A stretch of DNA of 64,000 bases from Nitrospinota bacterium (GTDB lineage Bacteria; UBA8248): the NCBI GenBank assembly GCA_026706735.1, contig JAPOYD010000141.1, positions 870-64,869 on the forward strand, read 5' to 3'. A program made the translations under genes and the position numbers. How positions within the stretch are numbered: the first letter of the stretch is position 1; each line of letters opens with the position of its first letter. Positions 1 through 64,000 of this stretch are shown here, one piece after another. A model generated the notes under the pieces. That model did no database searches and was not told the DNA's origin. It saw nothing but the letters and a program-made list of their open reading frames with translations.

Positions 1-1529
1 CCGAGGGCCCCGGAGGCGCAAAGATCGCCCCCTCGGGCGCCGAGGTCGAATGGGTGGAGGAGCCGAGCTATTTCTTTCGCCTGAGCAAGTACGCCGAGCC
101 GCTTCTGGAGCATTACGAGAAAAATCCCAACTTCGTTCAGCCCGAGAGCCGAAGAAACGAGGTGATGAGCTTCGTGCGCAGCGGCCTCAAGGACCTATCG
201 CTTTCGCGCACGAGCTTTCAGTGGGGAATCCCCGTACCGGGGGATGAAAGCCATGTGATCTACGTGTGGTTCGACGCGCTGAGCAACTACCTGACCGCGC
301 CGGGCTTCGATGAGAACGGGGTGCGCGAGGGAAGCCCCTGGCCGACGGATCAGCATTTCATCGGCAAGGACATTCTGAGATTCCACGCGGTCTACTGGCC
401 CGCCTTTCTGCTCTCCGCAGGCGTCCCCCTGCCCGGGCAGGTCTTCAGTCACGGGTGGTGGACGGTCGAGGGCCAGAAGATGTCCAAGAGCCTGGGCAAC
501 GCGGTCGACCCGCACTGGCTCATTGAGGAATACGGCGTCGACGCCATCCGCTATTTCCTGCTCAAGGAGATCCCCTTCGGGCTGGACGGAGATTTCTCGC
601 ATGGCGCACTGATCGACCGCATCAACAGCGATCTGGCGAACGATCTGGGCAACCTGCTCTACCGCACCCTGAACATGGTGAAGCGCTACAGAGAGGGCCG
701 GCTGGAGCGCACGCCCTCGGGCGATTCCGAGGCGGAGAGCGCGTTTTGCGAATTCGTCGCCGATGCGGCCATGAAATACGAGCGCGGCATGTCGGCGACC
801 CACTTCCAGAACGGCCTGAGAGCCGCCTGGGAGGTGATTTCCTGCGCCAACAAATACATCGACTCGAACGCCCCTTGGGCGCTTGCGAAAGAGGGCGAGG
901 AGGACCGCCTTCGTTCGGTGCTCTGGCACGCCGTGGCGGCGATTCGCGTCGTCGCGGCCATGATTTCGCCCGTCATGCCCGCCTCCGCGCAGAAGATAGC
1001 GGCGCAAATCGGGCTGGCCGAGGATTGGGCGAACGCGCCTTATTCGGAATTGATGGACATGCGGAGGCTGCCGGAGGAGCTGGTTACCAGCATCGGCGCT
1101 CCCCTTTTCCCGCGCATCGAGGATGAGGCGAAAGAAGCCATTCAGGAGAAGGTGGCCCGCCGCATCGCCGGTGGTGAAGAGGCCGCGCCTCAAGAGGATG
1201 TGAAAGAAGAGATTTCCTTCGAGGAATTCCAGAAGATGGATTTGCGCGCCGCGCTGGTGCTTGAGGCCGAGCAGATACCTAAGTCGAAGAACCTGCTGAA
1301 GCTCACCGTTTCCCTGGGAGGGGAAACCCGAACCGTCGTAGCGGGTCTGGCGAAACACTACGCGCCCGAGGATTTGGTGGATCGTAAAGTGATACTGGTA
1401 GCCAACCTCGCGCCCGCCAAGCTCATGGGCGTGGAATCCCAGGGCATGGTTCTCGCCGCCGAAGACGGCGAGCATCTCCTGCTCGCGGGCGTGGACGAGA
1501 CGGTAACGCCGGGCGCACCGATTCGGTAG
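1..1529 (+). CDS. metG: methionine--tRNA ligase, 5'-truncated by window edge (C-terminal ~500 aa incl. tRNA-binding domain)
   Basis: Frame of ORF 54..1529 stays open to nt 3. MetRS strings SYFFRLSKY, WFDALSNYLT and the KMSKS loop (GQKMSKSLGN) are present. C-terminal EMAP/Trbp111-like domain (KLTVSLGGETRTVVAG...SQGMVLAA). Confidence 0.93.
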   Translation, partial: EGPGGAKIAPSGAEVEWVEEPSYFFRLSKYAEPLLEHYEKNPNFVQPESRRNEVMSFVRSGLKDLSLSRTSFQWGIPVPGDESHVIYVWFDALSNYLTAPGFDENGVREGSPWPTDQHFIGKDILRFHAVYWPAFLLSAGVPLPGQVFSHGWWTVEGQKMSKSLGNAVDPHWLIEEYGVDAIRYFLLKEIPFGLDGDFSHGALIDRINSDLANDLGNLLYRTLNMVKRYREGRLERTPSGDSEAESAFCEFVADAAMKYERGMSATHFQNGLRAAWEVISCANKYIDSNAPWALAKEGEEDRLRSVLWHAVAAIRVVAAMISPVMPASAQKIAAQIGLAEDWANAPYSELMDMRRLPEELVTSIGAPLFPRIEDEAKEAIQEKVARRIAGGEEAAPQEDVKEEISFEEFQKMDLRAALVLEAEQIPKSKNLLKLTVSLGGETRTVVAGLAKHYAPEDLVDRKVILVANLAPAKLMGVESQGMVLAAEDGEHLLLAGVDETVTPGAPIR

Positions 1530-1567
1530 CGGCAAGACGACCCGCCCGGGAGATTGGAGTCACTGGA

Positions 1568-3298
1568 GTGAACGAATCTATGGAATCCGGACCGGATTCA
1601 TCCGGCGATAAGGACTCATTCGCGGGTAAGGACAGAAAGGGACGCTCCCAGCGCCGCAGAAGAAGGCGTGGCCGAAGGGGCGGAAAACGTCCGGAACACA
1701 AGGAACGTCAGAATACACTCGGGAAAGCCGAACCCGCCGCGCAGGCGCAAAACGGGGAGAAAGCCGCCCAGCGCCCTGAAAACGGAGGCGCGCGCGATAG
1801 CGATTCCCGGCGCAGGCGAGGCGCGCGCAAGGGGAGGAACCGCTCGCGCGGGGAGCGGAGGCAACGGCCCAAACCCCAGGTCATCATCGCCGATCTGCCC
1901 GATACGAACGGCCTGCCCGTTCTGGTGGACACCCACGCCCATCTCATCGACAAGGCGTTCGACCCGGACCGCCAGGGGGCGGTGGAGCGCGCCATCGAGG
2001 AGGGGGTGCACTACATCATATCGATGGGCACCTGTCTGGAGTCGAGCCGCCGGACCCTCGACCTTGCGGCGTCCTACGCCGGCGTCTACGCGGCGGTCGG
2101 CGTTCATCCGAGCGACGTCAAGGACGTGAACGAGCGAACCATCAGGGATATCGCCAGGCTCGCTGAGGAACCCAAGGCGGTTGCCGTCGGCGAGATCGGG
2201 CTGGATTACTACCGCGAAGGCGTCCCGCGCAAGACCCAGCGCAAGTGGTTCCGGGAGCAGATCAGGCTGGCCGTCGAGGTGGGCAAGCCCATCGTCGTCC
2301 ATTGCCGCGAATCGGCGGATGACATCTATGAGATATTGGAGGAAGAAAGGGCGTGGCGCGCGGGCGGGGTCATCCACTGCTTCACGGGCGACGAAGCGCA
2401 GGCCCGCAAATTCCTGGACATCGATTTTCATCTCGGCGCGGGCGGGGCCATCACCTTTTCGCGCTCCGAAGAACTCCGCGAAGTCTTCGAACGGGTTCCC
2501 ATCGAGCGCGTGCTGCTCGAGACGGACAGCCCCTATCTCGCCCCGCCGCCCCACCGGGGCAAGCGGAACGAACCGGCCTACGTCGCGCGCGTGGCGGAGA
2601 CTTTGGCCGAGCTTCACGGGATGACGACGGAGGAGGTGACGCGCCTCACAACGGAGAACGTGCGCCGGCTGTTCGGCGTGGGGCCGGAGCATGAGGAGGG
2701 GAGCGTCGCCTACTCGATCGGCGACACGCTCTACCTCAACATTACGAACGATTGCCAGAATTCGTGTTTTTTCTGCGGTCTTCTGAGCGACTGCGTCTAC
2801 AAGGGCCACAACCTGAAACTCGCGCAAGAACCCGACGCGGCGGAGGTGCTCGCCGCCGCCGGCGACCCGTCGCGCTACGAGGAAGTCGTCTTCAGCGGAT
2901 TCGGCGAGCCGACGCTCCGCCTCGACGTGGTGAAGGAGGTGGCCGGCGAACTCAAGCGCCGCGGCGCCAGGCGCATCCGCCTGGTGACGAACGGGCTCGC
3001 GAACAAGACGCACGAGAGAAACATTCTGCCCGAGCTGGGCGGCCTCGTGGACGCGGTATCCATCAGCATGCAGGCGGAAAGCCCGGAAGCCTATGCGAAA
3101 GTCTGCAAGACCAGGGACATCGAAGAACCCTACCCGCTGGTCAAGGAATTCGTGAGGTGGTCCAAGAACTACATCCCCGAAGTCGAGGTGACGGCCGTGC
3201 GCATGTCCGGCCTCATCGACATCGAGGCGTGCGAGAAGGTGGCGACCGAGGAGTTGGGCGTGCCCTTCCGCGCGCACGATTATGTAAGGATGGATTAG
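1568..3298 (+). CDS. TatD-family metal-dependent hydrolase fused to a TatD-associated radical SAM domain; Arg/Lys-rich N-terminal extension
   Basis: TatD motifs VDTHAHL, GVHPSD, GEIGLDY, VVHCRES, ETDSPYL. These are followed by the CxxxCxxC cluster motif NDCQNSCFFC and GFGEPTL. The first ~115 aa are RRRRRRGRRGG-type low complexity. An in-frame GTG at 1925 is an alternative start. Confidence 0.8.
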   Translation: MNESMESGPDSSGDKDSFAGKDRKGRSQRRRRRRGRRGGKRPEHKERQNTLGKAEPAAQAQNGEKAAQRPENGGARDSDSRRRRGARKGRNRSRGERRQRPKPQVIIADLPDTNGLPVLVDTHAHLIDKAFDPDRQGAVERAIEEGVHYIISMGTCLESSRRTLDLAASYAGVYAAVGVHPSDVKDVNERTIRDIARLAEEPKAVAVGEIGLDYYREGVPRKTQRKWFREQIRLAVEVGKPIVVHCRESADDIYEILEEERAWRAGGVIHCFTGDEAQARKFLDIDFHLGAGGAITFSRSEELREVFERVPIERVLLETDSPYLAPPPHRGKRNEPAYVARVAETLAELHGMTTEEVTRLTTENVRRLFGVGPEHEEGSVAYSIGDTLYLNITNDCQNSCFFCGLLSDCVYKGHNLKLAQEPDAAEVLAAAGDPSRYEEVVFSGFGEPTLRLDVVKEVAGELKRRGARRIRLVTNGLANKTHERNILPELGGLVDAVSISMQAESPEAYAKVCKTRDIEEPYPLVKEFVRWSKNYIPEVEVTAVRMSGLIDIEACEKVATEELGVPFRAHDYVRMD

Positions 3299-3386
3299 CC
3301 GGAGCGGGCGAATTCGATTCCTTCGGGGTATCCACCCCATCGCCCGCAAACATGAAACGAGCGCGAAAGGCGTAATCATAGGAATC

Positions 3387-3530
3387 GTAGGGACAACCCC
3401 CTGTGGTTGTCCCTCTTCAGGACAGGCACGGGGGCCTGTCCCTACGGCGAACACTTTTGTAGGGGTCGCATATATGCGACCCGTGTTGCGTCGGCGAAAA
3501 AACGAGGGACGCATATATGCGTCCCCTACA
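3387..3530. repeat. cluster of four REP-like GC hairpins (GTAGGGACA... family and GGGTCGCATATATGCGACCC type)
   Basis: GGGACAACC-n6-GGTTGTCCC, GGACAGGC-n6-GCCTGTCC, and perfect palindromes GGGTCGCATATATGCGACCC and GGGACGCATATATGCGTCCC. Related copies occur elsewhere in the window. Confidence 0.85.
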
Positions 3531-3582
3531 CTTATGTCGACGCGAACGACGACCTGTCACGCAGGCCACCCATGCGAGTCGG

Positions 3583-3620
3583 CAGATACAACCCCGCCCC
3601 GTTTGCGCTAGAATACCCCC
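3583..3620 (+). promoter_or_regulatory. conserved 38-nt promoter-like module, copy 1 (contains TAGAAT box 3609-3614)
   Basis: 32/38 nt identical to 5159-5196. TAGAAT lies 6 nt upstream of an ATG at 3621. Confidence 0.4.
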
Positions 3621-3704
3621 ATGACTAACCGGCATTTCTCGAACAATTTTATCAATCCACCTGAACGAAACCCGCATACCATCCCAAGGAACGCCCCCCG
3701 ATGA
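3621..3704 (+). CDS. possible 27-codon upstream ORF, stop overlaps patatin start (ATGA)
   Basis: The ATG is 6 nt after the TAGAAT box, the same geometry as lhr. Its TGA at 3702-3704 overlaps ATG 3701. No homology is recognisable. Confidence 0.2.
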   Translation: MTNRHFSNNFINPPERNPHTIPRNAPR

Positions 3705-4633
3705 GCAGGCCCTTCTACATCCTCTCGCTCGACGGCGGGGGGTCGCTCGGGGTCTACACGCTGGGCGTGCTGGCGGAAATCGAGCGCACCCTGGGACGTC
3801 CCCTGCACGAGGCCTTCGACCTCGCCTACGGCGTCAGCACGGGCTCCATCATCGCCACGATGATTGCGCTGGGCGATGAGGTCGACCCGACGATTGCGGA
3901 ACGCTATTTCGAACTTGCGCCCGACGTACTGGGGCCTTTGCTCGCGCGCCACAAGACGAACGCGCTCAAGCGGCATTCGGAGAGAATCTATGGCGAGAGG
4001 ACTTTCGAGGATTTCAAGCTGGACGTCGGAATCCTCGTTACCCATGAGGAATACGACCGCCCCATGGTGTTCAAGCGCACCATCAACCAATCTGGTGGCG
4101 GCCCCGATAGTTTTCTCTCCGGCGAGGGCCTGAAAATATCGGATGCGATCATGGCGTCTTGCGCCGCGCATCCGTTCCTGAAGCAAAAGCGCATCGCCAC
4201 GACCCTTATCGAGGAGCGCACAGCACTGGACGGCGGATTCGTGTCGAACAACCCCACCCTTTTCGCCATCGCGGACGCCACCGGGCCGCTCGGCGTCGCC
4301 CGGGAGGATATCCGGATACTGAGCGTCGGGACGGGGAGTTACCCCGAATCGAGGAAGTGGACGCGGCGAATCATCGCAGGGATAAGACCCCTCAAGACCT
4401 ACATGACGCTATCGAGAACGAGTTCGAACAGCGTCGATACGCTGCGCGATTTGTTCTTTCCGGACGTCCGAACCCTGCGCATCAACGACTCGTTCACAGA
4501 CCGCGCCTATGAGACGGATTTCATGGAGCACGACCCGCGCAAGCTCAAGGCCATATTCGGGCTCGGGCGCAAATCCTTCGAGCGTGCGGAGGCGCAAGTG
4601 CGGGAATTTTTCCGGGATGCGGGTGGAGGGTAA
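3701..4633 (+). CDS. patatin-like phospholipase
   Basis: Oxyanion motif LDGGGSLG, nucleophile elbow GVSTG (GxSxG) and catalytic Asp in LDGGFVSNNP (DGG). AAGGA lies 10 nt upstream of the ATG. Confidence 0.85.
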   Translation: MSRPFYILSLDGGGSLGVYTLGVLAEIERTLGRPLHEAFDLAYGVSTGSIIATMIALGDEVDPTIAERYFELAPDVLGPLLARHKTNALKRHSERIYGERTFEDFKLDVGILVTHEEYDRPMVFKRTINQSGGGPDSFLSGEGLKISDAIMASCAAHPFLKQKRIATTLIEERTALDGGFVSNNPTLFAIADATGPLGVAREDIRILSVGTGSYPESRKWTRRIIAGIRPLKTYMTLSRTSSNSVDTLRDLFFPDVRTLRINDSFTDRAYETDFMEHDPRKLKAIFGLGRKSFERAEAQVREFFRDAGGG

Positions 4634-4774
4634 GGGGTGAGGTTTTGATTTTGTAGGGGAGGACCTGTGTCTCCTCCCTTTTTGTTTACCGTCCTGATTG
4701 CATTTCATCTCTGGTTGCGGGCGGAGGCGCAGGTCCGCCCCTGCAAAATCTCGCTGTTCTCCATACCGTTTGTG

Positions 4775-4852
4775 GTAGGGACAACCCTCTGTGGTTGTCC
4801 TGCCCCCCGTGGTTGTCCCCTCGTCAGGACAGGCGCGGGGGCCTGTCCCTAC
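4775..4852. repeat. REP-like hairpin cluster (GTAGGGACAACC...GGTTGTCC; GGACAGGCGCGGGGGCCTGTCCCTAC)
   Basis: Near-duplicate of 3387-3445 and 11743-11795. Confidence 0.85.
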
Positions 4853-4890
4853 GGGCCTCCGAATCCCTCATGGGCCGGATTGTAGATTAT

Positions 4891-5035
4891 CGTCATTCCG
4901 GCGTATGCCGGAATCCAGGGGTCTTGTCTTTTGTCTTTCATCTTTGCTCGTCGCGCTTTATGAATGTGAGGGAATAGGACGCCGCATATCTTCCTCCTCC
5001 CCGGTTCTGGATTCCGGCGTTCGCCGGAATGACGG
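4891..5035. repeat. MITE-like element, family 1 (TIRs CGTCATTCCGGCGnnnGCCGGAATCCAG / CTGGATTCCGGCnnnCGCCGGAATGACG)
   Basis: Left arm 4891-4918, right arm 5007-5035. Each arm is itself a palindrome. About 10 related copies occur in the window. Confidence 0.85.
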
Positions 5036-5088
5036 TGATTCGTATCCGTGGGGCATTCCCGACCAAGAAGTTGCGGATTTATTTCGTG

Positions 5089-5116
5089 GTAGGGACAGGT
5101 TGCGACCTGTCCCTAC
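5089..5116. repeat. REP palindrome GTAGGGACAGGTTGCGACCTGTCCCTAC
   Basis: 28-nt near-perfect palindrome. Perfect copies lie at 49433-49460 and 52385-52412. Confidence 0.9.
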
Positions 5117-5158
5117 GAAACTCACCCCCGACCCAGAGAAAAACACATATTTGAGGCA

Positions 5159-5196
5159 CAGATTCCATCCCGCTCCGTTTGGGGTAGAATACCCCC
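5159..5196 (+). promoter_or_regulatory. conserved 38-nt promoter-like module, copy 2 (TAGAAT 5185-5190)
   Basis: 32/38 nt identical to 3583-3620. TAGAAT ends 9 nt before the lhr ATG (5200) and no SD is visible, so the mRNA may be leaderless or have a very short leader. Confidence 0.4.
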
Positions 5197-5199
5197 GCT

Positions 5200-8100
5200 A
5201 TGGACAGACACTCCTTTCATCCGCTGATTGCGCGCTGGTTCCGTGAGAAATTCGCGGAGCCGAGCGCTCCCCAGGAGGCCGGCTGGCCCGAGATAGCCAC
5301 CGGGCGCGACACGCTCATCGCGGCCCCCACGGGCACGGGCAAGACGCTGGCCGCCTTCTTGTGGTCGCTCGACGGACTGATTCGGGACGCGCTCGCGGGC
5401 GAACTCGAAGACGCCTGCCGCCTCGTCTACATCTCCCCCTTGAAGGCGCTCGGCAACGACATCCAGAAGAACCTGCAGGAGCCTTTGAGCGAGATCCGCG
5501 CGCTCGCCAGGAAAGAGGGCGTGGAGTTGCCTGAGATTCGCGTGGCGGTGCGTTCCGGCGACACGCCCGCGCGCGAGCGCAGACTCATGCTCAAAAAACG
5601 CCCCCACATCCTCATCACCACGCCCGAGTCGCTCTATATCCTCCTGACGGCCGAGCGCAGCCGAAAAGTATTGGAGACCGCGCGCGCCGTCATCGTGGAC
5701 GAGATTCATGCGGTCGCGGGCGATAAGCGCGGCGCGCACCTGGCGCTCTCACTGGAGCGTCTGGACGCCCTTTGCGGTACGCGGCTCCAGCGCATCGGCC
5801 TGAGCGCCACGCAAAAGCCGATCGACGAGATAGCCCGCCTGCTCATCGGCGCAGGCAGGAGCGGGGAGGACGGCGCTCCCGATTGCGCGGTCGTGGACGT
5901 GGGACACAAGCGCGAGATGGCGCTGTCCATAGAGGTGGCCGATCAGGATATCGGCCCCATCGCCTCGCACGAGTACTGGGCAGAGGTGTTCGACCGCATC
6001 ACCGCCCACATCGAAAGCCACCGCACGACCATCGTGTTCGTCCACACGAGGCGGCTGGCGGAGCGCGTCGCCCACCGGCTCACGGAGAGGCTCGGCGAGG
6101 GCCGCGTGGCCGCGCACCACGGGTCGTTATCGCGCAAGATCAGGCTGGACGCCGAGGAGCGGCTGAAATCGGGCGCGCTGTCCGCCATCGTCGCCACGGC
6201 GTCTTTGGAGCTTGGCATCGACATCGGCCACGTCGATCTGGTCTGCCACCTGGGCGCGCCGAGAACGCTCGCCTCCCTGCTGCAGCGCGTGGGGCGCTCC
6301 GGACACTGGAAGGGCGCGGTGCCTAAGGGAATCGTCTTTCCCTTAACAAGGGACGAACTGCTGCAGAGCGCCGCTGCGATTCGCTCGGTGCGGGGAGGCG
6401 CGCTCGACCGCGTCATCTTCCCCGAAGCGCCGCTCGACATCCTGGCCCAGCAGATGGTGGCCGAGGCCGCGGCGCAAGAGGAAGTGGGAGAAGAGGCGCT
6501 CTGGTCGCTCGTCCGGCGGGCGCAGCCTTACGGGGCGCTTGCGCCGGACGTTTTCGAGGACGTGCTCGAAATGCTGTCCGAGGGAATCTCGACCAGCCGG
6601 GGCAGGCGCACCGCCTATCTGCACCGGGACCGCGTGAACGCCCTTTTGAGGCCGAGGCGCGGGGCGCGGCTGTGCGCCATCACGTCGGGCGGCGCGATTC
6701 CCGACACGGCGGATTACGACGTGGTGGAAGGCGCTGCGGAGACCTTCGTGGGCAAGGTGAACGAGGATTTCGCTATCGAGTCGAACGCGGGCGACATCTT
6801 CCTGCTCGGCAACCACTCCTGGCGCGTGAAGCGCGTGGAGCGCGACAAGGTGCGCGTGGAAGACGCCGAGGGCCTTCCGCCGAACATCCCCTTCTGGCTG
6901 GGCGAGGCGCCCTCGCGCACGGCGGAACTCTCGGAATCCGTCTCAGCACTCCGGGCCGAACTGGCGGGGCGTCTCGATGCGCCCGCCGAGGCGATCCGCT
7001 GGATGCGCGCCGAATGCGGGCTTTGCGTCTCGGGCGCGTCGCAGCTTCTCGATTACGTGCGCGAGACCGTGCGGGTGCTGGGGCGCGTCCCCACGCAGGA
7101 AGAGATCGTGGCGGAGCGGTTCTTCGACGAGGCGGGCGGGATGCAGCTCGTCATCCACTCGCCCTTCGGGGGCCGGATCAACCGCGCGTGGGGCCATACG
7201 CTCAGGAAGCGCTTTTGCCTCACGTTCGATTTCGAACTCCAGGCCGCCGCGACGGACGACGGCATCGTGCTCTCGCTCTCCTCGCAGCACAGCTTTCCGC
7301 TCGAATCGATATTCGGCTTCGCGCGCCTCGCATCACTGAAAAAGGACATGCTCCAGTCCGCCCTGCAATCTCCCATGTTCACCAACCGCTGGCGCTGGAA
7401 CGCGGCGCGCGCACTCGCGCTCCCCCGGCACAGCGGGGGCAAGAAGGTCCCGGTCGCGATACAGCGCATGCGGGCCGAGGATTTGCTCGCCGCCGTCTTC
7501 CCGGCCCAGCTCGCCTGCCAGGACAACCACCACGGTCCCATCGAGCCGCCCGACCATCCCCTCGTGAACGAGACGGTGGAGAACTGCCTGACGGAGGCGA
7601 TGGACATCGAGAGTCTCAAGGCGCTCATCGCTGACGTCGAGAGCGGTAAGATCAGGACCTATGGCGTGGAGACGCCCGCGCCTTCGCCCATGTCGCACGA
7701 AATACTGAACGCGAACCCCTACGCCTTCATCGACGACGCGCCGCTGGAAGAGCGCCGCTCGCGCGCCGTGCCGCTCCGGCGCGCCCTGCCCGATGACGCG
7801 GAGAGCGCCCGGCTGGATCCGGACGTCATCGAGGAGGTTTGCGAGCAGGCTTGGCCGGCGCCGCGCGACGCGGACGAGCTGCATGACGCGCTGCTCTCCC
7901 TGTGCGTACTGCCGGCGGAGGAAGTCGATGAATGGTCCGCCTGGGTGGAGGAACTCCTCGCGCAGAATCGGGTGGCGAAAGCGGTCTGGGGGTTGGACGG
8001 CATTGAGCGGGGAGGCTGGGTTCCCGCGGAGAGGATGGCGCTGATGCGCGCGGCGATTCCGGGAATCAGACTCATGCCCGAGGCGATTCCCTTCCAGGGG

Positions 8101-9525
8101 GATGACGCGGTGCCGCCCGCGCAGGATGAAGCTGTTCTCGCCATCGTCCGGGGATGGATGGAGGCGTCTGGCCCCGTAACGGCGGGCGAACTCGCCGCCA
8201 AAGTCGGCCTCGCGGGATCGGACGTTCAGATCGCCCTGGCCGCTCTGGAGGGAGAGGGAGCGGTCCTGCGGGGCTGCTTCGCCCGACTCTCGGCAGAGGC
8301 GGAAGTCGAGTGGTGCGACCGCGTGTTGTTGGCCCGCATCCACCGCATGACGCTCGGCAAGCTGAGGCGCGAAATAGAACCCGTGACGGCGGCGGATTTC
8401 GTCCGCTATCTGCTCAGGTGGCAGCACGTGCACGAGGACGCCATGCTGCACGGGCGCGACGGCGTGCTGGAGGTGATCCGCCAGCTTCAGGGGCTGGAGT
8501 TGCCGGCGCCCGCCTGGGAGGAGCAGATTCTCCCGGCGCGCATCAAGAACTACGACCCCGCGGATCTCGAGGCGCTTTGCCTCTCGGGCCTGGTTGCCTG
8601 GGGACGCCTGCGACCCGGCGCTCCGCCGGAGCCGTTTGATATTTCGGAGAGTGGCAGCCGATCCAGAGGAACCCAGAAGGCGCAGCCCACGCGCCGTGCG
8701 CTCCTGGCCTTCTTGATGCGAGAGGATACGGGGCTGTTCCTGAAGCCCAGGGAGGCGGAGGACGCGTGGCGTGGCAACCTGTCGAGACCCGCACTCGAAA
8801 TACTCGATTTTCTTAAAAGCAAGGGAGCGTCCTTCCTCGCCGACATCACGGCGGCGACGGGGAGGCTCAGGACCGAAGCCGAGGAGGCGCTTTGGGAACT
8901 CGTTGCGCGCGGTCTCGTGACGGGCGACGGCGTGGCGGGTTTGAGAGCCCTGATAGTGGGCGCGAACGAGAAGAAAAAGGGCGAGCGGCGGCTGCGCGCC
9001 CTGCCGGGGGGCAGGGCCATATCGCGCGAGGCGAAAAAGCGCTTCATGCCCGTGGGCCGCTGGTCGCTCTGGGGAGGCGCCGACGCCCCGCTCGACGCGG
9101 AAGCGGTGCGCGAGGCTTATGCGCGGCAACTGCTGAAACGCTACGGCGTCGTGCTCCGGGAGCTGGCCTCCCGCGAGGCCACTGCTCCGCGCTGGCGTGA
9201 GCTGGCGGGGGTGTTCAGACGCCTGGAAGCCAAGGGCGAGATTCGCGGCGGGCGTTTCGTCTCGGGCTTCATGGGCGAGCAGTTCGCCCTGCCCGAGGCG
9301 GTGGAGGCGCTGCGCGCCGTCCGCAGGATTCCGGCGCGGGGCAGGCCCACCATCGTCCATGCGAGCGACCCGATGAATTTAATGGGTATCGTTACTCCAG
9401 GACCTAAAGTTTCGGCACGGTCGCGCGACGTCATCCTCTACCGCGACGGTCTCGTGGCCGACAGCGGCCCGCTCGGCGAGGTGCGGAGCCGGATGCGGAA
9501 CGAGTCGCTGACGGGCGGGGGATAG
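5200..9525 (+). CDS. lhr: Lhr-family large ATP-dependent DEAD/DExH helicase
   Basis: 1441 aa. Walker A APTGTGKT, DExH box VDEIH and SAT-like GLSATQ, followed by the Lhr-type DEAD/H-associated region and a long C-terminal extension. Confidence 0.9.
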   Translation: MDRHSFHPLIARWFREKFAEPSAPQEAGWPEIATGRDTLIAAPTGTGKTLAAFLWSLDGLIRDALAGELEDACRLVYISPLKALGNDIQKNLQEPLSEIRALARKEGVELPEIRVAVRSGDTPARERRLMLKKRPHILITTPESLYILLTAERSRKVLETARAVIVDEIHAVAGDKRGAHLALSLERLDALCGTRLQRIGLSATQKPIDEIARLLIGAGRSGEDGAPDCAVVDVGHKREMALSIEVADQDIGPIASHEYWAEVFDRITAHIESHRTTIVFVHTRRLAERVAHRLTERLGEGRVAAHHGSLSRKIRLDAEERLKSGALSAIVATASLELGIDIGHVDLVCHLGAPRTLASLLQRVGRSGHWKGAVPKGIVFPLTRDELLQSAAAIRSVRGGALDRVIFPEAPLDILAQQMVAEAAAQEEVGEEALWSLVRRAQPYGALAPDVFEDVLEMLSEGISTSRGRRTAYLHRDRVNALLRPRRGARLCAITSGGAIPDTADYDVVEGAAETFVGKVNEDFAIESNAGDIFLLGNHSWRVKRVERDKVRVEDAEGLPPNIPFWLGEAPSRTAELSESVSALRAELAGRLDAPAEAIRWMRAECGLCVSGASQLLDYVRETVRVLGRVPTQEEIVAERFFDEAGGMQLVIHSPFGGRINRAWGHTLRKRFCLTFDFELQAAATDDGIVLSLSSQHSFPLESIFGFARLASLKKDMLQSALQSPMFTNRWRWNAARALALPRHSGGKKVPVAIQRMRAEDLLAAVFPAQLACQDNHHGPIEPPDHPLVNETVENCLTEAMDIESLKALIADVESGKIRTYGVETPAPSPMSHEILNANPYAFIDDAPLEERRSRAVPLRRALPDDAESARLDPDVIEEVCEQAWPAPRDADELHDALLSLCVLPAEEVDEWSAWVEELLAQNRVAKAVWGLDGIERGGWVPAERMALMRAAIPGIRLMPEAIPFQGDDAVPPAQDEAVLAIVRGWMEASGPVTAGELAAKVGLAGSDVQIALAALEGEGAVLRGCFARLSAEAEVEWCDRVLLARIHRMTLGKLRREIEPVTAADFVRYLLRWQHVHEDAMLHGRDGVLEVIRQLQGLELPAPAWEEQILPARIKNYDPADLEALCLSGLVAWGRLRPGAPPEPFDISESGSRSRGTQKAQPTRRALLAFLMREDTGLFLKPREAEDAWRGNLSRPALEILDFLKSKGASFLADITAATGRLRTEAEEALWELVARGLVTGDGVAGLRALIVGANEKKKGERRLRALPGGRAISREAKKRFMPVGRWSLWGGADAPLDAEAVREAYARQLLKRYGVVLRELASREATAPRWRELAGVFRRLEAKGEIRGGRFVSGFMGEQFALPEAVEALRAVRRIPARGRPTIVHASDPMNLMGIVTPGPKVSARSRDVILYRDGLVADSGPLGEVRSRMRNESLTGGG

Positions 9526-9605
9526 GGAGCCGATAATTCGCAAATGCTAAACTGTGTGTTCAACACTACATAAAATCCCTGAATCTTATCCCTCCGCTGC
9601 CACAA

Positions 9606-9634
9606 TTGAATTTCCCACGTGAGAAAGCTATAAA
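9606..9634 (+). promoter_or_regulatory. sigma-70-like promoter TTGAAT-17nt-TATAAA for the island gene
   Basis: TTGAAT 9606-9611, 17-nt spacer, TATAAA 9629-9634. GGAAG lies 8 nt before ATG 9688. Confidence 0.5.
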
Positions 9635-9687
9635 TTGAGCTTGAGAAAAGAAGAGCAAACTTCTCTCCGCTACTGGAAGTTACACAA

Positions 9688-10866
9688 ATGCCGAGACAGG
9701 AAACTATATATTCGATTTTTGTTGCTTCACCCAGCGACATTCAAGAAGAGCGATCTCGCATTCAGGCGATTGTAAACGAGTGGAATTCAAGTCAACCGCA
9801 ACAAAGCGGAATTCGGCTTGATTTGGTTGGATGGGAAACACATGCATATCCTGGAATTTCTGATGATCCACAAGCAGTCATCAATAATCAGGTCCCGGAT
9901 GACTACGATATATTTGTCGGGATTATGTGGCACCGTTTTGGAACGCCAACGAAACGCGCAGAATCGGGAACTATTGAAGAGTTTCAAAGAGCAAAAGAAA
10001 GATACGACATAAATTCTTCTAGTGTGAAAATCATGTTTTATTTTAAGGAAGCCTTTGTTTCACCATATGAGCTCGATCTGGAGCAATTCCAAAATGTCAA
10101 AAATTTTCGCGACTCTTTGAAGACTCAAGGTGTTTATTATGGAACATTTAGTGATGCGGATAATTTTGAGAATCTTTTTCGAATGCACATCAATCGTCAA
10201 GTTCACGAATTAAATCAAGAAATCGTATCTCCGTCGTTAGAAGAGCCAGATCCTCAAAGAGATGAGGCAGTTGCTGAGCCTAGTGTCGTAGATGAAGATA
10301 TGGGGCTTTTGGAGCTTGAGGAATCGTTTGAGGAAAAATTTCTGAAGCTCAACGAAATTTCAAACCGAATATCAGATCACATTAGAGAGTTAGGTGAACA
10401 GGTATCTGATCGCACTGATGAAATAAACCAGTTGGTGGAGCAATTTGGTGGTAACCCGAATCGAAATTCAGTTAAGCGCTTACTCACAAAGACTGCGGGA
10501 AATATGGACGAATTTGTTGTACGCATGGAAGCGGAACTTCCAATCTTTGGTTCGAGCTTTGATGACGGAATGGAAGTATTGATTCGCGCCACGCAAATAT
10601 CACACGAATTTGGCATGGGTAGCGAGGATGAGTTTCGTAAAATTTTAGAGGCGATTAACACTCTTCGCGAGACAACGCTCGAAGTTGACGAACAGATGGT
10701 GGCTCTTAGGTCGAGTATCGTAGATATACCACCAATCACCACCAAGTTAAAGAAATCCAGAGCAGCAGCTACGAGAGTCCTCGACCAATTTATTGAGAAA
10801 CTTAAAGGTGTTGAAAATTTGACACGTGAAGCAGAGAGCATCATTGGAGAGACTCTCCAGAATTAG
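9688..10866 (+). CDS. orphan protein: DUF4062/TIR-like N-terminal domain + acidic linker + unrecognised helical C-terminal domain (low-GC island)
   Basis: The N-terminal pattern IFVASPSDIQEER...WETHAYPG...VINNQVPDYDIFVGIMWHRFGT...SGTIEEFQRA...KIMFYFK resembles DUF4062 as I recall it. The gene is much more AT-rich than its flanks. Confidence 0.5.
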   Translation: MPRQETIYSIFVASPSDIQEERSRIQAIVNEWNSSQPQQSGIRLDLVGWETHAYPGISDDPQAVINNQVPDDYDIFVGIMWHRFGTPTKRAESGTIEEFQRAKERYDINSSSVKIMFYFKEAFVSPYELDLEQFQNVKNFRDSLKTQGVYYGTFSDADNFENLFRMHINRQVHELNQEIVSPSLEEPDPQRDEAVAEPSVVDEDMGLLELEESFEEKFLKLNEISNRISDHIRELGEQVSDRTDEINQLVEQFGGNPNRNSVKRLLTKTAGNMDEFVVRMEAELPIFGSSFDDGMEVLIRATQISHEFGMGSEDEFRKILEAINTLRETTLEVDEQMVALRSSIVDIPPITTKLKKSRAAATRVLDQFIEKLKGVENLTREAESIIGETLQN

Positions 10867-10961
10867 CTATGGGCAACACAATTTGTTAGTTTAATGTAAG
10901 ATAATCGCCACCTTACGAGATTTTCGTTATCCCGGAGATATGCTCCCTGCTTTGCAACAAG

Positions 10962-10986
10962 AAAACCCCGGCTTGTTCCGCCGGGG
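10962..10986 (-). terminator. intrinsic terminator of the cytochrome c gene
   Basis: Stem CCCCGGC / GCCGGGG (10966-10972 / 10980-10986) followed on the minus strand by a U-run (TTTTCTTGTT). Confidence 0.6.
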
Positions 10987-11010
10987 CTTCCCTGTATCTC
11001 TTATGCGTCG

Positions 11011-11547
11011 TTATCTTTTCTTCTTCTTCCGGAACGACTTGTGGCATGCGCCGCATTGCCTGCCGATGAGTCCCACCGCCTTCTTGATGGCCCCAGGCCC
11101 GCCCTTGTAGTGGATTTGCGCGAGGGCGGCGGCGTTCGCGGCCAGACCGTCCGCGATGAGGTTGAATTTCCCCTTGTCCTTCCAGATGGCGGCGGTCGAA
11201 GTCGTCTTGCCGGCCAGGGTGTTCTTCTGGAACGCCTTTTTGATCTTCGAAGCCTTCTTGTACATGTCGCCCGCGGCCTGGCGCACCTGCTCCTGGACCA
11301 CCCAGCCGCTGCCTTGTTTCATCGCGGTTCTCAAGCGCTTCATGTCGGCGCCGATGCCGCGCATGAGCTTCCTGCGCGCCTTCACCGCCGCCTCATCGCC
11401 CTTCATCATCTTTTTCTTGCCCATCATCTTCTTGTCTTTCATGGCCATCATCTTCTTGTCCATCATCCCTTCGCCCGCGCAGCCGGCGACGAGCGCGCCC
11501 GCCATCATCAGGACGGCCAGGGTGATGAATACGTCTCGTTTTTTCAT
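11011..11547 (-). CDS. class II cytochrome c (cytochrome c'/c556-like) lipoprotein with Met/Lys-rich insert
   Basis: Lipobox LVAGC after an N-terminal signal, a single C-terminal CxxCH (CGACH) and a helical body. KKMM-type low complexity at aa 27-50. Confidence 0.6.
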   Translation of the reverse strand: MKKRDVFITLAVLMMAGALVAGCAGEGMMDKKMMAMKDKKMMGKKKMMKGDEAAVKARRKLMRGIGADMKRLRTAMKQGSGWVVQEQVRQAAGDMYKKASKIKKAFQKNTLAGKTTSTAAIWKDKGKFNLIADGLAANAAALAQIHYKGGPGAIKKAVGLIGRQCGACHKSFRKKKKR

Positions 11548-11742
11548 GACCGGATTTCCCCCACTGAATCAGAAACGAAAAAGACAAACAGGCGGATCTG
11601 CATGAAACCCTTTTTAGCCTGAAAACGAATCATGGGCGGTGGTCTGCTCCACTTCACTGCGTATGACCGCATGTTAGCCCAAAAGAGACCCGGCGGCCAG
11701 TCCCCGGAAATGGGGGGAGTGAATTCACAATCTGGCGATTTC

Positions 11743-11795
11743 GTAGGGACAACCCCCTGTGGTTGTCCTGCCCCCGTGGTTGTCCTGACGGGGGA
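11743..11795. repeat. REP-like hairpins (GTAGGGACAACCCCCTGTGGTTGTCC...)
   Basis: Near-identical to 3387-3413 and 4775-4830. Confidence 0.85.
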
Positions 11796-11824
11796 TTCCT
11801 TCCAATTCAAGTCGAGATTACTCG

Positions 11825-11855
11825 CCGTCATTCCGGCGCATGCCGGAATGACGAT
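11825..11855. repeat. solo family-1 palindrome CGTCATTCCGGCGCATGCCGGAATGACG
   Basis: Collapsed single-hairpin version of the family-1 TIR. Confidence 0.85.
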
Positions 11856-11883
11856 CAAAAGCGAATTCACACGTAGCAGGGCG

Positions 11884-11910
11884 TCGAACTTCCCGAAGAG
11901 GGGAGTTCGA
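11884..11910. repeat. family-3 palindrome TCGAACTTCCCGAAGAGGGGAGTTCGA
   Basis: Same motif as the three copies at 34764-35159. Confidence 0.7.
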
Positions 11911-12152
11911 CCTGTGGCTGCGTTTCACAGGGACAGGGCTACAAATCCTGTATGGATTGCGCCTTTATCCCCACAACCCCCCGACAGCGTTGATCCCGAA
12001 GGCCATTTGTGGAACCTTGGGATATCCCGAAGGGTGAGAGGCGTCTTGCTTACAATTCCGGCGAAGGCCGGTCGGCATCCTGATTTCATTGCCCGGGTCG
12101 CGCGGCCCGAACCGTTTCCGGGCGGGCGGCCCCATTAACGAAAGGAGCTAAC

Positions 12153-12446
12153 ATGAGCGCATACGTGGTCGGTCACATCACCGTCAAGGACGAAGAGGGA
12201 TTCAACAACTACGCCGAGCAGGGACTCGCCATCGTCGCCTCCGTCGGGGGCGAGGTGGCGGCGAGCGGACAACTCGTAAAAGTCCTCACCGGCGAGCACG
12301 ACAGGCAGATGTTCGTCCTTCTCAAGTTCCCCGACCAGGAGGCGGTGGAGAGTTGGTATTACTCGGACGGCTACCAGGCCCTGATCCCCGGCCGCAACGA
12401 GGCGGTGGACATCACGTTCATCTCCTATGACGAGCCGGAGGAGTAG
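12153..12446 (+). CDS. DUF1330 domain protein
   Basis: 97 aa. The pattern MSAYVVGHITVKD...KFPDQEAVESWYYSDGYQAL is typical of DUF1330. AGGAG lies upstream. Confidence 0.7.
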   Translation: MSAYVVGHITVKDEEGFNNYAEQGLAIVASVGGEVAASGQLVKVLTGEHDRQMFVLLKFPDQEAVESWYYSDGYQALIPGRNEAVDITFISYDEPEE

Positions 12447-12571
12447 GCGTTCACCGGGAGAGCGGGCGCGGGCCGAAACGCCTCCGCCCGTTCTTCTGAT
12501 CCAGCCGCGAATGCGCACCCCCTGCGCCGCAGTCATGAGGATTTCCGCTTGCAGAACGAAGGACGAAAAGC

Positions 12572-13204
12572 ATGAAGCGCCTCTACCCCGACCTTTCGCA
12601 GACGGCCGAGCAGAAGCAGTTCGGCGTCCTGACCGTTCACGCCTATCTGCTCGAACGACAGGGGGGAAACGTCCTCTTCTACAACCCGAGGAGCGCCGCC
12701 GATTTCGATGAGATCGACTCTCTGGGCGGAATCGCGCATCACTGCCTGAGCCATTGCCACGAGGTGGACGAGTCGCTCGCAGACGTGGCCGGACGTTTCG
12801 GCTCCAGATTATGCTGCCACGCGCTCGTTGCGCCCTATCTGCCCGAGGCGGTTTCGGCCGACGTTTTTTTCGGCTCTCCCCCGCGCGAGTTTCTGGGCGG
12901 CGACATAGAGGTGATCCATACGCCGGGCCACACGGACAACAGCGTCTGCTACCGCTACCGCTCGCCCCACGGCAAGACGTATCTCTTCACCGGAGACGCG
13001 ATCTATCTCGACGGCGGGGAGTGGAAGACCATCGTCGTCGCCGACGACGGGGGCGACGAGGCGGAACTGGCGAGAAGTCTCGCCGTTCTCAGAGACCTCG
13101 AAGTGGACGTCGTGATCTGCAGCGTCTCTGTAGGCGAGATGCGAATCGTGGAAGTCACGCCCGACGCGTGGCGGAGCATTATCGACGGGCTGGTGGAGGA
13201 ATAG
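12572..13204 (+). CDS. MBL-fold metallo-hydrolase
   Basis: HxHxD-like SHCHEVDE, plus HTPGHTDNS and FTGDAIY motifs. Confidence 0.7.
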   Translation: MKRLYPDLSQTAEQKQFGVLTVHAYLLERQGGNVLFYNPRSAADFDEIDSLGGIAHHCLSHCHEVDESLADVAGRFGSRLCCHALVAPYLPEAVSADVFFGSPPREFLGGDIEVIHTPGHTDNSVCYRYRSPHGKTYLFTGDAIYLDGGEWKTIVVADDGGDEAELARSLAVLRDLEVDVVICSVSVGEMRIVEVTPDAWRSIIDGLVEE

Positions 13205-13383
13205 GAGATTTTACTGGCGGACGCTGGGGATAAGCTCTCGCCTGCTCTTCTATCGGCGTCCTCCCCCGGGGAAGCGGAGTTGTGCTACCATCGGCTCGGC
13301 ATCCTGGCGCGGGTCCGGGAGATTCGCCCCGGCGTCCGTGTCGCCTCCCCGGATCGTTTCCTCATCAGGCATGGAGGGTGGAA

Positions 13384-13851
13384 ATGGAGATTGAGAAGAG
13401 GCTGGAAGAGCTCGGGATCGAGCTTCCCGAAGTCCCGCCCGCCGTGGCGAACTACATCCCCGGCGTGGCGGTGGGCGAGGTGCTCTTCCTCGCCGGCACC
13501 ATCGGCCAGTACAACGGAGAGATCCCCATCCGGGGGAAGCTCGGCGGCGGGGTCACCGTCGAGGAGGGCTACCGCTCGGCGCGCCTCTGCGGCTTGAACC
13601 ACTTCGCCATGGCGAAGCATTGCCTGGGGGGCGACCTGGACCGCATCGTCCGGGCCGTGCGCCTCGAAGGCTATGTGAACAGCGCGCCCGGCTTCCAGGA
13701 GGCGCCCTGGGTGGTGAACGGGGAGAGCGACCTTCTCGTCGAAGTGCTCGGCGAGGAGCGGGGAAAGCACGCGCGCGCGGCCCTGAACATCAACGAACTC
13801 ACCTACGACGCGCCGGTGGAGACCATCCTCACCCTGCAGATTCGCCCCTAG
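13384..13851 (+). CDS. RidA/YjgF-family protein
   Basis: The internal ATG at 13384 (MEIEKRLEELGIELP...) gives the typical RidA-like length. The ORF-track N-terminal extension is Arg/Pro-rich and unlikely to be coding. Confidence 0.7.
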   Translation: MEIEKRLEELGIELPEVPPAVANYIPGVAVGEVLFLAGTIGQYNGEIPIRGKLGGGVTVEEGYRSARLCGLNHFAMAKHCLGGDLDRIVRAVRLEGYVNSAPGFQEAPWVVNGESDLLVEVLGEERGKHARAALNINELTYDAPVETILTLQIRP

Positions 13852-13878
13852 TCCAGCTGGAGCGGTTTTCCCGCCGGC

Positions 13879-14189
13879 GCGGGTCGCATCAGGCCGCCCC
13901 GAGCTTCTCGACCTTGATTTCGTCGAGGCGGGCGCGCGCCTGCCAAAGATCGTAAGCCATCTGCAGGCCGAGCCAGGTCTCCGGCGTCGAGCCGAACGCC
14001 TTGGAGAGTCGAATCGCCATTTCTATGGAGACCCCCGTGCGCTCGTTGATCAGTTCCGACAAGGTCTGGCGCGCGGGTCTGGCGCGCGACGCCGAGGCTC
14101 TCGGCGGCCTTCGTCACAGACAATCCGAGCGGTTCGAGACATTGCCGCCTCACGATTCCGCCAGGATGCGGCGGGTTTTTCATCGCCAT
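13879..14189 (-). pseudogene. higA: HigA-family antitoxin (HTH), frameshifted by a perfect 13-bp tandem duplication
   Basis: MAMKNPPHPGGIVRRQCLEPLGLSVTKAAESLGVARQT, then GGTCTGGCGCGCG repeated at 14063-14075 and 14076-14088. Removing one copy restores LSELINERTGVSIEMAIRLSKAFGSTPETWLGLQMAYDLWQA... with the stop at 13879-13881. Confidence 0.8.
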
Positions 14190-14202
14190 CGCTTTGCCCC
14201 CA

Positions 14203-14226
14203 TCAATGGTAGTCGAGGTAATCCGG
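14203..14226 (-). pseudogene. possible C-terminal remnant of the cognate HigB toxin (..PDYLDYH*)
   Basis: The stop lies 13 nt upstream of the higA ATG. The ending resembles the ..DYEDYH* C-terminus of the HigB family paired with MKNPPHPG-type HigA. Everything upstream is replaced by repeat-element sequence. Confidence 0.3.
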
Positions 14227-14315
14227 TTTTGTTTGTCGTCTTTTTGTCTTTGCTTTTTGTTTTTCCATTCAACCGGTGAGAACATAAAAGGCCGGATCGC
14301 CATGATCCTCGTCGG

Positions 14316-14346
14316 CTCTGGATTCCGGCATTCGCCGGAATGACGG
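14316..14346. repeat. family-1 MITE right arm only (CTCTGGATTCCGGCATTCGCCGGAATGACGG)
   Basis: Preceded by the element-internal motif TCGTCGGCTCTGG, as in copies at 47905 and 49560. The left arm is absent. Confidence 0.8.
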
Positions 14347-14409
14347 CAATTCCTCCCACTTCGGGGGCTTTTTCAACAACCCCATCATGGTGAGGCGGGT
14401 TATCCCGGC

Positions 14410-16059
14410 CTAGGCTTCCGACTCTGTCGATCCCAGTTCCGTGAGACATGTGCTGACGATCTCGGCGCTGGTCGTGGCTTCCGCCGTGATGACCCTCGTG
14501 GCGCCGGCCGCCTTCAGTGAATCCTCGTCTATATCGTAGAGGGTGCGCGCAATGACGGGAGTGTCAGGAGCCGTCCGGCGAATTGTGCGAACCGCAAGTT
14601 CCGTGGCTCGCGTGTCGTTTATCGTCACCACCACCAGACGGGCATTCCTGCAACCAAGCTCCTCCAGCACTTCCATCTGCGTGACGTCTCCGTAGACGGC
14701 CAGGTCTCCCGCCGCTTTTGCGGCGCGAACGTTATCGACGTTCACGTCGACCGCGATGCAGGAGAACCCCGCAGTCCGGGCGGCCTGGCATACCTCCCGG
14801 CCTGCCCGGCCGTATCCGGCGACAATGACGTGGTCGCTGTGCGGTTCGTGGGCATCGAATCCGGGAGGCTCGGCGCCCAGTATCCGGTTCAGCCATGGGA
14901 CGCGGTCCGCGCCGAGAGCCAGGTGAGGGCCGAATGCGATGACCATCGGCGTGAACAGCATGGACAGGATGATCGCCACCAGGAGATTGTGGGACAGCGC
15001 GGCTCCGAGGAGACCGGTCCCCGAAGCTGCATTCAGGAGGACGAAGGAGAACTCGCCGATCTGGCACAATGTGGCCGCCGACAGGATGGCCACGCGAAGC
15101 GGCATTCGCAGGATCAACCCCATCCCAAGCATGATCGCGAATTTGCCGACGAGGATGAGGCCGAGAAGCCCGAGAATCGGCGCAAAATGCTCGATGACGT
15201 CCGGAACATCCAGCAGCATACCCACGGAAACGAAGAAAACGCTGGCGAAAACTTCCCGCACGGGAATCAGATCCGACATCGCCTGGTGACGGAACTCGCT
15301 TCCGGCGACGATCAGGCCGGCCAGGAATGCTCCGAGCGCGAGCGAGATTCCCGCCAGCGACAGGCCCCAGGCGATCCCGAAGCATCCGAGAAAGACCGTC
15401 AGAACGAAGAGTTCCCTCTCCCGCGTCTTGGCCACGAACGCGAGCAGGTACGGCACGACGCGGCTGGCCGCAAAGAGCACGCCCGCCAGGATGGCAAGGC
15501 CGGTGACGGCCGCGAGCGCGATCTCCCGCGTGGAACTCTGGTGCCCGGCCAGAATGGGCACCGCCAGGAGCATCGGAACCACGCACAAGTCCTGGAAGAC
15601 GAGAATGCCGACCGCCAGTCGGCCGTGCGGCGAATCCAGTTCCCCCCGCGTAGACAGGCCCCGCAAGACGACGGCGGTGCTGGATACGGCGACGACGCAG
15701 CCCAGAAACACCGCAGGCCCCGTTCCGAGTCCGAACCAGACGGCCACGGCCGCGGTGCATGCGACCGTGGCCGCCACCTGAATGCTCCCGCCCAGCAGGA
15801 TGGCTTTCCAGATGCGCCGGAGGTGGCCGAGCGAGAGTTCGAGACCGATCCCGAACAGAAGGAGGACGATGCCGACCTCGGCCAGCACCTCGACCTGATG
15901 GGTGTCGTCCACGAGGCGCAACGCCGTGGGTCCGACAAGGGCGCCCGAGAGGATAAACCCGGCGATCGACGGGACACCCACGCGGCGCAGCACCGTCGCG
16001 ACCACGACCGCCGACCCGAGTACGATGACCAGATCCCAGAGATACCCGATTTCAGGCAA
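14410..16059 (-). CDS. CPA2-family cation:proton antiporter with C-terminal RCK/TrkA-N domain (KefB/YbaL-like)
   Basis: 549 aa. Polytopic N-terminal region (GFILSGALVGP, LLFGIGLELS), then a Rossmann-like VIVAGYGRAGREV. Confidence 0.85.
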   Translation of the reverse strand: MPEIGYLWDLVIVLGSAVVVATVLRRVGVPSIAGFILSGALVGPTALRLVDDTHQVEVLAEVGIVLLLFGIGLELSLGHLRRIWKAILLGGSIQVAATVACTAAVAVWFGLGTGPAVFLGCVVAVSSTAVVLRGLSTRGELDSPHGRLAVGILVFQDLCVVPMLLAVPILAGHQSSTREIALAAVTGLAILAGVLFAASRVVPYLLAFVAKTRERELFVLTVFLGCFGIAWGLSLAGISLALGAFLAGLIVAGSEFRHQAMSDLIPVREVFASVFFVSVGMLLDVPDVIEHFAPILGLLGLILVGKFAIMLGMGLILRMPLRVAILSAATLCQIGEFSFVLLNAASGTGLLGAALSHNLLVAIILSMLFTPMVIAFGPHLALGADRVPWLNRILGAEPPGFDAHEPHSDHVIVAGYGRAGREVCQAARTAGFSCIAVDVNVDNVRAAKAAGDLAVYGDVTQMEVLEELGCRNARLVVVTINDTRATELAVRTIRRTAPDTPVIARTLYDIDEDSLKAAGATRVITAEATTSAEIVSTCLTELGSTESEA

Positions 16060-16252
16060 GCGTTTTCGTCTCCAGGGCGCGGTGGCGTGGACCGGATGTC
16101 GAGACCCAGCTTATCACATCCGCAAATGACCCGCTCCGAAAGGGCGCGTTCGCGTGCGCATCGAAGGGGAGTGCCCCTTTCGACAGGCTCAGGAATGCGG
16201 TTCCTCCTTTTTTCAGTCGGAACTGGCCTTCGATACAAACGCTCCTTTCTCG

Positions 16253-16505
16253 GGGCTGTTGAAAAAGTTCTCCTCGCGCGGTATTCACCACCGCCGTCAT
16301 TCCGGCGAAAGCCGGAATCCAGAGCAGACGGGGACACCGAATCGCAGGACGACCAGGCAAAACGATAAAGCGAAAAGATAAATACAAAAGCAAAGTCCCT
16401 GGATTCCGGCATGCGCCGGAATGACGATCAAAAGCGCATTCACATCTTGGAAAAGTCGCGACCTGTCCCTACAGCTCACATATTCAGGACTTTTTCAACA
16501 ACCCC
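16253..16505. repeat. composite mosaic element: outer inverted TTGAAAAAG/CTTTTTCAA motifs enclosing a full family-1 MITE (16295-16426) and a half REP
   Basis: GGGGCTGTTGAAAAAGTTCTCC ... CGTCATTCCGGCGAAAGCCGGAATCCAG ... CCTGGATTCCGGCATGCGCCGGAATGACG ... CGCGACCTGTCCCTACAG ... CAGGACTTTTTCAACAACCCC. Confidence 0.8.
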
Positions 16506-16612
16506 TATAGGGACGGCATGATAAGGATCACATCGCGCACGCCGTCGATTTTTATCTTGCGCGGGCCGCTCATCGTGTGTTATTTTCGTATTTTATTCGT
16601 TTTGAGTGGCCC

Positions 16613-17851
16613 ATGCGACGACCAACCAAGCCGAAGTGGCTCTATATCGATTTCGACGGCTTTTTCGCGTCCTGCGAGGAGCAGGCGGACCCGACCCTGC
16701 ACGGCCGCCCGCTCGGCGTCATACCGTTCGCGGGGGCGCGCAACAGCTGCGTGATCGCCGCGAACGCCGCGGCCAAGAGGTTCGGCGTCACGACCGGGAC
16801 TCCGATCGCAAAAGCCCGCCGGTTGTGCCCCCGGATAACGCTCGCGCCCCAGCGGCCGGACCTGTACGTCCGGGTTCACCACCGGGCCGTGGCCGCGGTG
16901 CTCTCCGTGCTGCCGGTCGACGTCGTTTGCTCGATCGACGAGTTGGCCGCCGTTCTGGGGGAGCGGGACCGCCCCGAAGAGATCGCCGGGAGGATCAAGC
17001 GCCGCATACGGACGGCCGTGGGGGAGCGCATCACCTGCTCCATCGGCTGCGCGCCCAACAGGTGGCTCGCCAAGATCGCCGCCGGCCTGGACAAGCCCGA
17101 CGGTCTGAAGGTGCTGCTTCCCGGCGACCTGCCGGGTCCGCTGCGCCACATAGGTCTTGAGGCGCTGCCCGGGGTAGGGAGGCGCATGCGCGCGCGTTTG
17201 AAGCGGAGCGGGATAGCGAGCGTCGAGGACATCTGGAACACGGAGCCCGGACGGCTGAGTTCGGTCTGGGGCAGCGTGAACGGCGCGCGTTTTTGGTACG
17301 CCCTCCACGGCTACGCCGTGGAGCCGCCGGTGACGAGGCGCGGCTCGATCGGCCACGGCCGGGTCCTGCCGCCGGGGGAGCGCAGCGCCCAAGCCGCCCG
17401 GCCGATGGCCAGACAACTGGTAGTGAAGGCGGCCCGTCGCCTGCGCCGGGAGGGGTTCCTCACCCGGAGACTCACCCTCTCGGCCGAGTGTCTCGACGCG
17501 TCCGCCTGGACGGCCTCGGCGCCCGTCGCGAGAGCGAACGACGATCTGACCTGCCTGGATGCCCTCTCGGGGCTATGGGACGCACTCGCTGCGGCGCGGA
17601 GCCAGGCCGCGCTGTTCCGGATCGCCGTCTCGTTCGACCGCTTCATCCCGTCTGATGAAGCGCAGCTCGAGCTGGCTCTCGGCGAGCCGGACGAGGGGGG
17701 GCGGCTGGCGAGGCTGAACGCCGCCGTCGATTCGATCAACGGCCGCTATGCGCGCACCCTCGTCGGCTACGGCGGGTGCGCTCCTCCGGGCGGCTACGCG
17801 GGGGCCAAGATCGCGTACGGCCGCATTCCCCGGCTGGAGGATTTCCAGTGA
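16613..17851 (+). CDS. Y-family DNA polymerase (DinB/UmuC-like)
   Basis: WLYIDFDGFFASCEE (catalytic DxD region), CSIDELAAVL (SIDE motif), HhH-like LEALPGVGRRM. The start is taken at ATG 16613 (MRRPTKPKW). Confidence 0.8.
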   Translation: MRRPTKPKWLYIDFDGFFASCEEQADPTLHGRPLGVIPFAGARNSCVIAANAAAKRFGVTTGTPIAKARRLCPRITLAPQRPDLYVRVHHRAVAAVLSVLPVDVVCSIDELAAVLGERDRPEEIAGRIKRRIRTAVGERITCSIGCAPNRWLAKIAAGLDKPDGLKVLLPGDLPGPLRHIGLEALPGVGRRMRARLKRSGIASVEDIWNTEPGRLSSVWGSVNGARFWYALHGYAVEPPVTRRGSIGHGRVLPPGERSAQAARPMARQLVVKAARRLRREGFLTRRLTLSAECLDASAWTASAPVARANDDLTCLDALSGLWDALAAARSQAALFRIAVSFDRFIPSDEAQLELALGEPDEGGRLARLNAAVDSINGRYARTLVGYGGCAPPGGYAGAKIAYGRIPRLEDFQ

Positions 17852-18102
17852 TGGCGCTTTGCCTGGGCGATTACGCCGGGGGAGACTGGTATTTCATCGT
17901 GGCGTGCAAGGCCTGCGGCCGGGAGAAGGTCCTGGAACCCGCCGAACTCCTGGCCCGGCCGAGGACGGGAAAAGTGCACCGCGGAATGCGCGCGGAAGAC
18001 CTCGAACCCCTCTTGCGCTGCCGGGAATGCCGCTCGAAAAGAGCGCATATCGAGCCGGTCGCCAGAACGCGCAGGCAAGGCTTCGTCGGCGGGATGATCT
18101 GA
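17851..18102 (+). CDS. small zinc-ribbon-like protein (2x CxxC), translationally coupled to the polymerase
   Basis: The ATG overlaps the polymerase stop (TGATG) and GGAGGA lies 9 nt upstream. 83 aa with CKAC...CREC. Confidence 0.45.
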   Translation: MALCLGDYAGGDWYFIVACKACGREKVLEPAELLARPRTGKVHRGMRAEDLEPLLRCRECRSKRAHIEPVARTRRQGFVGGMI

Positions 18103-18135
18103 TGGGCGCGGCGCTTTTCGAGGGTGCCGGGCGGC

Positions 18136-18528
18136 TCAGGCGGGCAGCGCGGCGATGCACTCGACCTCGGCGAGCCAGTCGGGGTCGACGAGGCGGGCCA
18201 CCTGGACCTGGGAGCTGGCCGGGCGATGATCCCCGAACATCTCAAGGCGGACCTCGTTCATCACCTTGCGGTTGTCCAGATCCGCGCTGAAGACAGTGAC
18301 TTTGACGACGTTTTCGAGCGCAGCACCCGCTTCTTCGAGAATTGTTTGGATATTCGTGATGATCTGGCGCATCTGCGCGGCCGGGTCTCCCTTGCCCACC
18401 ACGTTTCCCTCCCCGTCCACGGAGACGCAGCCGCTCACGAAGAGGAGCGAGCCGCCGGTCACCTGAACCGCCTGATTGTAGACGCCGAGGTTTTTGAGCC
18501 TGGGTGAATTGATGATCTTGACGCTCAT
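18136..18528 (-). CDS. RidA-family reactive-intermediate deaminase
   Basis: 130 aa. GVYNQAVQVTGGSLLFVSG...KVTVFSADL...ARLVDPDWLAEVECIA is typical of YjgF/RidA. Confidence 0.85.
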   Translation of the reverse strand: MSVKIINSPRLKNLGVYNQAVQVTGGSLLFVSGCVSVDGEGNVVGKGDPAAQMRQIITNIQTILEEAGAALENVVKVTVFSADLDNRKVMNEVRLEMFGDHRPASSQVQVARLVDPDWLAEVECIAALPA

Positions 18529-18650
18529 ATTTCCCCCCTCTGCCGAATCAAGGAATGCGAAATTGCTGAATTATCCGCCAATCGCCGCCTGGAACCGAAA
18601 CGCCGCCCGGCGATTGAATATCCATAACGGTTCCACATTCTCCCCCTCTC

Positions 18651-18834
18651 GGAGGAGGTTGAAAAAGCCTCCTCACTTGGAGTTGACCACCGCCGTCATT
18701 CCGGCGAAAGCCGGAATGACGAAAAAACCGCACCGCCTCTTGTGGGGACAGGTCGCGACCTGTCCCTACAGACCATCCTCCCCGGTTGGTTACATTCGCC
18801 GAATCACGAAATCAGGACTTTTTCAACAGTCCCC
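18651..18834. repeat. composite mosaic element (same architecture as 16253-16505 but with collapsed family-1 hairpin)
   Basis: GGAGGAGGTTGAAAAAGCCTCCTC ... CGTCATTCCGGCGAAAGCCGGAATGACG ... GGGGACAGGTCGCGACCTGTCCCTACAG ... CAGGACTTTTTCAACAGTCCCC. Confidence 0.8.
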
Positions 18835-18867
18835 ACTCTCCGGGTGCGGATGGGTTCGGAAGACGGG

Positions 18868-19659
18868 CTATCCCCCTTGCTCGAAAATCTTGGCGCTCTC
18901 CTTTGCGATCAGGTCCAGGCATCCCGCCTTGGTCTCCATGAAGGCCGGGGAGGTGAGCATCGTCCGCGCCCGCGGCCGGGGCAGCGGCACTTTGAGCTCC
19001 TGGATGATTCTGCCCGGCTGCACCCCCATGATGAAGATTCGGTCCGCCATCAAAATCGCTTCGTCTACGTCGTGGGTGATGAAGAGCATGCTCATCTGGT
19101 GCTCTTCCCAGAGCTTGAGCAGCCACTCCTGCATGAGAAGGCGGGTCTGGGCGTCGAGCGCCGCAAAAGGCTCGTCCATGAGGAGTATCTCCGGGTTGTT
19201 GATGAGAACACGGGCGATGGAGACGCGCTGCCGCATCCCTCCCGAGAGCTCGTCCGGGTAGTGGCGCTCAAAGCCCGTGAGCCCCACGCGCTTCACGAAT
19301 TCGTGCGCGCGGGGCAGGAATTCCCTCCTGGACACTCCCCGCACCTTGAGCGCGAAGGCGATGTTGTCTTCCACGGTAAGCCAGTGAAACAGGAAGTGCT
19401 CCTGGAAAACGACGCCGCGCTCAGGACCCGGCTTCGTGATGGGGCGCCCTTCGATCAGCGCCTCGCCCTCGGTGGGCAGGATGAACCCCGCGATGATGTT
19501 CAGGATGGTGGTCTTGCCGCACCCGCTCGGGCCCAGGAGGGCGACGGTCTCGCGGTCTTCGATGCCGAAGGAGACGTCTTTGAGGGCCACCGTCTCCCGT
19601 GCCTGTCTTGCGTCTTCGAAGATTTTCGTGACTCTCTCGAGCCGGACTTTTTCCGTCAT
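18868..19659 (-). CDS. ABC transporter ATP-binding protein (NitT/TauT family)
   Basis: Walker A GPSGCGKTT, signature LSGGMRQR, Walker B LLMDEPF. The start is taken at MTEKVRLERV. The ORF-track ATG at 19764 is possible but adds an atypical extension. Confidence 0.85.
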   Translation of the reverse strand: MTEKVRLERVTKIFEDARQARETVALKDVSFGIEDRETVALLGPSGCGKTTILNIIAGFILPTEGEALIEGRPITKPGPERGVVFQEHFLFHWLTVEDNIAFALKVRGVSRREFLPRAHEFVKRVGLTGFERHYPDELSGGMRQRVSIARVLINNPEILLMDEPFAALDAQTRLLMQEWLLKLWEEHQMSMLFITHDVDEAILMADRIFIMGVQPGRIIQELKVPLPRPRARTMLTSPAFMETKAGCLDLIAKESAKIFEQGG

Positions 19660-19795
19660 CCGGAGAGGATTCCCAAGTGAGCGTCTTCTAACGTCCCGGG
19701 ACGCGCCGCGAGCGGCGAAAACATGGATTTCGCATGCGCCCCGCTCGTTCCCCTGTCCCGCCAATTCCCAAGGGGCGCCACAATATCCTTTCGCA

Positions 19796-20569
19796 TCACA
19801 CCACCCTGTAGTGAACGAACATGCGGCGCGAGAGGGCGTGAACGGAGCGATCCAGGCAGAAGCCCATCAGGCTCAAGGTGACGAAGGCGACGAACATCCG
19901 CTCCGTCTTTGTATAGATCTGGGCGTCCCAGATCATGAAGCCGACCCCCGATTTCGCGGCGAGCATCTCCGCCGCCACGATGGTCATGAAGGCGTTGCTG
20001 AGGGCCAGCTGCAAGCCGGTGACCATGTAGGGAACCGTCTCGGGGACGACGACCCGGAAAAGGACCTGGGTCCCGGTGGCGCCGAGGCTTCGTGCGGCCC
20101 GGATGGCGCCCTCGCGCACCGAGGCGGCCCCCGCCATGGTGTTCACCACCACGATGAAGACCGCCGTGTAGAAGATCAGGACGATTTTCGATTCTTCGCC
20201 GAAGCCGAACCAGATGATGAACAGCGTGACCAGGGTCACGGGCGGGACGAAGCGGAAGTATTCCAAGACGGGAAGGGCGAGCGCCCGCACCCAGGGGAGC
20301 CGCCCCATGACGACGCCGAGAAAAGAACCGACGACGGCGCCGAGCGCCCATCCCGAGAGCACCCGGAACAGGCTCATCACGATGTTCCAGGGCAACTCGC
20401 CGGTGCGCGTGATCTCGACGGCCTTCCGCATGGTGGTCAGGGGGGAGGGGAGGAAGATCGGCGGAAACACGAAGGTAAAACCCCACCAGGCCACCAGGAA
20501 AATGGCCACGGAAAGGGTGTAAATCGCAAAAACTCCTCCGATCCTCAAACCTCCCGTTCCCCCTTTCAC
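19796..20569 (-). CDS. ABC transporter permease (NitT/TauT family)
   Basis: 257 aa and polytopic. EAA-like loop AARSLGATGTQVLFRVVVPETVPY. Confidence 0.85.
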   Translation of the reverse strand: MKGGTGGLRIGGVFAIYTLSVAIFLVAWWGFTFVFPPIFLPSPLTTMRKAVEITRTGELPWNIVMSLFRVLSGWALGAVVGSFLGVVMGRLPWVRALALPVLEYFRFVPPVTLVTLFIIWFGFGEESKIVLIFYTAVFIVVVNTMAGAASVREGAIRAARSLGATGTQVLFRVVVPETVPYMVTGLQLALSNAFMTIVAAEMLAAKSGVGFMIWDAQIYTKTERMFVAFVTLSLMGFCLDRSVHALSRRMFVHYRVV

Positions 20570-20579
20570 CCGCTTCGTT

Positions 20580-21578
20580 CTAGTACGGGAAATCCGTCAC
20601 CCTGGAGGCGGCCACCGCCCGGAGGAAGCTCGGATCGATGATGCTCTTCCAGTCCGGAATCTGCTTGATGTGGCCCAGCTTCTTCTTGAACGCGGAAACC
20701 TCCTGAAGGGTGTCGTAGTAACTCTTGTCGAGCCAGATTTTCAGTTTGTAGTCGTTCAGCGCCGCCTTGGCGTCCGCCGCGCTGGAGCGGGTGACCTTCT
20801 GGAACGTGGCCGCCGCCGCTGCGGGATCCGCGTTGGCCATATCCGTCGCCTCGATCAGGGCCTGCAGGAAGCGCTTCAGGGTCTTGGGTTTCTCCCTGGC
20901 GAACCCCCGGCGGACCGTCAGGTGGAAGTTGGGCTCGTAATCGCTGGCCTTGCTCGCCGCCAGGATGTGGAGCGCGTCCCCCTTGAGCTGCATCACCTTG
21001 CGCGGCCAGGGTTCCCAGAACCACATGGCCTCCACGGCGCCCTTCACCATGGTGGGGGCGGCTTCGGGCGGGGGGAGGTTGACGTGATCGAGCTTCTTGT
21101 AGTCGATGCCCCTGTTCCCGAGGAACTTGATGAACCCGAACTCTCCGCCGGTCCCGCCCATCCAGGTCACTTTCTTTCCGATGAGGTCCTTAGGACTCTT
21201 GATCGACTTTTTGGCCACCAGCTTCATGCTCTCGTTGCCCTGCGCCGTCGCGGCCACGATGATGGCGTCGATCCCCTTGGCGATGTTCGAGATGGTGGGC
21301 GGGTCGCTCTGAAAGGAGATGTCCAGTTGGCCGCTGCCGATGGCCCGCAGGCCCACCAGCGCGGTGTGGCCCATGGTGTTGGTGGTCTTGAGTCCGTGCT
21401 TCTTGAAAATCCCCTTGTCCTCGGCCAGCCAGTAGGGTATCCCCAACGAAGTGGGCTCGGTCGAGAAGCGGACCGCCCCGTCGTCGGCCGCCCCCGCCGG
21501 CCCGGGACCGACCGCCAGGAAGAGCACCAAGGCGGCAATTCCGACCATTTCCCGTATCCAGCTTCTTTCACGCATCAT
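20580..21578 (-). CDS. ABC substrate-binding protein, NMT1/THI5-like (sulfonate/nitrate/taurine type)
   Basis: Signal peptide, 332 aa, and position between the permease genes of a NitT/TauT-type system. Confidence 0.75.
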   Translation of the reverse strand: MMRERSWIREMVGIAALVLFLAVGPGPAGAADDGAVRFSTEPTSLGIPYWLAEDKGIFKKHGLKTTNTMGHTALVGLRAIGSGQLDISFQSDPPTISNIAKGIDAIIVAATAQGNESMKLVAKKSIKSPKDLIGKKVTWMGGTGGEFGFIKFLGNRGIDYKKLDHVNLPPPEAAPTMVKGAVEAMWFWEPWPRKVMQLKGDALHILAASKASDYEPNFHLTVRRGFAREKPKTLKRFLQALIEATDMANADPAAAAATFQKVTRSSAADAKAALNDYKLKIWLDKSYYDTLQEVSAFKKKLGHIKQIPDWKSIIDPSFLRAVAASRVTDFPY

Positions 21579-21643
21579 AGGTCATCCTCCTCTTTTCACA
21601 GGGTGAAGTTCCGTGAGGCAACACGTCGCGATTCAAAACCGGC

Positions 21644-21670
21644 GCATCCGTTTGCGCCGGTGCTGGAGAT
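21644..21670 (-). terminator. intrinsic terminator between upstream permease gene and SBP gene
   Basis: Minus-strand CCGGCGCA-AACGGA-TGCGCCGG followed by UUUUG. Confidence 0.55.
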
Positions 21671-21773
21671 GAGCGGAATCGAGAACCCGGTTCTGGCTCG
21701 TGAGCGAAGTGCGGAAGGGTTTCGGAATGAAGCCATTCTCAGCCCTTTCATACAGACCGGCAGCTGTTGCGGT

Positions 21774-22529
21774 TCACACCACCCGGTAGTGGGAGAAAAA
21801 CCGGTAGGCGAGGAACCGGAACACCCGATCGGTGGTCAGCCCCAGGAGTCCCAGACCCAGGAAGCCGACGAAAATCTGATCGGTCAGCATGAAATTTCTT
21901 GCGGACCAAATAAGGTATCCCATGCCGGATCGAGCCGCAAGCATTTCCGCCGCCGCGATTACGATGAACGCGTTTCCCATGGCCATCCGCATGCCCGTCA
22001 CGATGTAGGGCACCGTTTCGGGCACGACCACCTGGAGCAGGACCTGGGTTTCCGTCGCTCCCAGGCTTCGGGCGGCACGCAGGACCCCCGGGGGTGCGCT
22101 CAGGGTTCCGGCCATGGTGTTGATCACGATCACGAAAAACGAGGTGTAGAAAACGAGCATGATCTTCGAGGCTTCGCCCAGTCCGAACCAGACGATGAAG
22201 ATGCCCACGAACGAGATGGGCGGAATGTAGCGCAATCCCTGGATGTAGGGGGTGGCGAATGTGCGAACGCCGGGCAGCCACCCCATGAGCAGGCCCAGGG
22301 GAATTCCCAGGGCGCACCCCAGAAGCCAGCCGCCCATGATCCGGCCCATGCTCATCAGGATGGATTCGTGGAGAAAGCCCGTGCCCGCCAGCTCGACCGC
22401 CGTCATAACGGTGAGCCAGGGTGAGGGAACGAAGAGGGGATGGGAGAACGCCGCCACGATCCACCACGCGCAGATGAAGAGCGAAAAACCCAGGACGGAG
22501 AGCATTCCCGACCACCCTTTGCCCCGCAT
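21774..22529 (-). CDS. second ABC permease (NitT/TauT family), own transcription unit
   Basis: Paralogous to 19796-20569 (AARSLGATETQVLLQVVVPETVPY). The start is taken at MRGKGWSG because the ORF-track extension runs into a REP element. Confidence 0.8.
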   Translation of the reverse strand: MRGKGWSGMLSVLGFSLFICAWWIVAAFSHPLFVPSPWLTVMTAVELAGTGFLHESILMSMGRIMGGWLLGCALGIPLGLLMGWLPGVRTFATPYIQGLRYIPPISFVGIFIVWFGLGEASKIMLVFYTSFFVIVINTMAGTLSAPPGVLRAARSLGATETQVLLQVVVPETVPYIVTGMRMAMGNAFIVIAAAEMLAARSGMGYLIWSARNFMLTDQIFVGFLGLGLLGLTTDRVFRFLAYRFFSHYRVV

Positions 22530-22727
22530 GCGCTCCTCCCCCCAAGCTTCGCAACCCGTGTAATACGACGTCTTCCGCAGTCCGGATGAGGATAAATAAA
22601 TGCAGGATGAAACCGAATGTATCATATTCAACCGATTGGAGAAATCCGCTGGAATGCGGGGAAAGAATTGCTTCCACATTGAGGGGACCGCTGATAAAGT
22701 ACCCCGGAGAAGGGGAGTTGGAGGGGT

Positions 22728-22751
22728 GTAGGGGTCGCATATATGTCCGAC
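22728..22751. repeat. REP variant GTAGGGGTCGCATATATGTCCGAC
   Basis: Degenerate copy of the 3458-3485 palindrome. Confidence 0.7.
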
Positions 22752-22791
22752 ATACACGGAAATCCTTCGTTCGCGGAAGGTGGCCTTTGCT

Positions 22792-22930
22792 CGTCATTCC
22801 GGCGCATGCCGGAATCCAGAACCAGTGAGAAGGGTAAATTACGGCGTTCCATTTCCTCGTTCATTCGCCCGGAACGACGGCCAAAGAGCAAAAAGCAAAG
22901 TCCCTGGATTCCGGCATGCGCCGGAATGAC
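22792..22930. repeat. family-1 MITE-like element, full copy
   Basis: Left arm 22792-22819, right arm 22902-22930. The internal AAAGCAAAGTCCCTGG is shared with copy 16295-16426. Confidence 0.85.
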
Positions 22931-23053
22931 GAGTATAGGCGAAAGGGGGCGGGGGTCGAACGCCTTGCGCCGGAACGCCCGTTTGACCCTCCCTCCTCGG
23001 TCGGGCCAAACCTTCGATACGCGGCTTCGCCGCTATTCAGGATGAGGCGGAGA

Positions 23054-23098
23054 GGACTTTTTCAACAACCCTCCTCAGGGGGGCTTTTTCAGAAATCG
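23054..23098. repeat. GGACTTTTTCAACAACCC motif plus degenerate second copy
   Basis: The same 18-20 nt motif occurs at 14363, 16487, 18815, 26357, 35389 and 41119, and inverted at 16253 and 18651. Confidence 0.75.
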
Positions 23099-23213
23099 TC
23101 GACTCAGGTATATAATTCCCTTTTTCCCGGACGCAAAGCCGAAGCGAAAACGAATGCCTGGCTTGACGGGGTTCGATTCCATTCCGAAAGGCGCTTCACC
23201 GAGGGGGGAAAGC

Positions 23214-23978
23214 ATGGATTCATTCATGAACTTTGAAGGACAGGACGTCATCGTGACCGGCGGAGCGACCGGGGTGGGGGAGGCGAGCGCGCGCCTGTTC
23301 GCCGAGCGGGGCGCCTCAGTCGCCATCCTCGACATCAACGGCGAGGGAGCGGAGAGCGTCGCCGCCGATATCCGAAGGAGCGGAGGAGACGCGCAGGCGT
23401 TCGAGGTGGATCTCACCGACTGGGACGCCACCCGGGCCGCCGTCGAGGCGGCCCACGGCCGGCATGGGCGCATCGACGTGCTCGCCCACGTGGCCGGCGG
23501 ATTCCCGGAGTTCCTGGGCATTCTCGACTGTCCGCTGGAGACGTGGGACCCGATGGTGGCGAGCAACCTGAAATCGATGTTCATTCTGCTCCAGGCGGTC
23601 GCGCCGCACATGATCGAGGCGGGCTACGGCCGCGTCGTCTGCTTTTCCAGCCTGGCCGCCCGCAGCGCGATCAACCCGAACCCGCCCCACTACACCGCGG
23701 CGAAAGCCGGCGTCCTCGGCCTCGCGCGTCAGGTGGCGGGCGAACTGGGTCCCCACGGCATCACCGTAAACGCGATCGCGCCCGCCAACGTGGCCACCCC
23801 GAGCACCATGGCCATACGCAAACCCGAGCGCATCCGGCATATTGAAGAAGTGACGCCCGTCGGCCGCCTGTGCCAGCCCGAAGAGGTCGCGGCGGCCGTC
23901 ATATTCCTTTGCAGCCGGGAGGCCGGCTACATTACCGGCGTGACCCTCGACGTGAACGGCGGGGCGGCGATGATATAG
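23214..23978 (+). CDS. SDR-family oxidoreductase (FabG-like)
   Basis: TGGATGVG cofactor motif, catalytic YxxxK (YTAAKAG), ~254 aa. Confidence 0.85.
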   Translation: MDSFMNFEGQDVIVTGGATGVGEASARLFAERGASVAILDINGEGAESVAADIRRSGGDAQAFEVDLTDWDATRAAVEAAHGRHGRIDVLAHVAGGFPEFLGILDCPLETWDPMVASNLKSMFILLQAVAPHMIEAGYGRVVCFSSLAARSAINPNPPHYTAAKAGVLGLARQVAGELGPHGITVNAIAPANVATPSTMAIRKPERIRHIEEVTPVGRLCQPEEVAAAVIFLCSREAGYITGVTLDVNGGAAMI

Positions 23979-24315
23979 CGCCGCCGGGACTGCCGATCCC
24001 GCTGGGCTCGATCCGGATCATCTATGCCCGGGCTGCGCGCCAATCCGCCCTGAAATGTTTTCCGGTGGCAGTCGTACTGGGCATCGTTCCGGTCATCCCC
24101 CCGCGTCTGGCGGGCTTCGCCGTGATGCGGCATAATAGGGCATCAGGATCGAGGAAAAGCCGGAGTCCCGGCCTCGGCCCCGCTGATGGTATCCGCCGCG
24201 CGCGAGCCGGGGGCCGTCCGATACGGTTCGCGGCGATCATCGGAGTGAATCCCGGTATGGGCCATATCACGCCGACTACCGCGCCGCCCGGCGCTCACGC
24301 CCTGAGGGCCGCCCT

Positions 24316-25509
24316 ATGACCCAGGAATTCCTCGCCGATTTGGCCGGCCGTATCGAAACGCTCAAGGCCGACGGCCTGTTCAAACAGGAGCAGGTCATCT
24401 CCTCGCCGCAGCAGGGCGAGGTCACCCTGGAGACGGGCGCTGACTGCATCAACCTGTGCGCCAACAACTACCTGGGCCTCTCCAACCATCCCCGCCTCGT
24501 CGAGGCGGCCAGGGCCGCGTTGTCCCGCTACGGTTTCGGGATGTCTTCGGTGCGGTTCATCTGCGGCACCCAGGTTCCCCACAAGCAGCTGGAGGAGCGC
24601 CTGAGTGTGTTCCTGGGAACCGAGGACACGATTCTGTTCCCCAGTTGTTTCGACGCCAACGCAGGGCTGTTCGAGAGCCTTCTGGGCGAGGAGGACGCGA
24701 TCATATCCGACGCGCTGAACCACGCCTCGATCATCGACGGCGTACGCCTTTGCCGCGCGAAGCGGTTCCGTTACGCCAACAACGACATGGCGGACCTGGA
24801 AGCCAGGCTTCAGGAAGCGGCCGGCGCGCGCTACCGCCTGATCGCCACGGACGGGGTTTTCTCGATGGACGGCTATCTGGCCGATTTGCCGGCCATCTGC
24901 GACCTGGCGGAAAAACACGACGCCATCGTGATGGTCGACGACAGCCATGCCGTCGGCTTCGTCGGCGCCACGGGGCGGGGTACGCCAGAGCGCTGCGGCG
25001 TCGCGGGGCGGGTCGACATCCTGACGGGGACCCTCGGCAAGGCGCTGGGGGGTGCTGCCGGCGGCTACGTCGCAGCCCGCCGCGTCGTCGTGGAATGGCT
25101 GCGCCAGAGCGCGCGCCCCTACATCTTCTCGAACACGCCGGCCCCCGTCATCGCCCAGACCGGCCTGGCGGCGCTGGACCTGCTCGCGGGCTCATCGGAA
25201 CTGCGGGAGCGGCTCTGGCGCAACACGAAGCATTTCCGCGCCGAAATGACCGCCCTGGGCTTCGAACTGCTGCCCGGCGAGCACCCCATCATTCCCCTGA
25301 TGCTGCGCGACCCGAAGCTGGCGCAGGACTTCGCCGCCGGACTCCGCGGGAAGGGTGTACTGGTCACTGCGTTTTCGTTCCCCGTCGTCCCGCGCGGGGG
25401 GGACAGGATACGCACGCAGATGTCGGCGGCCCACGACCTGGAGGATCTCGACCGCGCCATCAGCGCCTTCGCCGAGGTGGGCCGGGGGCTCGGAGTCATC
25501 GCGTCATGA
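24316..25509 (+). CDS. kbl: glycine C-acetyltransferase (2-amino-3-ketobutyrate CoA ligase)
   Basis: Co-linear by eye with E. coli Kbl ([37 protein letters not shown]-Lys region [20 protein letters not shown]). Confidence 0.92.
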
Positions 25510-26306
25510 GCGCCTTCAAGCTTGAAGGACAGGCGGCCATTGTCACCGGCGGCGCCAGCGGCATCGGACTCGCCACGGCGCAAACGCTGGCGGACGCGGG
25601 CGCAGCCGTCGTGGTCGCCGACCTGAACGAGGAGGCGGGCGCGCATACGGCGGAGGCGCTCAAAGAACGAGGCGCCGAGGCGCTGTTCGTCAGGACCGAC
25701 GTGGCCGAGGCCCGGGACGTCGAAGCGCTCATCGAGGCGGTGATGGAGCGGTTCGGCTCGCTGGAAATCCTGATGCATTTCGCAGGGATAGGCAAAGAGA
25801 TACTCACCCTGGAAACCACCCTCGAGGAATGGAACCGCATCATTGGCGTCAACCTCACGGGAAGTTTCCTGATGATGCAGGCCGCCGGCGCCGTGATGGT
25901 CGAGGCAGGGTATGGCCGGATCGTGTCGATGTCTTCTGTTGCGGGGCTGCGGGGCGGGACGGGACGCGCGGCCTACGGCGCGTCCAAGGGCGGAGTCGCG
26001 GCGTTGACGCGGGTGATGGCGGTCGAGTGGGCGCAGCATGGTGTGACGGTCAACACGCTGGCGCCGGGGCCCATCGAGACCGCGCTGGTGCGGGAAATGC
26101 ACGACGAGGAGACCCGCCGGGCCTACCTCGATACCGTTCCGGTGAACCGCTACGGGGCGCCCGAGGAAGTGGCGGCCGCGGCCCTCTATCTGGCGCTGCC
26201 GGAATCCGGCTACATCAACGGCGTGACGCTGCCTGTGGACGGCGGCTTCGACGCCGGCGGCGTCATGAAGCGCGGCCCTGAAGGGTCCGGAGCGACCGCC
26301 TCCTGA
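25506..26306 (+). CDS. SDR-family oxidoreductase, ATGA-coupled to kbl
   Basis: [21 protein letters not shown], catalytic YGASKGG. The start overlaps the kbl stop. The long 24456.. ORF upstream part is an out-of-frame shadow of kbl. Confidence 0.85.
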
Positions 26307-26465
26307 AGAACGGCTGCCCAAAAACCTCTCGCCGGGGCAGCGAACGCTCCCTCCCCGGGGTTATTCAACAACCCCTCCTCACTCGCGTCAAACACTCGTT
26401 CCTCACTCGCGTTTGACCCCGCATTTGCCGCCACGGGTTTTTCGCGTCGATGGAGTATGCTGGAG

Positions 26466-26490
26466 AGGCCGCCTGCCGGCCTTCTTTTTT
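26466..26490 (+). terminator. intrinsic terminator downstream of kbl-SDR
   Basis: AGGCCG-CCTGC-CGGCCT followed by TCTTTTTT. Confidence 0.55.
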
Positions 26491-26546
26491 CAGGTGGCGG
26501 AGCGGGCGCGGATCGCGGGAGTCGTGTGGTCGCTACGCAGAGCCGC

Positions 26547-26645
26547 GGAAGGAGCAAAATGCAAATAATAATTTCCGGAAAATTCGATAAATATAGATAA
26601 ATTCACGGGGTTTTTCGGTAAATTTCAGGCAAATTATTTTGGAGG
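26547..26645 (+). repeat. AT-rich module A (SD + truncated 13-codon ORF); inverted partner at 34581-34678
   Basis: The core TAAATTCACGGGGTTTTTCG is identical in both copies. GGAAGGAG-n4-ATG at 26559. Confidence 0.75.
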
Positions 26646-26711
26646 ATAAGACGCCGCGGTATCCGGGCGCAGGGGAATTCTGCCATGATCCGCCAGGCCT
26701 GCGATGACGGC

Positions 26712-26737
26712 AAATGCGGGGAAATGCTGCGAGTTGC
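26712..26737 (+). promoter_or_regulatory. three hexamers AAATGC/AAATGC/AGTTGC at exact 10-bp phasing
   Basis: Hexamers start at 26712, 26722 and 26732. Similar arrays lie at 34478-34503 and 34993-35028. Confidence 0.4.
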
Positions 26738-26861
26738 GCCCCCGCTCAGGGCGTCCTCCCGGCATAAGGGGCGTAAGAGCAATCACCGGTAAACGGCGCG
26801 CCACACCCTCCTTTTCGTGTGCCGCGCGTCAAGACGTGATTCCATAAGTATTTGATTTCGT

Positions 26862-27638
<777 letters not shown>

Positions 27639-27867
27639 TTCGATGAACTCCTTTCGCGTTGCGTATTTGAGGTTCTCCGTAGCGAGGAGAAACGCGGATG
27701 TATGATTCGATGTGAAGATAGCCTATGGCGCGGCGTTCGTCACCTGATGGCGCGATGGGTGGCGTTTATGGAAACTTGAAAAATCTTCTCGAACCGGAAT
27801 TTCTATCGATTTTTGGTGCAATGCTAAATCAAAAAGAATCAGATATTTGAATGGAGAAGCCCAATTG

Positions 27868-27894
27868 TTAGCAGCCGGATGGCTTGAGTGCTAA
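27868..27894. promoter_or_regulatory. CIRCE operator (HrcA site) TTAGCAGCC-N9-GAGTGCTAA
   Basis: Matches the CIRCE consensus TTAGCACTC-N9-GAGTGCTAA at 16/18 positions, upstream of groES. Confidence 0.85.
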
Positions 27895-27900
27895 TAACGC

Positions 27901-27929
27901 TTGACAAACGTTCTCATTTTCCATATATA
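27901..27929 (+). promoter_or_regulatory. sigma-70 promoter TTGACA-17nt-TATATA of groESL
   Basis: TTGACA 27901-27906, 17-nt spacer, TATATA 27924-27929. Confidence 0.65.
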
Positions 27930-28046
27930 CATTCGCGCATAAACAAGGAGTCGAGAATTCGGGTAGTGTTTCGCCCGGAACATGGCTCTATAGGTCAAGG
28001 TGTATGGATGAAATAGCAGCATTTTTCAACTGATAAGGAGGAAGTG

Positions 28047-28349
28047 ATGGCAAAGGTCAAAACCAGGATACAGCCTCTGCAGGATCGCATTTTGGTGAGA
28101 CGTCTGGATGCGGAAGAGGAGCAGATCGGCGGGATCATCATTCCTGATTCCGCGAAAGAAAAACCTCAGGAGGGGGAAGTGATCGCCGTAGGACCCGGCA
28201 AAGTCACTGATGATGGGAAAAGACAGGCGCCCGAGGTGGGCGAGGGCGACAAAATTCTTTTCGCCAAATATGCGGGCACCGAGGTGAAGTCCGAGGGCGA
28301 AGAGTTTCTGATCATGCGCGAAGATGATGTGCTGGCGATCATCAACTAG
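28047..28349 (+). CDS. groES: co-chaperonin GroES
   Basis: IQPLQDRILVRR...GGIIIPDSAKEKPQEGEVIAVGPG. AAGGAGG lies upstream and a GTG at 28044 is an alternative start. Confidence 0.93.
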   Translation: MAKVKTRIQPLQDRILVRRLDAEEEQIGGIIIPDSAKEKPQEGEVIAVGPGKVTDDGKRQAPEVGEGDKILFAKYAGTEVKSEGEEFLIMREDDVLAIIN

Positions 28350-29915
<1,566 letters not shown>

Positions 29916-30032
29916 GCTGAAGTCGGGCGGCTACATCGTCATCAACCACACGGAGGCGCTCGTATGCCTCCGGGCGGAATGCCTCCAGGTGGTATGGGCG
30001 GCATGATGTAAGTCGTCGTCTTGAAGTTCGAA

Positions 30033-30060
30033 GGGGGCCTCTCGGAGGCCCCCTTTTTTT
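30033..30060 (+). terminator. intrinsic terminator of groESL
   Basis: GGGGGCCT-CTCGG-AGGCCCCC followed by TTTTTTT. It lies after the TAA at 30009-30011. Confidence 0.85.
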
Positions 30061-30202
30061 GTTTAGATTCCCTTGCGGGTGTCTTGAAGAGAAGCAACTC
30101 GTCTCATAAGATTAAGCATGGGGAGTTTTTGACGACTCATTCCGCTGATTTGCCTTCTCGCACGCATTCAAGCGATGATAGATATTGAGCGGAGAGTGAT
30201 AC

Positions 30203-31900
30203 ATGGCGAGAAATGAATCGAAAAAACTTCCTCTCATCCTCTTCCTGATATCGTTATCGTTGCACCTGTTCGTATTCGCGGCCTCAAGCCATGAATACGT
30301 TTGGAGGGAACGCGCGAAGAAAAGCCGCCCTATAAAATTTCGAGTCGTATCCGTCGAGAAACCCAAGGAAAAACTCCCCCCGAATCCCCAAAGTCGGTTT
30401 CTATCGAATGCCAACCGGAAAGAAAGCGGTTCCGGCAATCCCGGCGAGACCCCGCGCTTAAGGCGTGAATCCAAAGACCAAATTCCCGCTCGAAGAGGTG
30501 GGCTTGGTCCTAAGACAGCGTCATTATCGCCTGCGTCGGAATCGAGAGTTCCAGCCCCTCCCGTCCCGCCGGCCCGGCCCGCGTCTCCAGCAGTCGTTAA
30601 ACCGAAGCCTAAACTTGAAAAGTTGGAAAATACGAGGGAAAGAAAACCTTCCGAAATTTCGGAATCAGAGATAACGGCCAAACCTATCGCAAAGGCGAAC
30701 CTTGCGCCGAAACCAAAGCCTTCGGTCAAGACCCCGTCGCCCGCGATTCCAGAAAAGGTGCAACCGAAGGCCAAGCCGCCGACGGATAAAAAGCCGGAGA
30801 GGAAAAAAATAGAGGTCGAAGCAATTCCGAAGACAAAGCGCAAGGCCAAGCCGGCGGTCAGGAAGAAAACGGAAAAAAAGGTTGCAAAGAAAAAGCCTCG
30901 AGAGAAGAACAAGAAAGCCGAGGCGAAGAAAAAGACGAAGGAGAAGGTTGAGCTGGCCGCGTTGAAGTCGGCTCCAAAACCGAAGGCTTTCATGCCGTCT
31001 GACATACCTGTGAGACCGAAATCCCCGGTAGTCGTAAAACCAAAGCCCGAGCCCGAAAAGGCGGAAAAATCGAAGGAAAGGAAATCTCCTGAAACTTCGG
31101 AGACAACGGAAACGCCCCGGCCGACAGAGACGGCGAGCCTTGCGCCGAAACCAAAACCTTCGGTCAAGGCCCCGTCGTCCGTGATTCAAGACAAGATAAA
31201 ACCAAAGGTAAAGCCGATGGCGGATAAAAAGCCGGAGAAGAAAAAAATAGAGGTCGAAGCGGTTTCAAATCAGAAGCTCGTGCCCAAGCAAGCAGTAAAG
31301 AAGAAAACGATCAATCAGGTTGTAAAGGGAAAGCCTCGAGAGAAGAACAAGAAAGCCGAAGCGAAGAAAAAGACGAAAGAGAAGGTTGAACTGGCCGCGT
31401 TGAAGCCGGTTACTCGGTCGATACAACCGCGACGTCCCGCCCCGAAACAGCCCCAACCCAAGGATCCTTTGGCGCTGTTTCGAGTGAAGCCCCAGCCCAG
31501 GCGAAAGCCCAAGCTCCCTAAATTCGATCTCTCGGATGAGGAAGCGGACAGAATCGCGAAAAAAAGCTTGCTGGATAAAAACCTGGAAAAAGAAGGAGGC
31601 GAGACTATATCGCTTGATACGCGTGATTTTCGGTATGCTTCTTATTTCGCTCATATCAAGAGAAGAATCCAAAACGCCTGGATATGGCCTGTGGAGGCGC
31701 AAAAAAACAGGGGCGAGTTGTTGTTGCGCTTTAAGCTGAGAAAAAATGGCACTTTGGAGGAAGTGCGCCTGATAAAGTCCGCAGGCATTCGCATTCTCGA
31801 TGATTTGGCTATGGCTGCCGTCACCAAGGCGGCGCCGTTCGAACCGTTTCCGGAAGGTCTTGAACGCAAGTCGATTACCGCTACGTTCGTGTATGAGTGA
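30203..31900 (+). CDS. TonB-family energy transducer with very long Lys/Pro-rich linker
   Basis: N-terminal TM (LPLILFLISLSLHLFVF), KP-rich linker, and a C-terminal TonB domain (YASYFAHIKRRIQNAW...LRKNGTLEEVRLIKSAGIRILDDLAMAAV). Confidence 0.75.
   Translation: MARNESKKLPLILFLISLSLHLFVFAASSHEYVWRERAKKSRPIKFRVVSVEKPKEKLPPNPQSRFLSNANRKESGSGNPGETPRLRRESKDQIPARRGGLGPKTASLSPASESRVPAPPVPPARPASPAVVKPKPKLEKLENTRERKPSEISESEITAKPIAKANLAPKPKPSVKTPSPAIPEKVQPKAKPPTDKKPERKKIEVEAIPKTKRKAKPAVRKKTEKKVAKKKPREKNKKAEAKKKTKEKVELAALKSAPKPKAFMPSDIPVRPKSPVVVKPKPEPEKAEKSKERKSPETSETTETPRPTETASLAPKPKPSVKAPSSVIQDKIKPKVKPMADKKPEKKKIEVEAVSNQKLVPKQAVKKKTINQVVKGKPREKNKKAEAKKKTKEKVELAALKPVTRSIQPRRPAPKQPQPKDPLALFRVKPQPRRKPKLPKFDLSDEEADRIAKKSLLDKNLEKEGGETISLDTRDFRYASYFAHIKRRIQNAWIWPVEAQKNRGELLLRFKLRKNGTLEEVRLIKSAGIRILDDLAMAAVTKAAPFEPFPEGLERKSITATFVYE
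30592..31467 (+). repeat. 438-bp (146-codon) tandem duplication inside the TonB-like gene
   Basis: 30700-30830 aligns with 31138-31270, and 30894-30968 aligns with 31332-31406 (the 75-nt block has 3-4 mismatches). The offset is exactly 438. Confidence 0.85.
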
Positions 31901-31941
31901 GCCGGGGGCGTCGTTTCCGAATTTTGGGCTGATATATTTGG

Positions 31942-31970
31942 TTGACACCTGCAAGTGCTGATTTTAGGAT
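31942..31970 (+). promoter_or_regulatory. sigma-70-like promoter TTGACA-17nt-TAGGAT
   Basis: TTGACA 31942-31947, TAGGAT 31965-31970, 40 nt upstream of the TTG start of the regulator. Confidence 0.5.
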
Positions 31971-32010
31971 GATTTTTTCTGCGATTCCCTGTTAATCAGA
32001 GGATTACCCT

Positions 32011-32682
32011 TTGCCCGAATCATCGCCACGGTTGAGCAAACAAATCGAAGATTATTTGAAGAATATCTTCAAGCTGCAGCAGGAGGCATCTCCTGTTACT
32101 ACGAGCTCCATAGCGGATTGTATGGAAATATCGGCGGCATCGGTCACGAGCATGGTCAAGAAACTCGATCACCAGGGCTTGCTCACATATACGCCGTACA
32201 AGGGGGTCGTTTTAAGCTCAAAGGGGGAGAAGGTCGCTTTGGAGATTATTCGGCATCATCGGCTGCTCGAACTGTATCTCAATCAAAAAATGGGAATTGA
32301 ATGGGACAAGGTGGATGTCGAAGCGGAAGAATTGGAGCACGTCTTGAGCGAGGAGCTGGAAGCCGTTTTGGACAAGGAACTCGGCTATCCCACCCTGGAT
32401 CCCCATGGAGACCCGATCCCGGCCAAAGACGGCACCATGGTTGACACGAACGAAATCGTTCTCCTCTCTCTTGAGGTGGGACGAGCCACAAAAATCACCC
32501 GTGTATTACAGGATGATCCGAATATATTGCGTTACCTGGGAGAGCTTGGTTTTTTCCCTGAAATGCCCATAGAGGTCATTGAACAATCGCCTCTCGCCGG
32601 TACGGTAACATTGCTGGTAAATGGAAACAGGCATACGTTGGGCCGTGATATCGCCTCTCGAATTTTTGCGCTGAACGAATAA
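32011..32682 (+). CDS. DtxR/MntR-family metal-dependent transcriptional regulator with C-terminal FeoA/SH3-like domain
   Basis: EDYLKNIFKL, HTH SIADCMEISAASVTSMVKKL, metal-site region HHRLLELYL...EELEHVLSEE. TTG start. Confidence 0.85.
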   Translation: MPESSPRLSKQIEDYLKNIFKLQQEASPVTTSSIADCMEISAASVTSMVKKLDHQGLLTYTPYKGVVLSSKGEKVALEIIRHHRLLELYLNQKMGIEWDKVDVEAEELEHVLSEELEAVLDKELGYPTLDPHGDPIPAKDGTMVDTNEIVLLSLEVGRATKITRVLQDDPNILRYLGELGFFPEMPIEVIEQSPLAGTVTLLVNGNRHTLGRDIASRIFALNE

Positions 32683-32922
32683 TACCGCCATTTTTCCATT
32701 CCAATCCGTTTCTCGTTTCGTGGTTCTTCCTGCATAAAGTATAATTTTGCATCTTTTTGAAATTTCTATTGGGTCAGGGGGCCGTAGATTTCACGGTTGA
32801 ATTTAATCGAGGTGTCATCCAACAAGGCTTTGCCGCTTGATCTGAGAAGAAAAATCAATTCAGGAACTATTCGGAAGAATACGCTATCGTTGAATTGTTG
32901 AGCCATTTCATTAGGAGAAGAC

Positions 32923-33441
32923 ATGCCGGCTAAAAAACAAGCACCCAGGAAAAAGGCTGCCAAGCAGGATTTTGACCACCGCTTCCGCGCCATCTATGCC
33001 AAGGATGTCGAATGGCAAGAAGATGTGAGTAATGAACTGCTTACGCTGCCGCCGGGAGTGAAGGTGAAGATTTTCGCTCACGATCCGGTGATGAAGCGAA
33101 TCGACATGAAGGTGAAGTTCCCGAAAGGCTACGTGGAGCCCCGTCATACGCACAAGAGCTGGCATTCCATTCTGGTGACCCGGGGCAGGATGTGCGTGGC
33201 GGGCAAGGATTTGAGGCCGGGCGATTATGTCTTCGGGTGGGATCTGCCGCACGGCCCGTATGAATACCCCGATGGCTGCGAGGTGTTCGTCGTCTTCATG
33301 GGCGATGGCACGCAGCATGTCTGGGAAGAAGAGAAGCACCTCAAGCACAAACTGAAGTGGGAAGCCGAATCGGCTGCGGGTAAAAAAGCCGTCGCCAGGG
33401 GCGATACGGCCAGGAAGCAGGCGTTGTCCGAAAAAGGGTGA
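32923..33441 (+). CDS. cupin-domain protein
   Basis: KFPKGYVEPRHTHKSWHSILVTRGRMCV...PGDYV is a cupin motif pattern. AGGAG lies upstream. Confidence 0.65.
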   Translation: MPAKKQAPRKKAAKQDFDHRFRAIYAKDVEWQEDVSNELLTLPPGVKVKIFAHDPVMKRIDMKVKFPKGYVEPRHTHKSWHSILVTRGRMCVAGKDLRPGDYVFGWDLPHGPYEYPDGCEVFVVFMGDGTQHVWEEEKHLKHKLKWEAESAAGKKAVARGDTARKQALSEKG

Positions 33442-33445
33442 GACG

Positions 33446-34465
33446 ATGACACCGCAGCGAATCGCCGTAATCGGCGCCGGCGCCTGGGGGACGGCGCTGG
33501 CGGATCTGTTCTCGGAATCCGGCCACGAGGTGACGCTCTGGGTTTTTGAGGCCGACCTTTGCGCCCGCATGGCGTCGAACCGTGAAAATGATCTGTACCT
33601 CCCTGGCGTCGTCCTGCATGATGATTTGCGTTTCACGTCCGATTTGGCGGAAGCCGCCTCGGCGGGGCAGGATTTTCTCGTGAGCGTGATGCCGAGCCAC
33701 GTCGTCCGGGCGGTATGGACGAAGCTGGCGTCTTCCGTTCACGAGGAAACGCTCATCACCAGCGCCACGAAGGGCGTGGAAGAGAAAACCTTGGGCTTGC
33801 CCACCCGGGTGATATCTGAATGCATCGGTGAGGCGGGCGGCGCTCGGCGCGCCCTCGCTTGTCTCTCGGGGCCGACGTTCGCCCGCGAGCTTGCGGAGAG
33901 AAAGCCCACGGCCATCACGGCGGCGTCCGATGATACAGGTGCTGCAAAGGCGGTCCAGGAGGCGCTCGCAGCACCCGGTTTCAGGATATACACGGGCGCC
34001 GATCCGGTCGGCGTCCAGCTCGGCGGGGCGCTCAAGAACGTCATCGCGCTCGCGGCGGGCATCGCGGACGGCATGGAACTTGGGCTTAACGCGCGGGCGG
34101 CGCTCATCGTGCGCGGGCTGGCGGAAACCGCGCGCCTGGGCACCGCGATGGGCGGCCGGGCGGAAACCTTCGCAGGCCTGGCCGGCATGGGCGATCTGGT
34201 GCTCACCTGCACGGGCGACTTGAGCCGGAACAGGACGGTGGGCGTGCGCCTGGGGGAGGGCGAGCCCCTGCAGAAGATCCTCGAATCCATGACGGCGGTG
34301 GCCGAGGGCGTATCCACAGCGCCTGCGGCTGTGGGACTGGCGGATAAGTACGGCGTGGAGATGCCCATATGCCGCGAGGTTCACGCCGTGTTGTTCGAGG
34401 GCAGGAGTCCCGAAGACGCCGTGCGCGACCTCATGTCGCGTCCGCTCAAGGCCGAACTCCCCTAG
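33446..34465 (+). CDS. gpsA: NAD(P)H-dependent glycerol-3-phosphate dehydrogenase
   Basis: IAVIGAGAWGTALA, ATKGVE, LKNVIALAAG, GDLVLTCTGDLSRNR. Confidence 0.92.
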   Translation: MTPQRIAVIGAGAWGTALADLFSESGHEVTLWVFEADLCARMASNRENDLYLPGVVLHDDLRFTSDLAEAASAGQDFLVSVMPSHVVRAVWTKLASSVHEETLITSATKGVEEKTLGLPTRVISECIGEAGGARRALACLSGPTFARELAERKPTAITAASDDTGAAKAVQEALAAPGFRIYTGADPVGVQLGGALKNVIALAAGIADGMELGLNARAALIVRGLAETARLGTAMGGRAETFAGLAGMGDLVLTCTGDLSRNRTVGVRLGEGEPLQKILESMTAVAEGVSTAPAAVGLADKYGVEMPICREVHAVLFEGRSPEDAVRDLMSRPLKAELP

Positions 34466-34477
34466 GCGGCCGCGCGC

Positions 34478-34503
34478 AATTGCGGGCAGTTGCGGGGAAA
34501 TGC
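34478..34503 (+). promoter_or_regulatory. three hexamers AATTGC/AGTTGC/AAATGC at 10-bp phasing
   Basis: Hexamers start at 34478, 34488 and 34498. Confidence 0.4.
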
Positions 34504-34537
34504 GCGGAAGGCGAAAAACTTTTTTTGGGCCTGAATC

Positions 34538-34669
34538 TCAGTGAGATACGCTCATATTTATAAGGTAAGTCTTTGAATTACAATTGTTTACCGGTAAAAT
34601 AATTTTCAGAAATTTATCGAAAAACCCCGTGAATTTAGCGAATTTTATCGAAAATATGATTATTTTCAT
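34538..34669 (-). CDS. candidate 43-aa Lys/Ile/Phe-rich small protein inside AT-rich module B
   Basis: GGAG lies 4 nt before the ATG. Product MKIIIFSIKFAKFTGFFDKFLKIILPVNNCNSKTYLINMSVSH. The homologous ORF in module A is truncated after 13 codons. Confidence 0.3.
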   Translation of the reverse strand: MKIIIFSIKFAKFTGFFDKFLKIILPVNNCNSKTYLINMSVSH

Positions 34670-34678
34670 TTCTCCGCC
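34581..34678 (-). repeat. AT-rich module B, inverted copy of 26547-26645
   Basis: The reverse complement aligns with module A, about 38/43 identical over the core. Confidence 0.75.
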
Positions 34679-34751
34679 GTCTTTGAATACGTGGGCGCAG
34701 TTCCTCTTTCCGCGATAATCGAACCAGAGCGAGGGGAGCAGGTTTACGCTT

Positions 34752-35170
34752 TTGTAGAGGGTGTCGAAATTCCCCGGAGAGGGGGAGTTCGAACGAGTCC
34801 GCCCGTGTTCTTCCGAAGATGGATGGGTCGTTCCGGCGAAGAACGTAGCTATCACCGTCTTCACTCTCGCCCAAATGCCCGATTCCATGAGAAAGCCTCC
34901 GTATCTTTCCATCCATTCCGGCCAATGTGGGCGTCATCGTTTCCCCGCGCCGCGCGCACGATAGCGGATTACGGGATTTCAGTGAGAACGGCAAATGCGG
35001 GGAAATGCGGGCTGAAGCCGGGGGAAGCAGAAGGGATTACGCTCTTGCAGGGGTGTCGGACTTTCCCGAGGAGGGGGAGTTCGAGAGTGTCCGCCCTATG
35101 GAGTAAGAGGGCGAGGATCCCGTAGGGGTGTCGAACTTCCCTGAGGAGGGGGAGTTCGAGCGAGCCGCCC
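34752..35170. repeat. three family-3 palindromic units (GTAGGGGTGTCGAACTTCCC-GAGGAGGGGGAGTTCGA)
   Basis: Palindromes at 34764-34792, 35055-35084 and 35131-35159, with a fourth at 11884-11910. Confidence 0.8.
34993..35028 (+). promoter_or_regulatory. four hexamers AAATGC/AAATGC/TGAAGC/GGAAGC at 10-bp phasing
   Basis: Hexamers start at 34993, 35003, 35013 and 35023. ACGGCAAATGCGGGGAAATGC (21 nt) is identical to 26707-26727. Confidence 0.4.
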
Positions 35171-35228
35171 GCGCTTCTTCGAGCTCGTCATCATGCAGGT
35201 GAGATTCCCGCCATTCCGTTTAGGTTGT

Positions 35229-35365
35229 CGTCATTCCGGCGCATGCCGGAATCCAGAACCGATGAGGTAGACGTTTTACGGCATTTCAATTCTCTTTGAT
35301 GAAACCGGAATACAACCGGAAAACGAAAGGCGAAACCCTGGATTCCGGCATACGCCGGAATGACG
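35229..35365. repeat. family-1 MITE-like element, full copy
   Basis: Arms at 35229-35256 and 35337-35365. Confidence 0.85.
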
Positions 35366-35459
35366 GCGATGGTGAAATCTTAGCCAGAAGGGGTTTTTCA
35401 ACAACCCCTCAAGGGAGGGGGAGTAATTCCGAATATGTCTCGATTTGGTTCGCAGGTTC

Positions 35460-35507
35460 CGTAGCGGACAGGCCCCCGTGCCTGTCCGGGGTCGCGACCT
35501 GTCCGGC
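35460..35507. repeat. REP hairpins GTAGCGGACAGGCCCCCGTGCCTGTCC GGGGTCGCGACCTGTCC
   Basis: Same family as 39532-39628, 51725-51771 and 58568-58613. Confidence 0.8.
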
Positions 35508-35533
35508 GTTCGTTTCGATTCGTCGTTGCCCCC

Positions 35534-36370
35534 TCACACCTTAATCTCCAGCATGTCGCGGCCCAGGATGACTTCGCCGCCGAAATCCCGCCGGACGTCC
35601 TCTTCGATCGCGCGCATGAGGTGGTCGGGCTTTTCGCGGAAATGGGTGAGGACGAGTTTCTTCACACCTGCGCTCGCGGCGATCTTTCCCGCCTGGGCTG
35701 AGGAGGGAAAAAGATATCGTGTCAGGCGTTCGGTGTGCGCGTCGACGATCTCCGCATCGGCCAGATAACAGCAAAGCACGAGGGCGTCCGCCCCCCGCGC
35801 CAGGCGGTCCAGCCCCTCGCAGGGGATCGTGTCTCCGCTGATGGCGAGGGTCTTTCCCGCAGCCTCCAGGCGGTAGCCCAGCGTCACCCAGTCGAAATCG
35901 GGGATTCCCAGGCTCTGGCCGTGCTCGACGAACTCCGCATACACCTTCCAGCCCCTGTCCTCACAGACGAGACCTGCGCCGGTTTCTTCCACTTCCACCG
36001 GCTTCCATCCCCCCACGGCGGGCTCTCCCTCCGCCCGGAACCGGATGTCCTTCGCGTAGACCCTATCGATTAAGGCTCTGACGATCTCCGCCGTTCCCGC
36101 CGGCCCGTATACGCGCAACGCGCCCGGACGGCCCTGGAGCCAGGTGCTCAGGATCACGTCGCCCAGATCGCTGATGTGATCGAAATGATGATGCGTGATG
36201 AAGACGGGATTCAGCTTATCGAGCGGCGCGCTCGCGCGGACGAGCTGGGTCACAGCCCCGCGACCGCAGTCAAAGAGCAGCCACTCCTCGCCCACGTTGA
36301 CCACGAGGGAAGAACCCTGGCGCGCCGGGTCCGGCCGGGGGCCGCCCGTGCCGAGCAGGGTGATCTTCAT
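35534..36370 (-). CDS. MBL-fold metallo-hydrolase (RNase Z/ElaC-like fold)
   Basis: MKITLLGTGGPRP, FITHHHFDHISD. The ATG overlaps the tctA stop (ATGA). Confidence 0.75.
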   Translation of the reverse strand: MKITLLGTGGPRPDPARQGSSLVVNVGEEWLLFDCGRGAVTQLVRASAPLDKLNPVFITHHHFDHISDLGDVILSTWLQGRPGALRVYGPAGTAEIVRALIDRVYAKDIRFRAEGEPAVGGWKPVEVEETGAGLVCEDRGWKVYAEFVEHGQSLGIPDFDWVTLGYRLEAAGKTLAISGDTIPCEGLDRLARGADALVLCCYLADAEIVDAHTERLTRYLFPSSAQAGKIAASAGVKKLVLTHFREKPDHLMRAIEEDVRRDFGGEVILGRDMLEIKV

Positions 36371-37875
36371 TCTTCCTCCTCCGGCGGGAAATGCGGGGCG
36401 CTCTTGCCGCGCATGAAAAACGGATAGAGAAGAAGGATCGCCGAGGCGATCCACGCGAGCAGGGCGAGCGGGTGCGCGATGAAGGTTTCATAACTCCCCC
36501 GCGAGATGACAAGCGACTGGCGCACCTTTTCCTCAAAAAGCCTGCCCAGGACGAACGCGAGCACGAGCGGTGCGCCCGGATAGTTCAGCTTGCGCATCAT
36601 GTAGCCCAGGAGCCCGAAGACGGCCATGAGCAGAACGTCCACCGGGTTGTTGCTCACGCTGTAGGCGCCGATCCCGCAGAACAGGAGGATCATGGGCCAG
36701 AGATAGCGGTAGGGCACGGTGAGCAGGCGCGCCCACATGCCCACCAGCGGTAGGTTGAGCAGCAGGAGCAAGGCGTTCCCGGTGTACATGCTCGTCACCA
36801 CCCCCCAGAAGATGGCGGGGTGCTCGGTGATCAGCAGCGGCCCCGGCTGCACGCCGTGGGTGAGAAAGGCCGCCGTGAGAACGGCCACCGCCGCACTCGG
36901 GGCGATGCCCAGCGTGAGGAGGGGGATCATGCTGCCCGCGGTGGCGGAGTTGTTGGCCGCCTCCGGCCCCGCCACGCCCTCGATCACGCCCGTGCCGAAC
37001 TTTTCAGGCTTCTTCGAGATGCGCCGCTCCAGGGAATAGGAGAGAAAAGGAGGCACGATGGTGCCCATGCCGGGCAGGATACCCATGAAGAACCCGACGA
37101 CGCTCCCTCGCCCGATGGCCGGCGCGGAATCGCGCCAGTCCTGGCGCGTGGGCCAAAGCCCCTTGATGCGGCCCTTGAACACTTCCATCTTCTCTGATTT
37201 CTCCAGGTTGATCAGCACCTCCGAGATGCCGAACAGCCCGATCACCAAAGGAGCGAAGCCCACCCCGTCCATCAGGGTGAAGGTGCCGAAATCATAGCGC
37301 GGCGTGGATTCCACCGGATCGAGGCCGACGGTGGATAGAAGGAACCCGAGCAGGGCCGAAGCTGCTGCGCGCGGACGCGAGCCGCCGCTGAACTGGACCA
37401 CCAGCAGGAAGCTCAGGCACAGGAGCGCGACGAGTTCGGGCGGGCCGATCTTCACCGCCATCTCGGCCAGGGCGGGCGCCATGAGCGTGATGCCCAGAAC
37501 GCCCAGCGTTCCCGCGATGAACGAGCCCCAGGCGCAGATGGCGAGCGCGGGTCCTGCTCTCCCTTGCCGCGCCATCTGGTAGCCGTCCAGGGTGGTCACG
37601 ACCGAAGACGCCTCGCCGGGCAGGTTAAGCAGAATCGACGTGGTGGAGCCGCCGTACATCGCCCCGTAAAACACCCCCGCCATGATGATGATGGCGGCCG
37701 TCGGCTCCATCTTGATGGTGATCGGGAGCAGGAGTGACATGGTGGCGACCGGGCCGAGTCCCGGCAGCACCCCGATGGCCGTCCCCACGAAAACGCCCAT
37801 GAAGCAGGCGAGGAGGTTGTACGGCGCGAGGCTCACCGAGAAGCCGAAGTATAGGTTTGCGAAGAGATCGCCCAT
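36367..37875 (-). CDS. tctA: tripartite tricarboxylate transporter, large permease
   Basis: 502 aa and polytopic. GVLPGLGPVATMSLLLP and GILPGMG are typical TctA strings. Confidence 0.88.
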   Translation of the reverse strand: MGDLFANLYFGFSVSLAPYNLLACFMGVFVGTAIGVLPGLGPVATMSLLLPITIKMEPTAAIIIMAGVFYGAMYGGSTTSILLNLPGEASSVVTTLDGYQMARQGRAGPALAICAWGSFIAGTLGVLGITLMAPALAEMAVKIGPPELVALLCLSFLLVVQFSGGSRPRAAASALLGFLLSTVGLDPVESTPRYDFGTFTLMDGVGFAPLVIGLFGISEVLINLEKSEKMEVFKGRIKGLWPTRQDWRDSAPAIGRGSVVGFFMGILPGMGTIVPPFLSYSLERRISKKPEKFGTGVIEGVAGPEAANNSATAGSMIPLLTLGIAPSAAVAVLTAAFLTHGVQPGPLLITEHPAIFWGVVTSMYTGNALLLLLNLPLVGMWARLLTVPYRYLWPMILLFCGIGAYSVSNNPVDVLLMAVFGLLGYMMRKLNYPGAPLVLAFVLGRLFEEKVRQSLVISRGSYETFIAHPLALLAWIASAILLLYPFFMRGKSAPHFPPEEEE

Positions 37876-38330
37876 CAGAACCCCAGCAGCCCGCGGGGGA
37901 AGTGCACGTTCAACGCCTTGACGAAGAGGGCGAAGGCCGCCGCCGAGGCGACAGCCGAGATCAGGAGACCCCGCAGGAGGGACTGGCGGTCGATCACGAG
38001 CCAGCAGAACGCCATGAAGATGAAAGTCGCCGCCAGGAACCCGGACACTTCGAGCAGGAGGCCGAATAGCGCCGTTCCCGCCATGACGGAGAGAACCCGC
38101 CTGTACCCGGCGAGCGTGAATACGGCTTGGGCGGTCGCTTCATCCTCCGGGTTTGGGCGGGGGGAGCGCCAAATCAGATAGAGCGAAGTGGCCGCCAGGC
38201 CAAAGCAAATCCAGAAAGGGAAAAATCCCGGCTCGGGCCGGTTGACGCTCCCCAGCCCCAGCCGGTAGGCGAACCAGCCCATGAGCATCGAGACGGCGAG
38301 CAGCGCCGCGGGAGGGGCTATCCTGCGCAT
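37875..38330 (-). CDS. tctB: tripartite tricarboxylate transporter, small permease
   Basis: 151 aa with 4 TM segments. The stop overlaps the tctA start (ATGA). Positioned between tctC and tctA. Confidence 0.75.
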   Translation of the reverse strand: MRRIAPPAALLAVSMLMGWFAYRLGLGSVNRPEPGFFPFWICFGLAATSLYLIWRSPRPNPEDEATAQAVFTLAGYRRVLSVMAGTALFGLLLEVSGFLAATFIFMAFCWLVIDRQSLLRGLLISAVASAAAFALFVKALNVHFPRGLLGF

Positions 38331-38339
38331 GAGCCCGCT

Positions 38340-39308
38340 CTATTTTTTCTTGATGCCGACGGCCTTCATGATCTCCTTGGAAGTCTCGTGGTCCTGCCGG
38401 GCGAGCTTCTTGGCGCCCGCCCCGTCCACGAATTCCACGCGGAAGCCCGCCTTGTTCAATTTCTTCACCACCGCCGGGTCATTGGCTGTCTTCTTGAGGG
38501 CCGCGGAGAGCTTGTCGAGAACGGCCTTGGGCGTTCCCTTCGGCGCCCACAGTCCGGCCCACAGCCCGATGCTCGCCCGTCCGAGTCCCTTTTCCTTCAA
38601 AGTCGGAATCTTGGGGAACTTGGGATCCCGCGCGTTGTCCGTGATGGCCAGGCCCACCAGCTTGCCCGCGCGGATGAGCGCCTGCATCGCGCCGAACCCG
38701 CCGGCGGAGAAGTCCACGTGGCCGCCCAGGGCGGCGTTGCGCGCAGGGCCTGAGCCCTTGTAGTGCACCGGCGTGGCCTTAAGGCCTTGCATGGCGAGAA
38801 TGGCCGCCATGGTGAGGTACGGCGCGGTCGGCGCTCCGCTCGTGCCGTAGTTCAGCTTTCCGGGGTTTTTCTTGATGTAGGCGAGCAGGCCGTCGAGGTT
38901 CTTCCAGCGCATGTCGGGTTTGGAGACGATGCCCGTCGCGCCGAAGGCGTACGCGCCGATGTACTCGTAATCATCCAGCCCGAAGGACAGGGTGCGCAGC
39001 GCCGTTCCCACGGTGAGGGGCGCGGACATGGTGGAGAGGATGGTGTAGCCGTCCGGCTTGGCCTTCTTGACGTAGGTGTAGGCGATGGCGCCGCCTGCGC
39101 CGGGCTTGTTGACGAGTTGGATGGCGCCGCCGAAATTCTTCTGGAGCGCAGGATGGATGATGCGGATCGTGGTGTCTCCCGGTCCTCCCGGCGGGAAGGA
39201 GATGATGAACTGAACGGGGTAGCCGGGGTATTTTGCGGAATGCGCGCTCTTGACCGGCAGGCAAATCAGCGCAACGACGAACAGGAACAACAGCGAACGA
39301 CGAGGCAT
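38340..39308 (-). CDS. tctC: tripartite tricarboxylate transporter substrate-binding protein (Bug/TctC family)
   Basis: Signal peptide MPRRSLLFLFVVALICLPVKSAHS, then FPPGGPGDT and NKPGAGG. GGAGGA lies 7-8 nt before ATG 39308, so the second Met is preferred. Confidence 0.88.
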   Translation of the reverse strand: MPRRSLLFLFVVALICLPVKSAHSAKYPGYPVQFIISFPPGGPGDTTIRIIHPALQKNFGGAIQLVNKPGAGGAIAYTYVKKAKPDGYTILSTMSAPLTVGTALRTLSFGLDDYEYIGAYAFGATGIVSKPDMRWKNLDGLLAYIKKNPGKLNYGTSGAPTAPYLTMAAILAMQGLKATPVHYKGSGPARNAALGGHVDFSAGGFGAMQALIRAGKLVGLAITDNARDPKFPKIPTLKEKGLGRASIGLWAGLWAPKGTPKAVLDKLSAALKKTANDPAVVKKLNKAGFRVEFVDGAGAKKLARQDHETSKEIMKAVGIKKK

Positions 39309-39531
39309 GACGTTTTCCTCCATGCTGCAGGAAATGCGGGGAACAACGCCGCCCCCGGCATATCTCCTGACTCAGGGGTCGAAAAAAAACCTCTTCCATG
39401 CGGATTGTCTTTAGTTTCAGAGAGTATAGCAAAATGGCGCGCCCGGTGTCATCGGGCGAAATCTGCGCCTTGCGGGGATGTTGGAAAACCCCTCGTCGGG
39501 GGTGGGCATCCCGATCATCGAATTGTTTGCC

Positions 39532-39628
39532 GTAGGGACAGGCCTCCGTGCCTGTCCTGACGTGTTGGTCGCCATCATCCCGTAGCCGAACAGGCCATTG
39601 CCTGTTCGGGGTCGCGACCTGTCCCTAC
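39532..39628. repeat. REP hairpin cluster
   Basis: GTAGGGACAGGCCTCCGTGCCTGTCC ... GTAGCCGAACAGGCCATTGCCTGTTCGGGGTCGCGACCTGTCCCTAC. Confidence 0.85.
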
Positions 39629-39774
39629 AGAACCATCGCGTTTTACTTAGCCCCTCGTCGGGGGTATTGCCTTTACCCCCCTGACAAGGGGGGACAGGGG
39701 GTTGCTTTCAAGCCGAGAAAAGGCAAACGGGGGGAGTGGTTCTCGCGTCCCCCTCGCCTCGATTCTCAGGCCCC

Positions 39775-39801
39775 GTAGGGATAGGTTGCGACCTGTCCGG
39801 C
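39775..39801. repeat. REP variant GTAGGGATAGGTTGCGACCTGTCCGGC
   Basis: Degenerate copy of the 28-nt palindrome. Confidence 0.75.
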
Positions 39802-39814
39802 GTTCGTTTTTGCT

Positions 39815-39956
39815 CGTCATTCCGGCGAATGCCGGAATCCAGAACCGATGAGAGAACCCGTGGTTTGAGGAATCCCGCCACCTCAACCGGTTCGCCGCTT
39901 TCCCGCATATCTTCCATACCCGTCCGCTCTGGATTCCGGCATTCGCCGGAATGACG
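39815..39956. repeat. family-1 MITE-like element, full copy
   Basis: Arms at 39815-39842 and 39927-39956. Confidence 0.85.
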
Positions 39957-40040
39957 GTGAATTGACAGGATGGAGGAATCATCTAAAGGTACGAGGGAGC
40001 CTGCCTCTTCCTATCATCTCCGCCGGAATGACACTCCCCC

Positions 40041-40481
40041 CTATCCTCCCAGATACGCGCGTAGATTCTCCAGGCACTCGCTCCAGCCTCCCTGGTGCTC
40101 GTCGCGCATGTTCTCATCCGGGAATCCCTCATGCGTGAGGGTAACGGTGGTCTCATTGCCCTCTCCGGTGAAGTCGATGCTCACCAGGGTTTCGGGGTAA
40201 TCCCAATCCCCCCGCTCCCAGCGGAAGGTGAAGACGAGCCGCTCGGGCGGGCGTATCTCGACGAACGCCCCGTTCAGATAGAAAGACTCACCCTCATTCG
40301 TCCGCATCTCGACGCGGTATCTCCCACCGACGCTTACATCCATCTCGGCGCTGGGGACGGTGTGTCCCTCCGTTCCCCACCAGCTCTTGAGTGCGTCAGC
40401 CTCCGTCCACGCGGCGAATACTCTCTCCCTGGGCGCCTGGAAGGTTCGTTTGATGAGCAGCGTCATTTTCGTTTCGATCAT
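40041..40481 (-). CDS. SRPBCC-superfamily protein (AHSA1/START-like)
   Basis: 146 aa. FQAPRERVFAAWTEADALKSWWG and its pairing with an ArsR gene are typical. Confidence 0.75.
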   Translation of the reverse strand: MIETKMTLLIKRTFQAPRERVFAAWTEADALKSWWGTEGHTVPSAEMDVSVGGRYRVEMRTNEGESFYLNGAFVEIRPPERLVFTFRWERGDWDYPETLVSIDFTGEGNETTVTLTHEGFPDENMRDEHQGGWSECLENLRAYLGG

Positions 40482-40816
40482 TTCGAAGTCTCCGTGTCTG
40501 TCGTTTCATCGAGGTAGCGGGCGAGGGCGTCGAAGCCCTCCTCCCAGAATCGCTGGTGAAAATCGAGCCATTCGGACGCCTCGCGCATCGCTTCGGCCTT
40601 TAAGCTCAGACGATGAACGCGGCCTCTTTTTTCTCTATGGATCAAGCCGGCGCGCTCCAATACGCGAAGATGCTTTGAAATCGCCGGCAGGGAAATATCG
40701 AAAGGCGCGGCCAGACGGGTGACGGTCGCCTCTCCCCGGGAGAGACGCGAGAGAATGGCCCGCCTCGTGGGGTCCGAGAGCGCGGAGAAAGTGGCGTCGA
40801 GACCTGCTGCGTTCAT
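40478..40816 (-). CDS. ArsR/SmtB-family transcriptional regulator
   Basis: FSALSDPTRRAILSRL...LPAISKHLRVLERAGLI. 4-nt overlap with the downstream SRPBCC gene. Confidence 0.88.
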   Translation of the reverse strand: MNAAGLDATFSALSDPTRRAILSRLSRGEATVTRLAAPFDISLPAISKHLRVLERAGLIHREKRGRVHRLSLKAEAMREASEWLDFHQRFWEEGFDALARYLDETTDTETSK

Positions 40817-40917
40817 GGGTCGGCATACCCTCCTTGGTGGGGGGAATTCACTCCCAGCTAACGTGGTTGCGGGCTTCTCTCTTGAACAACATTGCTAACC
40901 AACGAGAGAGAAGAGAA

Positions 40918-41082
40918 TCACTCCCCCCTTGAGGGGGAGTCGAAGAGGCCGAGCGGTTTGTGCGAAGGCCGATTCGGTGGGGGGTGAATCGCGTTTTATC
41001 GTCATGCCGAATAATACCCCCCACCGATTCGCTTGAGGGCTTACGCCCTTAGCTCATCGACTCCCCCTCAAGGGGGGAGTGA
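40918..41082. mobile_element. 165-bp MITE-like element with perfect 26-nt terminal inverted repeats
   Basis: TCACTCCCCCCTTGAGGGGGAGTCGA (40918-40943) is the exact reverse complement of 41057-41082. Each TIR is itself palindromic, and there is an internal inverted repeat CCGATTCGGTGGGGGG / CCCCCCACCGATTCG. Confidence 0.7.
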
Positions 41083-41156
41083 ACTTCAAAAGCGTGCGCG
41101 CAACCCAAATCGCTTCCCGGGACTTTTTCAACAACCCCCTCCCGGTCGCCTTCGAT

Positions 41157-41675
41157 CTAGAACGCCCAGCCGAACCCGGTGATGAATCCCCGGAGATAGC
41201 AGATCTGCCCGCAGTGCTGGTGATAGTCGCTGGCTACCCTTCCCAGGTATTCTCCCGTCTTGGCGGAGTTTCCCCCGATGTCGGTGGTTTCTTTTTCGAG
41301 GTCCTCCGCCGAAAGAGATTCCAGGGTGGCAACCGTGCGTTCGCGGACGGCGTTGGCGTAGCCGATGAGGTCTCCTTTCGTGAATTTCAAGCTCATCACC
41401 TGCTCGAGCGAGTCCCCGAAACCAATCTGTTTCGGCTCTGCGCCCAAGTCGAATTTCTCGTGCCATTTTTCAGATATCCAGACCTGCTCCTCTCCGGCGA
41501 CGGCCGCCATGGCGCAATCCTCGACCCTCGTCTTGTGCCACATCAGCCAGCCGATGGGGTTGTCCTGGTCGCTGGGCCGCTTCATGAGGTCCTCGTCCGT
41601 GAGGCCTTTCAGGGCCCGTTTCACGAGGCCGTCGCTCATCTCGAAAGTGAAGGCGATCATTTGCGCTCCGTTCAT
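41157..41675 (-). CDS. DinB-family (DinB_2) protein
   Basis: 172 aa helical bundle type. NPIGWLMWH and a C-terminal HxxxH-like HQHCGQI. Confidence 0.65.
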   Translation of the reverse strand: MNGAQMIAFTFEMSDGLVKRALKGLTDEDLMKRPSDQDNPIGWLMWHKTRVEDCAMAAVAGEEQVWISEKWHEKFDLGAEPKQIGFGDSLEQVMSLKFTKGDLIGYANAVRERTVATLESLSAEDLEKETTDIGGNSAKTGEYLGRVASDYHQHCGQICYLRGFITGFGWAF

Positions 41676-41754
41676 GTGAAGCTCCCGTCGTTTGAGTAAT
41701 GCGTGAAATGATTTGGTGATTCCATATAACTCCCGGCTTCTTGTTCCATGCTTG

Positions 41755-42171
41755 TCAGATGAGTTTCTCTTCTCGGTGGATGAAGCCGATGATCAGGCCG
41801 AACACGCCGAATTGAAGCGCGAGATAGAGCGTTTCCATTAAGACAAACGCAGACGCCCCCGGCACCTGCTGCTTGGCGACGAAGGCGAGCACGTGAGAAG
41901 TCCAGAAGAAGGCGCCCGTGATGAGGGCGAACCTGATCCCTCGCTGAAAACTGCTTCCCGCAGGCTTCAGCATCGGAAACAGGGCGCAGAGCAGAACCCC
42001 CTGAAGCACGATGGTGAGCAGACCGAGGAGAAAATCCGGCTCCCCCTCGAAGTAGCCGAACGATTCGTATCTCTCCTTGAAAAGGAGGACATGCCAGACC
42101 ACGGCGAGAAAGAACGTGCAGATCGTATAGGCGGCGGTTCCCGAGATCAGCTTCTTTGCGCCCATCATCAC
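41755..42171 (-). CDS. small integral membrane protein (DUF1761-like?)
   Basis: 138 aa with four hydrophobic segments. Family assignment is uncertain. Confidence 0.45.
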   Translation of the reverse strand: MMMGAKKLISGTAAYTICTFFLAVVWHVLLFKERYESFGYFEGEPDFLLGLLTIVLQGVLLCALFPMLKPAGSSFQRGIRFALITGAFFWTSHVLAFVAKQQVPGASAFVLMETLYLALQFGVFGLIIGFIHREEKLI

Positions 42172-42496
42172 GCCTCCATGTCTGGATGCAAGGGGGATGT
42201 CCCATCCTCGGTTGGAGTTGTGGAATGCAGCCTCCTCTCCGGGAAGCTTTCCGCCCGGATCGTTTGGCCAAAGATGTCGGAAACGATTTGTGCACGGTTC
42301 ATGGGAAGCTCCCCTTATGAGTCGTCATAAAACGATTTAATGATTAACCATCTGGTTAACTATACGGCATTCTGAACTTTCGGTCAACACGCCCCCGGGA
42401 TAGGATTTCCGATCGTCCGCCTTGTCGGGGAGCGGGTTATGGGCCATGCTTGCGTGGTGTTCGCCTCGCCGCCCGAGGACCGAGACGGGTGAGTTC

Positions 42497-43213
42497 ATGA
42501 AATCGTTTCTCATGAGACCCCTGGCCTGGATGGTCGCCATCGCCCTGCTCCCCGCCTGCTGGGGGGCGGCGCTTTCTTTCGGCAAGAACCTCCCGGCCGC
42601 TTTTCTCACAGGCAGCGGTGGCTCATATATGCCTGCGGCAGAGGGCTGGGCGTTCATCGCCGGAGCCTGCGCATACGCCGTCTGGCATCGCCTTTCGCCC
42701 CCTGAGTTTCTCTACGCCTTCGTGCACGAGTTCACGCATATGGCCTTCGCCCTCCTCACGGGCAAGAAGGTGAGTTCCTTTGAAGTCAATCAGGGGAGCG
42801 GGAAGGTGGGCTTGAGCGGCACGAACCCAATCATCACGCTCGCGCCTTATTTTTTCCCGCTCCCGACGATAGTGGTGTTGATTCTGGGAGCGCTGCTCGA
42901 CTGGACTTTCGGATACGAGGAGATTCGCTGGGCGGCGGCGTTTCTCGCCGGTCTCACGCTGAGCCTGCACGTGCTCATGACGCTCCGTGCGCTGGGCGCG
43001 TCGCAGCCCGACATCGCGCGCGGCGGGCGGATTTTCTCCTGGGCCTTCATCTTTTTCTTCGGCCTCGTTTTCATCGGCGGCGCTGCGCTCGTCTCGGCGG
43101 GCGGGTGGGGGGTGGCGGCTTCATACGGCGCCTCGATCTGGCGCGAAAGCCTGGATGCGTATGCGCTGCTCTTCGGCCTGGTGGAGCGAATCGCATGGAG
43201 CCTCGGCTCTTGA
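42497..43213 (+). CDS. membrane protein with HExxH motif (putative zinc metallopeptidase, M50/DUF3267-like)
   Basis: FVHEFTHMAFALLTGKKV inside a polytopic protein. The start is taken at MKSFLMRPLAW. Confidence 0.5.
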   Translation: MKSFLMRPLAWMVAIALLPACWGAALSFGKNLPAAFLTGSGGSYMPAAEGWAFIAGACAYAVWHRLSPPEFLYAFVHEFTHMAFALLTGKKVSSFEVNQGSGKVGLSGTNPIITLAPYFFPLPTIVVLILGALLDWTFGYEEIRWAAAFLAGLTLSLHVLMTLRALGASQPDIARGGRIFSWAFIFFFGLVFIGGAALVSAGGWGVAASYGASIWRESLDAYALLFGLVERIAWSLGS

Positions 43214-43218
43214 AGCGC

Positions 43219-43827
43219 ATGGCGCTCGCATCGCGGTTCAGGTTTTGGTGGGCGGCGCTACCTCTCCTCGTGATGGCGGGCTGCGCCTATGAGGTATCGT
43301 TGGTCCAAGGCGTCGCCAGACCGGGGAAAATAAGATCTCTCGAGCGGGTCGCCGTCGCTCCTTTTCGCTACCCCAGCGACTGGACGGGACTTTTCCGGCA
43401 CGTTTACGCGCAGGCGGGGCTCAAGGCGCCCGATGTAAGGAAAATCGAGATGGTAGAGGGCGCCTTTTTGATTCGCGACGCCATCACCGCCAAGGGGTAT
43501 CTGGTTCATCGCTGGCCGAAGGAACTCGAAAAAATCAAGGCCGACGATTTGTGGAACGCGGAAGGCGGAATCGCGGAGGCTCATCTGGCGGCGCTCAGGC
43601 GTTCGGGCGCACAGGCGGTCATGATCGCCGGAGGCGGCCGCACCTGCGAAGACGTCGAGGTGTGCGTAGCGAGGGTGGAGATACGCCTTGTGGACTTGAA
43701 TTCCCGGGAAACGCTGTGGCAATCGCAAGCCATGGCGACGACGGCGCTGTCCCAGGGGGATGAGATGAAAGCCGCCGTCTCCGAGGCGTTCGCCGCTTTT
43801 CCCGGAAAATCGCCCGCCTCGAACTGA
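43219..43827 (+). CDS. hypothetical lipoprotein
   Basis: MALASRFRFWWAALPLLVMAGC lipobox. Starts 6 nt after the upstream stop. An alternative ATG lies at 43195. Confidence 0.5.
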   Translation: MALASRFRFWWAALPLLVMAGCAYEVSLVQGVARPGKIRSLERVAVAPFRYPSDWTGLFRHVYAQAGLKAPDVRKIEMVEGAFLIRDAITAKGYLVHRWPKELEKIKADDLWNAEGGIAEAHLAALRRSGAQAVMIAGGGRTCEDVEVCVARVEIRLVDLNSRETLWQSQAMATTALSQGDEMKAAVSEAFAAFPGKSPASN

Positions 43828-43860
43828 AAGCGGAAATCTCGTAATGACGGATATCGGGTA

Positions 43861-43884
43861 GGGGCCGTTCGCGAACGGCCCTCC
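43861..43884. repeat. REP variant GGGGCCGTTCGCGAACGGCCC
   Basis: Same type as GGGGCGGTTCGCGAACCGCCCC at 51662-51683. Confidence 0.7.
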
Positions 43885-44118
43885 CGGAGAAACGGACGCT
43901 TCACGAAGTGCCCCTATGCCTCCTCGACCCGTAGATCATCGTGACGGCAAACCCTCCCGCATCGAGCCATTTCGACGCCCCCGTTTCCGCTGTTTGGACA
44001 ACCCCCGTCATGACGATTTGTCGTTCTTGGCGGACATATCGTGACAAAATGACAATTTGACCGAACGTATATATTTTTATCTTATTGATAAATAACGCCT
44101 TTTTTATTTTCTCTTAAA

Positions 44119-44134
44119 TGGCACGGCTCTTGCA
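44119..44134 (+). promoter_or_regulatory. sigma-54 promoter TGGCAC-N5-TTGCA
   Basis: TGGCACGGCTCTTGCA is a perfect match to the -24/-12 consensus. An AT-rich tract and TGACAAAA/TGACAATT/TGACCGAA repeats lie 55-80 nt upstream. Confidence 0.7.
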
Positions 44135-44144
44135 TGTTATATAA

Positions 44145-44295
44145 ACAAGCTGATCGGGACGTTCATAGGCGGCACGCCCCGGTCAGTCGGCGAGAGGAGT
44201 CGCTGATTGGGTCGGCGCTCCTCCGCCACGCAATCATACATCTCGCAACTACCCCCTGCGAGAGCCTCCTCCCGGAGACGGGAGGAGGTTTTTTA
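44145..44295 (+). ncRNA. candidate sigma-54-dependent small RNA (or terminated leader), ~150 nt
   Basis: Between the promoter and the terminator there are three further hairpins (GATCGGG/CCCCGGTC, GGCGAGAGGAG/CTCCTCCGCC, CTCGCA/TGCGAG). There is no credible ORF. Confidence 0.45.
44265..44294 (+). terminator. intrinsic terminator
   Basis: CCTCCTCCCG-GAGA-CGGGAGGAGG followed by TTTTTT. Confidence 0.85.
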
Positions 44296-44427
44296 TTGGC
44301 CTGATTTCTCTCCGACGCGGTTTTCAAGCGCGCGGTGTTGGGTTATGGTGCGTCCCGTACGAAATCATGCGGCGTCCGTTCGATGAGACGCCGGGAATTC
44401 ATCCATTCAGAGAGTGAGGAGTCAATA

Positions 44428-45426
44428 ATGGCTACGGACAAGGTGCGTCTCGCCTCTATCGGGCTGGGCTGGTGGGGCGGCGTTCTGGTGGAGGCCCTGA
44501 ACCGCAGCGGCGCCGGCGAGGTGGTGACGGGTTTCGCGCGCAGCGAAGACGCCCGCAAGGCGTTTTCGGAGAAACACGGTTGCCGGACGGCAGGCAGCCT
44601 GGACGATTTATTGAATGATCCCGAGGTGGAAGGCGTCATCGTCGCGACGCCCCATTCCACGCACCTGGACATGATCGCCCAGGCCGCATCGGCCGGAAAG
44701 CACGTGTTCGTCGAGAAGCCGCTCACGCTGACGGTCGATGAGGCCAAAAAGGCGGTCGAGGCGGCCTCTGCCGCGAACGTCACCTTACAAGTCGGCCACC
44801 ACCGCCGTCGCCAGGGCGCGAATCGCAGGATGCGCGAGATGATCGAGGGTGGCGAGTTGGGCGTGGTGCATCAGGTGGAAGCCAACCTCTCGCTTCCCAT
44901 GGGTTTCGAAGCAAGGGATGGCTGGCGCAACGATCCCGCTGAATGCCCGGCGGGTTCGATGACGGGCCTGGGCGTCCACATGATCGACAACCTCCAGCAC
45001 CTGGCCGGTCCCGCGAAGAAAGTGGCCGCGTTCAGCAAGAAACTGCTCGGCAAGACGAACCTCGACGATGCGACGAGCATCATCATCGAATACGAGAGCG
45101 GCCCGCTCGGGCATATCGGAAGCTCTTTCGTGGTTCCCAAGATCTGCGACACCGCGGCCTTCGGCACGAAGATGCGGGCCTACAGCGAAGAGGAGGGCGG
45201 GAAGCTCTACGTGGCCAAGGTGGGCGAGGATGCCCGCTCCGAGGTCGAGGTCGCGGGCGGAGACGCCCTCGCGGATGAGATGGATGAATTCTGCAAGTGC
45301 ATCCGGGGCGAGGCGACGCCCGAAACCGGCGGGCCCGAGGGGCTCGAGGTCGTCGCCGTGCTCGAGGCGGTCGTCCAGAGCGCGACGACGGGTCAGGTGG
45401 TGGACGTGGCGGCCCTTCGCGGATAG
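44428..45426 (+). CDS. Gfo/Idh/MocA-family oxidoreductase
   Basis: VRLASIGLGWWGG Rossmann start and EKPLTLT motif. GAGGAG lies 7 nt upstream of ATG 44428. Confidence 0.85.
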   Translation: MATDKVRLASIGLGWWGGVLVEALNRSGAGEVVTGFARSEDARKAFSEKHGCRTAGSLDDLLNDPEVEGVIVATPHSTHLDMIAQAASAGKHVFVEKPLTLTVDEAKKAVEAASAANVTLQVGHHRRRQGANRRMREMIEGGELGVVHQVEANLSLPMGFEARDGWRNDPAECPAGSMTGLGVHMIDNLQHLAGPAKKVAAFSKKLLGKTNLDDATSIIIEYESGPLGHIGSSFVVPKICDTAAFGTKMRAYSEEEGGKLYVAKVGEDARSEVEVAGGDALADEMDEFCKCIRGEATPETGGPEGLEVVAVLEAVVQSATTGQVVDVAALRG

Positions 45427-45452
45427 CTTTTGGCGTAATTTTGGAGGAAACG

Positions 45453-47699
45453 ATGGCTCAGATGACGCACGTCGGCGCGTCGCCGACGAAAGAAGACGCC
45501 CTGGCGAAAGCGGTCGGCGATACGGTCTTCGGCGATGATTTCCACATGCCGGGCGAGATTTACGGGAAAGCCGTCCGCGCCTCGATGACGCCGGCGAGGA
45601 TCAAGGAGATTGACGCAGCGGAAGCGCTCGCCCTTCCGGGCGTGCACTGCGTTTTGACGGCGAAGGACATTCCCGGCTTGAACGCGGGCCGCTACCCCGA
45701 TTACCCGGTGCTGGCCGAAGACGTCGTGGTCGACATCGGAGATGCGGTCGCGCTCGTGGCCGCCGACACGCGGGATCTGGCCGAAGAAGCGGCCTCGCTC
45801 GTGCGCGTCGTCTACGAGCCGCTGCCGGGCGCCTACGATTTCGCCGGCCTCGAGGAGGGCGAGGTGGTCTGCGACTGGAAGACGGACAAGGGCGACGTGG
45901 CGGCGGGCTTCGCCGAGGCGGACGTGATCGTGGAGAACACCTATTTTTCCGCCTGTCTGGATCACGCCTTCATCGAGCCCGAAGGCGGCGTGGCCTGGGT
46001 GGACGAGCGCGGGGTGGTGAACATCCGCGTGCCCACCCAGATGATCGAGAATTACCAGAACGTGGCGCGCACGCTGGATCTTCCGCTCAGCCGCGTGCGC
46101 TACGACTGCCCGATGCTGGGCGGCGCCTTCGGCGGGAAGGAGCACCCGCTGCTCGGCGCGTTCATGGCGCTCTTGTCAATCGAGACGGGGCGGCCCGTGC
46201 GCATGGCCTACTCGCGCGAGGAGACCATGAACACCGGCAGCAAGAAGCACCCCTTCCTCATGAAGTACAGGACGGGCGCCACGAAGGACGGAAAGCTCAC
46301 CGCCATAGAAGTCGACATCATCGGCGATGCGGGTGGCTACACAGCCAACAGCAAGGGCCTGCTCCTGGGCGCGCTCGTGGTGAGCGGCGGGCCCTATGAG
46401 ATCCCCAACGCCCGGGGCCGCGCGCGCGCGGTCAGGACGAACAACCCCTTCACCGAGGCGATGCGCGGCGTGGGCGCGAACCAGGTGTGCTTCGCCTATG
46501 AGGCGCAGATGGACGAGCTCGCGGCGCGGCTGGGGATGGACCCGCTGGAATTCCGTGAGCAAAACTTCATCGACAGGGGCGAAACCCTCATGCAGAACCA
46601 GCCGGTGCCCTCGCGCGTGATGCTGCCCGAGCTGGTCGAGGAGACGAAAAAACTCATCGGCCGCTCGGCGGGCCGCGTACCCGAGAAGGACCACGGCCCC
46701 TGGCGCGTGGGGGTCGGGTACGTCGCGAACATCGGCGGATACGGGAGGCCGAGGAACGAGGGCGAGGTCTACGTGTCCATCGACGAAGACGGCAGCGTGA
46801 GCGTGCGCACGGGCGCTTCGGACGTGGGCGCGGGCCAGACCCAGACGAACCGCCAGATCGCCGCCGAAGCCTTAGGGATAGCCCTGGAGGACGTGACGGT
46901 CACGATGTCGGATTCCCACGTCACCCCCCTGGTGGGGGTCACTGCAGGCTCACGCCAGACGATGATCTCGGGCGGCGCGTGCTACCGCGCATCGGCGGAG
47001 CTGAAAGACAGAATCCTGAAGGGCGCTGCGGAACTTCTCGAAGCGAACCCGGAGGATCTGGATATCCGCGAGGGGCGCGTTTACGTGAAAGCTGCCGAGG
47101 AGCGCGGCGTCTCCTTCGGGGAAGCCGTGGCCCAGTGCAAGAAGATGGGGGTCGACCTCCACACGGTGGGCAAGACGAAGCTCGGCGTCCACGAGTACGA
47201 GGGCAACGAGCAATACGGCGACGCCGGCGGCTGGATGGATTACGTGTTCGGCATCCACGCGGCCGAAGTCGAGGTGAACGTCGATACGGGCGAGCTTCGC
47301 GTGCTCAACTACTGGTCGGGCCACGACGTGGGCCAGTCCATCAATCTTCAGCACGTGGAAGGCCAGTTCGAGGGCGGCACGATGATGGGCGTCGGCCACG
47401 CCCTGACCGAAGAGGTCCTCACGCAAAAGGGCGCGCTCCTGAACAACGAGTTCCACGGCTACCTCATCCCCACCTCGGTGGATACGCCCGAGTGGGACAA
47501 CGTGATCCTCGAATCCGGCGAAGGCCTGGGCCCCTACGGGGCGAAAGGCATCGGCGAGCCGCCCTGCACGGCGGGCGCCGCGGCGGTGGCCTGCGCTGCG
47601 GGTCAGGCGATAGGCGCGCGCATCACGCGCATCCCCATCACGCCGGACCACGTCATGGAGGTGCTGGGACGGCTCAAGACGAACGGAAGCCGGAGCTAG
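45453..47699 (+). CDS. xanthine dehydrogenase/aldehyde oxidase-family molybdopterin-binding subunit
   Basis: 748 aa. a/b-hammerhead region (GEIYGKAVRAS...ALPGVHCVLTAKD), GGAFGGKE, and a C-terminal GIGEPP. GGAGGA lies upstream of ATG 45453. Confidence 0.85.
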   Translation: MAQMTHVGASPTKEDALAKAVGDTVFGDDFHMPGEIYGKAVRASMTPARIKEIDAAEALALPGVHCVLTAKDIPGLNAGRYPDYPVLAEDVVVDIGDAVALVAADTRDLAEEAASLVRVVYEPLPGAYDFAGLEEGEVVCDWKTDKGDVAAGFAEADVIVENTYFSACLDHAFIEPEGGVAWVDERGVVNIRVPTQMIENYQNVARTLDLPLSRVRYDCPMLGGAFGGKEHPLLGAFMALLSIETGRPVRMAYSREETMNTGSKKHPFLMKYRTGATKDGKLTAIEVDIIGDAGGYTANSKGLLLGALVVSGGPYEIPNARGRARAVRTNNPFTEAMRGVGANQVCFAYEAQMDELAARLGMDPLEFREQNFIDRGETLMQNQPVPSRVMLPELVEETKKLIGRSAGRVPEKDHGPWRVGVGYVANIGGYGRPRNEGEVYVSIDEDGSVSVRTGASDVGAGQTQTNRQIAAEALGIALEDVTVTMSDSHVTPLVGVTAGSRQTMISGGACYRASAELKDRILKGAAELLEANPEDLDIREGRVYVKAAEERGVSFGEAVAQCKKMGVDLHTVGKTKLGVHEYEGNEQYGDAGGWMDYVFGIHAAEVEVNVDTGELRVLNYWSGHDVGQSINLQHVEGQFEGGTMMGVGHALTEEVLTQKGALLNNEFHGYLIPTSVDTPEWDNVILESGEGLGPYGAKGIGEPPCTAGAAAVACAAGQAIGARITRIPITPDHVMEVLGRLKTNGSRS

Positions 47700-47732
47700 A
47701 CGAATATATCGAGTAGAGATTTGGCACGCTTG

Positions 47733-47762
47733 AAACGCCCCGCGCTCCTGCGGGGCGTTTTC
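47733..47762 (+). terminator. intrinsic terminator
   Basis: ACGCCCCGC-GCTCCT-GCGGGGCGT followed by TTTTC. Confidence 0.6.
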
Positions 47763-47803
47763 GCATGTTGAGCGCGTGGGCCTTCGCCCGGTTACCGTTT
47801 TGC

Positions 47804-47945
47804 CGTCATTCCGGCGAATGCCGGAATCCAGGGAATTTATCTTTTTGCTTTTCGTCGTTATTCCCTCTCGATTCCAATGCGGAATGAAATACCGGAATGT
47901 ATCCACCCTCATCGGCTCTGGATTCCGGCTTTCGCCGGAATGACG
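47804..47945. repeat. family-1 MITE-like element, full copy
   Basis: Arms at 47804-47832 and 47916-47945. Confidence 0.85.
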
Positions 47946-48145
47946 ATCAAAAACCATCATCCTGCATTCACGGCGCAGCCCGGAATGTCCATGAATGGAA
48001 CTCGGCACCGTCGTAATTCCAGATAGGCTGAAATGAAGGAATACGCGGCACGGCTGCCGGATAAACATGAACCGCAACGCTGCGTGTCTGGCGATACATA
48101 GGAGATTGCGCCGTCTGGACGTGAGCGATCAGGGAGGAATACACC

Positions 48146-49309
48146 ATGCACACCAAACTGTCGAACGAGGGTCCGGTCCGCCGGGCACGGGTTGCATCGA
48201 GAATGTTCCGTACGTATTGCATTGCCGTTCTGCTCGCCTGCGCCGTCGCAATCGGGTGGCCGCAGGCGTCCGCTGCTGCGGCGGAGAATGGCTACCGCCT
48301 GAGCGGCCCCTACACGCAGAACAATCTCGCCATCTATCTGATCCACCGCGAAGGCCGAACAGGCGGCCCCGTACCCGTCACCCTGGGCGAGGCGATGAGG
48401 CAGGGCCTCGTCAAGGTCGTCGAAACCGGCAACGTCAGCCGGCTCATGGTCCGCAACCTGGGCTATCGTGAGGTCTTCATCCAGGCGGGCGACATCGTCA
48501 AGGGCGGCAAGCAGGACCGCGTCCTGCTCACCAGCCTGATCGTCCCCCCGCGCTCGGGCTTCATCCCCATCGGCGCCTTTTGCGTCGAGGCGGGAAGATG
48601 GGCCAGTCGCGGCCGGGAGAGGGTGGGGGAGTTTTCGACCTCCGCATACCGCATGCCCTCGAAGGCCGGCAAGATCGCGATCATGAAAAGCATGGGGCGT
48701 GAGACCGCTCCCGAAGCCGGTCGAATCGGGAGCTTGGAGGAGAGATGGCCCGGGTTGAGAATCAGGCCCGGGGCGCGGCGGCGGCCGGGCGGTCCATACC
48801 TTCAGGGCGAGGTGTGGCGCTCGGTCGCGATGATGCAGGACGCTTTGGGCCGGGCCGTGCGGGCGCAAGTCGCCGACCGGCGCTCGCGCACGAGCCTCCA
48901 GCTGTCGCTCGAGAACGAGCGCCTCGCCTCGGCCCTGGCGGGCTATGAAAACGCCTTGGGCGGGCTGCTTGAAAAACATCCACAGGCAGTGGGCTATGTC
49001 TTCGCGGTGAACGGCGAGATCAACAGCGGCGATGAGTTCGGAAGCGCCGGCCTGTTCCGGAAAGTGTGGCTGCGGCAGTTGAAGGCGGCGGCGACGGAAG
49101 CCATCGCCGAAAAAGGCGCACCGAAGCCCGGGCAGCCCACACTCGCCGAGGTCACCGCGTTTATCGATTCCGCGCGCGCCGCGAAGCCCGCTTCGAGAGC
49201 GCTGCCGGGCGGCATGAGCCTGGAGACGCGCAAGGCGAGCGGGTCGTTCTACATGGAAGTCCGGCGCGGGAACGACCACTGGGTGCACCGGAACTTCGTC
49301 GCCCAATAG
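48146..49309 (+). CDS. secreted protein of unknown function, DUF6569/ARPP-1-like (tentative)
   Basis: Signal-like CIAVLLACAVAIGWPQASA. The block VETGNVSRLMVRNLGYREVFIQAGDIVKGGKQDRVL...IPIGAFCVEAGRW resembles what I recall of DUF6569. GGGAGGA SD upstream. Confidence 0.45.
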   Translation: MHTKLSNEGPVRRARVASRMFRTYCIAVLLACAVAIGWPQASAAAAENGYRLSGPYTQNNLAIYLIHREGRTGGPVPVTLGEAMRQGLVKVVETGNVSRLMVRNLGYREVFIQAGDIVKGGKQDRVLLTSLIVPPRSGFIPIGAFCVEAGRWASRGRERVGEFSTSAYRMPSKAGKIAIMKSMGRETAPEAGRIGSLEERWPGLRIRPGARRRPGGPYLQGEVWRSVAMMQDALGRAVRAQVADRRSRTSLQLSLENERLASALAGYENALGGLLEKHPQAVGYVFAVNGEINSGDEFGSAGLFRKVWLRQLKAAATEAIAEKGAPKPGQPTLAEVTAFIDSARAAKPASRALPGGMSLETRKASGSFYMEVRRGNDHWVHRNFVAQ

Positions 49310-49363
49310 CCCGGAGCATATCGTCCGATTAGGCAGGTGACGCGCCGCGAACCTTTTTACAAG

Positions 49364-49392
49364 AAGCGCCCCGCAGTCGGCGGGCGCTTTTG
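49364..49392 (+). terminator. intrinsic terminator (bulged stem)
   Basis: AAGCGCCCCGC-AGTC-GGCGGGCGCTT followed by TTTG. Confidence 0.5.
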
Positions 49393-49432
49393 CGTCGATG
49401 TTTGGGAGGGGACCTCGACCTTCGAGATTTTT

Positions 49433-49460
49433 CGTAGGGACAGGTCGCGACCTGTCCCTA
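49433..49460. repeat. perfect 28-nt REP palindrome GTAGGGACAGGTCGCGACCTGTCCCTAC
   Basis: Identical to 52385-52412. Confidence 0.92.
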
Positions 49461-49509
49461 CAATCGAAAGGCGTTTTTCCACCTCCTCTTTTGGGTTCGA
49501 TTAAAAAGC

Positions 49510-49598
49510 CGTCATTCCGGCTCGATTAAAGACAGAATGAAATACCGAAATGTGCCCACCCTTATCGGCTCTGGATTCCGGCATGCGCCGGAATGACG
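49510..49598. repeat. family-1 MITE-like element with truncated left arm
   Basis: CGTCATTCCGGC, then an internal sequence homologous to copy 47804-47945 (GAATGAAATACCG[G]AATGT...ATCGGCTCTGG), then an intact right arm. Confidence 0.8.
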
Positions 49599-49784
49599 TG
49601 CGAAGACCACGAAGGACTGTCATCAACCGGCGAAAAAAGAGAATCACCGCCCTCGGAAGGGGTATTACCCTATCGGAGAGGGAGGGTATCTTCAGGCTGG
49701 ATCAGCAAGACCCGTCGCATCGCATCTTGTTCCTTATCCGTGTAGGATGCTTCCTACGCCCGCCCATTCGTAGAGACATGCGCC

Positions 49785-51631
49785 ATGCTCTCGACTCTGG
49801 ACTGGTCGCTCATCCTCGCCTATGTCGCGTTCGCCTTGATCGTCGGCGTACTCACTTCGCGCTCGGCGTCGAGGAGCCTGGCATCGTACTTCGTGGCCGG
49901 GCGCAGCCTGCCCTGGTGGTGGATAGGCACCTCCATGGTGGCGACCACGTTCGCCTCGGACACCCCCCTCGTCGTGGCCGGCATCGTCGCCAAGCGCGGC
50001 GTCTCGGGACACTGGCTCCGGTGGGCGGGGGCCATCGGCGACCGTGGGTCATCGGCAACGTGGGCGTCGCGGTATTCTTCGCTCCCCTGTGGCGGCGCGC
50101 GGGCGTGGTGACCGACGCCGAGCTCATCGAGTTGCGCTACGGCAGCGGCCCCGGCGCTTTCTTAAGGGGCTTCAAGGCCGTCTATTCCTCCCTCATCGTG
50201 AACCTCATCGTTCTGGGCTGGGTGTTCCGCGCCATGGCGAAGATAGCCGAGCCCTTCCTCAGGTGGGAGGAGATTCTGCCCCCGAACCTGTGGACGGCCG
50301 TCGAGGCGCACTGGCCCGCCGTTCTCACGATGGGAAGCGTGAACGAGAGCGTAACGGTCGCCTTGCTCGTCTTGATGATCGCTCTTTACGCGAGCGCGGG
50401 CGGAATCCGGGGCGTCATGCTCACCGATCTGTTCCAGTTCGTCATCGCGATGGCCGGCAGTTGCCTGTTCGCCTGGTACGCCGTCGAAGCCGTGGGCGGT
50501 CTTTCGGGCCTGAGCGCCAAGCTAGGCGAGATTTATGGCGCGGAGGGCGCTGCAAACATACTCTCCTTCCTCCCGCCCGAAGGCGTGGGATGGGCGGGGG
50601 CGCAGGTGATCCTCATCTACCTGTTCGTGGTCTGGTGGGCGCACAACAACGCCGACGGCGGGGGCTACATCGGCCAGAGGCTGTGCTCGGCGCGCACGCC
50701 GAGGGACGCCCAGGCGGGCGCTTTCCTGTTCACGGTCGGGAACTACGTCCTGAGGCCCTGGCCGTGGATACTCATCGGCCTCGTGAGCCTGATTCTGGTT
50801 CCCAAGGGCATGGACGCCCTGCCCGGCACGATGGAGGCCAAGATTCTCGCCGATCGCGAAGCGGCCTATCCACTCCTCATGGAGAAGCTTCTGCCCGCCG
50901 GGGTTCTGGGCCTGGTGATGGTGGGCCTTCTGGGCGCGTTCATGAGCACGGTGGACACGCACCTGAACTGGGGGATGAGCTATCTGGTGAACGATGTGTA
51001 TGCGCGCTTCATCAGAAAAGGAGCGGGCGCGCGGGAGGTCGTCTTCGTCAGCCGCCTGGGCGTCGTGATCATGGCGCTCGGCGCATTCGCCGTGGCGGGG
51101 CAAATCAAAAGCATCGAGGTCGCGTGGAAGTTCCACATCTCGCTAGGGGCGGGCCTGGGCCTTCCGGTGATCCTGCGCTGGCTGTGGTGGCGCGCGAACG
51201 CCTGGACGGAGATATCAGGGATGCTGGCCGCCGGCGCCACCGCCCTCTATCTCCACTGGGAGGGGAAGCCGCCCGCCTTTCCCGTATTGCTGGCCGCGGA
51301 GGTGGGTGTCGGCTTCGTGGCGATGCTGATCGTTACCTTCATCACGAGGCCCGCGCGTGCGGAGGTATTGCGAAATTTCTGGACGAAAGTGCGCCCGCCG
51401 GGCGTATGGGGGCGGGTGCGCGGGGAGGACAGGCGCGCAGCCCCCGTATTCGCCCTCGCCGGCCTTTGGCTGGCTTTAAGCGTCTTCGTTTTCGCCTTGA
51501 TGTTCCTGGTCGGCGCACTGCTCGTCGGCACCTGGACGCAGGCGGGCGGGCTCGCGCTCCTGGCCGGGTTCGCCCTGTGCATGGCGTGGTGGATCGACAG
51601 GCGCTATCGGTACGGAATCCTGTTCGTGTAG
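49785..51631 (+). pseudogene. sodium:solute symporter (SSS family), frameshifted near 50040-50056
   Basis: The N-terminus (ORF 49785..50111: FVAGRSLPWWWIGTSMVATTFASDTPLVVAG) continues in the frame of ORF 49550..51631 (IGNVGVAVFFAPLWRRAGVVTDAELIELRY...). Deleting 17 nt restores one ORF. Confidence 0.8.
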
Positions 51632-51840
51632 GGGGCCTCGCGAATCGGAACGAGGCGCGCAGGGGCGGTTCGCGAACCGCCCCTACACTACCGAGAAATG
51701 AAAGCGTAAAAATAGTAGGGACAGGCCCCCGTGCCTGTCCGAGGTCGCGACCTGTCCCTACAGGTTGTCCTTCTTTATGATGTTTACGACAAGGACAGGC
51801 ACGGGGGCCAATGGGGCAGCCCCGAGGAGGGGCTGCCACT
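51628..51840. repeat. REP hairpin cluster (at least four hairpins)
   Basis: GTAGGGGGCCTCGCG..., GGGGCGGTTCGCGAACCGCCCC, GTAGGGACAGGCCCCCGTGCCTGTCCGAGGTCGCGACCTGTCCCTAC, GGCAGCCCC-GAGGAG-GGGCTGCC. Confidence 0.85.
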
Positions 51841-52114
51841 ATGGGATTGTAAACAGCTTGTCATACTCCATGAACAAGCATCACCGAATTCACGTTTGAA
51901 CGCATCACCGGGATATGGGATAAAATGGTTGTGTGATGCCGCCTATGCGTCAAGGTCATCGGCAAGTGGGGGAAGTTGTCACGACCGCAATGTCACCGGG
52001 AGGGTTGGCCGAAATGTCGTCCGTCCGATTCCGGTGATCCCCGAACAGATAGCCCGCGACATCTTTCGGGCGGCGGAAGAGAAAATCCCTGCTTCGGAAT
52101 GAGGGGATGAAGCA

Positions 52115-52276
52115 ATGGAAGGCAACATCTGGATAGGGTTCATCGTGGTCGTCATCACGATCGTCGGCTCCCACACATGGCTTCACAGGGACATCGCCGA
52201 ACTCCGGGAGCGCATGGCGAAACTGGAAGGAACCTTCGAGGGTTTCATGACCTCGCAGCGCAAGTCTGCAGACTAG
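52115..52276 (+). CDS. candidate 53-aa single-TM small protein (below ORF-track cutoff)
   Basis: MEGNIWIGFIVVVITIVGSHTWLHRDIAELRERMAKLEGTFEGFMTSQRKSAD. GAGGGGA lies 8 nt upstream, and third codon positions are mostly G/C as in neighbouring genes. Confidence 0.4.
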   Translation: MEGNIWIGFIVVVITIVGSHTWLHRDIAELRERMAKLEGTFEGFMTSQRKSAD

Positions 52277-52384
52277 CCGGTTCATTCCGCTGTAACCGCC
52301 GTCTTCTTTCAAAATCTTCGAGAAATACCCTGTCTTGAGGGGGTGTCCGCGCTTCCCTACGAGGAAATGAAAGCGCAAAAAATG

Positions 52385-52412
52385 GTAGGGACAGGTCGCG
52401 ACCTGTCCCTAC
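52385..52412. repeat. perfect 28-nt REP palindrome
   Basis: GTAGGGACAGGTCGCGACCTGTCCCTAC. The preceding GAAATGAAAGCGCAAAAAATG is also shared with 51705-51724. Confidence 0.92.
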
Positions 52413-52438
52413 GGGTGAACGGTTCTCGGTTGAATCCT

Positions 52439-52915
52439 CTACTCGTCCGCCTCCTCGAACTCGGCCGAGTATTCAACTTCGATGCCGCGCTGCACGCTCT
52501 GGCTGGCCGGGCAGCCCTTCTCGTGCACGGCGAGGGCGCGCTCGGCGTCTTCGCGCTTTCCCCTGGGGATGCGGCACTTGTAGTGGACCTTGATCTTGGT
52601 GACCAGGGCCATGCCGTCCACGTTCTCGATGATGCCTTCGACTTCCGCCACCAGGTTGTCGGGGCTGCTCTTTATCCCGCGCGCATCCAGCGCGCCTCCC
52701 ATGTTGCCCGTCAGTCAGCCGGCGACGGCGGCGGCGAGGTGATCCAGCGTGGCCGGACGCTCCTCCTCGGGTTCGGCCTTGTAGAAGTTCTTGATGCCCC
52801 CGTGGATGCCGTAGGGGATCGGCTCCTCGGGGAAGGCGTCGAGATAGCCCGTCTTCATTCCCCTGCCGGGTTCCTTGACGATGCGGGCCTTGGTGACGTG
52901 AATGACTTCGCCCAT
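52439..52915 (-). CDS. OsmC/Ohr-family peroxiredoxin-like protein with in-frame UGA (candidate selenocysteine) at 52717..52715
   Basis: ORFs 52715..52984 and 52439..52702 share one frame. The joined product reads ...ATLDHLAAAVAG-U-LTGNMGGALDARGI...HEKGCPASQSV. AAGGAG lies 7 nt before ATG 52915. Confidence 0.65.
52679..52695 (-). promoter_or_regulatory. candidate bacterial SECIS hairpin GCGCGC-UGGAU-GCGCGC
   Basis: Begins 19 nt 3' of the UGA. Six G-C pairs with a G-containing apical loop. Confidence 0.4.
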
Positions 52916-53016
52916 GTTGTGCTCCTTTCCATGATAAGGTCTCGGAAAATTCCCTGAATAATGTACGCAGCCAAAGAGTAGCACCCTGCTGGAGCGAGGG
53001 GAACTCTCTCCAGTCC

Positions 53017-53925
53017 CTACGTGATGACGAAGATGGTACCCGCAACGGTCAGGAGCGCGCCCAGGACGAGCCGGGGCGTGATGTTTTCCATTTCGCGAAG
53101 GAAGAGCCAGCCCAGCACCAGCACGATGAGCGGCTGGGCGGAGACGAGAGCCGTCACGCGCACGGCCAGCGTGTGGACGAACGCGAAGTTATAGAGCGGC
53201 ACGGCGATCGAATGGCAGACGGCCGCGGCGAAAATCCACCTCCACGCCGAAGCGGGGATGGGGCCGCGCGATTCCTCGCCCCTGTCGAGCGCCATGAGAA
53301 GCATAACAGTGGCGGAACCGACCCAGAGCGCTATCGCGGCGGTGGCGAGCGGGTGGAGGTTCAAGGACGCTTTTTTGAAGAAGATCGCGGCCACGCCCCA
53401 AAGAAGCGAGGTGACGCCCGCGGAAATCCAGCCGAAGAGCTTCCACCTCGCGCCGTAGGCTTCGGCTTCGGGCTCCCGGGATGGTTCGGCCTGAACGATG
53501 AGCGTGATGCCGATGAGGAGAATCGCGAGGCCGGTGAAGATGGAGAGCGTCGGCGTCTCTCCCAGCATGAACGACGCCCCGATCGCCGTGACGACGGGAT
53601 AGGTAAGCGCGATGGGGATGGAGCGGTTCGGCCCGATGCGGTGGATGGCGCGGTAATAGAAAGAGCGCGATATGCCGATATGGAAAAAGCCCGCTAGGAA
53701 GGCGAACGCCAGCGTGGTTGCGGTTGCGCTCAGAAAATCCTCGGCGGAGATGAAGAAGAAGGCGATGAGTGTCACTATAGCGGCGTTTACGGTCGTGACG
53801 GCGGCGGTGACCTTGAGGACGGGCGCGTTCATGAGCGCGCGCTTGATGAAATAGACGAATACCGCCCATGCGGCCGATGCTATCGAGCCCAGCAATACGC
53901 CGTAGGCGTTCGATTCCAGGTTCAT
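53017..53925 (-). CDS. DMT-superfamily (EamA-like) transporter
   Basis: 302 aa with 10 hydrophobic segments in two repeats. Confidence 0.75.
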   Translation of the reverse strand: MNLESNAYGVLLGSIASAAWAVFVYFIKRALMNAPVLKVTAAVTTVNAAIVTLIAFFFISAEDFLSATATTLAFAFLAGFFHIGISRSFYYRAIHRIGPNRSIPIALTYPVVTAIGASFMLGETPTLSIFTGLAILLIGITLIVQAEPSREPEAEAYGARWKLFGWISAGVTSLLWGVAAIFFKKASLNLHPLATAAIALWVGSATVMLLMALDRGEESRGPIPASAWRWIFAAAVCHSIAVPLYNFAFVHTLAVRVTALVSAQPLIVLVLGWLFLREMENITPRLVLGALLTVAGTIFVIT

Positions 53926-53988
53926 CTCAGAAGAAGCGCGCGGGCGGATGCGCCCCGCGTCGGGACCTTCGGAAGATGGTCAATGAGG

Positions 53989-54630
53989 TTACTTGTCGGA
54001 ATTGATGCAGAGCACCGCGCGCCAGTAGTCGAAGATGTTCACGCGCTCTTGACGTTCAAGGGTCAGGTTGTTCGTTTCGAGCAGGGGCTCGAGGTCCAGG
54101 GTGGTCTCCCATCCGAATTTCTTGCAGACCCCGTTGATGAGTTCTTCGAACTTGGCCAGCAGAAGTTTCTGGCTCTTGAAATGATTGATGAAGACGACGC
54201 GTCCGCCCGGCTTGCATACGCGGCAGATCTCCGAAACGACCTTGTGCGGGTCGGGGGCCGCGCTCACGACGTAGCAGGCGGTGACGCAGTCGAAGGTATT
54301 GTCCTCATACGCCATGTTCTGCGCGTCCATCACGGCGAGTTCGACGTTGTTGAGGCCCATCTTCTCGATTTTCTCTTTCGCCTTCTCGAGCATTTTAGAA
54401 GAGATATCGATGGCGATGATCTCCGAAGTCGGCGGGTAGAGTGGCAGGGAGAGGCCTGTGCCCACGCCCACTTCGAGAAGCTTCTCGCCCGGCTTCAGGT
54501 CGAGCAGGTCGACGCCGACATTTCTGCCTTCACTGAACACGTGCTTGAAGACCAGGTCGTAGAATTTCCCCCATCGATCGTATATCTTGATGACGGCGTC
54601 CGGCGATTCCACTTTGCATCCCTCAGGCAA
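53989..54630 (-). CDS. class I SAM-dependent methyltransferase (Methyltransf_11 type; PmtA/UbiE-like)
   Basis: Motif I LLEVGVGTG and motif post-I IIAIDIS, then CKPGGRVVF. Confidence 0.8.
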   Translation of the reverse strand: MPEGCKVESPDAVIKIYDRWGKFYDLVFKHVFSEGRNVGVDLLDLKPGEKLLEVGVGTGLSLPLYPPTSEIIAIDISSKMLEKAKEKIEKMGLNNVELAVMDAQNMAYEDNTFDCVTACYVVSAAPDPHKVVSEICRVCKPGGRVVFINHFKSQKLLLAKFEELINGVCKKFGWETTLDLEPLLETNNLTLERQERVNIFDYWRAVLCINSDK

Positions 54631-54812
54631 GTTCCCGCGCTCGCAATTACACGGGAATCAGGTGGGCGATGGCCGCACCATGCGCGGCTGTATCAGGCGT
54701 ATTCCCCGGATCGGAGGAACCTTCTTCCTTCCAACTTCGGAAGATATGCCATATTGTAAGGAAAATTAAAATCTTTTTCCACATCAATCGGCAATGATGA
54801 ATACGGGAGAAC

Positions 54813-55610
54813 ATGATCATGACGTGGGAGACAATCGATTTCGATCTCGAGGAAGAGGGCGGCTTGGCCCTCGTTCGGCTCAATCGCCCCGGGGCGCTCA
54901 ACGCGCTCGACCGCCAGATGGCGAAAGACCTCTACGAGGTTTGCGAAAGATGCAATGAGCCCGACGTCCGCGCGATGGTCCTGAGCGGGGCGGGGCGCGC
55001 TTTCTCCGCCGGCGGGGACTTGAAGGAGATCGAGGCGCGCATCCGGGCGGGCGATCGGATGGAGGAGTTCCTCTGGCCGGACTACCAGAAATCGCTGGCG
55101 AAGCTCCACGAGGTCCGCTGCCCGACGATAGCGGCCGTCCACGGTTTCGCCGTGGGCGCAGGGTGTGATATCGCATTGGCCTGCGACATCCGCCTCGCGG
55201 GCGCAGGCGCTTCTTTCGGGCAGGTCTACTCCAGGATCGGACTCGTCCCCGATTGCGGGGGAACGTTTTTCCTGCCCCGCGTCGTGGGCAGCGCGAAAGC
55301 CCTGGAGTTGATTTTGACGGGCGACGTCATCGACGCGGAGGCGGCGCTCGCCATCGGTCTCGTCCGCTCGGTTCATCCCGATGACGCGCTCATCGAAGAA
55401 GCGACTGCCCTGGGACGAAAGCTCGCCGGCGGCCCCTCGATTGCGCTTCGGGCGGCGAAGAAGCTGATTCGCGCCTCAGGCGGCCTGGACGTGGCGGCGG
55501 CGCTTCGCGCGGAAGCGGGCGCGCAGGCCGAGACGGTCGCCAGTTCGGATTTTCGGGAGGGGATCAGCGCCTTTCTGGAGAAGCGAAAACCCAAATTCCA
55601 GGGCAAGTGA
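54813..55610 (+). CDS. enoyl-CoA hydratase/isomerase family protein
   Basis: LVRLNRPGALNAL, FSAGGDL, GAGCDIALACD. Confidence 0.88.
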   Translation: MIMTWETIDFDLEEEGGLALVRLNRPGALNALDRQMAKDLYEVCERCNEPDVRAMVLSGAGRAFSAGGDLKEIEARIRAGDRMEEFLWPDYQKSLAKLHEVRCPTIAAVHGFAVGAGCDIALACDIRLAGAGASFGQVYSRIGLVPDCGGTFFLPRVVGSAKALELILTGDVIDAEAALAIGLVRSVHPDDALIEEATALGRKLAGGPSIALRAAKKLIRASGGLDVAAALRAEAGAQAETVASSDFREGISAFLEKRKPKFQGK

Positions 55611-55655
55611 ACGAGCTCCGGCGATTCGGAGCCTCCGCCATATAAAGGACGCTTC

Positions 55656-56624
55656 TTGGGCATGGAAGCATATTTCGCGAGTTTTCCCGTCTGGATGAAT
55701 TTCATTTTCTTCGCTGCGGGGCTCCTCATCATCACGAAAGGCGCCGACTGGTTCACCGACGGCGCGGTCGGAATCGCCGAAACCACGGGGGTTCCCAAAG
55801 TTGTCGTCGGCGCCACGCTGGTGAGCCTGGCGACGACGGCGCCCGAGTTCAGCGTTTCCGTCATTGCGGCCTGGCTGGACCATCCGGCCACGTCCGTGGG
55901 CAATGCGGTCGGCTCTACCATCTGCAACATCGGGCTCATTCTGGCGGTGGCGTTCCTGCTCGAGCCTGTATCCCTTTCCAGGGAAGACGTTATGCGCAAA
56001 GGCCTGTTCATGATGGCGATGGGCTTGTTGCTTGTTCTTCTGGGCTGGGATGGGCGAATCACCAGGATCGAAGGTCTGGTTTTGTTCGCCCTGGTGCCCG
56101 TTTTTCTCTGGTTCGGCATGAAGCGGGGAACGTGGTCGGATTTCGATTTCGGGGCTACGATGACCGACCGGGAAATACACCATGTCGGGCTGCGGTTCAT
56201 CGCCGGTTCGATCCTGGTTGTTTTCGGCAGCGTGCTGCTCGTGCAGAGCGCGGTGCATCTGGCCCGAGCCATGGGCGTTCCCGAACTGGTCATCGCTCTT
56301 ACGCTGGTGGCTATCGGCACGTCACTTCCTGAATTGATCACGGCGGTTTCCGCATCCTGGCAGGGTCATGGAGACATGGCCGTCGGTAACGTGCTGGGCG
56401 CGAACGTCCTGAACATCACGTGGGTTCTCGGCGGGGCGTCGCTCATTGCGCCCCTCGGGATCGAGCGGCAGTCGTTCGTTCTGGATTTCCCGTTCATGCT
56501 CTTGCTCATGGTGATGTTTTTGCTTCTCGCCTTATGGAAGCGTGGTATGGGACGCAGGGCGGGACTTATGTTTCTTACGGGATACGTGTGCTATCTGGCT
56601 TTGATGTTCATCTACTTTGTTTGA
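55656..56624 (+). CDS. Ca2+/Na+ antiporter (CaCA family, YrbG-like)
   Basis: Two alpha-repeats: GATLVSLATTAPEF and LVAIGTSLPEL. TTG 55656 or ATG 55662 is the start. Confidence 0.85.
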   Translation: MGMEAYFASFPVWMNFIFFAAGLLIITKGADWFTDGAVGIAETTGVPKVVVGATLVSLATTAPEFSVSVIAAWLDHPATSVGNAVGSTICNIGLILAVAFLLEPVSLSREDVMRKGLFMMAMGLLLVLLGWDGRITRIEGLVLFALVPVFLWFGMKRGTWSDFDFGATMTDREIHHVGLRFIAGSILVVFGSVLLVQSAVHLARAMGVPELVIALTLVAIGTSLPELITAVSASWQGHGDMAVGNVLGANVLNITWVLGGASLIAPLGIERQSFVLDFPFMLLLMVMFLLLALWKRGMGRRAGLMFLTGYVCYLALMFIYFV

Positions 56625-56735
56625 GGACGTCCGGCCGTGAGAAAATAATTTTCGCTCCGCGCCGTTTGCCGGTATATTAAGGGTCGATTTTCTGGATTGT
56701 TTTCGAGGTTCACAGGTAAGGGGAAAGAGGTGAAC

Positions 56736-57584
56736 ATGAAAAAAATGGGTGCGCTGATCGCGGTGATTTTGTTGTTCGGTGCTCTTGAGGCTGGAGGGGC
56801 GAGCAAGAAAACCGATCCCTCCATGAAAGATATGGGCCAGGTCGTCATCGAGGTGAACGAGAAGAAAATCACTTTGGAGGAAATCGAGCAGAGGTTGAAA
56901 CAATTTGCTCCCGCCGTCCGAATCCGCATCCGCAAGAACAAGGGGCGGTTCCTCGAAGGTCTGGTTCAGGGGGAACTCCTGTATCAGGAAGCGATTCGCC
57001 AAAAAATCGGCGAGTCTCCCGATATCCGCAAAAGGATAGCGCGGTTGAAGCGAAGGCTCGTCATTGAGGAGTTTCTGAAACAGGATGCGGAGGCGGTGGG
57101 CGCGTCAGAACAGCAGTTGCGCGATTTCTTTCTCGCCAACAAAGAGCGGTTCCGCCGGAGGGAGGCGGTCACCCTCGCCCACATCGTGCTCAAAACCGAA
57201 CAGGAGGCGTGGGACGCCGTCGCCGAACTCAGAAAAGGGACGCCTTTCGCGCAGGTGGCGAGAGAGCGCTCCATATTCGAGGGCACGCGCGATTCGGGCG
57301 GCATGATGGGCACGGCCGAGCGGGGCGCGCTGGATAAGGCGCTCGAAGACGTGGCGTTCAAGTTGCCCATCGGCCAGCCGAGCAATCCGATTCGAACCTC
57401 CGTGGGCTGGCAGGTGATACGGGTGCTCGAGCGCGTGGGGGCTGCGGATGCGAAATTTGATGACGTCAAGGACGACGTAAAGCTCGTTTATTCGGAACTC
57501 AAGAGAAGAGAGAGGTACGAGGCGCTGCTCAGGCGCTTGCGCGAGGGAGCGAAAGTCAAGGTTCATGCGGAGCGGTTCAAGTAG
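56736..57584 (+). CDS. PpiC-type peptidyl-prolyl isomerase (PrsA/SurA-like), secreted
   Basis: Signal MKKMGALIAVILLFGALEA, then a parvulin core (LAHIVLKTEQEA...GGMMGTAERGAL...GWQVIRV). Confidence 0.8.
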   Translation: MKKMGALIAVILLFGALEAGGASKKTDPSMKDMGQVVIEVNEKKITLEEIEQRLKQFAPAVRIRIRKNKGRFLEGLVQGELLYQEAIRQKIGESPDIRKRIARLKRRLVIEEFLKQDAEAVGASEQQLRDFFLANKERFRRREAVTLAHIVLKTEQEAWDAVAELRKGTPFAQVARERSIFEGTRDSGGMMGTAERGALDKALEDVAFKLPIGQPSNPIRTSVGWQVIRVLERVGAADAKFDDVKDDVKLVYSELKRRERYEALLRRLREGAKVKVHAERFK

Positions 57585-57702
57585 GATTGCGCGCGGCCGG
57601 CGTCGCGCGCTATCCACATTTTTTCCACAGTTTCTCCCCTGAATATCCCCAGGAGTTCCACGGCCTGTCCACAAGAAATTGTGGTTTAGTGCAAAAAAAG
57701 CA

Positions 57703-57733
57703 TTGACCCGGCACTATATGTTGTGTTTATATG
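57703..57733 (+). promoter_or_regulatory. possible sigma-70 promoter TTGACC-n17/19-TTTATA/TATATG
   Basis: -35 TTGACC at 57703-57708 with an AT-rich -10 region at 57726-57733. It lies about 265 nt upstream of dcd. Confidence 0.3.
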
Positions 57734-57998
57734 ATTCTTCTCGAAACATGGTTTTCAAGCGAGTCCCAAGCGCTTCTCTCGTGTTTCGACTCAAGCGAAG
57801 CGCTTGTCGGATCGCCCCCGTTTCGGGCGGACAGGGGCGGTCGTCTGGGGGTGGGGGGAGTTGGTCTCCTCTCGCCCCCAGATACTATGTGCCCGGGAAT
57901 TTCACCCCCGGAAAATCGCGCATCGATCGTTTTCGGGTTTTCAGTTTCGGATGGAATCCGGGGTTTCACCATGCGCCCGGGCGGGCGGAGTACACGGG

Positions 57999-58553
57999 AT
58001 GTCGATCAAATCGGACAAGTGGATATCGAAAATGGCGCGCGAGCACGGGATGATCGAGCCTTTCGAGGACAGGCAGGTGCGCGAGGGCGCCATCTCCTAC
58101 GGCGTCTCCTCCTATGGATACGATATCCGCATCGCCGATGAGTTCATGATCTTCACGAACGTGAACTCGACCATCGTGGATCCCAAGAATTTCGACGAGC
58201 GCTCGCTCGTCCACGTCAAGGACGACACCTGCATCATCCCGCCCAATTCCTTCGCTCTCGCCAAGACGGTGGAGTATTTCCGCATCCCCAGAAGCGTGCT
58301 CACCGTCTGCGTCGGCAAGAGCACCTACGCGCGCTGCGGCATCATCGTCAACGTCACGCCCTTTGAACCCGAGTGGGAGGGCTTCGTCACCCTCGAGGTG
58401 TCGAACACCACGCCCCTGCCCGCCAAGATATACGCGAACGAGGGCATCGCGCAGGTGCTGTTCTTCGAGAGCGACGAGGAGTGCGAGACCTCCTACGCCG
58501 ACAAGAAGGGCAAATACCAGAAACAAAAGGGCCTCACGCTGGCGAAGCTGTAG
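57999..58553 (+). CDS. dcd: dCTP deaminase
   Basis: [48 protein letters not shown]. Confidence 0.92.
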
Positions 58554-58567
58554 GCCACGTTGCTTTC

Positions 58568-58613
58568 GTAGAGACAAGGCCCCGTGCCTGTCCGAGGTCG
58601 CGACCTGTCCCTG
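58568..58613. repeat. REP hairpins downstream of dcd
   Basis: GTAGAGACAAGGCCCCGTGCCTGTCCGAGGTCGCGACCTGTCCCTGC. Confidence 0.8.
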
Positions 58614-58744
58614 CTCCACCTCCAAAACCCCTTGTTTTTCTTTTCCCTTTGATGTTTCGCACTCCTGATGTATGATGATCCCATGTAATTTGTCCCAATA
58701 AGTGGAACCGTCCGCTCCACTGAGTCAGTCGGGAGGCGTTATCG

Positions 58745-59230
58745 GTGCCCCAGGAACTCTCTCACATCGACGAGCAGGGCCGCGCCCGCATGGTGGACGT
58801 CGGGGGGAAGGAGGTCACCCGCCGCGAGGCCGTGGCGCGCGGTCGCCTCGAGATGGCGCCCGAAACCCTGAGCCTTATTCTCGCGGGAGGTCTGCCCAAG
58901 GGTGACGTGCTGGGCACGGCGCGCATCGCAGGCGTCATGGCGGCCAAGCAGTGCGCGAGCCTCATCCCGATGTGTCATCCGCTGCGCCTGTCGAGCGTGG
59001 AAATAGACTTCTCGGCGGATGAGCCGCTCGGCCTGCTGCACATCTCGGCGTGCGTTCGCGCGCAGGATAGAACGGGTGTGGAGATGGAGGCTTTGACCGC
59101 AGTGAGCGTGGCCGGCCTGACCGTCTACGATATGTGCAAGGCGGTGGACAAGGGGATGGTGCTCTCTGGAGTTCGGCTGGTGAGAAAAACGGGCGGAAAG
59201 AGTGGGGATTTCATTCTGGACGGGGAGTAA
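58745..59230 (+). CDS. moaC: cyclic pyranopterin monophosphate synthase
   Basis: LSHIDEQGRARMVDVGGK, GDVLGTARIAG, IPMCHPL, EMEALTAVSVA. GTG start. Confidence 0.9.
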   Translation: MPQELSHIDEQGRARMVDVGGKEVTRREAVARGRLEMAPETLSLILAGGLPKGDVLGTARIAGVMAAKQCASLIPMCHPLRLSSVEIDFSADEPLGLLHISACVRAQDRTGVEMEALTAVSVAGLTVYDMCKAVDKGMVLSGVRLVRKTGGKSGDFILDGE

Positions 59231-59439
59231 TAATTCTTGGTGTCTTCATTTTCGAGGACGATGCGCCTGACCCGCTTCCGCCCTTTGCCCGACGCTGGAG
59301 ATAAGATGCCCTGAAACGGGCATTTTACCTCTGGAGGCGATACGGGTTCCGACTGAAATCATGACGAAACATGGTTGTTTCAATATGCGATTGATATTTT
59401 AGCCGTTTATTTTGATGAAATATCGTGGGAGAAACTTAT

Positions 59440-60519
59440 ATGAGCGAACCCATCAAAAAGATGCCGGTACAGACGATGCCGGTGGAGAAAAAGGAGGGAC
59501 CGAGCCGCCTGGGCCTGATTCTGGGCGCGCTCTTCATCATTCTTTGCGGCGTACTGGGCGCGGCGCTCGCCGAGGCCTTGCTCGCGCCGAACCGAATGGC
59601 CGGCCTGGCCGGAGGTGCTCTGGCGGGCGTACTGTTGCTGGTGCTCGCGAGAGAACTCGGTAAGCTGAAAATCGGCACCCTGGGCGGCGGGGCCGCCGGC
59701 CTGCTCTTCGGCCTTCTGGCCTCCTTGCTGCTTTGCGCTCTCGTCGGCGAGGCGTTTCCTCAAAACGTCCGTCCCCTCTTTGCCGCTTCTACTGGCTTGC
59801 TGCTCAGCGCTCTGGGCGTCGTTCTCGGGTCGGCGGCGGGGAGTCGGTATTCATCGCCTATGCCTGCCAAAGGGAAAGACCCAAGCGCCAATAAGTACCA
59901 TCACGCCAAGATTCTCGACACCAGCGTCATCATCGACGGACGCATCGCCGACATCTGCGAGGCGGGCTTCGTCGAAGGGCCCATGGTAGTGCCCCAGTTC
60001 GTGCTCAAGGAATTGCAGCAGATCGCGGATTCTTCGGATTCCCTGAAACGTAACCGGGGACGCCGCGGCCTCGACGTCCTCCAGCGGATTCAGCAGAATC
60101 AGGACCTGAACATCCACATTCTGGAGACGGATTTCCCCCGCGTGAAGGAGGTGGACACCAAGCTCGTTCTCCTGGGCAAGGAGATATGCGGCATGGTGAT
60201 GACCAACGACTTCAACCTCAACAAGGTGGCCGAGCTCCAGGGAGTGCGGGTTCTCAACATCAACGAACTGGCGAACGCGGTGAAGCCGGTCGTTCTGCCC
60301 GGCGAGGACATGAGCGTCTTCGTCATCAAGGAGGGCAAGGAGCATAACCAGGGCGTCGGCTATCTCGACGATGGCACCATGGTGGTCGTGGACCATGCGA
60401 AGCATCGCATCGGCGAGCAAATTCCCGTCTCCGTGACGAGCGTCCTGCAGACCACCGCCGGGCGGATGATTTTTACGAAAATACGAGATGAAGCCGAACT
60501 ATCGCAAACCGGCGCCTGA
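59440..60519 (+). CDS. PIN/TRAM-domain membrane-anchored protein (YacL-like)
   Basis: N-terminal TM segments, a PIN domain ([12 protein letters not shown]...[11 protein letters not shown]) and a C-terminal TRAM ([16 protein letters not shown]). Confidence 0.8.
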
Positions 60520-61252
60520 GCGCGCGCGCTCTTCTCCCGCATTGCCGCATCCCGATGAGACGGTGGCCATCGTTCCCGCTGCAGGCAAGGGTCTGCGTCT
60601 GCCCGGCGTGGTGGCCAAACAGTTCAGAAATCTTGAGGGAAAACCCCTTTTCCATCACTGTCTTTTGCGAATCGCGAGCACGGGCCTCGTGGGCCGGGTC
60701 GTCGTGGCGGTTCCCGCAGGCTCCAGCCCGCCTGAGCTTCCCGATGGAATGGAAGTGGCCGTCGAGGTCGTCGAAGGCGGCGCGCGCCGTCAGGATTCGG
60801 TGCGAAACGGGCTCGCCGCACTCGGGGATGATGTCTCCTGGGTCGTTGTGCACGACGGGGCGCGGCCCCTGGTGACGCGCGAACTCATGGAGCGGTGCCT
60901 GCTCGGCGCGGCGGAAACAGGCGCCGCCATCGCGGCCCTGCGCGTGGTGGATACGGTGAAGATGGGCGACGCTGAGGGATTTATCGAGGCGACGCGCCCG
61001 CGCGAGGGCCTCTGGCTCGCCCAGACGCCCCAGGTGGCGCGGCGCAAACTGCTCGTCCGCGCGATGGAGTGGGCGGACGCGAATGATTTCGAGGGAACCG
61101 ACGAGGCGGCCCTGCTTGAGGCGGTTGGCGTTCGGGTGAAGCTCGTGGAGGGAAGCGCCGAGAACATCAAGGTAACGACGCCCGGCGACATGGAGCGCGC
61201 CGCGCGCCTGATGGAACTCGCACGAGGTGCCGAGGCGGAGGCGTCCGCATGA
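60488..61252 (+). CDS. ispD: 2-C-methyl-D-erythritol 4-phosphate cytidylyltransferase
   Basis: [27 protein letters not shown] 60488 overlaps the upstream gene by 32 nt. An in-frame GTG at about 60560 is an alternative start. Confidence 0.88.
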
Positions 61253-61731
61253 TGCGCGTCGGGGTAGGCTACGACGTCCACCGCTTCGAGGCGGGGCGCA
61301 AGCTCATGCTCGGCGGCGTGGAGATTCCCTTTGAGCAAGGCCTCGCCGGACACTCCGACGCCGATGCGCTCATCCACGCGCTCATCGACGCGCTTCTGGG
61401 TGCGGCGGCCCTCGGCGACATCGGCGGGCATTTCCCCGATACGGACGCGGCCTATCGCGGCGCGGACAGCCGGGAACTACTCGCGCGCGTGGTGGCGCTT
61501 CTCGCCGAGCGGGGCATGAAGCCGAACAACGTGGACGCCGTGGTCGTGGCGCAGAGGCCGAAACTCGCTCCCCATATCCCTGAAATGCGCGAAGTCGTCT
61601 CCTCCATTCTGGGGATTTCGCCCGATCGGGTGGGGATCAAGGCGACGACGGGCGAGGGGCTCGGCTTCGTGGGACGCGAGGAGGGCGTCGCGGCGCATGC
61701 GGTTTGCACGATAAGCGTGGAGTCTCCTTGA
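61249..61731 (+). CDS. ispF: 2-C-methyl-D-erythritol 2,4-cyclodiphosphate synthase
   Basis: [34 protein letters not shown] overlap with ispD. Confidence 0.93.
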
Positions 61732-61747
61732 CGCCCATCGGCGGGGC

Positions 61748-63286
61748 ATGACAAATTTCTGCCCGGACGCGGCCCGGAACACATTTCACCCCCTCGATCA
61801 TGCGGGTTCTGGAGAGAGTCATTTGGGTGTTCAGCTATACAACACGTTGACGAGAAAAAAAGAACCCTTCGAGCCTTTGGAAGAAGGGCGCGTGAAGATG
61901 TACGTGTGCGGGGTGACGGTGTATGACCATTGCCATCTGGGGCACGCGCGCGCCGCCATCGTCTTCGACGTGATTCACCGCTATTTCGAATACCGCGGCT
62001 ACGATGTTCTCTTCGTGTGCAACTTCACCGACGTGGACGACAAGATCATCGCCCGCGCCCGGCGTCTCAAGGTTCCCATCGGCGAGCTGACCGAAAAGTT
62101 TATTGGTGAATACTACGTCGATATGGACGCGCTCGGCGTCCGGCGGGCGGATGCCGCCCCGCGCGCCACGGAGAACATCGAGGGCATGATCGAGATGATC
62201 GAGAATCTCGTCGAGAAGGGAATCGCCTACGAGATTTCGGGGAACGTCTACTTCGACATCGAGAAATTCCCCGGCTACGGCAAGCTTTCGGGACGCAACA
62301 TCGAGGAACTCGAAGCCGGCTACCGCATCGAGCCGGGCGAGGGCAAGCGCAACCCGCTCGATTTCGCCCTGTGGAAGGCGGCGAAGCCCGGCGAGCCCGA
62401 ATGGGAAAGCCCCTGGGGGCCTGGCCGTCCCGGCTGGCACATCGAATGCTCCGTCATGTCGAGCCGCTACCTGGGCGAGCGCTTCGACATCCACGGCGGG
62501 GGCGAGGATCTGGTGTTTCCCCACCATGAGAACGAGATAGCGCAGAGCGAGGGCTGCTTCGGGCATGAGTGGGTGCGCTACTGGGTGCACAACGGCTTCG
62601 TGCAGATCAATCACGAGAAGATGAGCAAATCGAAGGGCAACTTCTTCACCATCAAGGCGATTCTCGAGGACCATCCCGCCGAGGTGATCCGCTATTTCCT
62701 GCTGGGGACGCACTACAGACACCCCGTGGATTATTCGGATCAGGTGGTGAGCGAGGCGCGAAAGGGGCTGGACAGGCTCTACAACGTGCGGCTCAGGCTC
62801 GCCCGAAGCGGCGGCGGGGACTCAGGCGGCTGGCGCGAGCGGGTGGAAGAGGCGGTCGCCGCCTTCCGCGCGCAGTTCACGGAAGCCATGGACGATGACT
62901 TCAACACCGCGCGCGCCCTGGGATATCTCTTCGACTTCGCGAGGCGCGTCAACGGCTTCATCAACGAGGCGGGCGCGCTGCCCGAATCTGCGGCGGTGCT
63001 CGCGCGGGATGTCTTCGAGGAAGTGGGCGAGGTTCTGGGCCTGTTCGCCCACCCGCCCGAGGAGTGGTTCCGAAGCGCCGCGAGCGCGCAGCTCTCAAGC
63101 GGAGATGAGGGCCAAAACGGGGCCTTGCGCGATGATGAGATAGAAGCGTTGCTCGAACGACGCGCTCAGGCGCGGGCCAGCAGGGACTTCCCGGAGGCCG
63201 ACCGGATCCGGGAAGAACTCGCGGAGGCCGGCATCGTCCTGGAGGACGGCCCCGGCGGCACCCTCTGGAAGAGAAGGGCGCCGTGA
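61748..63286 (+). CDS. cysS: cysteine--tRNA ligase
   Basis: [16 protein letters not shown] (HIGH), KMSKSKGN. An alternative TTG start at 61823 has GGAGAG 6 nt upstream. Confidence 0.92.
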
Positions 63287-63354
63287 TGTTCAGTGTGGGC
63301 GAAGCTTCATCATGCGCGCGCCAAATCTTATCCTTTTACCGAAGAGCTTAGCGA

Positions 63355-64000
63355 TTGAGACGCAGACCCGAATACGTCTGCGGGGCGCACAGCGTGCTGG
63401 CGGCCCTCGCGCGCGGGCCGGAGCGGGTGAGGCGGCTCCTCATTGCCGAAGGACGCCGGGGCCGCAGGACATCCGAGGCGGTGCGGCTTGCAGAATCGCG
63501 CGGCGTCCCCGTCGAGACGCTCGATCCCGGAGGGCTCACGAAAAAGGCCGCCACGGCGCAGCATCAAAACCTCCTCGCGGAGGTTTCCCCCACGCCGCTG
63601 CTCTCGCTCGATGACCTCATCGAAGCCCAGCCCGCGGAGACTCCGCCCATTTTGCTGCTCGACGGTGTGCAGGACCCGAGGAATTTCGGCGCCATCTTAA
63701 GAAGCGCTGCCGCCCTGGGGGCGGGCGGCGTCGTCTGGCCGAAGGATAACGCCGTGGGTCTCACGCCCGTCGCGGCGAAGGCGGCCGCGGGCGCGCTGGA
63801 GGTCGTGCCGCTCGCGCGCGTGACGAACCTGGCCCGGGCCGTCTCGGCGCTAAAGGAAGCGGGCTACTGGGCGCTGGCGGCGGACGCTCATGGGGATAGG
63901 ACCCTGGGCGTCGACGAACTGCCCCGGCCCTGTTGTCTGGTCATCGGGGCGGAGGGCAGGGGCGTGCGGCCGCTCGTGCTCAAAAACTGCGACGCGCGCG
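63355..64000 (+). CDS. rlmB: TrmH/SpoU-family 23S rRNA 2'-O-methyltransferase (RlmB-like), 3'-truncated by window edge
   Basis: The frame is not listed in the ORF track because it has no stop. EYVCGAHSVLAAL..., LLDGVQDPRNFGAILRSA, LVIGAEGRGVR. TTG start at 63355 follows an in-frame TAG. Confidence 0.8.
   Translation, partial: MRRRPEYVCGAHSVLAALARGPERVRRLLIAEGRRGRRTSEAVRLAESRGVPVETLDPGGLTKKAATAQHQNLLAEVSPTPLLSLDDLIEAQPAETPPILLLDGVQDPRNFGAILRSAAALGAGGVVWPKDNAVGLTPVAAKAAAGALEVVPLARVTNLARAVSALKEAGYWALAADAHGDRTLGVDELPRPCCLVIGAEGRGVRPLVLKNCDAR

Follow-up and report, generated by a model that had tools for sequence, protein, structure and literature searches.

A low-G+C, one-gene insertion in Nitrospinota encodes a putative DUF4062 NADase joined to a predicted four-helix-bundle domain

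Between the genes for the Lhr helicase and cytochrome c' of a Nitrospinota bacterium lies a 1.4-kb insertion of low G+C content. We read it, with a probability of roughly two in three, as a self-contained, single-gene immune module gained by recent horizontal transfer, in which a DUF4062 NADase effector is coupled to a four-helix-bundle regulator. The gene product is likely to be an anti-phage, NAD+-degrading "suicide" enzyme; its NADase chemistry, the abortive infection and its activation through an auxiliary domain we infer from published relatives. DUF4062 has been described in two preprints as a TIR-like NADase that acts in single-gene abortive-infection defence, in the systems Swarozyc (10.64898/2026.05.01.722283) and Evangelion (10.64898/2026.06.25.731849). 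Their members KpSwz and Eva01 deplete NAD+ and require the auxiliary domain (10.64898/2026.05.01.722283; 10.64898/2026.06.25.731849).

Over positions 9500–11000 of the window (the whole 64-kb stretch of DNA that was analysed), G+C content drops to 34–46% in 200-nt windows, against 60–73% upstream and 61–63% downstream, and all other 1-kb bins are at 47.7% or above. This confirms the collapse that a preliminary description had noted from the end of lhr to the cytochrome c terminator. The lhr stop codon forms the left edge of the insertion, and the terminator of the convergent cytochrome c' gene its right edge (Table 1). From 9526 to 11010, only the last 55 nt are conserved (76–84%) in 12 relatives without the gene. 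Because this is the sole piece kept in gene-less relatives, and similarity starts at its first nucleotide, it sets the right-hand boundary of the insertion. The hairpin that it contains may also terminate the inserted gene. The 5' part of the cassette has no counterpart in the lhr/cytochrome c' gaps of the 12 relatives. It is ~75% conserved, as are the 120 nt upstream of the gene, in a metagenome contig (L002) that is the sole syntenic relative; in a further family copy (L001) conservation is limited to its last ~60 nt, and no flanks are shared with that copy beyond ~60 nt upstream.

The insertion holds the one 392-aa open reading frame announced by the preliminary description, intact and with an ATG start; a ribosome-binding site lies 8 nt upstream of the ATG. 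The promoter proposed there, TTGAAT and TATAAA at a 17-nt spacing, fared less evenly. The string is present and makes a plausible candidate promoter, but without statistical support: a consensus scan of the insertion returned 3 sites versus 2.6 ± 1.7 in shuffles, that is, no excess.

Table 1. Features of the insertion and its borders (window coordinates)
Feature	Position	Strand	Basis or content
Left neighbour, Lhr helicase (1441 aa)	5200–9525		Pfam DEAD, Helicase_C, DEAD_assoc, WH_Lhr, WH3/WH4_Lhr
Insertion	9526–10955		Low G+C
5' part of inserted cassette	9526–9687	+	Candidate promoter and ribosome-binding site
Candidate promoter, TTGAAT / TATAAA	9606–9611 / 9629–9634		Together 9606–9634
Ribosome-binding site, GGAAG	9675–9679		
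Open reading frame	9688–10866	+	
DUF4062 domain, aa 1–180	9688–10227	+	Pfam and PADLOC profiles, AF2 model
Codon of E98, probable catalytic Glu	9979–9981		Within the SGT-I-E-E-F motif
Acidic disordered linker, aa 181–206	10228–10305	+	pLDDT < 40, net charge -8
Predicted four-helix-bundle auxiliary domain, aa 207–392, and stop codon	10306–10866	+	AF2 pLDDT ~90
3' untranslated end of cassette	10867–10955	+	Low G+C; not alignable to relatives' lhr/cytochrome c' gaps
Host sequence with cytochrome c' intrinsic terminator hairpin, outside the island	10956–11010	-	Conserved in relatives
Terminator hairpin arms, CCCCGGC / GCCGGGG	10966–10972 / 10980–10986		
Right neighbour, cytochrome c'	11011–11547		PF01322

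Comparison with relatives supports the horizontal acquisition suggested earlier. In 12 related Nitrospinota species, lhr is followed directly by the cytochrome c' gene; L002 is the only relative that carries the gene at the same site. This syntenic copy prompted us to consider a core gene. However, the near-conspecific L014, the closest species representative to L002 with flanks 95.9% identical, lacks the gene, as do 11 other species, which rules out the core-gene reading and marks the gene as accessory. Its G+C content is 20 points below that of its flanks. In 27 of 28 family loci the gene is lower in G+C than its surroundings, and the gap is widest here. The reading frame is under purifying selection (dN/dS 0.28 against L002), and its synonymous divergence is high (dS 0.83, versus 0.23–0.45 in the flanks). 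The wider lineage reaches across Nitrospinota, Thermodesulfobacteriota, Halomonas, Planctomycetota and gut metagenomes.

Marks of mobility were sought with little return, in line with the preliminary description. No tRNA gene occurs in the whole window, no integrase was seen adjoining the gene, no convincing direct or inverted repeats flank it, and a search for Rfam elements found none. An 11-nt pair, TTGAATTTCCC (9606 and 11162), was rejected as a terminal repeat, being at chance expectation; a region of lower G+C at 28–33 kb was likewise rejected as a second island, as it holds housekeeping genes (a chaperonin, a TonB-like protein and a DtxR-family regulator). The full-length architecture was not found in 50,697 phage or 72,556 plasmid records. 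None of 169 PLSDB plasmid matches covers at least 80% of the query, and the one IMG/VR contig retrieved matches the N-domain only.

The N-terminal domain, which the preliminary description had named DUF4062, is so assigned by two profiles. Residues 10–102 match PF13271 (E 9.6e-8; 32.6 bits, above the gathering score of 24.7), and residues 7–180 match positions 4–175 of the PADLOC profile PDC-S60 (PDLC05050; E 7.8e-57), a stronger E than for the DUF4062 proteins of E. coli, Enterococcus and Rhizobium. PDC-S60 itself differs, as its profile spans 906 positions, with no match past 175, whereas the window protein has 392 aa and an unrelated C-terminal domain. Pairwise, an E. coli DUF4062 protein broadly similar in type to Swarozyc aligns to residues 1–162 at 32% identity, and Enterococcus DUF4062 proteins match residues 10–174 only, at 30% identity. 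In the AF2 model the domain has five strands alternating with helices (strands 6–13, 42–46, 75–80, 114–120 and 150–154), and a helix leaves it at residues 157–179.

The domain contains the motif E92-S-G-T-I-E97-E98-F99, of the type acidic-S-[YG]-T ... E-[YF]. In 100 full-length homologues G94, T95, E97, E98 and F99 never vary, nor do F11, W49 and Q62, and E50 is at least 90% conserved. Five distant DUF4062 proteins share S93, G94, T95 and E98 without exception, and E98 is constant in those of E. coli, Salmonella, Enterococcus and Rhizobium. In published work, mutation of E97 abolished defence by KpSwz (Osinski et al., 10.64898/2026.05.01.722283), and mutations of F11 or E87 abolished that by Eva01 (Ibarra-Chavez et al., 10.64898/2026.06.25.731849). 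The SGT-x-x-E motif, F11 and W49-E50/Q62 of the window protein correspond to these residues. Equating E97 here with KpSwz E97 by residue number was rejected, since cross-lineage alignment identifies E98 as the universally conserved glutamate; E98 is thus the probable catalytic residue.

The TIR-like label of the preliminary description agrees with the 2026 literature. A Pfam search at E values up to 1 gave no TIR, TIR_2 or TIR-like match (PF01582, PF13676, PF10137). Foldseek of the AF2 model against PDB and BFVD gave nothing that reached E 1e-3, returning weak, generic flavodoxin-like, GTPase and NDT matches, with TIR structures absent from the top 50. Because Foldseek retrieved no TIR structure, TIR-likeness rests on the Pfam assignment and the literature. 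No DUF4062 structure came up when the PDB was searched by sequence, using as query the protein or a profile of 100 sequences.

Behind the DUF4062 domain follow an acidic linker and a helical part of no known motif, as described before. The linker is 26 residues long and has a mean column conservation of 0.24. The C-terminal domain consists of four long predicted helices (207–252, 259–307, 313–345 and 352–391) with no beta element, and carries three conserved motifs: G-L-L-[DE]-L at its start, E-L-P-x-F (283–287) and a P-x-x-T-x-x-L-[NK]-x-x-[KR] loop (348–359). Searches against Pfam, NCBIfam, PADLOC and PDB gave no significant family match, and Foldseek (PDB, BFVD) no family name for the fold at E 1e-3. 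PDB matches to designed helical bundles (WA20/SUWA) reflect helix composition, not homology. By sequence, the domain differs from the auxiliary domains compared and appears to form a previously undescribed family. Across phyla its identity is 33–46%, a level above expectation for a tight arms race, which we counted against an immune role.

A domain-only profile of the C-terminal domain gathered 1738 representatives (~1,700 clusters at 50% identity), fusions to the PIN-like nuclease PIN_8 (PF18476) among them. Three diverged proteins (P0180, P0268 and P0269) join PIN_8 to the same acidic linker and bundle, with the motifs G-[FL]-L-E-L and P-R-[IL]-T-K-x-L-N-x-A-K; their effector is a nuclease rather than an NADase. 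In the majority of PIN_8 proteins the C-terminal domain is a different one, and most matches cover ~60% of the query. One further protein carries the same C-terminal domain behind an unknown 540-aa region. Because the domain sits on PIN_8 in some proteins instead of DUF4062, it behaves as an exchangeable sensor or regulatory module. In line with an effector-plus-sensor pattern, mean conservation is higher in the effector half (0.76) than in the C-domain helices (0.47–0.67). By analogy, the bundle is probably the sensor or switch of the DUF4062 head, although it could be merely a scaffold.

A one-gene sensor and effector, as first proposed, also fits the neighbourhoods: across 35 family loci no partner gene is conserved. 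Some relatives have Shedu, HNH, type I R-M and integrase genes nearby, others type I R-M, an AAA_15/21 ATPase and PIN. Metagenome neighbours of family genes include R-M, SoFic, PDC-S02/S04 and Schlafen-like genes, and one relative is fused to a PDC-M03B-like HIRAN domain. Housekeeping genes, and not a defence island, surround the gene in the window and in some relatives, an observation that we counted against immunity.

Taken with the published systems, these features suggest how the protein might work. The DUF4062 domain would hydrolyse NAD+ as a TIR-like glycohydrolase, probably through E98, and the flexible acidic linker would tether it to a soluble four-helix bundle, which most likely holds the enzyme inactive before infection. 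An infection-derived cue, either a phage protein or a replication intermediate, would be recognised by the bundle, upon which the DUF4062 domains would re-arrange or oligomerise.

The closest parallel is Swarozyc: KpSwz is likewise a single gene with an N-terminal DUF4062, a catalytic glutamate in an SGT...E motif (putative here), a helix exiting the domain (in KpSwz, the 'stalk'), an auxiliary domain at the C-terminus that KpSwz needs for its function, and a patchy, horizontally transferred distribution. The auxiliary domains differ. That of KpSwz has a helix-turn-helix/winged fold with a beta-hairpin anchor that binds the phage portal (10.64898/2026.05.01.722283), whereas the window protein is predicted to have its disordered linker and an all-alpha bundle of ~185 aa. 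BLASTP found no similarity (E > 10) between the C-terminal domain and an enterobacterial DUF4062 auxiliary region, KpSwz itself being compared by description only. As the auxiliary domain is unlike that of KpSwz, the trigger is probably different. With Evangelion (Eva01–Eva04) the protein shares a conserved DUF4062 core and a diversified auxiliary region in one polypeptide with no obligatory partner gene, the F11, W-E and E-[YF] motifs at matching positions, and, by analogy, the proposed outcome of abortive infection with NAD+ depletion. In Eva01 the auxiliary region is short, is removed by truncation at L177, and is of a type that the window protein lacks. Eva01 is enriched on resistance plasmids of Staphylococcus and Enterococcus (10.64898/2026.06.25.731849), whereas the window architecture is on no PLSDB plasmid. 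Eva02, a separate DUF4062 lineage, gave no protection in published assays (10.64898/2026.06.25.731849), a result that we counted against the immune reading. Canonical TIR NADases (Thoeris ThsB, TIR-STING, TIR-SAVED and SARM1-like proteins) offer a looser analogy in the expected Glu-dependent NAD+ glycohydrolase activity, flavodoxin-like alpha/beta fold and oligomerisation-gated NAD+ depletion; the window protein differs from them in having no Pfam TIR match and no partner effector or sensor gene.

The enzymatic half could serve another end. DUF4062 might generate a signal, such as a ThsB-like ADP-ribose-derived messenger for an effector encoded elsewhere, or process nucleotides or nucleosides in the manner of an NDT. 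Distant kinship links DUF4062 to the TIR as well as the nucleoside 2-deoxyribosyltransferase families (10.64898/2026.05.01.722283), an NDT stands at rank 23 of the BFVD Foldseek list (E 0.15), and activation of Eva01 perturbed several adenine metabolites besides NAD+ (10.64898/2026.06.25.731849). However, KpSwz and TEP1 yield ADP-ribose and nicotinamide only, with no cyclic or isomeric products (10.64898/2026.05.01.722283), and the 35 loci offer no conserved partner to receive a signal, so we hold this to be distinctly improbable. Highly improbable, in our estimate, is that the bundle is a second executioner or membrane-inserting killer of the MLKL/HeLo/RPW8 or plant CC type and not a sensor. 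The predicted fold would suit such a role, and there are faint Pfam matches to RPW8 (E 0.28), Mce-type and other helical-bundle families, as well as a weak Foldseek match to an alpha-pore-forming toxin component (7a0g, E 0.14); all of these lie far below significance. Against it, the domain is strongly acidic (net charge -13), with no transmembrane segment or hydrophobic stretch found (maximum Kyte-Doolittle 19-residue mean 0.61), and its presence on the independent effector PIN_8 is the behaviour of a regulator or sensor.

It is also conceivable, though unlikely, that the gene has no immune role and is an accessory chance survivor in a repeat-rich intergenic hotspot, for example a mobile element's addiction or toxin module or a NAD regulator linked to stress. 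Its solitary position here and in the relative L037 fits this, as do the toxin–antitoxin genes (ParE, PIN) near the gene in some relatives. What weighs against it is the intact frame under purifying selection, catalytic residues invariant in 100 homologues, a very large family spanning many phyla, the lack of a conserved antitoxin-like partner and the demonstrated anti-phage activity of related one-gene DUF4062 proteins.

More tentatively, at slightly less than even odds, the four-helix bundle is an immune sensor or switch domain that is new, widespread and effector-agnostic and drives unrelated effectors. If so, it would serve at least two of them, the DUF4062 NADase and the PIN_8 nuclease, and possibly a third in the unknown 540-aa region; its trigger would differ from those of Swarozyc (portal) and Eva01 (recombination intermediates), and DUF4062-plus-bundle proteins would form a distinct, probably very abundant candidate defence family in environmental bacteria. 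DUF4062 has been known as an immune NADase only since 2026, and the lineages assayed are enterobacterial and Gram-positive plasmid ones. The lineage of the window gene is environmental and much larger, and its auxiliary domain is undescribed; being also wired to a PIN nuclease, this domain is a promising candidate portable sensor of infection. The locus itself is a clean natural case: at one intergenic site that has no integrase, a candidate defence gene occurs in some but not others of a set of closely related, uncultured relatives of marine nitrite oxidisers. Identification of its trigger would widen the known cues for NAD+-depleting immunity.

As the preliminary description had noted, G+C collapses between the lhr stop codon and the terminator of the cytochrome c' gene: in 200-nt windows, it falls to 34-46% at ~9500-11000 from 60-73% before and rises again afterwards, while the lowest 1-kb bin elsewhere in the 64-kb window is at least 47.7%. 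A milder dip (48-58%) lies at 28000-33000, which we rejected as a mobile island because its genes are housekeeping ones (a Cpn60/TCP-1 chaperonin, a TonB-C protein, and a DtxR-family regulator with a FeoA domain). The low-GC island holds a single 392-aa ORF, as had been read from the sequence. The TTGAAT-17-TATAAA string proposed as its own promoter is present, but a consensus scan found promoter-like sites here no more often than in shuffled sequences, so that this role is plausible only. We likewise found no tRNA gene in the whole 64-kb window, no Rfam match in 9300-12200, and no convincing terminal repeats flanking the island, in keeping with the lack of tRNA and direct repeats first described. 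Within 9526-11010, alignment to the corresponding gaps of relatives is confined to the terminator hairpin of the cytochrome c' gene, which starts at 10956. The inserted cassette therefore spans ~9526-10955 (~1.43 kb), its single gene preceded by a promoter region and followed by a short 3' tail.

Coordinates of features in the window, in the AlphaFold2 model of the island protein, and in comparison loci
Feature	Position	Orientation	Remarks
lhr (1441-aa Lhr helicase)	5200-9525		Pfam DEAD, Helicase_C, DEAD_assoc, WH_Lhr, WH3/WH4_Lhr
Promoter-like string TTGAAT-17-TATAAA	9606-9634		Read from sequence
GGAAG	8 nt 5' of island ORF's ATG		Read from sequence
Island ORF, 392 aa, ATG start	9688-10866	+	Single ORF between lhr and cytochrome c' gene
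Cytochrome c' gene	11011-11547	convergent	PF01322
REP/MITE-like repeats, window	~4891-5035, 11616-11908, 14306-14347, 16293-16438, 22784-22931, 35228-35372, 39809-39957, 47802-47946, 49503-49605		
REP/MITE-like repeats, relatives	lhr/cytochrome c' gaps of L005-L022		
Exit helix	aa 157-179		AlphaFold2 model
Acidic linker, disordered	aa 181-206		AlphaFold2 model
Four long helices	aa 207-252, 259-307, 313-345, 352-391		AlphaFold2, pLDDT about 90
Integrase-bounded island adjoining guaA, L001	1-12800		Shedu-like SduA_C, HNH, resolvase, replicase/PriCT protein, type I R-M methylase (HsdM)

The Lhr C-terminus retrieved ~18 relatives at species level (74-91% identity), several of them listed as Nitrospinota or Nitrospinaceae MAGs in their record titles. 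Twelve of the relatives have the cytochrome c' gene immediately after lhr, without the DUF4062 gene. This absence, together with a G+C 20 points below the flanks (the largest deficit of 28 family loci), bears out the horizontal acquisition proposed earlier. The gaps in the 12 gene-less relatives (130-845 bp, 52-60% G+C) are filled by GC-rich, intergenic REP/MITE-like repeats, whose ~30-40-nt units are 88-100% identical, often form inverted pairs, and translate as '...IPAHAGMT...'. The same repeats are also scattered through the window, and the insertion site is thus a repeat-rich, length-variable intergenic hotspot. Only one other contig, L002 from a metagenome, carries the cassette at this site, collinear over window positions 9566-13196. 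Its flank shares 95.9% identity with that of L014, a species representative, and 92.1% with that of L005; the window's flank is nearest to L007 and L006 (about 87%). All four lack the gene, which thus occurs in two non-sister lineages, each with closer gene-less relatives.

The two syntenic copies encode proteins that are 64.5% identical, with a dS of 0.83, against 0.23-0.45 for the flanking genes (81-92% identity), a two- to threefold difference. Compared with the window allele, that of L001, which resides in an unrelated island bearing an integrase, is nearer to the L002 allele (dS 0.42). The raised dS and the closeness of L002 to L001 suggest allele replacement at a fixed site; alternatively, the high dS could arise because an AT-rich gene residing in a GC-rich genome changes faster at synonymous sites. 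Gene G+C lies below the flanks in 27 of the 28 family loci (mean -9.5 points), so the AT bias is family-wide rather than window-specific; gene G+C follows that of the host (r 0.84, slope 0.71; hosts of 36-66% G+C). A dN/dS of 0.28 against L002 indicates purifying selection. Most simply, the island is read as an accessory cassette that related genomes exchange via conserved-flank recombination and that swaps alleles with a wider mobile pool.

The N-terminal assignment to DUF4062 held up: aa 10-102 match the Pfam model above its gathering score and the 906-position PADLOC candidate PDC-S60 matches aa 7-180 through its first 175 positions (E 7.8e-57), with no NCBIfam match for the protein. The protein belongs to the DUF4062 superfamily. 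A homologue search gave 841 matches. Of the best 120, which come from Thermodesulfobacteriota, Planctomycetota, Halomonas, and many metagenomes, nearly all have a length of about 390-400 aa, with 98-100% query coverage and 40-46% identity. This uniformity indicates that the two-domain architecture is a conserved family. Invariant in a 100-sequence alignment are F11, S14, P15, D17, E21, R22, N33, L46, W49, P55, Q62, N66, D74, G78, W81, G85, T88, R90, G94, T95, E97, E98, F99, Y118, F119, F140, and G148 in the N-terminal half, and G206 and P348 later on. When the N-domain was aligned with DUF4062 proteins from E. coli, Salmonella, Enterococcus, and Rhizobium records, P15, D17, N33, P55, Q62, N66, G85, S93, G94, T95, E98, and G148 remained invariant. 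Its invariance across such distant lineages makes E98 (codon 9979-9981) the candidate catalytic glutamate, and F11, W49-E50/Q62, and E98-F99 are equivalent to published DUF4062 motifs. In the AlphaFold2 model (mean pLDDT 79), aa 6-154 form five strands alternating with helices, and the low-confidence loops at aa 50-67 and 85-93 may correspond to the regulatory loops that surround the active site of TIR domains. The acidic linker and helical C-terminal half described before both appear in the model, the latter as a predicted four-helix bundle.

Two 2026 preprints deal with this domain. The first describes DUF4062 as a TIR-like NADase and places about 20% of its bacterial genes in defence islands (Osinski et al., 10.64898/2026.05.01.722283). 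Swarozyc (KpSwz), a single-gene Klebsiella system, requires catalytic E97 and its auxiliary domain; its autoinhibited oligomers are activated by a phage portal that binds the HTH/winged auxiliary domain, and the ensuing NAD+ depletion causes abortive infection (10.64898/2026.05.01.722283). That study annotated auxiliary domains by Pfam only, so one without a Pfam model would go unnamed there. Evangelion is likewise a single gene, with a DUF4062 core and a diversified auxiliary region; Eva01 depends on F11, E87, W162, and the auxiliary region, Eva02 showed no activity in published assays, and the family lineages are Eva01-04, Swarozyc, and TEP1-like (Ibarra-Chavez et al., 10.64898/2026.06.25.731849). 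The architecture of the window protein places it among the single-gene DUF4062 systems of the broad 'Evangelion-like' class. It is not of the Swarozyc type (judged from the published description of KpSwz), the Eva01 type, or the PDC-S60 type, because its auxiliary domain differs.

This C-terminal domain is the new part of the protein. Pfam, NCBIfam, and PADLOC gave no significant match, in line with the absence of a recognisable motif reported at the outset; PDB sequence searches matched designed helical bundles only, and Foldseek gave no match below E 1e-3. The auxiliary regions of DUF4062 proteins from E. coli (282 aa), Enterococcus (333 aa), and Rhizobium (345 aa) show no similarity to the domain, and no plasmid or phage record searched encodes the full-length architecture. 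Searched against 1.84 billion representatives, a C-domain-only profile found 1738 clusters at an E-value cut-off of 1e-3 and 988 at 1e-10, the majority DUF4062 plus bundle. Other partners occur as well. Three proteins (P0180, P0268, and P0269; mutually 38-42% identical, none matching PADLOC) join a PIN_8 nuclease to the same acidic linker and bundle as in the window protein, with the G-[FL]-L-E-L and P-R-x-T-x-x-L-N-x-A-K motifs. In P0163 (734 aa), the bundle follows an unannotated ~540-aa region that matches neither Pfam nor PADLOC and may be a third effector. P0172 (734 aa) carries a HIRAN/PDC-M03B-like domain (PADLOC PDC-M03B, E 1e-51) before DUF4062 and bundle, a position taken by an XRE-type HTH in P0248 and P0266. 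Most other PIN_8 (PF18476) proteins (~460 aa) end in different C-terminal domains, so PIN_8, too, is a modular effector family. Conservation is 0.76 in the effector half and 0.47-0.67 in the bundle helices, with helix 3 the most variable. Effector swapping on a constant C-domain and this gradient point to the bundle as a regulatory or sensor module.

No neighbour is common to 35 full-length family loci, so the gene is stand-alone, the one-gene unit first proposed. Its surroundings vary, and some loci have defence-type neighbourhoods. The L001 island, a typical defence island, holds the closest homologue outside the syntenic site (63% identity); another homologue, in L039, accompanies a type I R-M system with an embedded AAA_15/21 ATPase and a PIN gene, and the Halomonas genes adjoin DUF4747 and DUF3800. 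Among 144 neighbouring ORFs at 26 metagenome loci, PADLOC matches include type I, II, and IV R-M components, SoFic, PDC-S02/S04, and Schlafen-like proteins, along with many housekeeping genes; in L037 and in the window the surroundings are housekeeping only. Separately, E. coli NZ_CP103739.1 (L033, 5785-6633) encodes a 282-aa DUF4062 protein in a tRNA-Leu integrative island, beside genes for a recombinase and for an RNA-directed DNA polymerase. In Salmonella NZ_LN868944.1 (L030, 5986-6558), a DUF4062 homologue, truncated by an IS3 element, ends an HK97-type prophage/satellite morphogenesis block just after the terminase.

We favour, at a probability of roughly 0.65, a one-gene abortive-infection system in which a bundle-gated DUF4062 NADase acts via E98. 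The bundle would keep the NADase inactive and sense an infection cue, upon which it would permit or drive an oligomeric re-arrangement that leads to NAD+ hydrolysis via E98. The analysis thus supports the earlier interpretation of a horizontally acquired one-gene sensor/effector, possibly a defence gene. The NADase chemistry, abortive infection as the outcome, and the activating role of the auxiliary domain are proposed by analogy with characterised relatives. A non-immune accessory or addiction gene seems unlikely, and a DUF4062 domain with signalling or NDT-like chemistry somewhat more so. Least probable is a bundle that acts as a membrane-directed second effector, since the bundle is acidic and hydrophobic segments are absent from the protein (maximum KD19 0.61).

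That DUF4062 bears diversified auxiliary domains is what a specialist would expect; the size of this lineage and a C-domain common to NADase and PIN effectors provide a concrete, testable lead.

Follow-up and report, generated by a model that had tools for sequence, protein, structure and literature searches.

The locus at positions 52439..52915 of the window (the whole 64-kb stretch of DNA analysed here) is very probably a single gene for a protein of 158 residues from the Ohr/OsmC superfamily, in which the UGA at codon 67 is decoded as selenocysteine (Sec, or U). The locus combines one conserved frame that continues through the UGA with a Sec/Cys pair in the catalytic columns, a SECIS-like hairpin and an OsmC fold. 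The gene and its coding elements are as follows:

52439..52915, minus strand: OsmC-like gene, a very probable selenoprotein gene, of 158 codons plus a TAG stop at 52441..52439, with Sec as codon 67
52922..52927, minus strand: Shine-Dalgarno sequence AAGGAG, read from the sequence, with a spacer of 6 nt to the ATG at 52915..52913
52715..52717, minus strand: in-frame UGA at the site of the peroxidatic Cys, proposed to encode Sec67
52511..52513, minus strand: TGC codon for Cys135, which lies in an invariant C-P-x-S-Q-S-V motif and is proposed as the resolving Cys

A first-pass annotation, made from the sequence alone, had described two minus-strand ORFs in one frame, split by a TGA and four sense codons. 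The strand sequence and the ORF list agree with this description: ORFs 52715..52984 and 52439..52702 share their frame, the codons between the TGA (52717..52715) and the next ATG are CTG ACG GGC AAC, and that TGA is the sole interruption from the ATG at 52915..52913 to the TAG at 52441..52439. The start at ATG 52915 behind an AAGGAG and the joined product of 158 residues, both proposed in the same annotation, also stand, with a measured spacer of 6 nt. The read-through product is ...LDHLAAAVAG-U-LTGNMGGALDARGI...HEKGCPASQSV..., its direct translation being ...RPATLDHLAAAVAG*LTGNMGGALDARGI...VHEKGCPASQSV..., and the neighbourhood of residue 67 reads ...AAAVAG-U-LTGNMGGALDAR.... Homologues begin at the same MGEVIHV start as the window protein.

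Comparison of the joined protein to the Pfam OsmC profile (PF02566), a check that the first-pass annotation had proposed, yielded 48.8 bits over residues 53-149, with a gathering score of 27.5 and E = 1e-12, when U was written as C. The best PDB sequence matches were the OsmC proteins from T. thermophilus (1ukk) and E. coli (1qwi, 1nye). In the alignments to 1ukk and 1qwi, residue 67 falls on the first catalytic Cys (AAAHAGC / AAHAAC) and Cys135 on the Cys of GCPVS; U67 and C135 lie at a distance of 68 residues, and neither varies among 86 unique family proteins. Likewise, two full-length homologues with 47-48% identity, P0022 and P0031, show AVAG-C-LTG and have a TGC codon in the column of U. 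Both the alignment to 1ukk/1qwi and these TGC homologues put the UGA in the first (peroxidatic) Cys column, where it had been placed from the sequence alone, and the CP cysteine mentioned in the same claim is Cys135, on the GCP Cys of the OsmC structures. The Cys homologue P0022, with 48% identity to the window protein, was modelled with AF2 (pLDDT 77.6), and the model shows the expected topology of three strands, a helix, two strands, a helix and a strand (beta3-alpha-beta2-alpha-beta). In a Foldseek search of the PDB with this model, all 50 listed matches were OsmC/Ohr proteins, 49 of them at E <= 0.001, with a probability of 1.00 and TM values of 0.43-0.57.

A protein-database search returned 338 relatives, and 114 of the best 120 of these 338 are pieces of 86-93 amino acids that start just after the TGA, as is typical when gene callers take a Sec codon for a stop; among the matches listed, the records from NCBI give this branch as fragments of 86-90 amino acids. 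At the DNA level, a scan of one genome per GTDB species retrieved 35 loci with 81-97% identity, labelled Nitrospinota or Nitrospinaceae, Tectomicrobia, and Rokubacteria/Methylomirabilota, and a metagenome scan retrieved 80 further loci with identity down to 59%, for a total of 115 loci, of which 113 were parsable. The branch occurs in soil and in sponge-type metagenomes. TGA is present at this codon in 113/113 parsable loci, coming from two independent collections and spanning 59-97% protein identity, and no Cys form was found among the relatives with more than ~50% identity to the window protein.

A bare stop codon could also be the mark of a pseudogene, or of a TGC or TGT codon that was misread during sequencing or assembly, and frame-shifted assemblies of this gene do exist, as exemplified by P0001. 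However, the assemblies with TGA are independent and come from differing samples, technologies and phyla, and both halves of the gene, across the TGA, are under purifying, protein-level selection. The conserved TGA and its translated flanks thus exclude a pseudogene or an assembly error, to which we assign a negligible probability. Among the individual records, P0001 is a frame-shift chimera that enters the +1 frame around the TGA, P0002 has a Gly in place of U, which may stem from gene calling under code 25, and P0028 has an Arg at that position.

The prevalence of C-terminal pieces of 86-93 amino acids in gene calls (114 of the best 120 matches) could alternatively reflect a split gene, in which an N-terminal peptide of 66 residues ends at the TGA and a C-terminal peptide of ~87-91 residues is re-initiated, with both assembling non-covalently; in a group of relatives designated clade 2, described below, the TGA is always followed by ATG, which could suggest translational coupling. 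Yet the break falls exactly at the catalytic Cys column, where the Cys homologues are uninterrupted, so a split would remove the peroxidatic residue, and it would give the conserved hairpin no role. The position following U holds either Leu (CTG or CTC) or Met, as would be expected of an internal helix position, within a local motif U-[L/M]-T-G, and several members, including L043, L046 and L052, have no ATG anywhere in the C-terminal half (LTGTLGG...). Conservation points in the same direction: 48 positions are at least 98% conserved among the 86 unique proteins, and these include H6, G36-x-H38-G39-G40 and T56-L57-D58, together with V64-A65-G66-U67-x-T69-G70 and C135-P136-x-S138-Q139-S140-V141. 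Thr69 and Gly70 are among these positions and, in clade 1, they lie upstream of the first ATG after the TGA and show synonymous changes only (Thr69 codons: ACC 43, ACG 32, ACT 1, ACA 1), which indicates that they are translated in this frame. The first-pass annotation had left room for homologues in which the halves are separate genes; in the homologues the halves are always contiguous and in frame around the TGA. With the TGA conserved and its flanks translated, a split gene is very unlikely, and we retain the reading of a single gene with Sec at codon 67.

TGA terminates many genes of the window whose codon-position GC pattern is normal, indicating that it is an ordinary stop in this genome. 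A naive scan of the window for in-frame TGA codons gave 178 noisy candidates, and a filter on codon-position GC left the OsmC-like TGA only, plus one antisense artefact at 21310. These results bear on another explanation, whereby near-cognate decoding would place a standard amino acid, Cys or Trp, at the UGA, or the organism would use an altered code, with the hairpin merely stimulating read-through. The Gly of P0002, resembling a code-25 call, would fit such a reading, as would the fact that the Sec machinery was not found within the window. Against it count the many coding-like genes of the window ending in TGA, the single in-frame TGA of the window that lies inside coding-like sequence, a hairpin that fits a SelB-type bacterial SECIS (bSECIS) by loop size, loop G and spacing, and the richness in selenoproteins reported for MAGs with the same NCBI label (PMC13326102); decoding as a standard amino acid therefore keeps only a small probability beside decoding as Sec.

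With respect to the Sec machinery, Pfam and NCBIfam scans of the ~39 likely genes of the window revealed no selA, selB or selD and housekeeping functions only; the window genes include those for MetRS, CysRS, GroEL, IspD, transporters and a Mo-hydroxylase. ARAGORN detected no tRNA genes in the window and no tRNA-Sec in the 115 related loci, where it identified two tRNA-Gly only, and tblastn comparisons of these loci with E. coli SelA and SelD sequences gave no match. Neither the 64 kb of the window nor the flanks of the 115 loci showed any Sec machinery or a further selenoprotein gene. The BSepDB paper ranks MAGs with the names "Nitrospinota" or "Nitrospinaceae bacterium" (GTDB phylum UBA8248), reported to have 48-54 selenoprotein genes, among the ten bacteria richest in them (PMC13326102); UBA8248 clusters with Tectomicrobia in GTDB (PMC10839748), and a Methylomirabilota MAG has 63 predicted selenoproteins (PMC13188914). 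To judge from these names, the organism of the window would be part of a selenoprotein-rich lineage.

Elsewhere in the window, positions 45297-47699 encode the large subunit of a Mo-hydroxylase of the xanthine-dehydrogenase (XDH) family, and a protein with an ARPP-1 domain follows at 48146-49309. No link of the former to selenium emerges, the selenium-dependent XDH model being just one of many sub-threshold matches.

Two RNA elements are predicted downstream of the UGA, the second one enclosing the first:

52679..52695, minus strand: proposed bacterial SECIS core, with a 6-bp GCGCGC/GCGCGC stem and a UGGAU loop
52710..52707 with 52663..52660, minus strand: possible lower helix CGGG/CCCG, predicted, enclosing the hairpin

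The first-pass annotation had noticed the six G-C pairs, the UGGAU loop and the distance of 19 nt from the UGA, and had suggested a possible SECIS. Sequence and folding bear out the hairpin, which consists of GCGCGC (52695..52690), UGGAU (52689..52685) and GCGCGC (52684..52679), with its stem beginning exactly 19 nt past the UGA and its loop 25 nt past it. It is the dominant local structure in folding predictions, and its core of 24 nt has a free energy of -13.0 kcal/mol, with 2/200 shuffles folding as well, whereas stretches of 60-71 nt around the hairpin fold no better than shuffles (z = +0.74, -0.55). The published constraints for a bSECIS are a loop of 3-9 nt with a G among its first two nucleotides, an upper stem of 4-16 bp, a distance from UGA to loop of 16-37 nt and an MFE <= -7.5 kcal/mol (PMC13188914). 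The window hairpin lies within all of them, with a 5-nt loop, a G at position 2, 6 bp, 25 nt and -13.0 kcal/mol, and this supports the suggested SECIS.

Among 77 unique clade-1 genes, the synonymous entropy of codons 73-78 is 0.14 bits, compared with a gene mean of 0.76; the hairpin codons are the lowest 6-codon bin of the gene, and the codons directly flanking them vary freely. We saw no compensatory double substitutions in the hairpin stem of either clade, the stems being nearly invariant, so support at the RNA level comes from synonymous-site conservation and G-U-compatible changes, not from covariation. The Cys-form gene lacks the 6-bp hairpin, although this is weak evidence because it concerns a single lineage. 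Over the whole window, Rfam gave no match at gathering thresholds, and only noise for 52560-52780 at E <= 10; as the scan returned no SECIS family, this result is uninformative for a SECIS. Regarding the possible lower helix, its pattern across relatives is CSGG with CCSG, and its middle pair joins the third positions of the Thr69 and Pro85 codons (CG 37, GC 21, UA 1, unpaired 18). This pair is formed in 59/77 sequences, compared with 37.6 expected, a difference confounded by phylogeny, which the two pair types follow.

Clade 2 comprises 23 unique genes (loci L090-L115) that are ~60% identical to the window protein and have the motif U-M-T-G. These genes do not contain the clade-1 hairpin; instead, they have a different one, CGCUAGC / CGGGGC / GCUAGCG, with 7-9 bp, starting 10 nt after the UGA and with its loop at 17 nt, whose -14.9 kcal/mol and remaining features fall within the bSECIS constraints. 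It is thus ~9 nt nearer the UGA than the clade-1 hairpin, to which it is not homologous. The two Leu codons in the clade-2 stem are CTA or CTG only (46/46), preserving A-U or G-U pairs; other Leu codons of these genes favour CTC, whereas the stem uses the rare CTA. A model with a shared register was also considered, in which clade 2 would form a 4-bp GCGC/GCGC hairpin at the clade-1 register, and was rejected because this hairpin is broken in 4/23 clade-2 sequences, whereas the 7-bp hairpin is always kept. The hairpins of both clades look like a turnover of the SECIS within the coding region. A broader proposal, which we put forward tentatively and with more doubt than confidence, is that these genes might define a distinct, near-always-Sec branch of Ohr/OsmC proteins, not catalogued as selenoproteins and with an atypical Asp58/GxHGG site, whose SECIS was rebuilt at a register of 25 or 17 nt around a fixed UGA.

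Sequence scores with subfamily models were low. The window protein obtained 28.2 bits with the OsmC model TIGR03562 (cut-off 85.8), 20.5 bits with the Ohr model TIGR03561 (cut-off 88.85) and 17.4 bits with NCBIfam NF041052, "OsmC-related (seleno)protein" (cut-off 95). Likewise, its clade-2 and Cys-form relatives stay below the cut-offs of the OsmC and Ohr models and show 13.9-32.1 bits with NF041052, all below 95. The position of the canonical Glu aligns next to, or is held by, an invariant Asp58; the Gly-rich loop contains an invariant G36-x-H38-G39-G40 and no invariant Arg, and Arg53 is conserved in clade 1 only. The window protein thus appears as a separate branch of PF02566, outside the family for which NCBIfam has its model of OsmC-related selenoproteins.

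The Sargasso Sea selenoproteome contained three sequences of OsmC-like selenoproteins, assigned to COG1765 and with a motif UxxT (Zhang, Fomenko & Gladyshev 2005; PMC1088965), and later reviews list such proteins (PMC9312934, PMC13188914); the first-pass annotation had named this metagenomic precedent correctly. NF041052 is probably the model of this Sargasso Sea/GOS family (COG1765/PF02566). The window gene resembles that family in its OsmC domain, in having Sec instead of the first catalytic Cys of the central helix, in a SECIS hairpin inside the coding region just downstream and in the existence of Cys homologues. It differs from it in its motif, U-[L/M]-T-G instead of UxxT, in falling below the NF041052 cut-off and in its distribution, the window branch coming from soil and sponge-type metagenomes and from MAGs with the labels Nitrospinota, Tectomicrobia and Rokubacteria. 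Judged from the sequence, the window gene would work like the known OsmC-like selenoproteins, yet it lies outside the modelled family.

Among characterized proteins, the OsmC peroxidases (1qwi/1nye, 1ukk; TIGR03562) are the best matches in both sequence and structure, with the same topology and with a catalytic pair, one member in helix alpha-1 and the other in the CP motif, spaced by 68 residues. Unlike them, the window protein has Sec for Cys and Asp58 for the catalytic Glu, and its branch shows G-x-H-G-G in place of the invariant loop Arg and scores below the TIGR03562 cut-off. Ohr proteins (TIGR03561) share the fold and the logic of a peroxidatic (Cp) and a resolving (Cr) Cys, with an expected cycle that proceeds from an oxidised Cp to a Cp-Cr bond and then to reduction by a dithiol or lipoyl group; for instance, XfOhr has Cp Cys61, Cr Cys125, Arg19 and Glu51 (PMC5384416, PMC5962072). 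In contrast to Ohr, the window protein has Sec at Cp and no evident equivalent of the conserved Arg19 loop, and it reaches 20.5 of the 88.85 bits of the Ohr model.

In Ohr/OsmC proteins, Cp is in the central helix and Cr ~60 residues further on, with an Arg and a Glu completing the active site (PMC5384416), and lipoyl groups serve as reductants of the oxidised Cp-Cr pair (PMC5384416, PMC5962072). By analogy, the hairpin 19 nt downstream of the UGA would act as a bacterial SECIS and recruit SelB with Sec-tRNA(Sec), and the ribosome would insert Sec rather than terminate. Sec67, placed in the central helix at the peroxidatic-Cys site of Ohr/OsmC, would then attack a hydroperoxide, giving a selenenic acid that Cys135 of the CP motif would resolve to a selenenylsulfide; a dithiol donor, for instance the kind of lipoylated protein that serves Ohr and OsmC, would in turn reduce this bond. 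Peroxidase activity is thus inferred, as Asp58 stands for Glu, no invariant Arg is present in the loop and the protein stays below the cut-offs of the OsmC and Ohr subfamily models. In "third-group" Ohr/OsmC proteins, without Arg and Glu, peroxidase activity is uncertain (PMC5384416). In balance, we consider it moderately probable that the window protein is a hydroperoxide reductase.

Around the gene, the window is syntenic with L001, from an "uncultured Nitrospinaceae bacterium", with 87-93% nucleotide identity across ~6 kb. In a comparison of L015 with window positions 49401-56000, the OsmC-like gene has 90.8% DNA identity and both flanks 74.5-79%, a pattern that suggests a transfer event or, alternatively, an unusually strong constraint on the gene, some of it acting on the RNA. 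The gene is followed by one further element:

52377..52412, minus strand: intrinsic-terminator-like element, a 12-bp palindrome and then a T-run, 26 nt past the stop codon

A perfect palindrome of 28 nt, GTAGGGACAGGTCGCGACCTGTCCCTAC, has four copies in the window, at 5089-5116, 18742-18769, 49434-49461 and 52385-52412, with 0-1 mismatch and none expected by chance. The last of these copies is the one that precedes the T-run behind the OsmC-like gene and resembles an intrinsic terminator; the repeat may represent a dispersed element of REP-like or terminator type.

The window gene leaves the current understanding of Sec decoding and of OsmC chemistry unchanged. In public records, among the matches listed, it is split or truncated to a fragment of 86-93 amino acids, named "OsmC family" or "hypothetical", and this annotation loses both the catalytic half and the identity as a selenoprotein. 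A family model with U67 would mend hundreds of gene calls in Nitrospinota-like bacteria, Tectomicrobia and Rokubacteria/Methylomirabilota, and the gene adds a candidate Sec-dependent hydroperoxide reductase to lineages reported to be rich in selenoproteins. If the proposed replacement of one hairpin by another is true, the branch would be a compact example from nature of one SECIS giving way to another within a coding sequence, where two hairpin solutions around one fixed UGA would show how a SECIS evolves under coding constraint.
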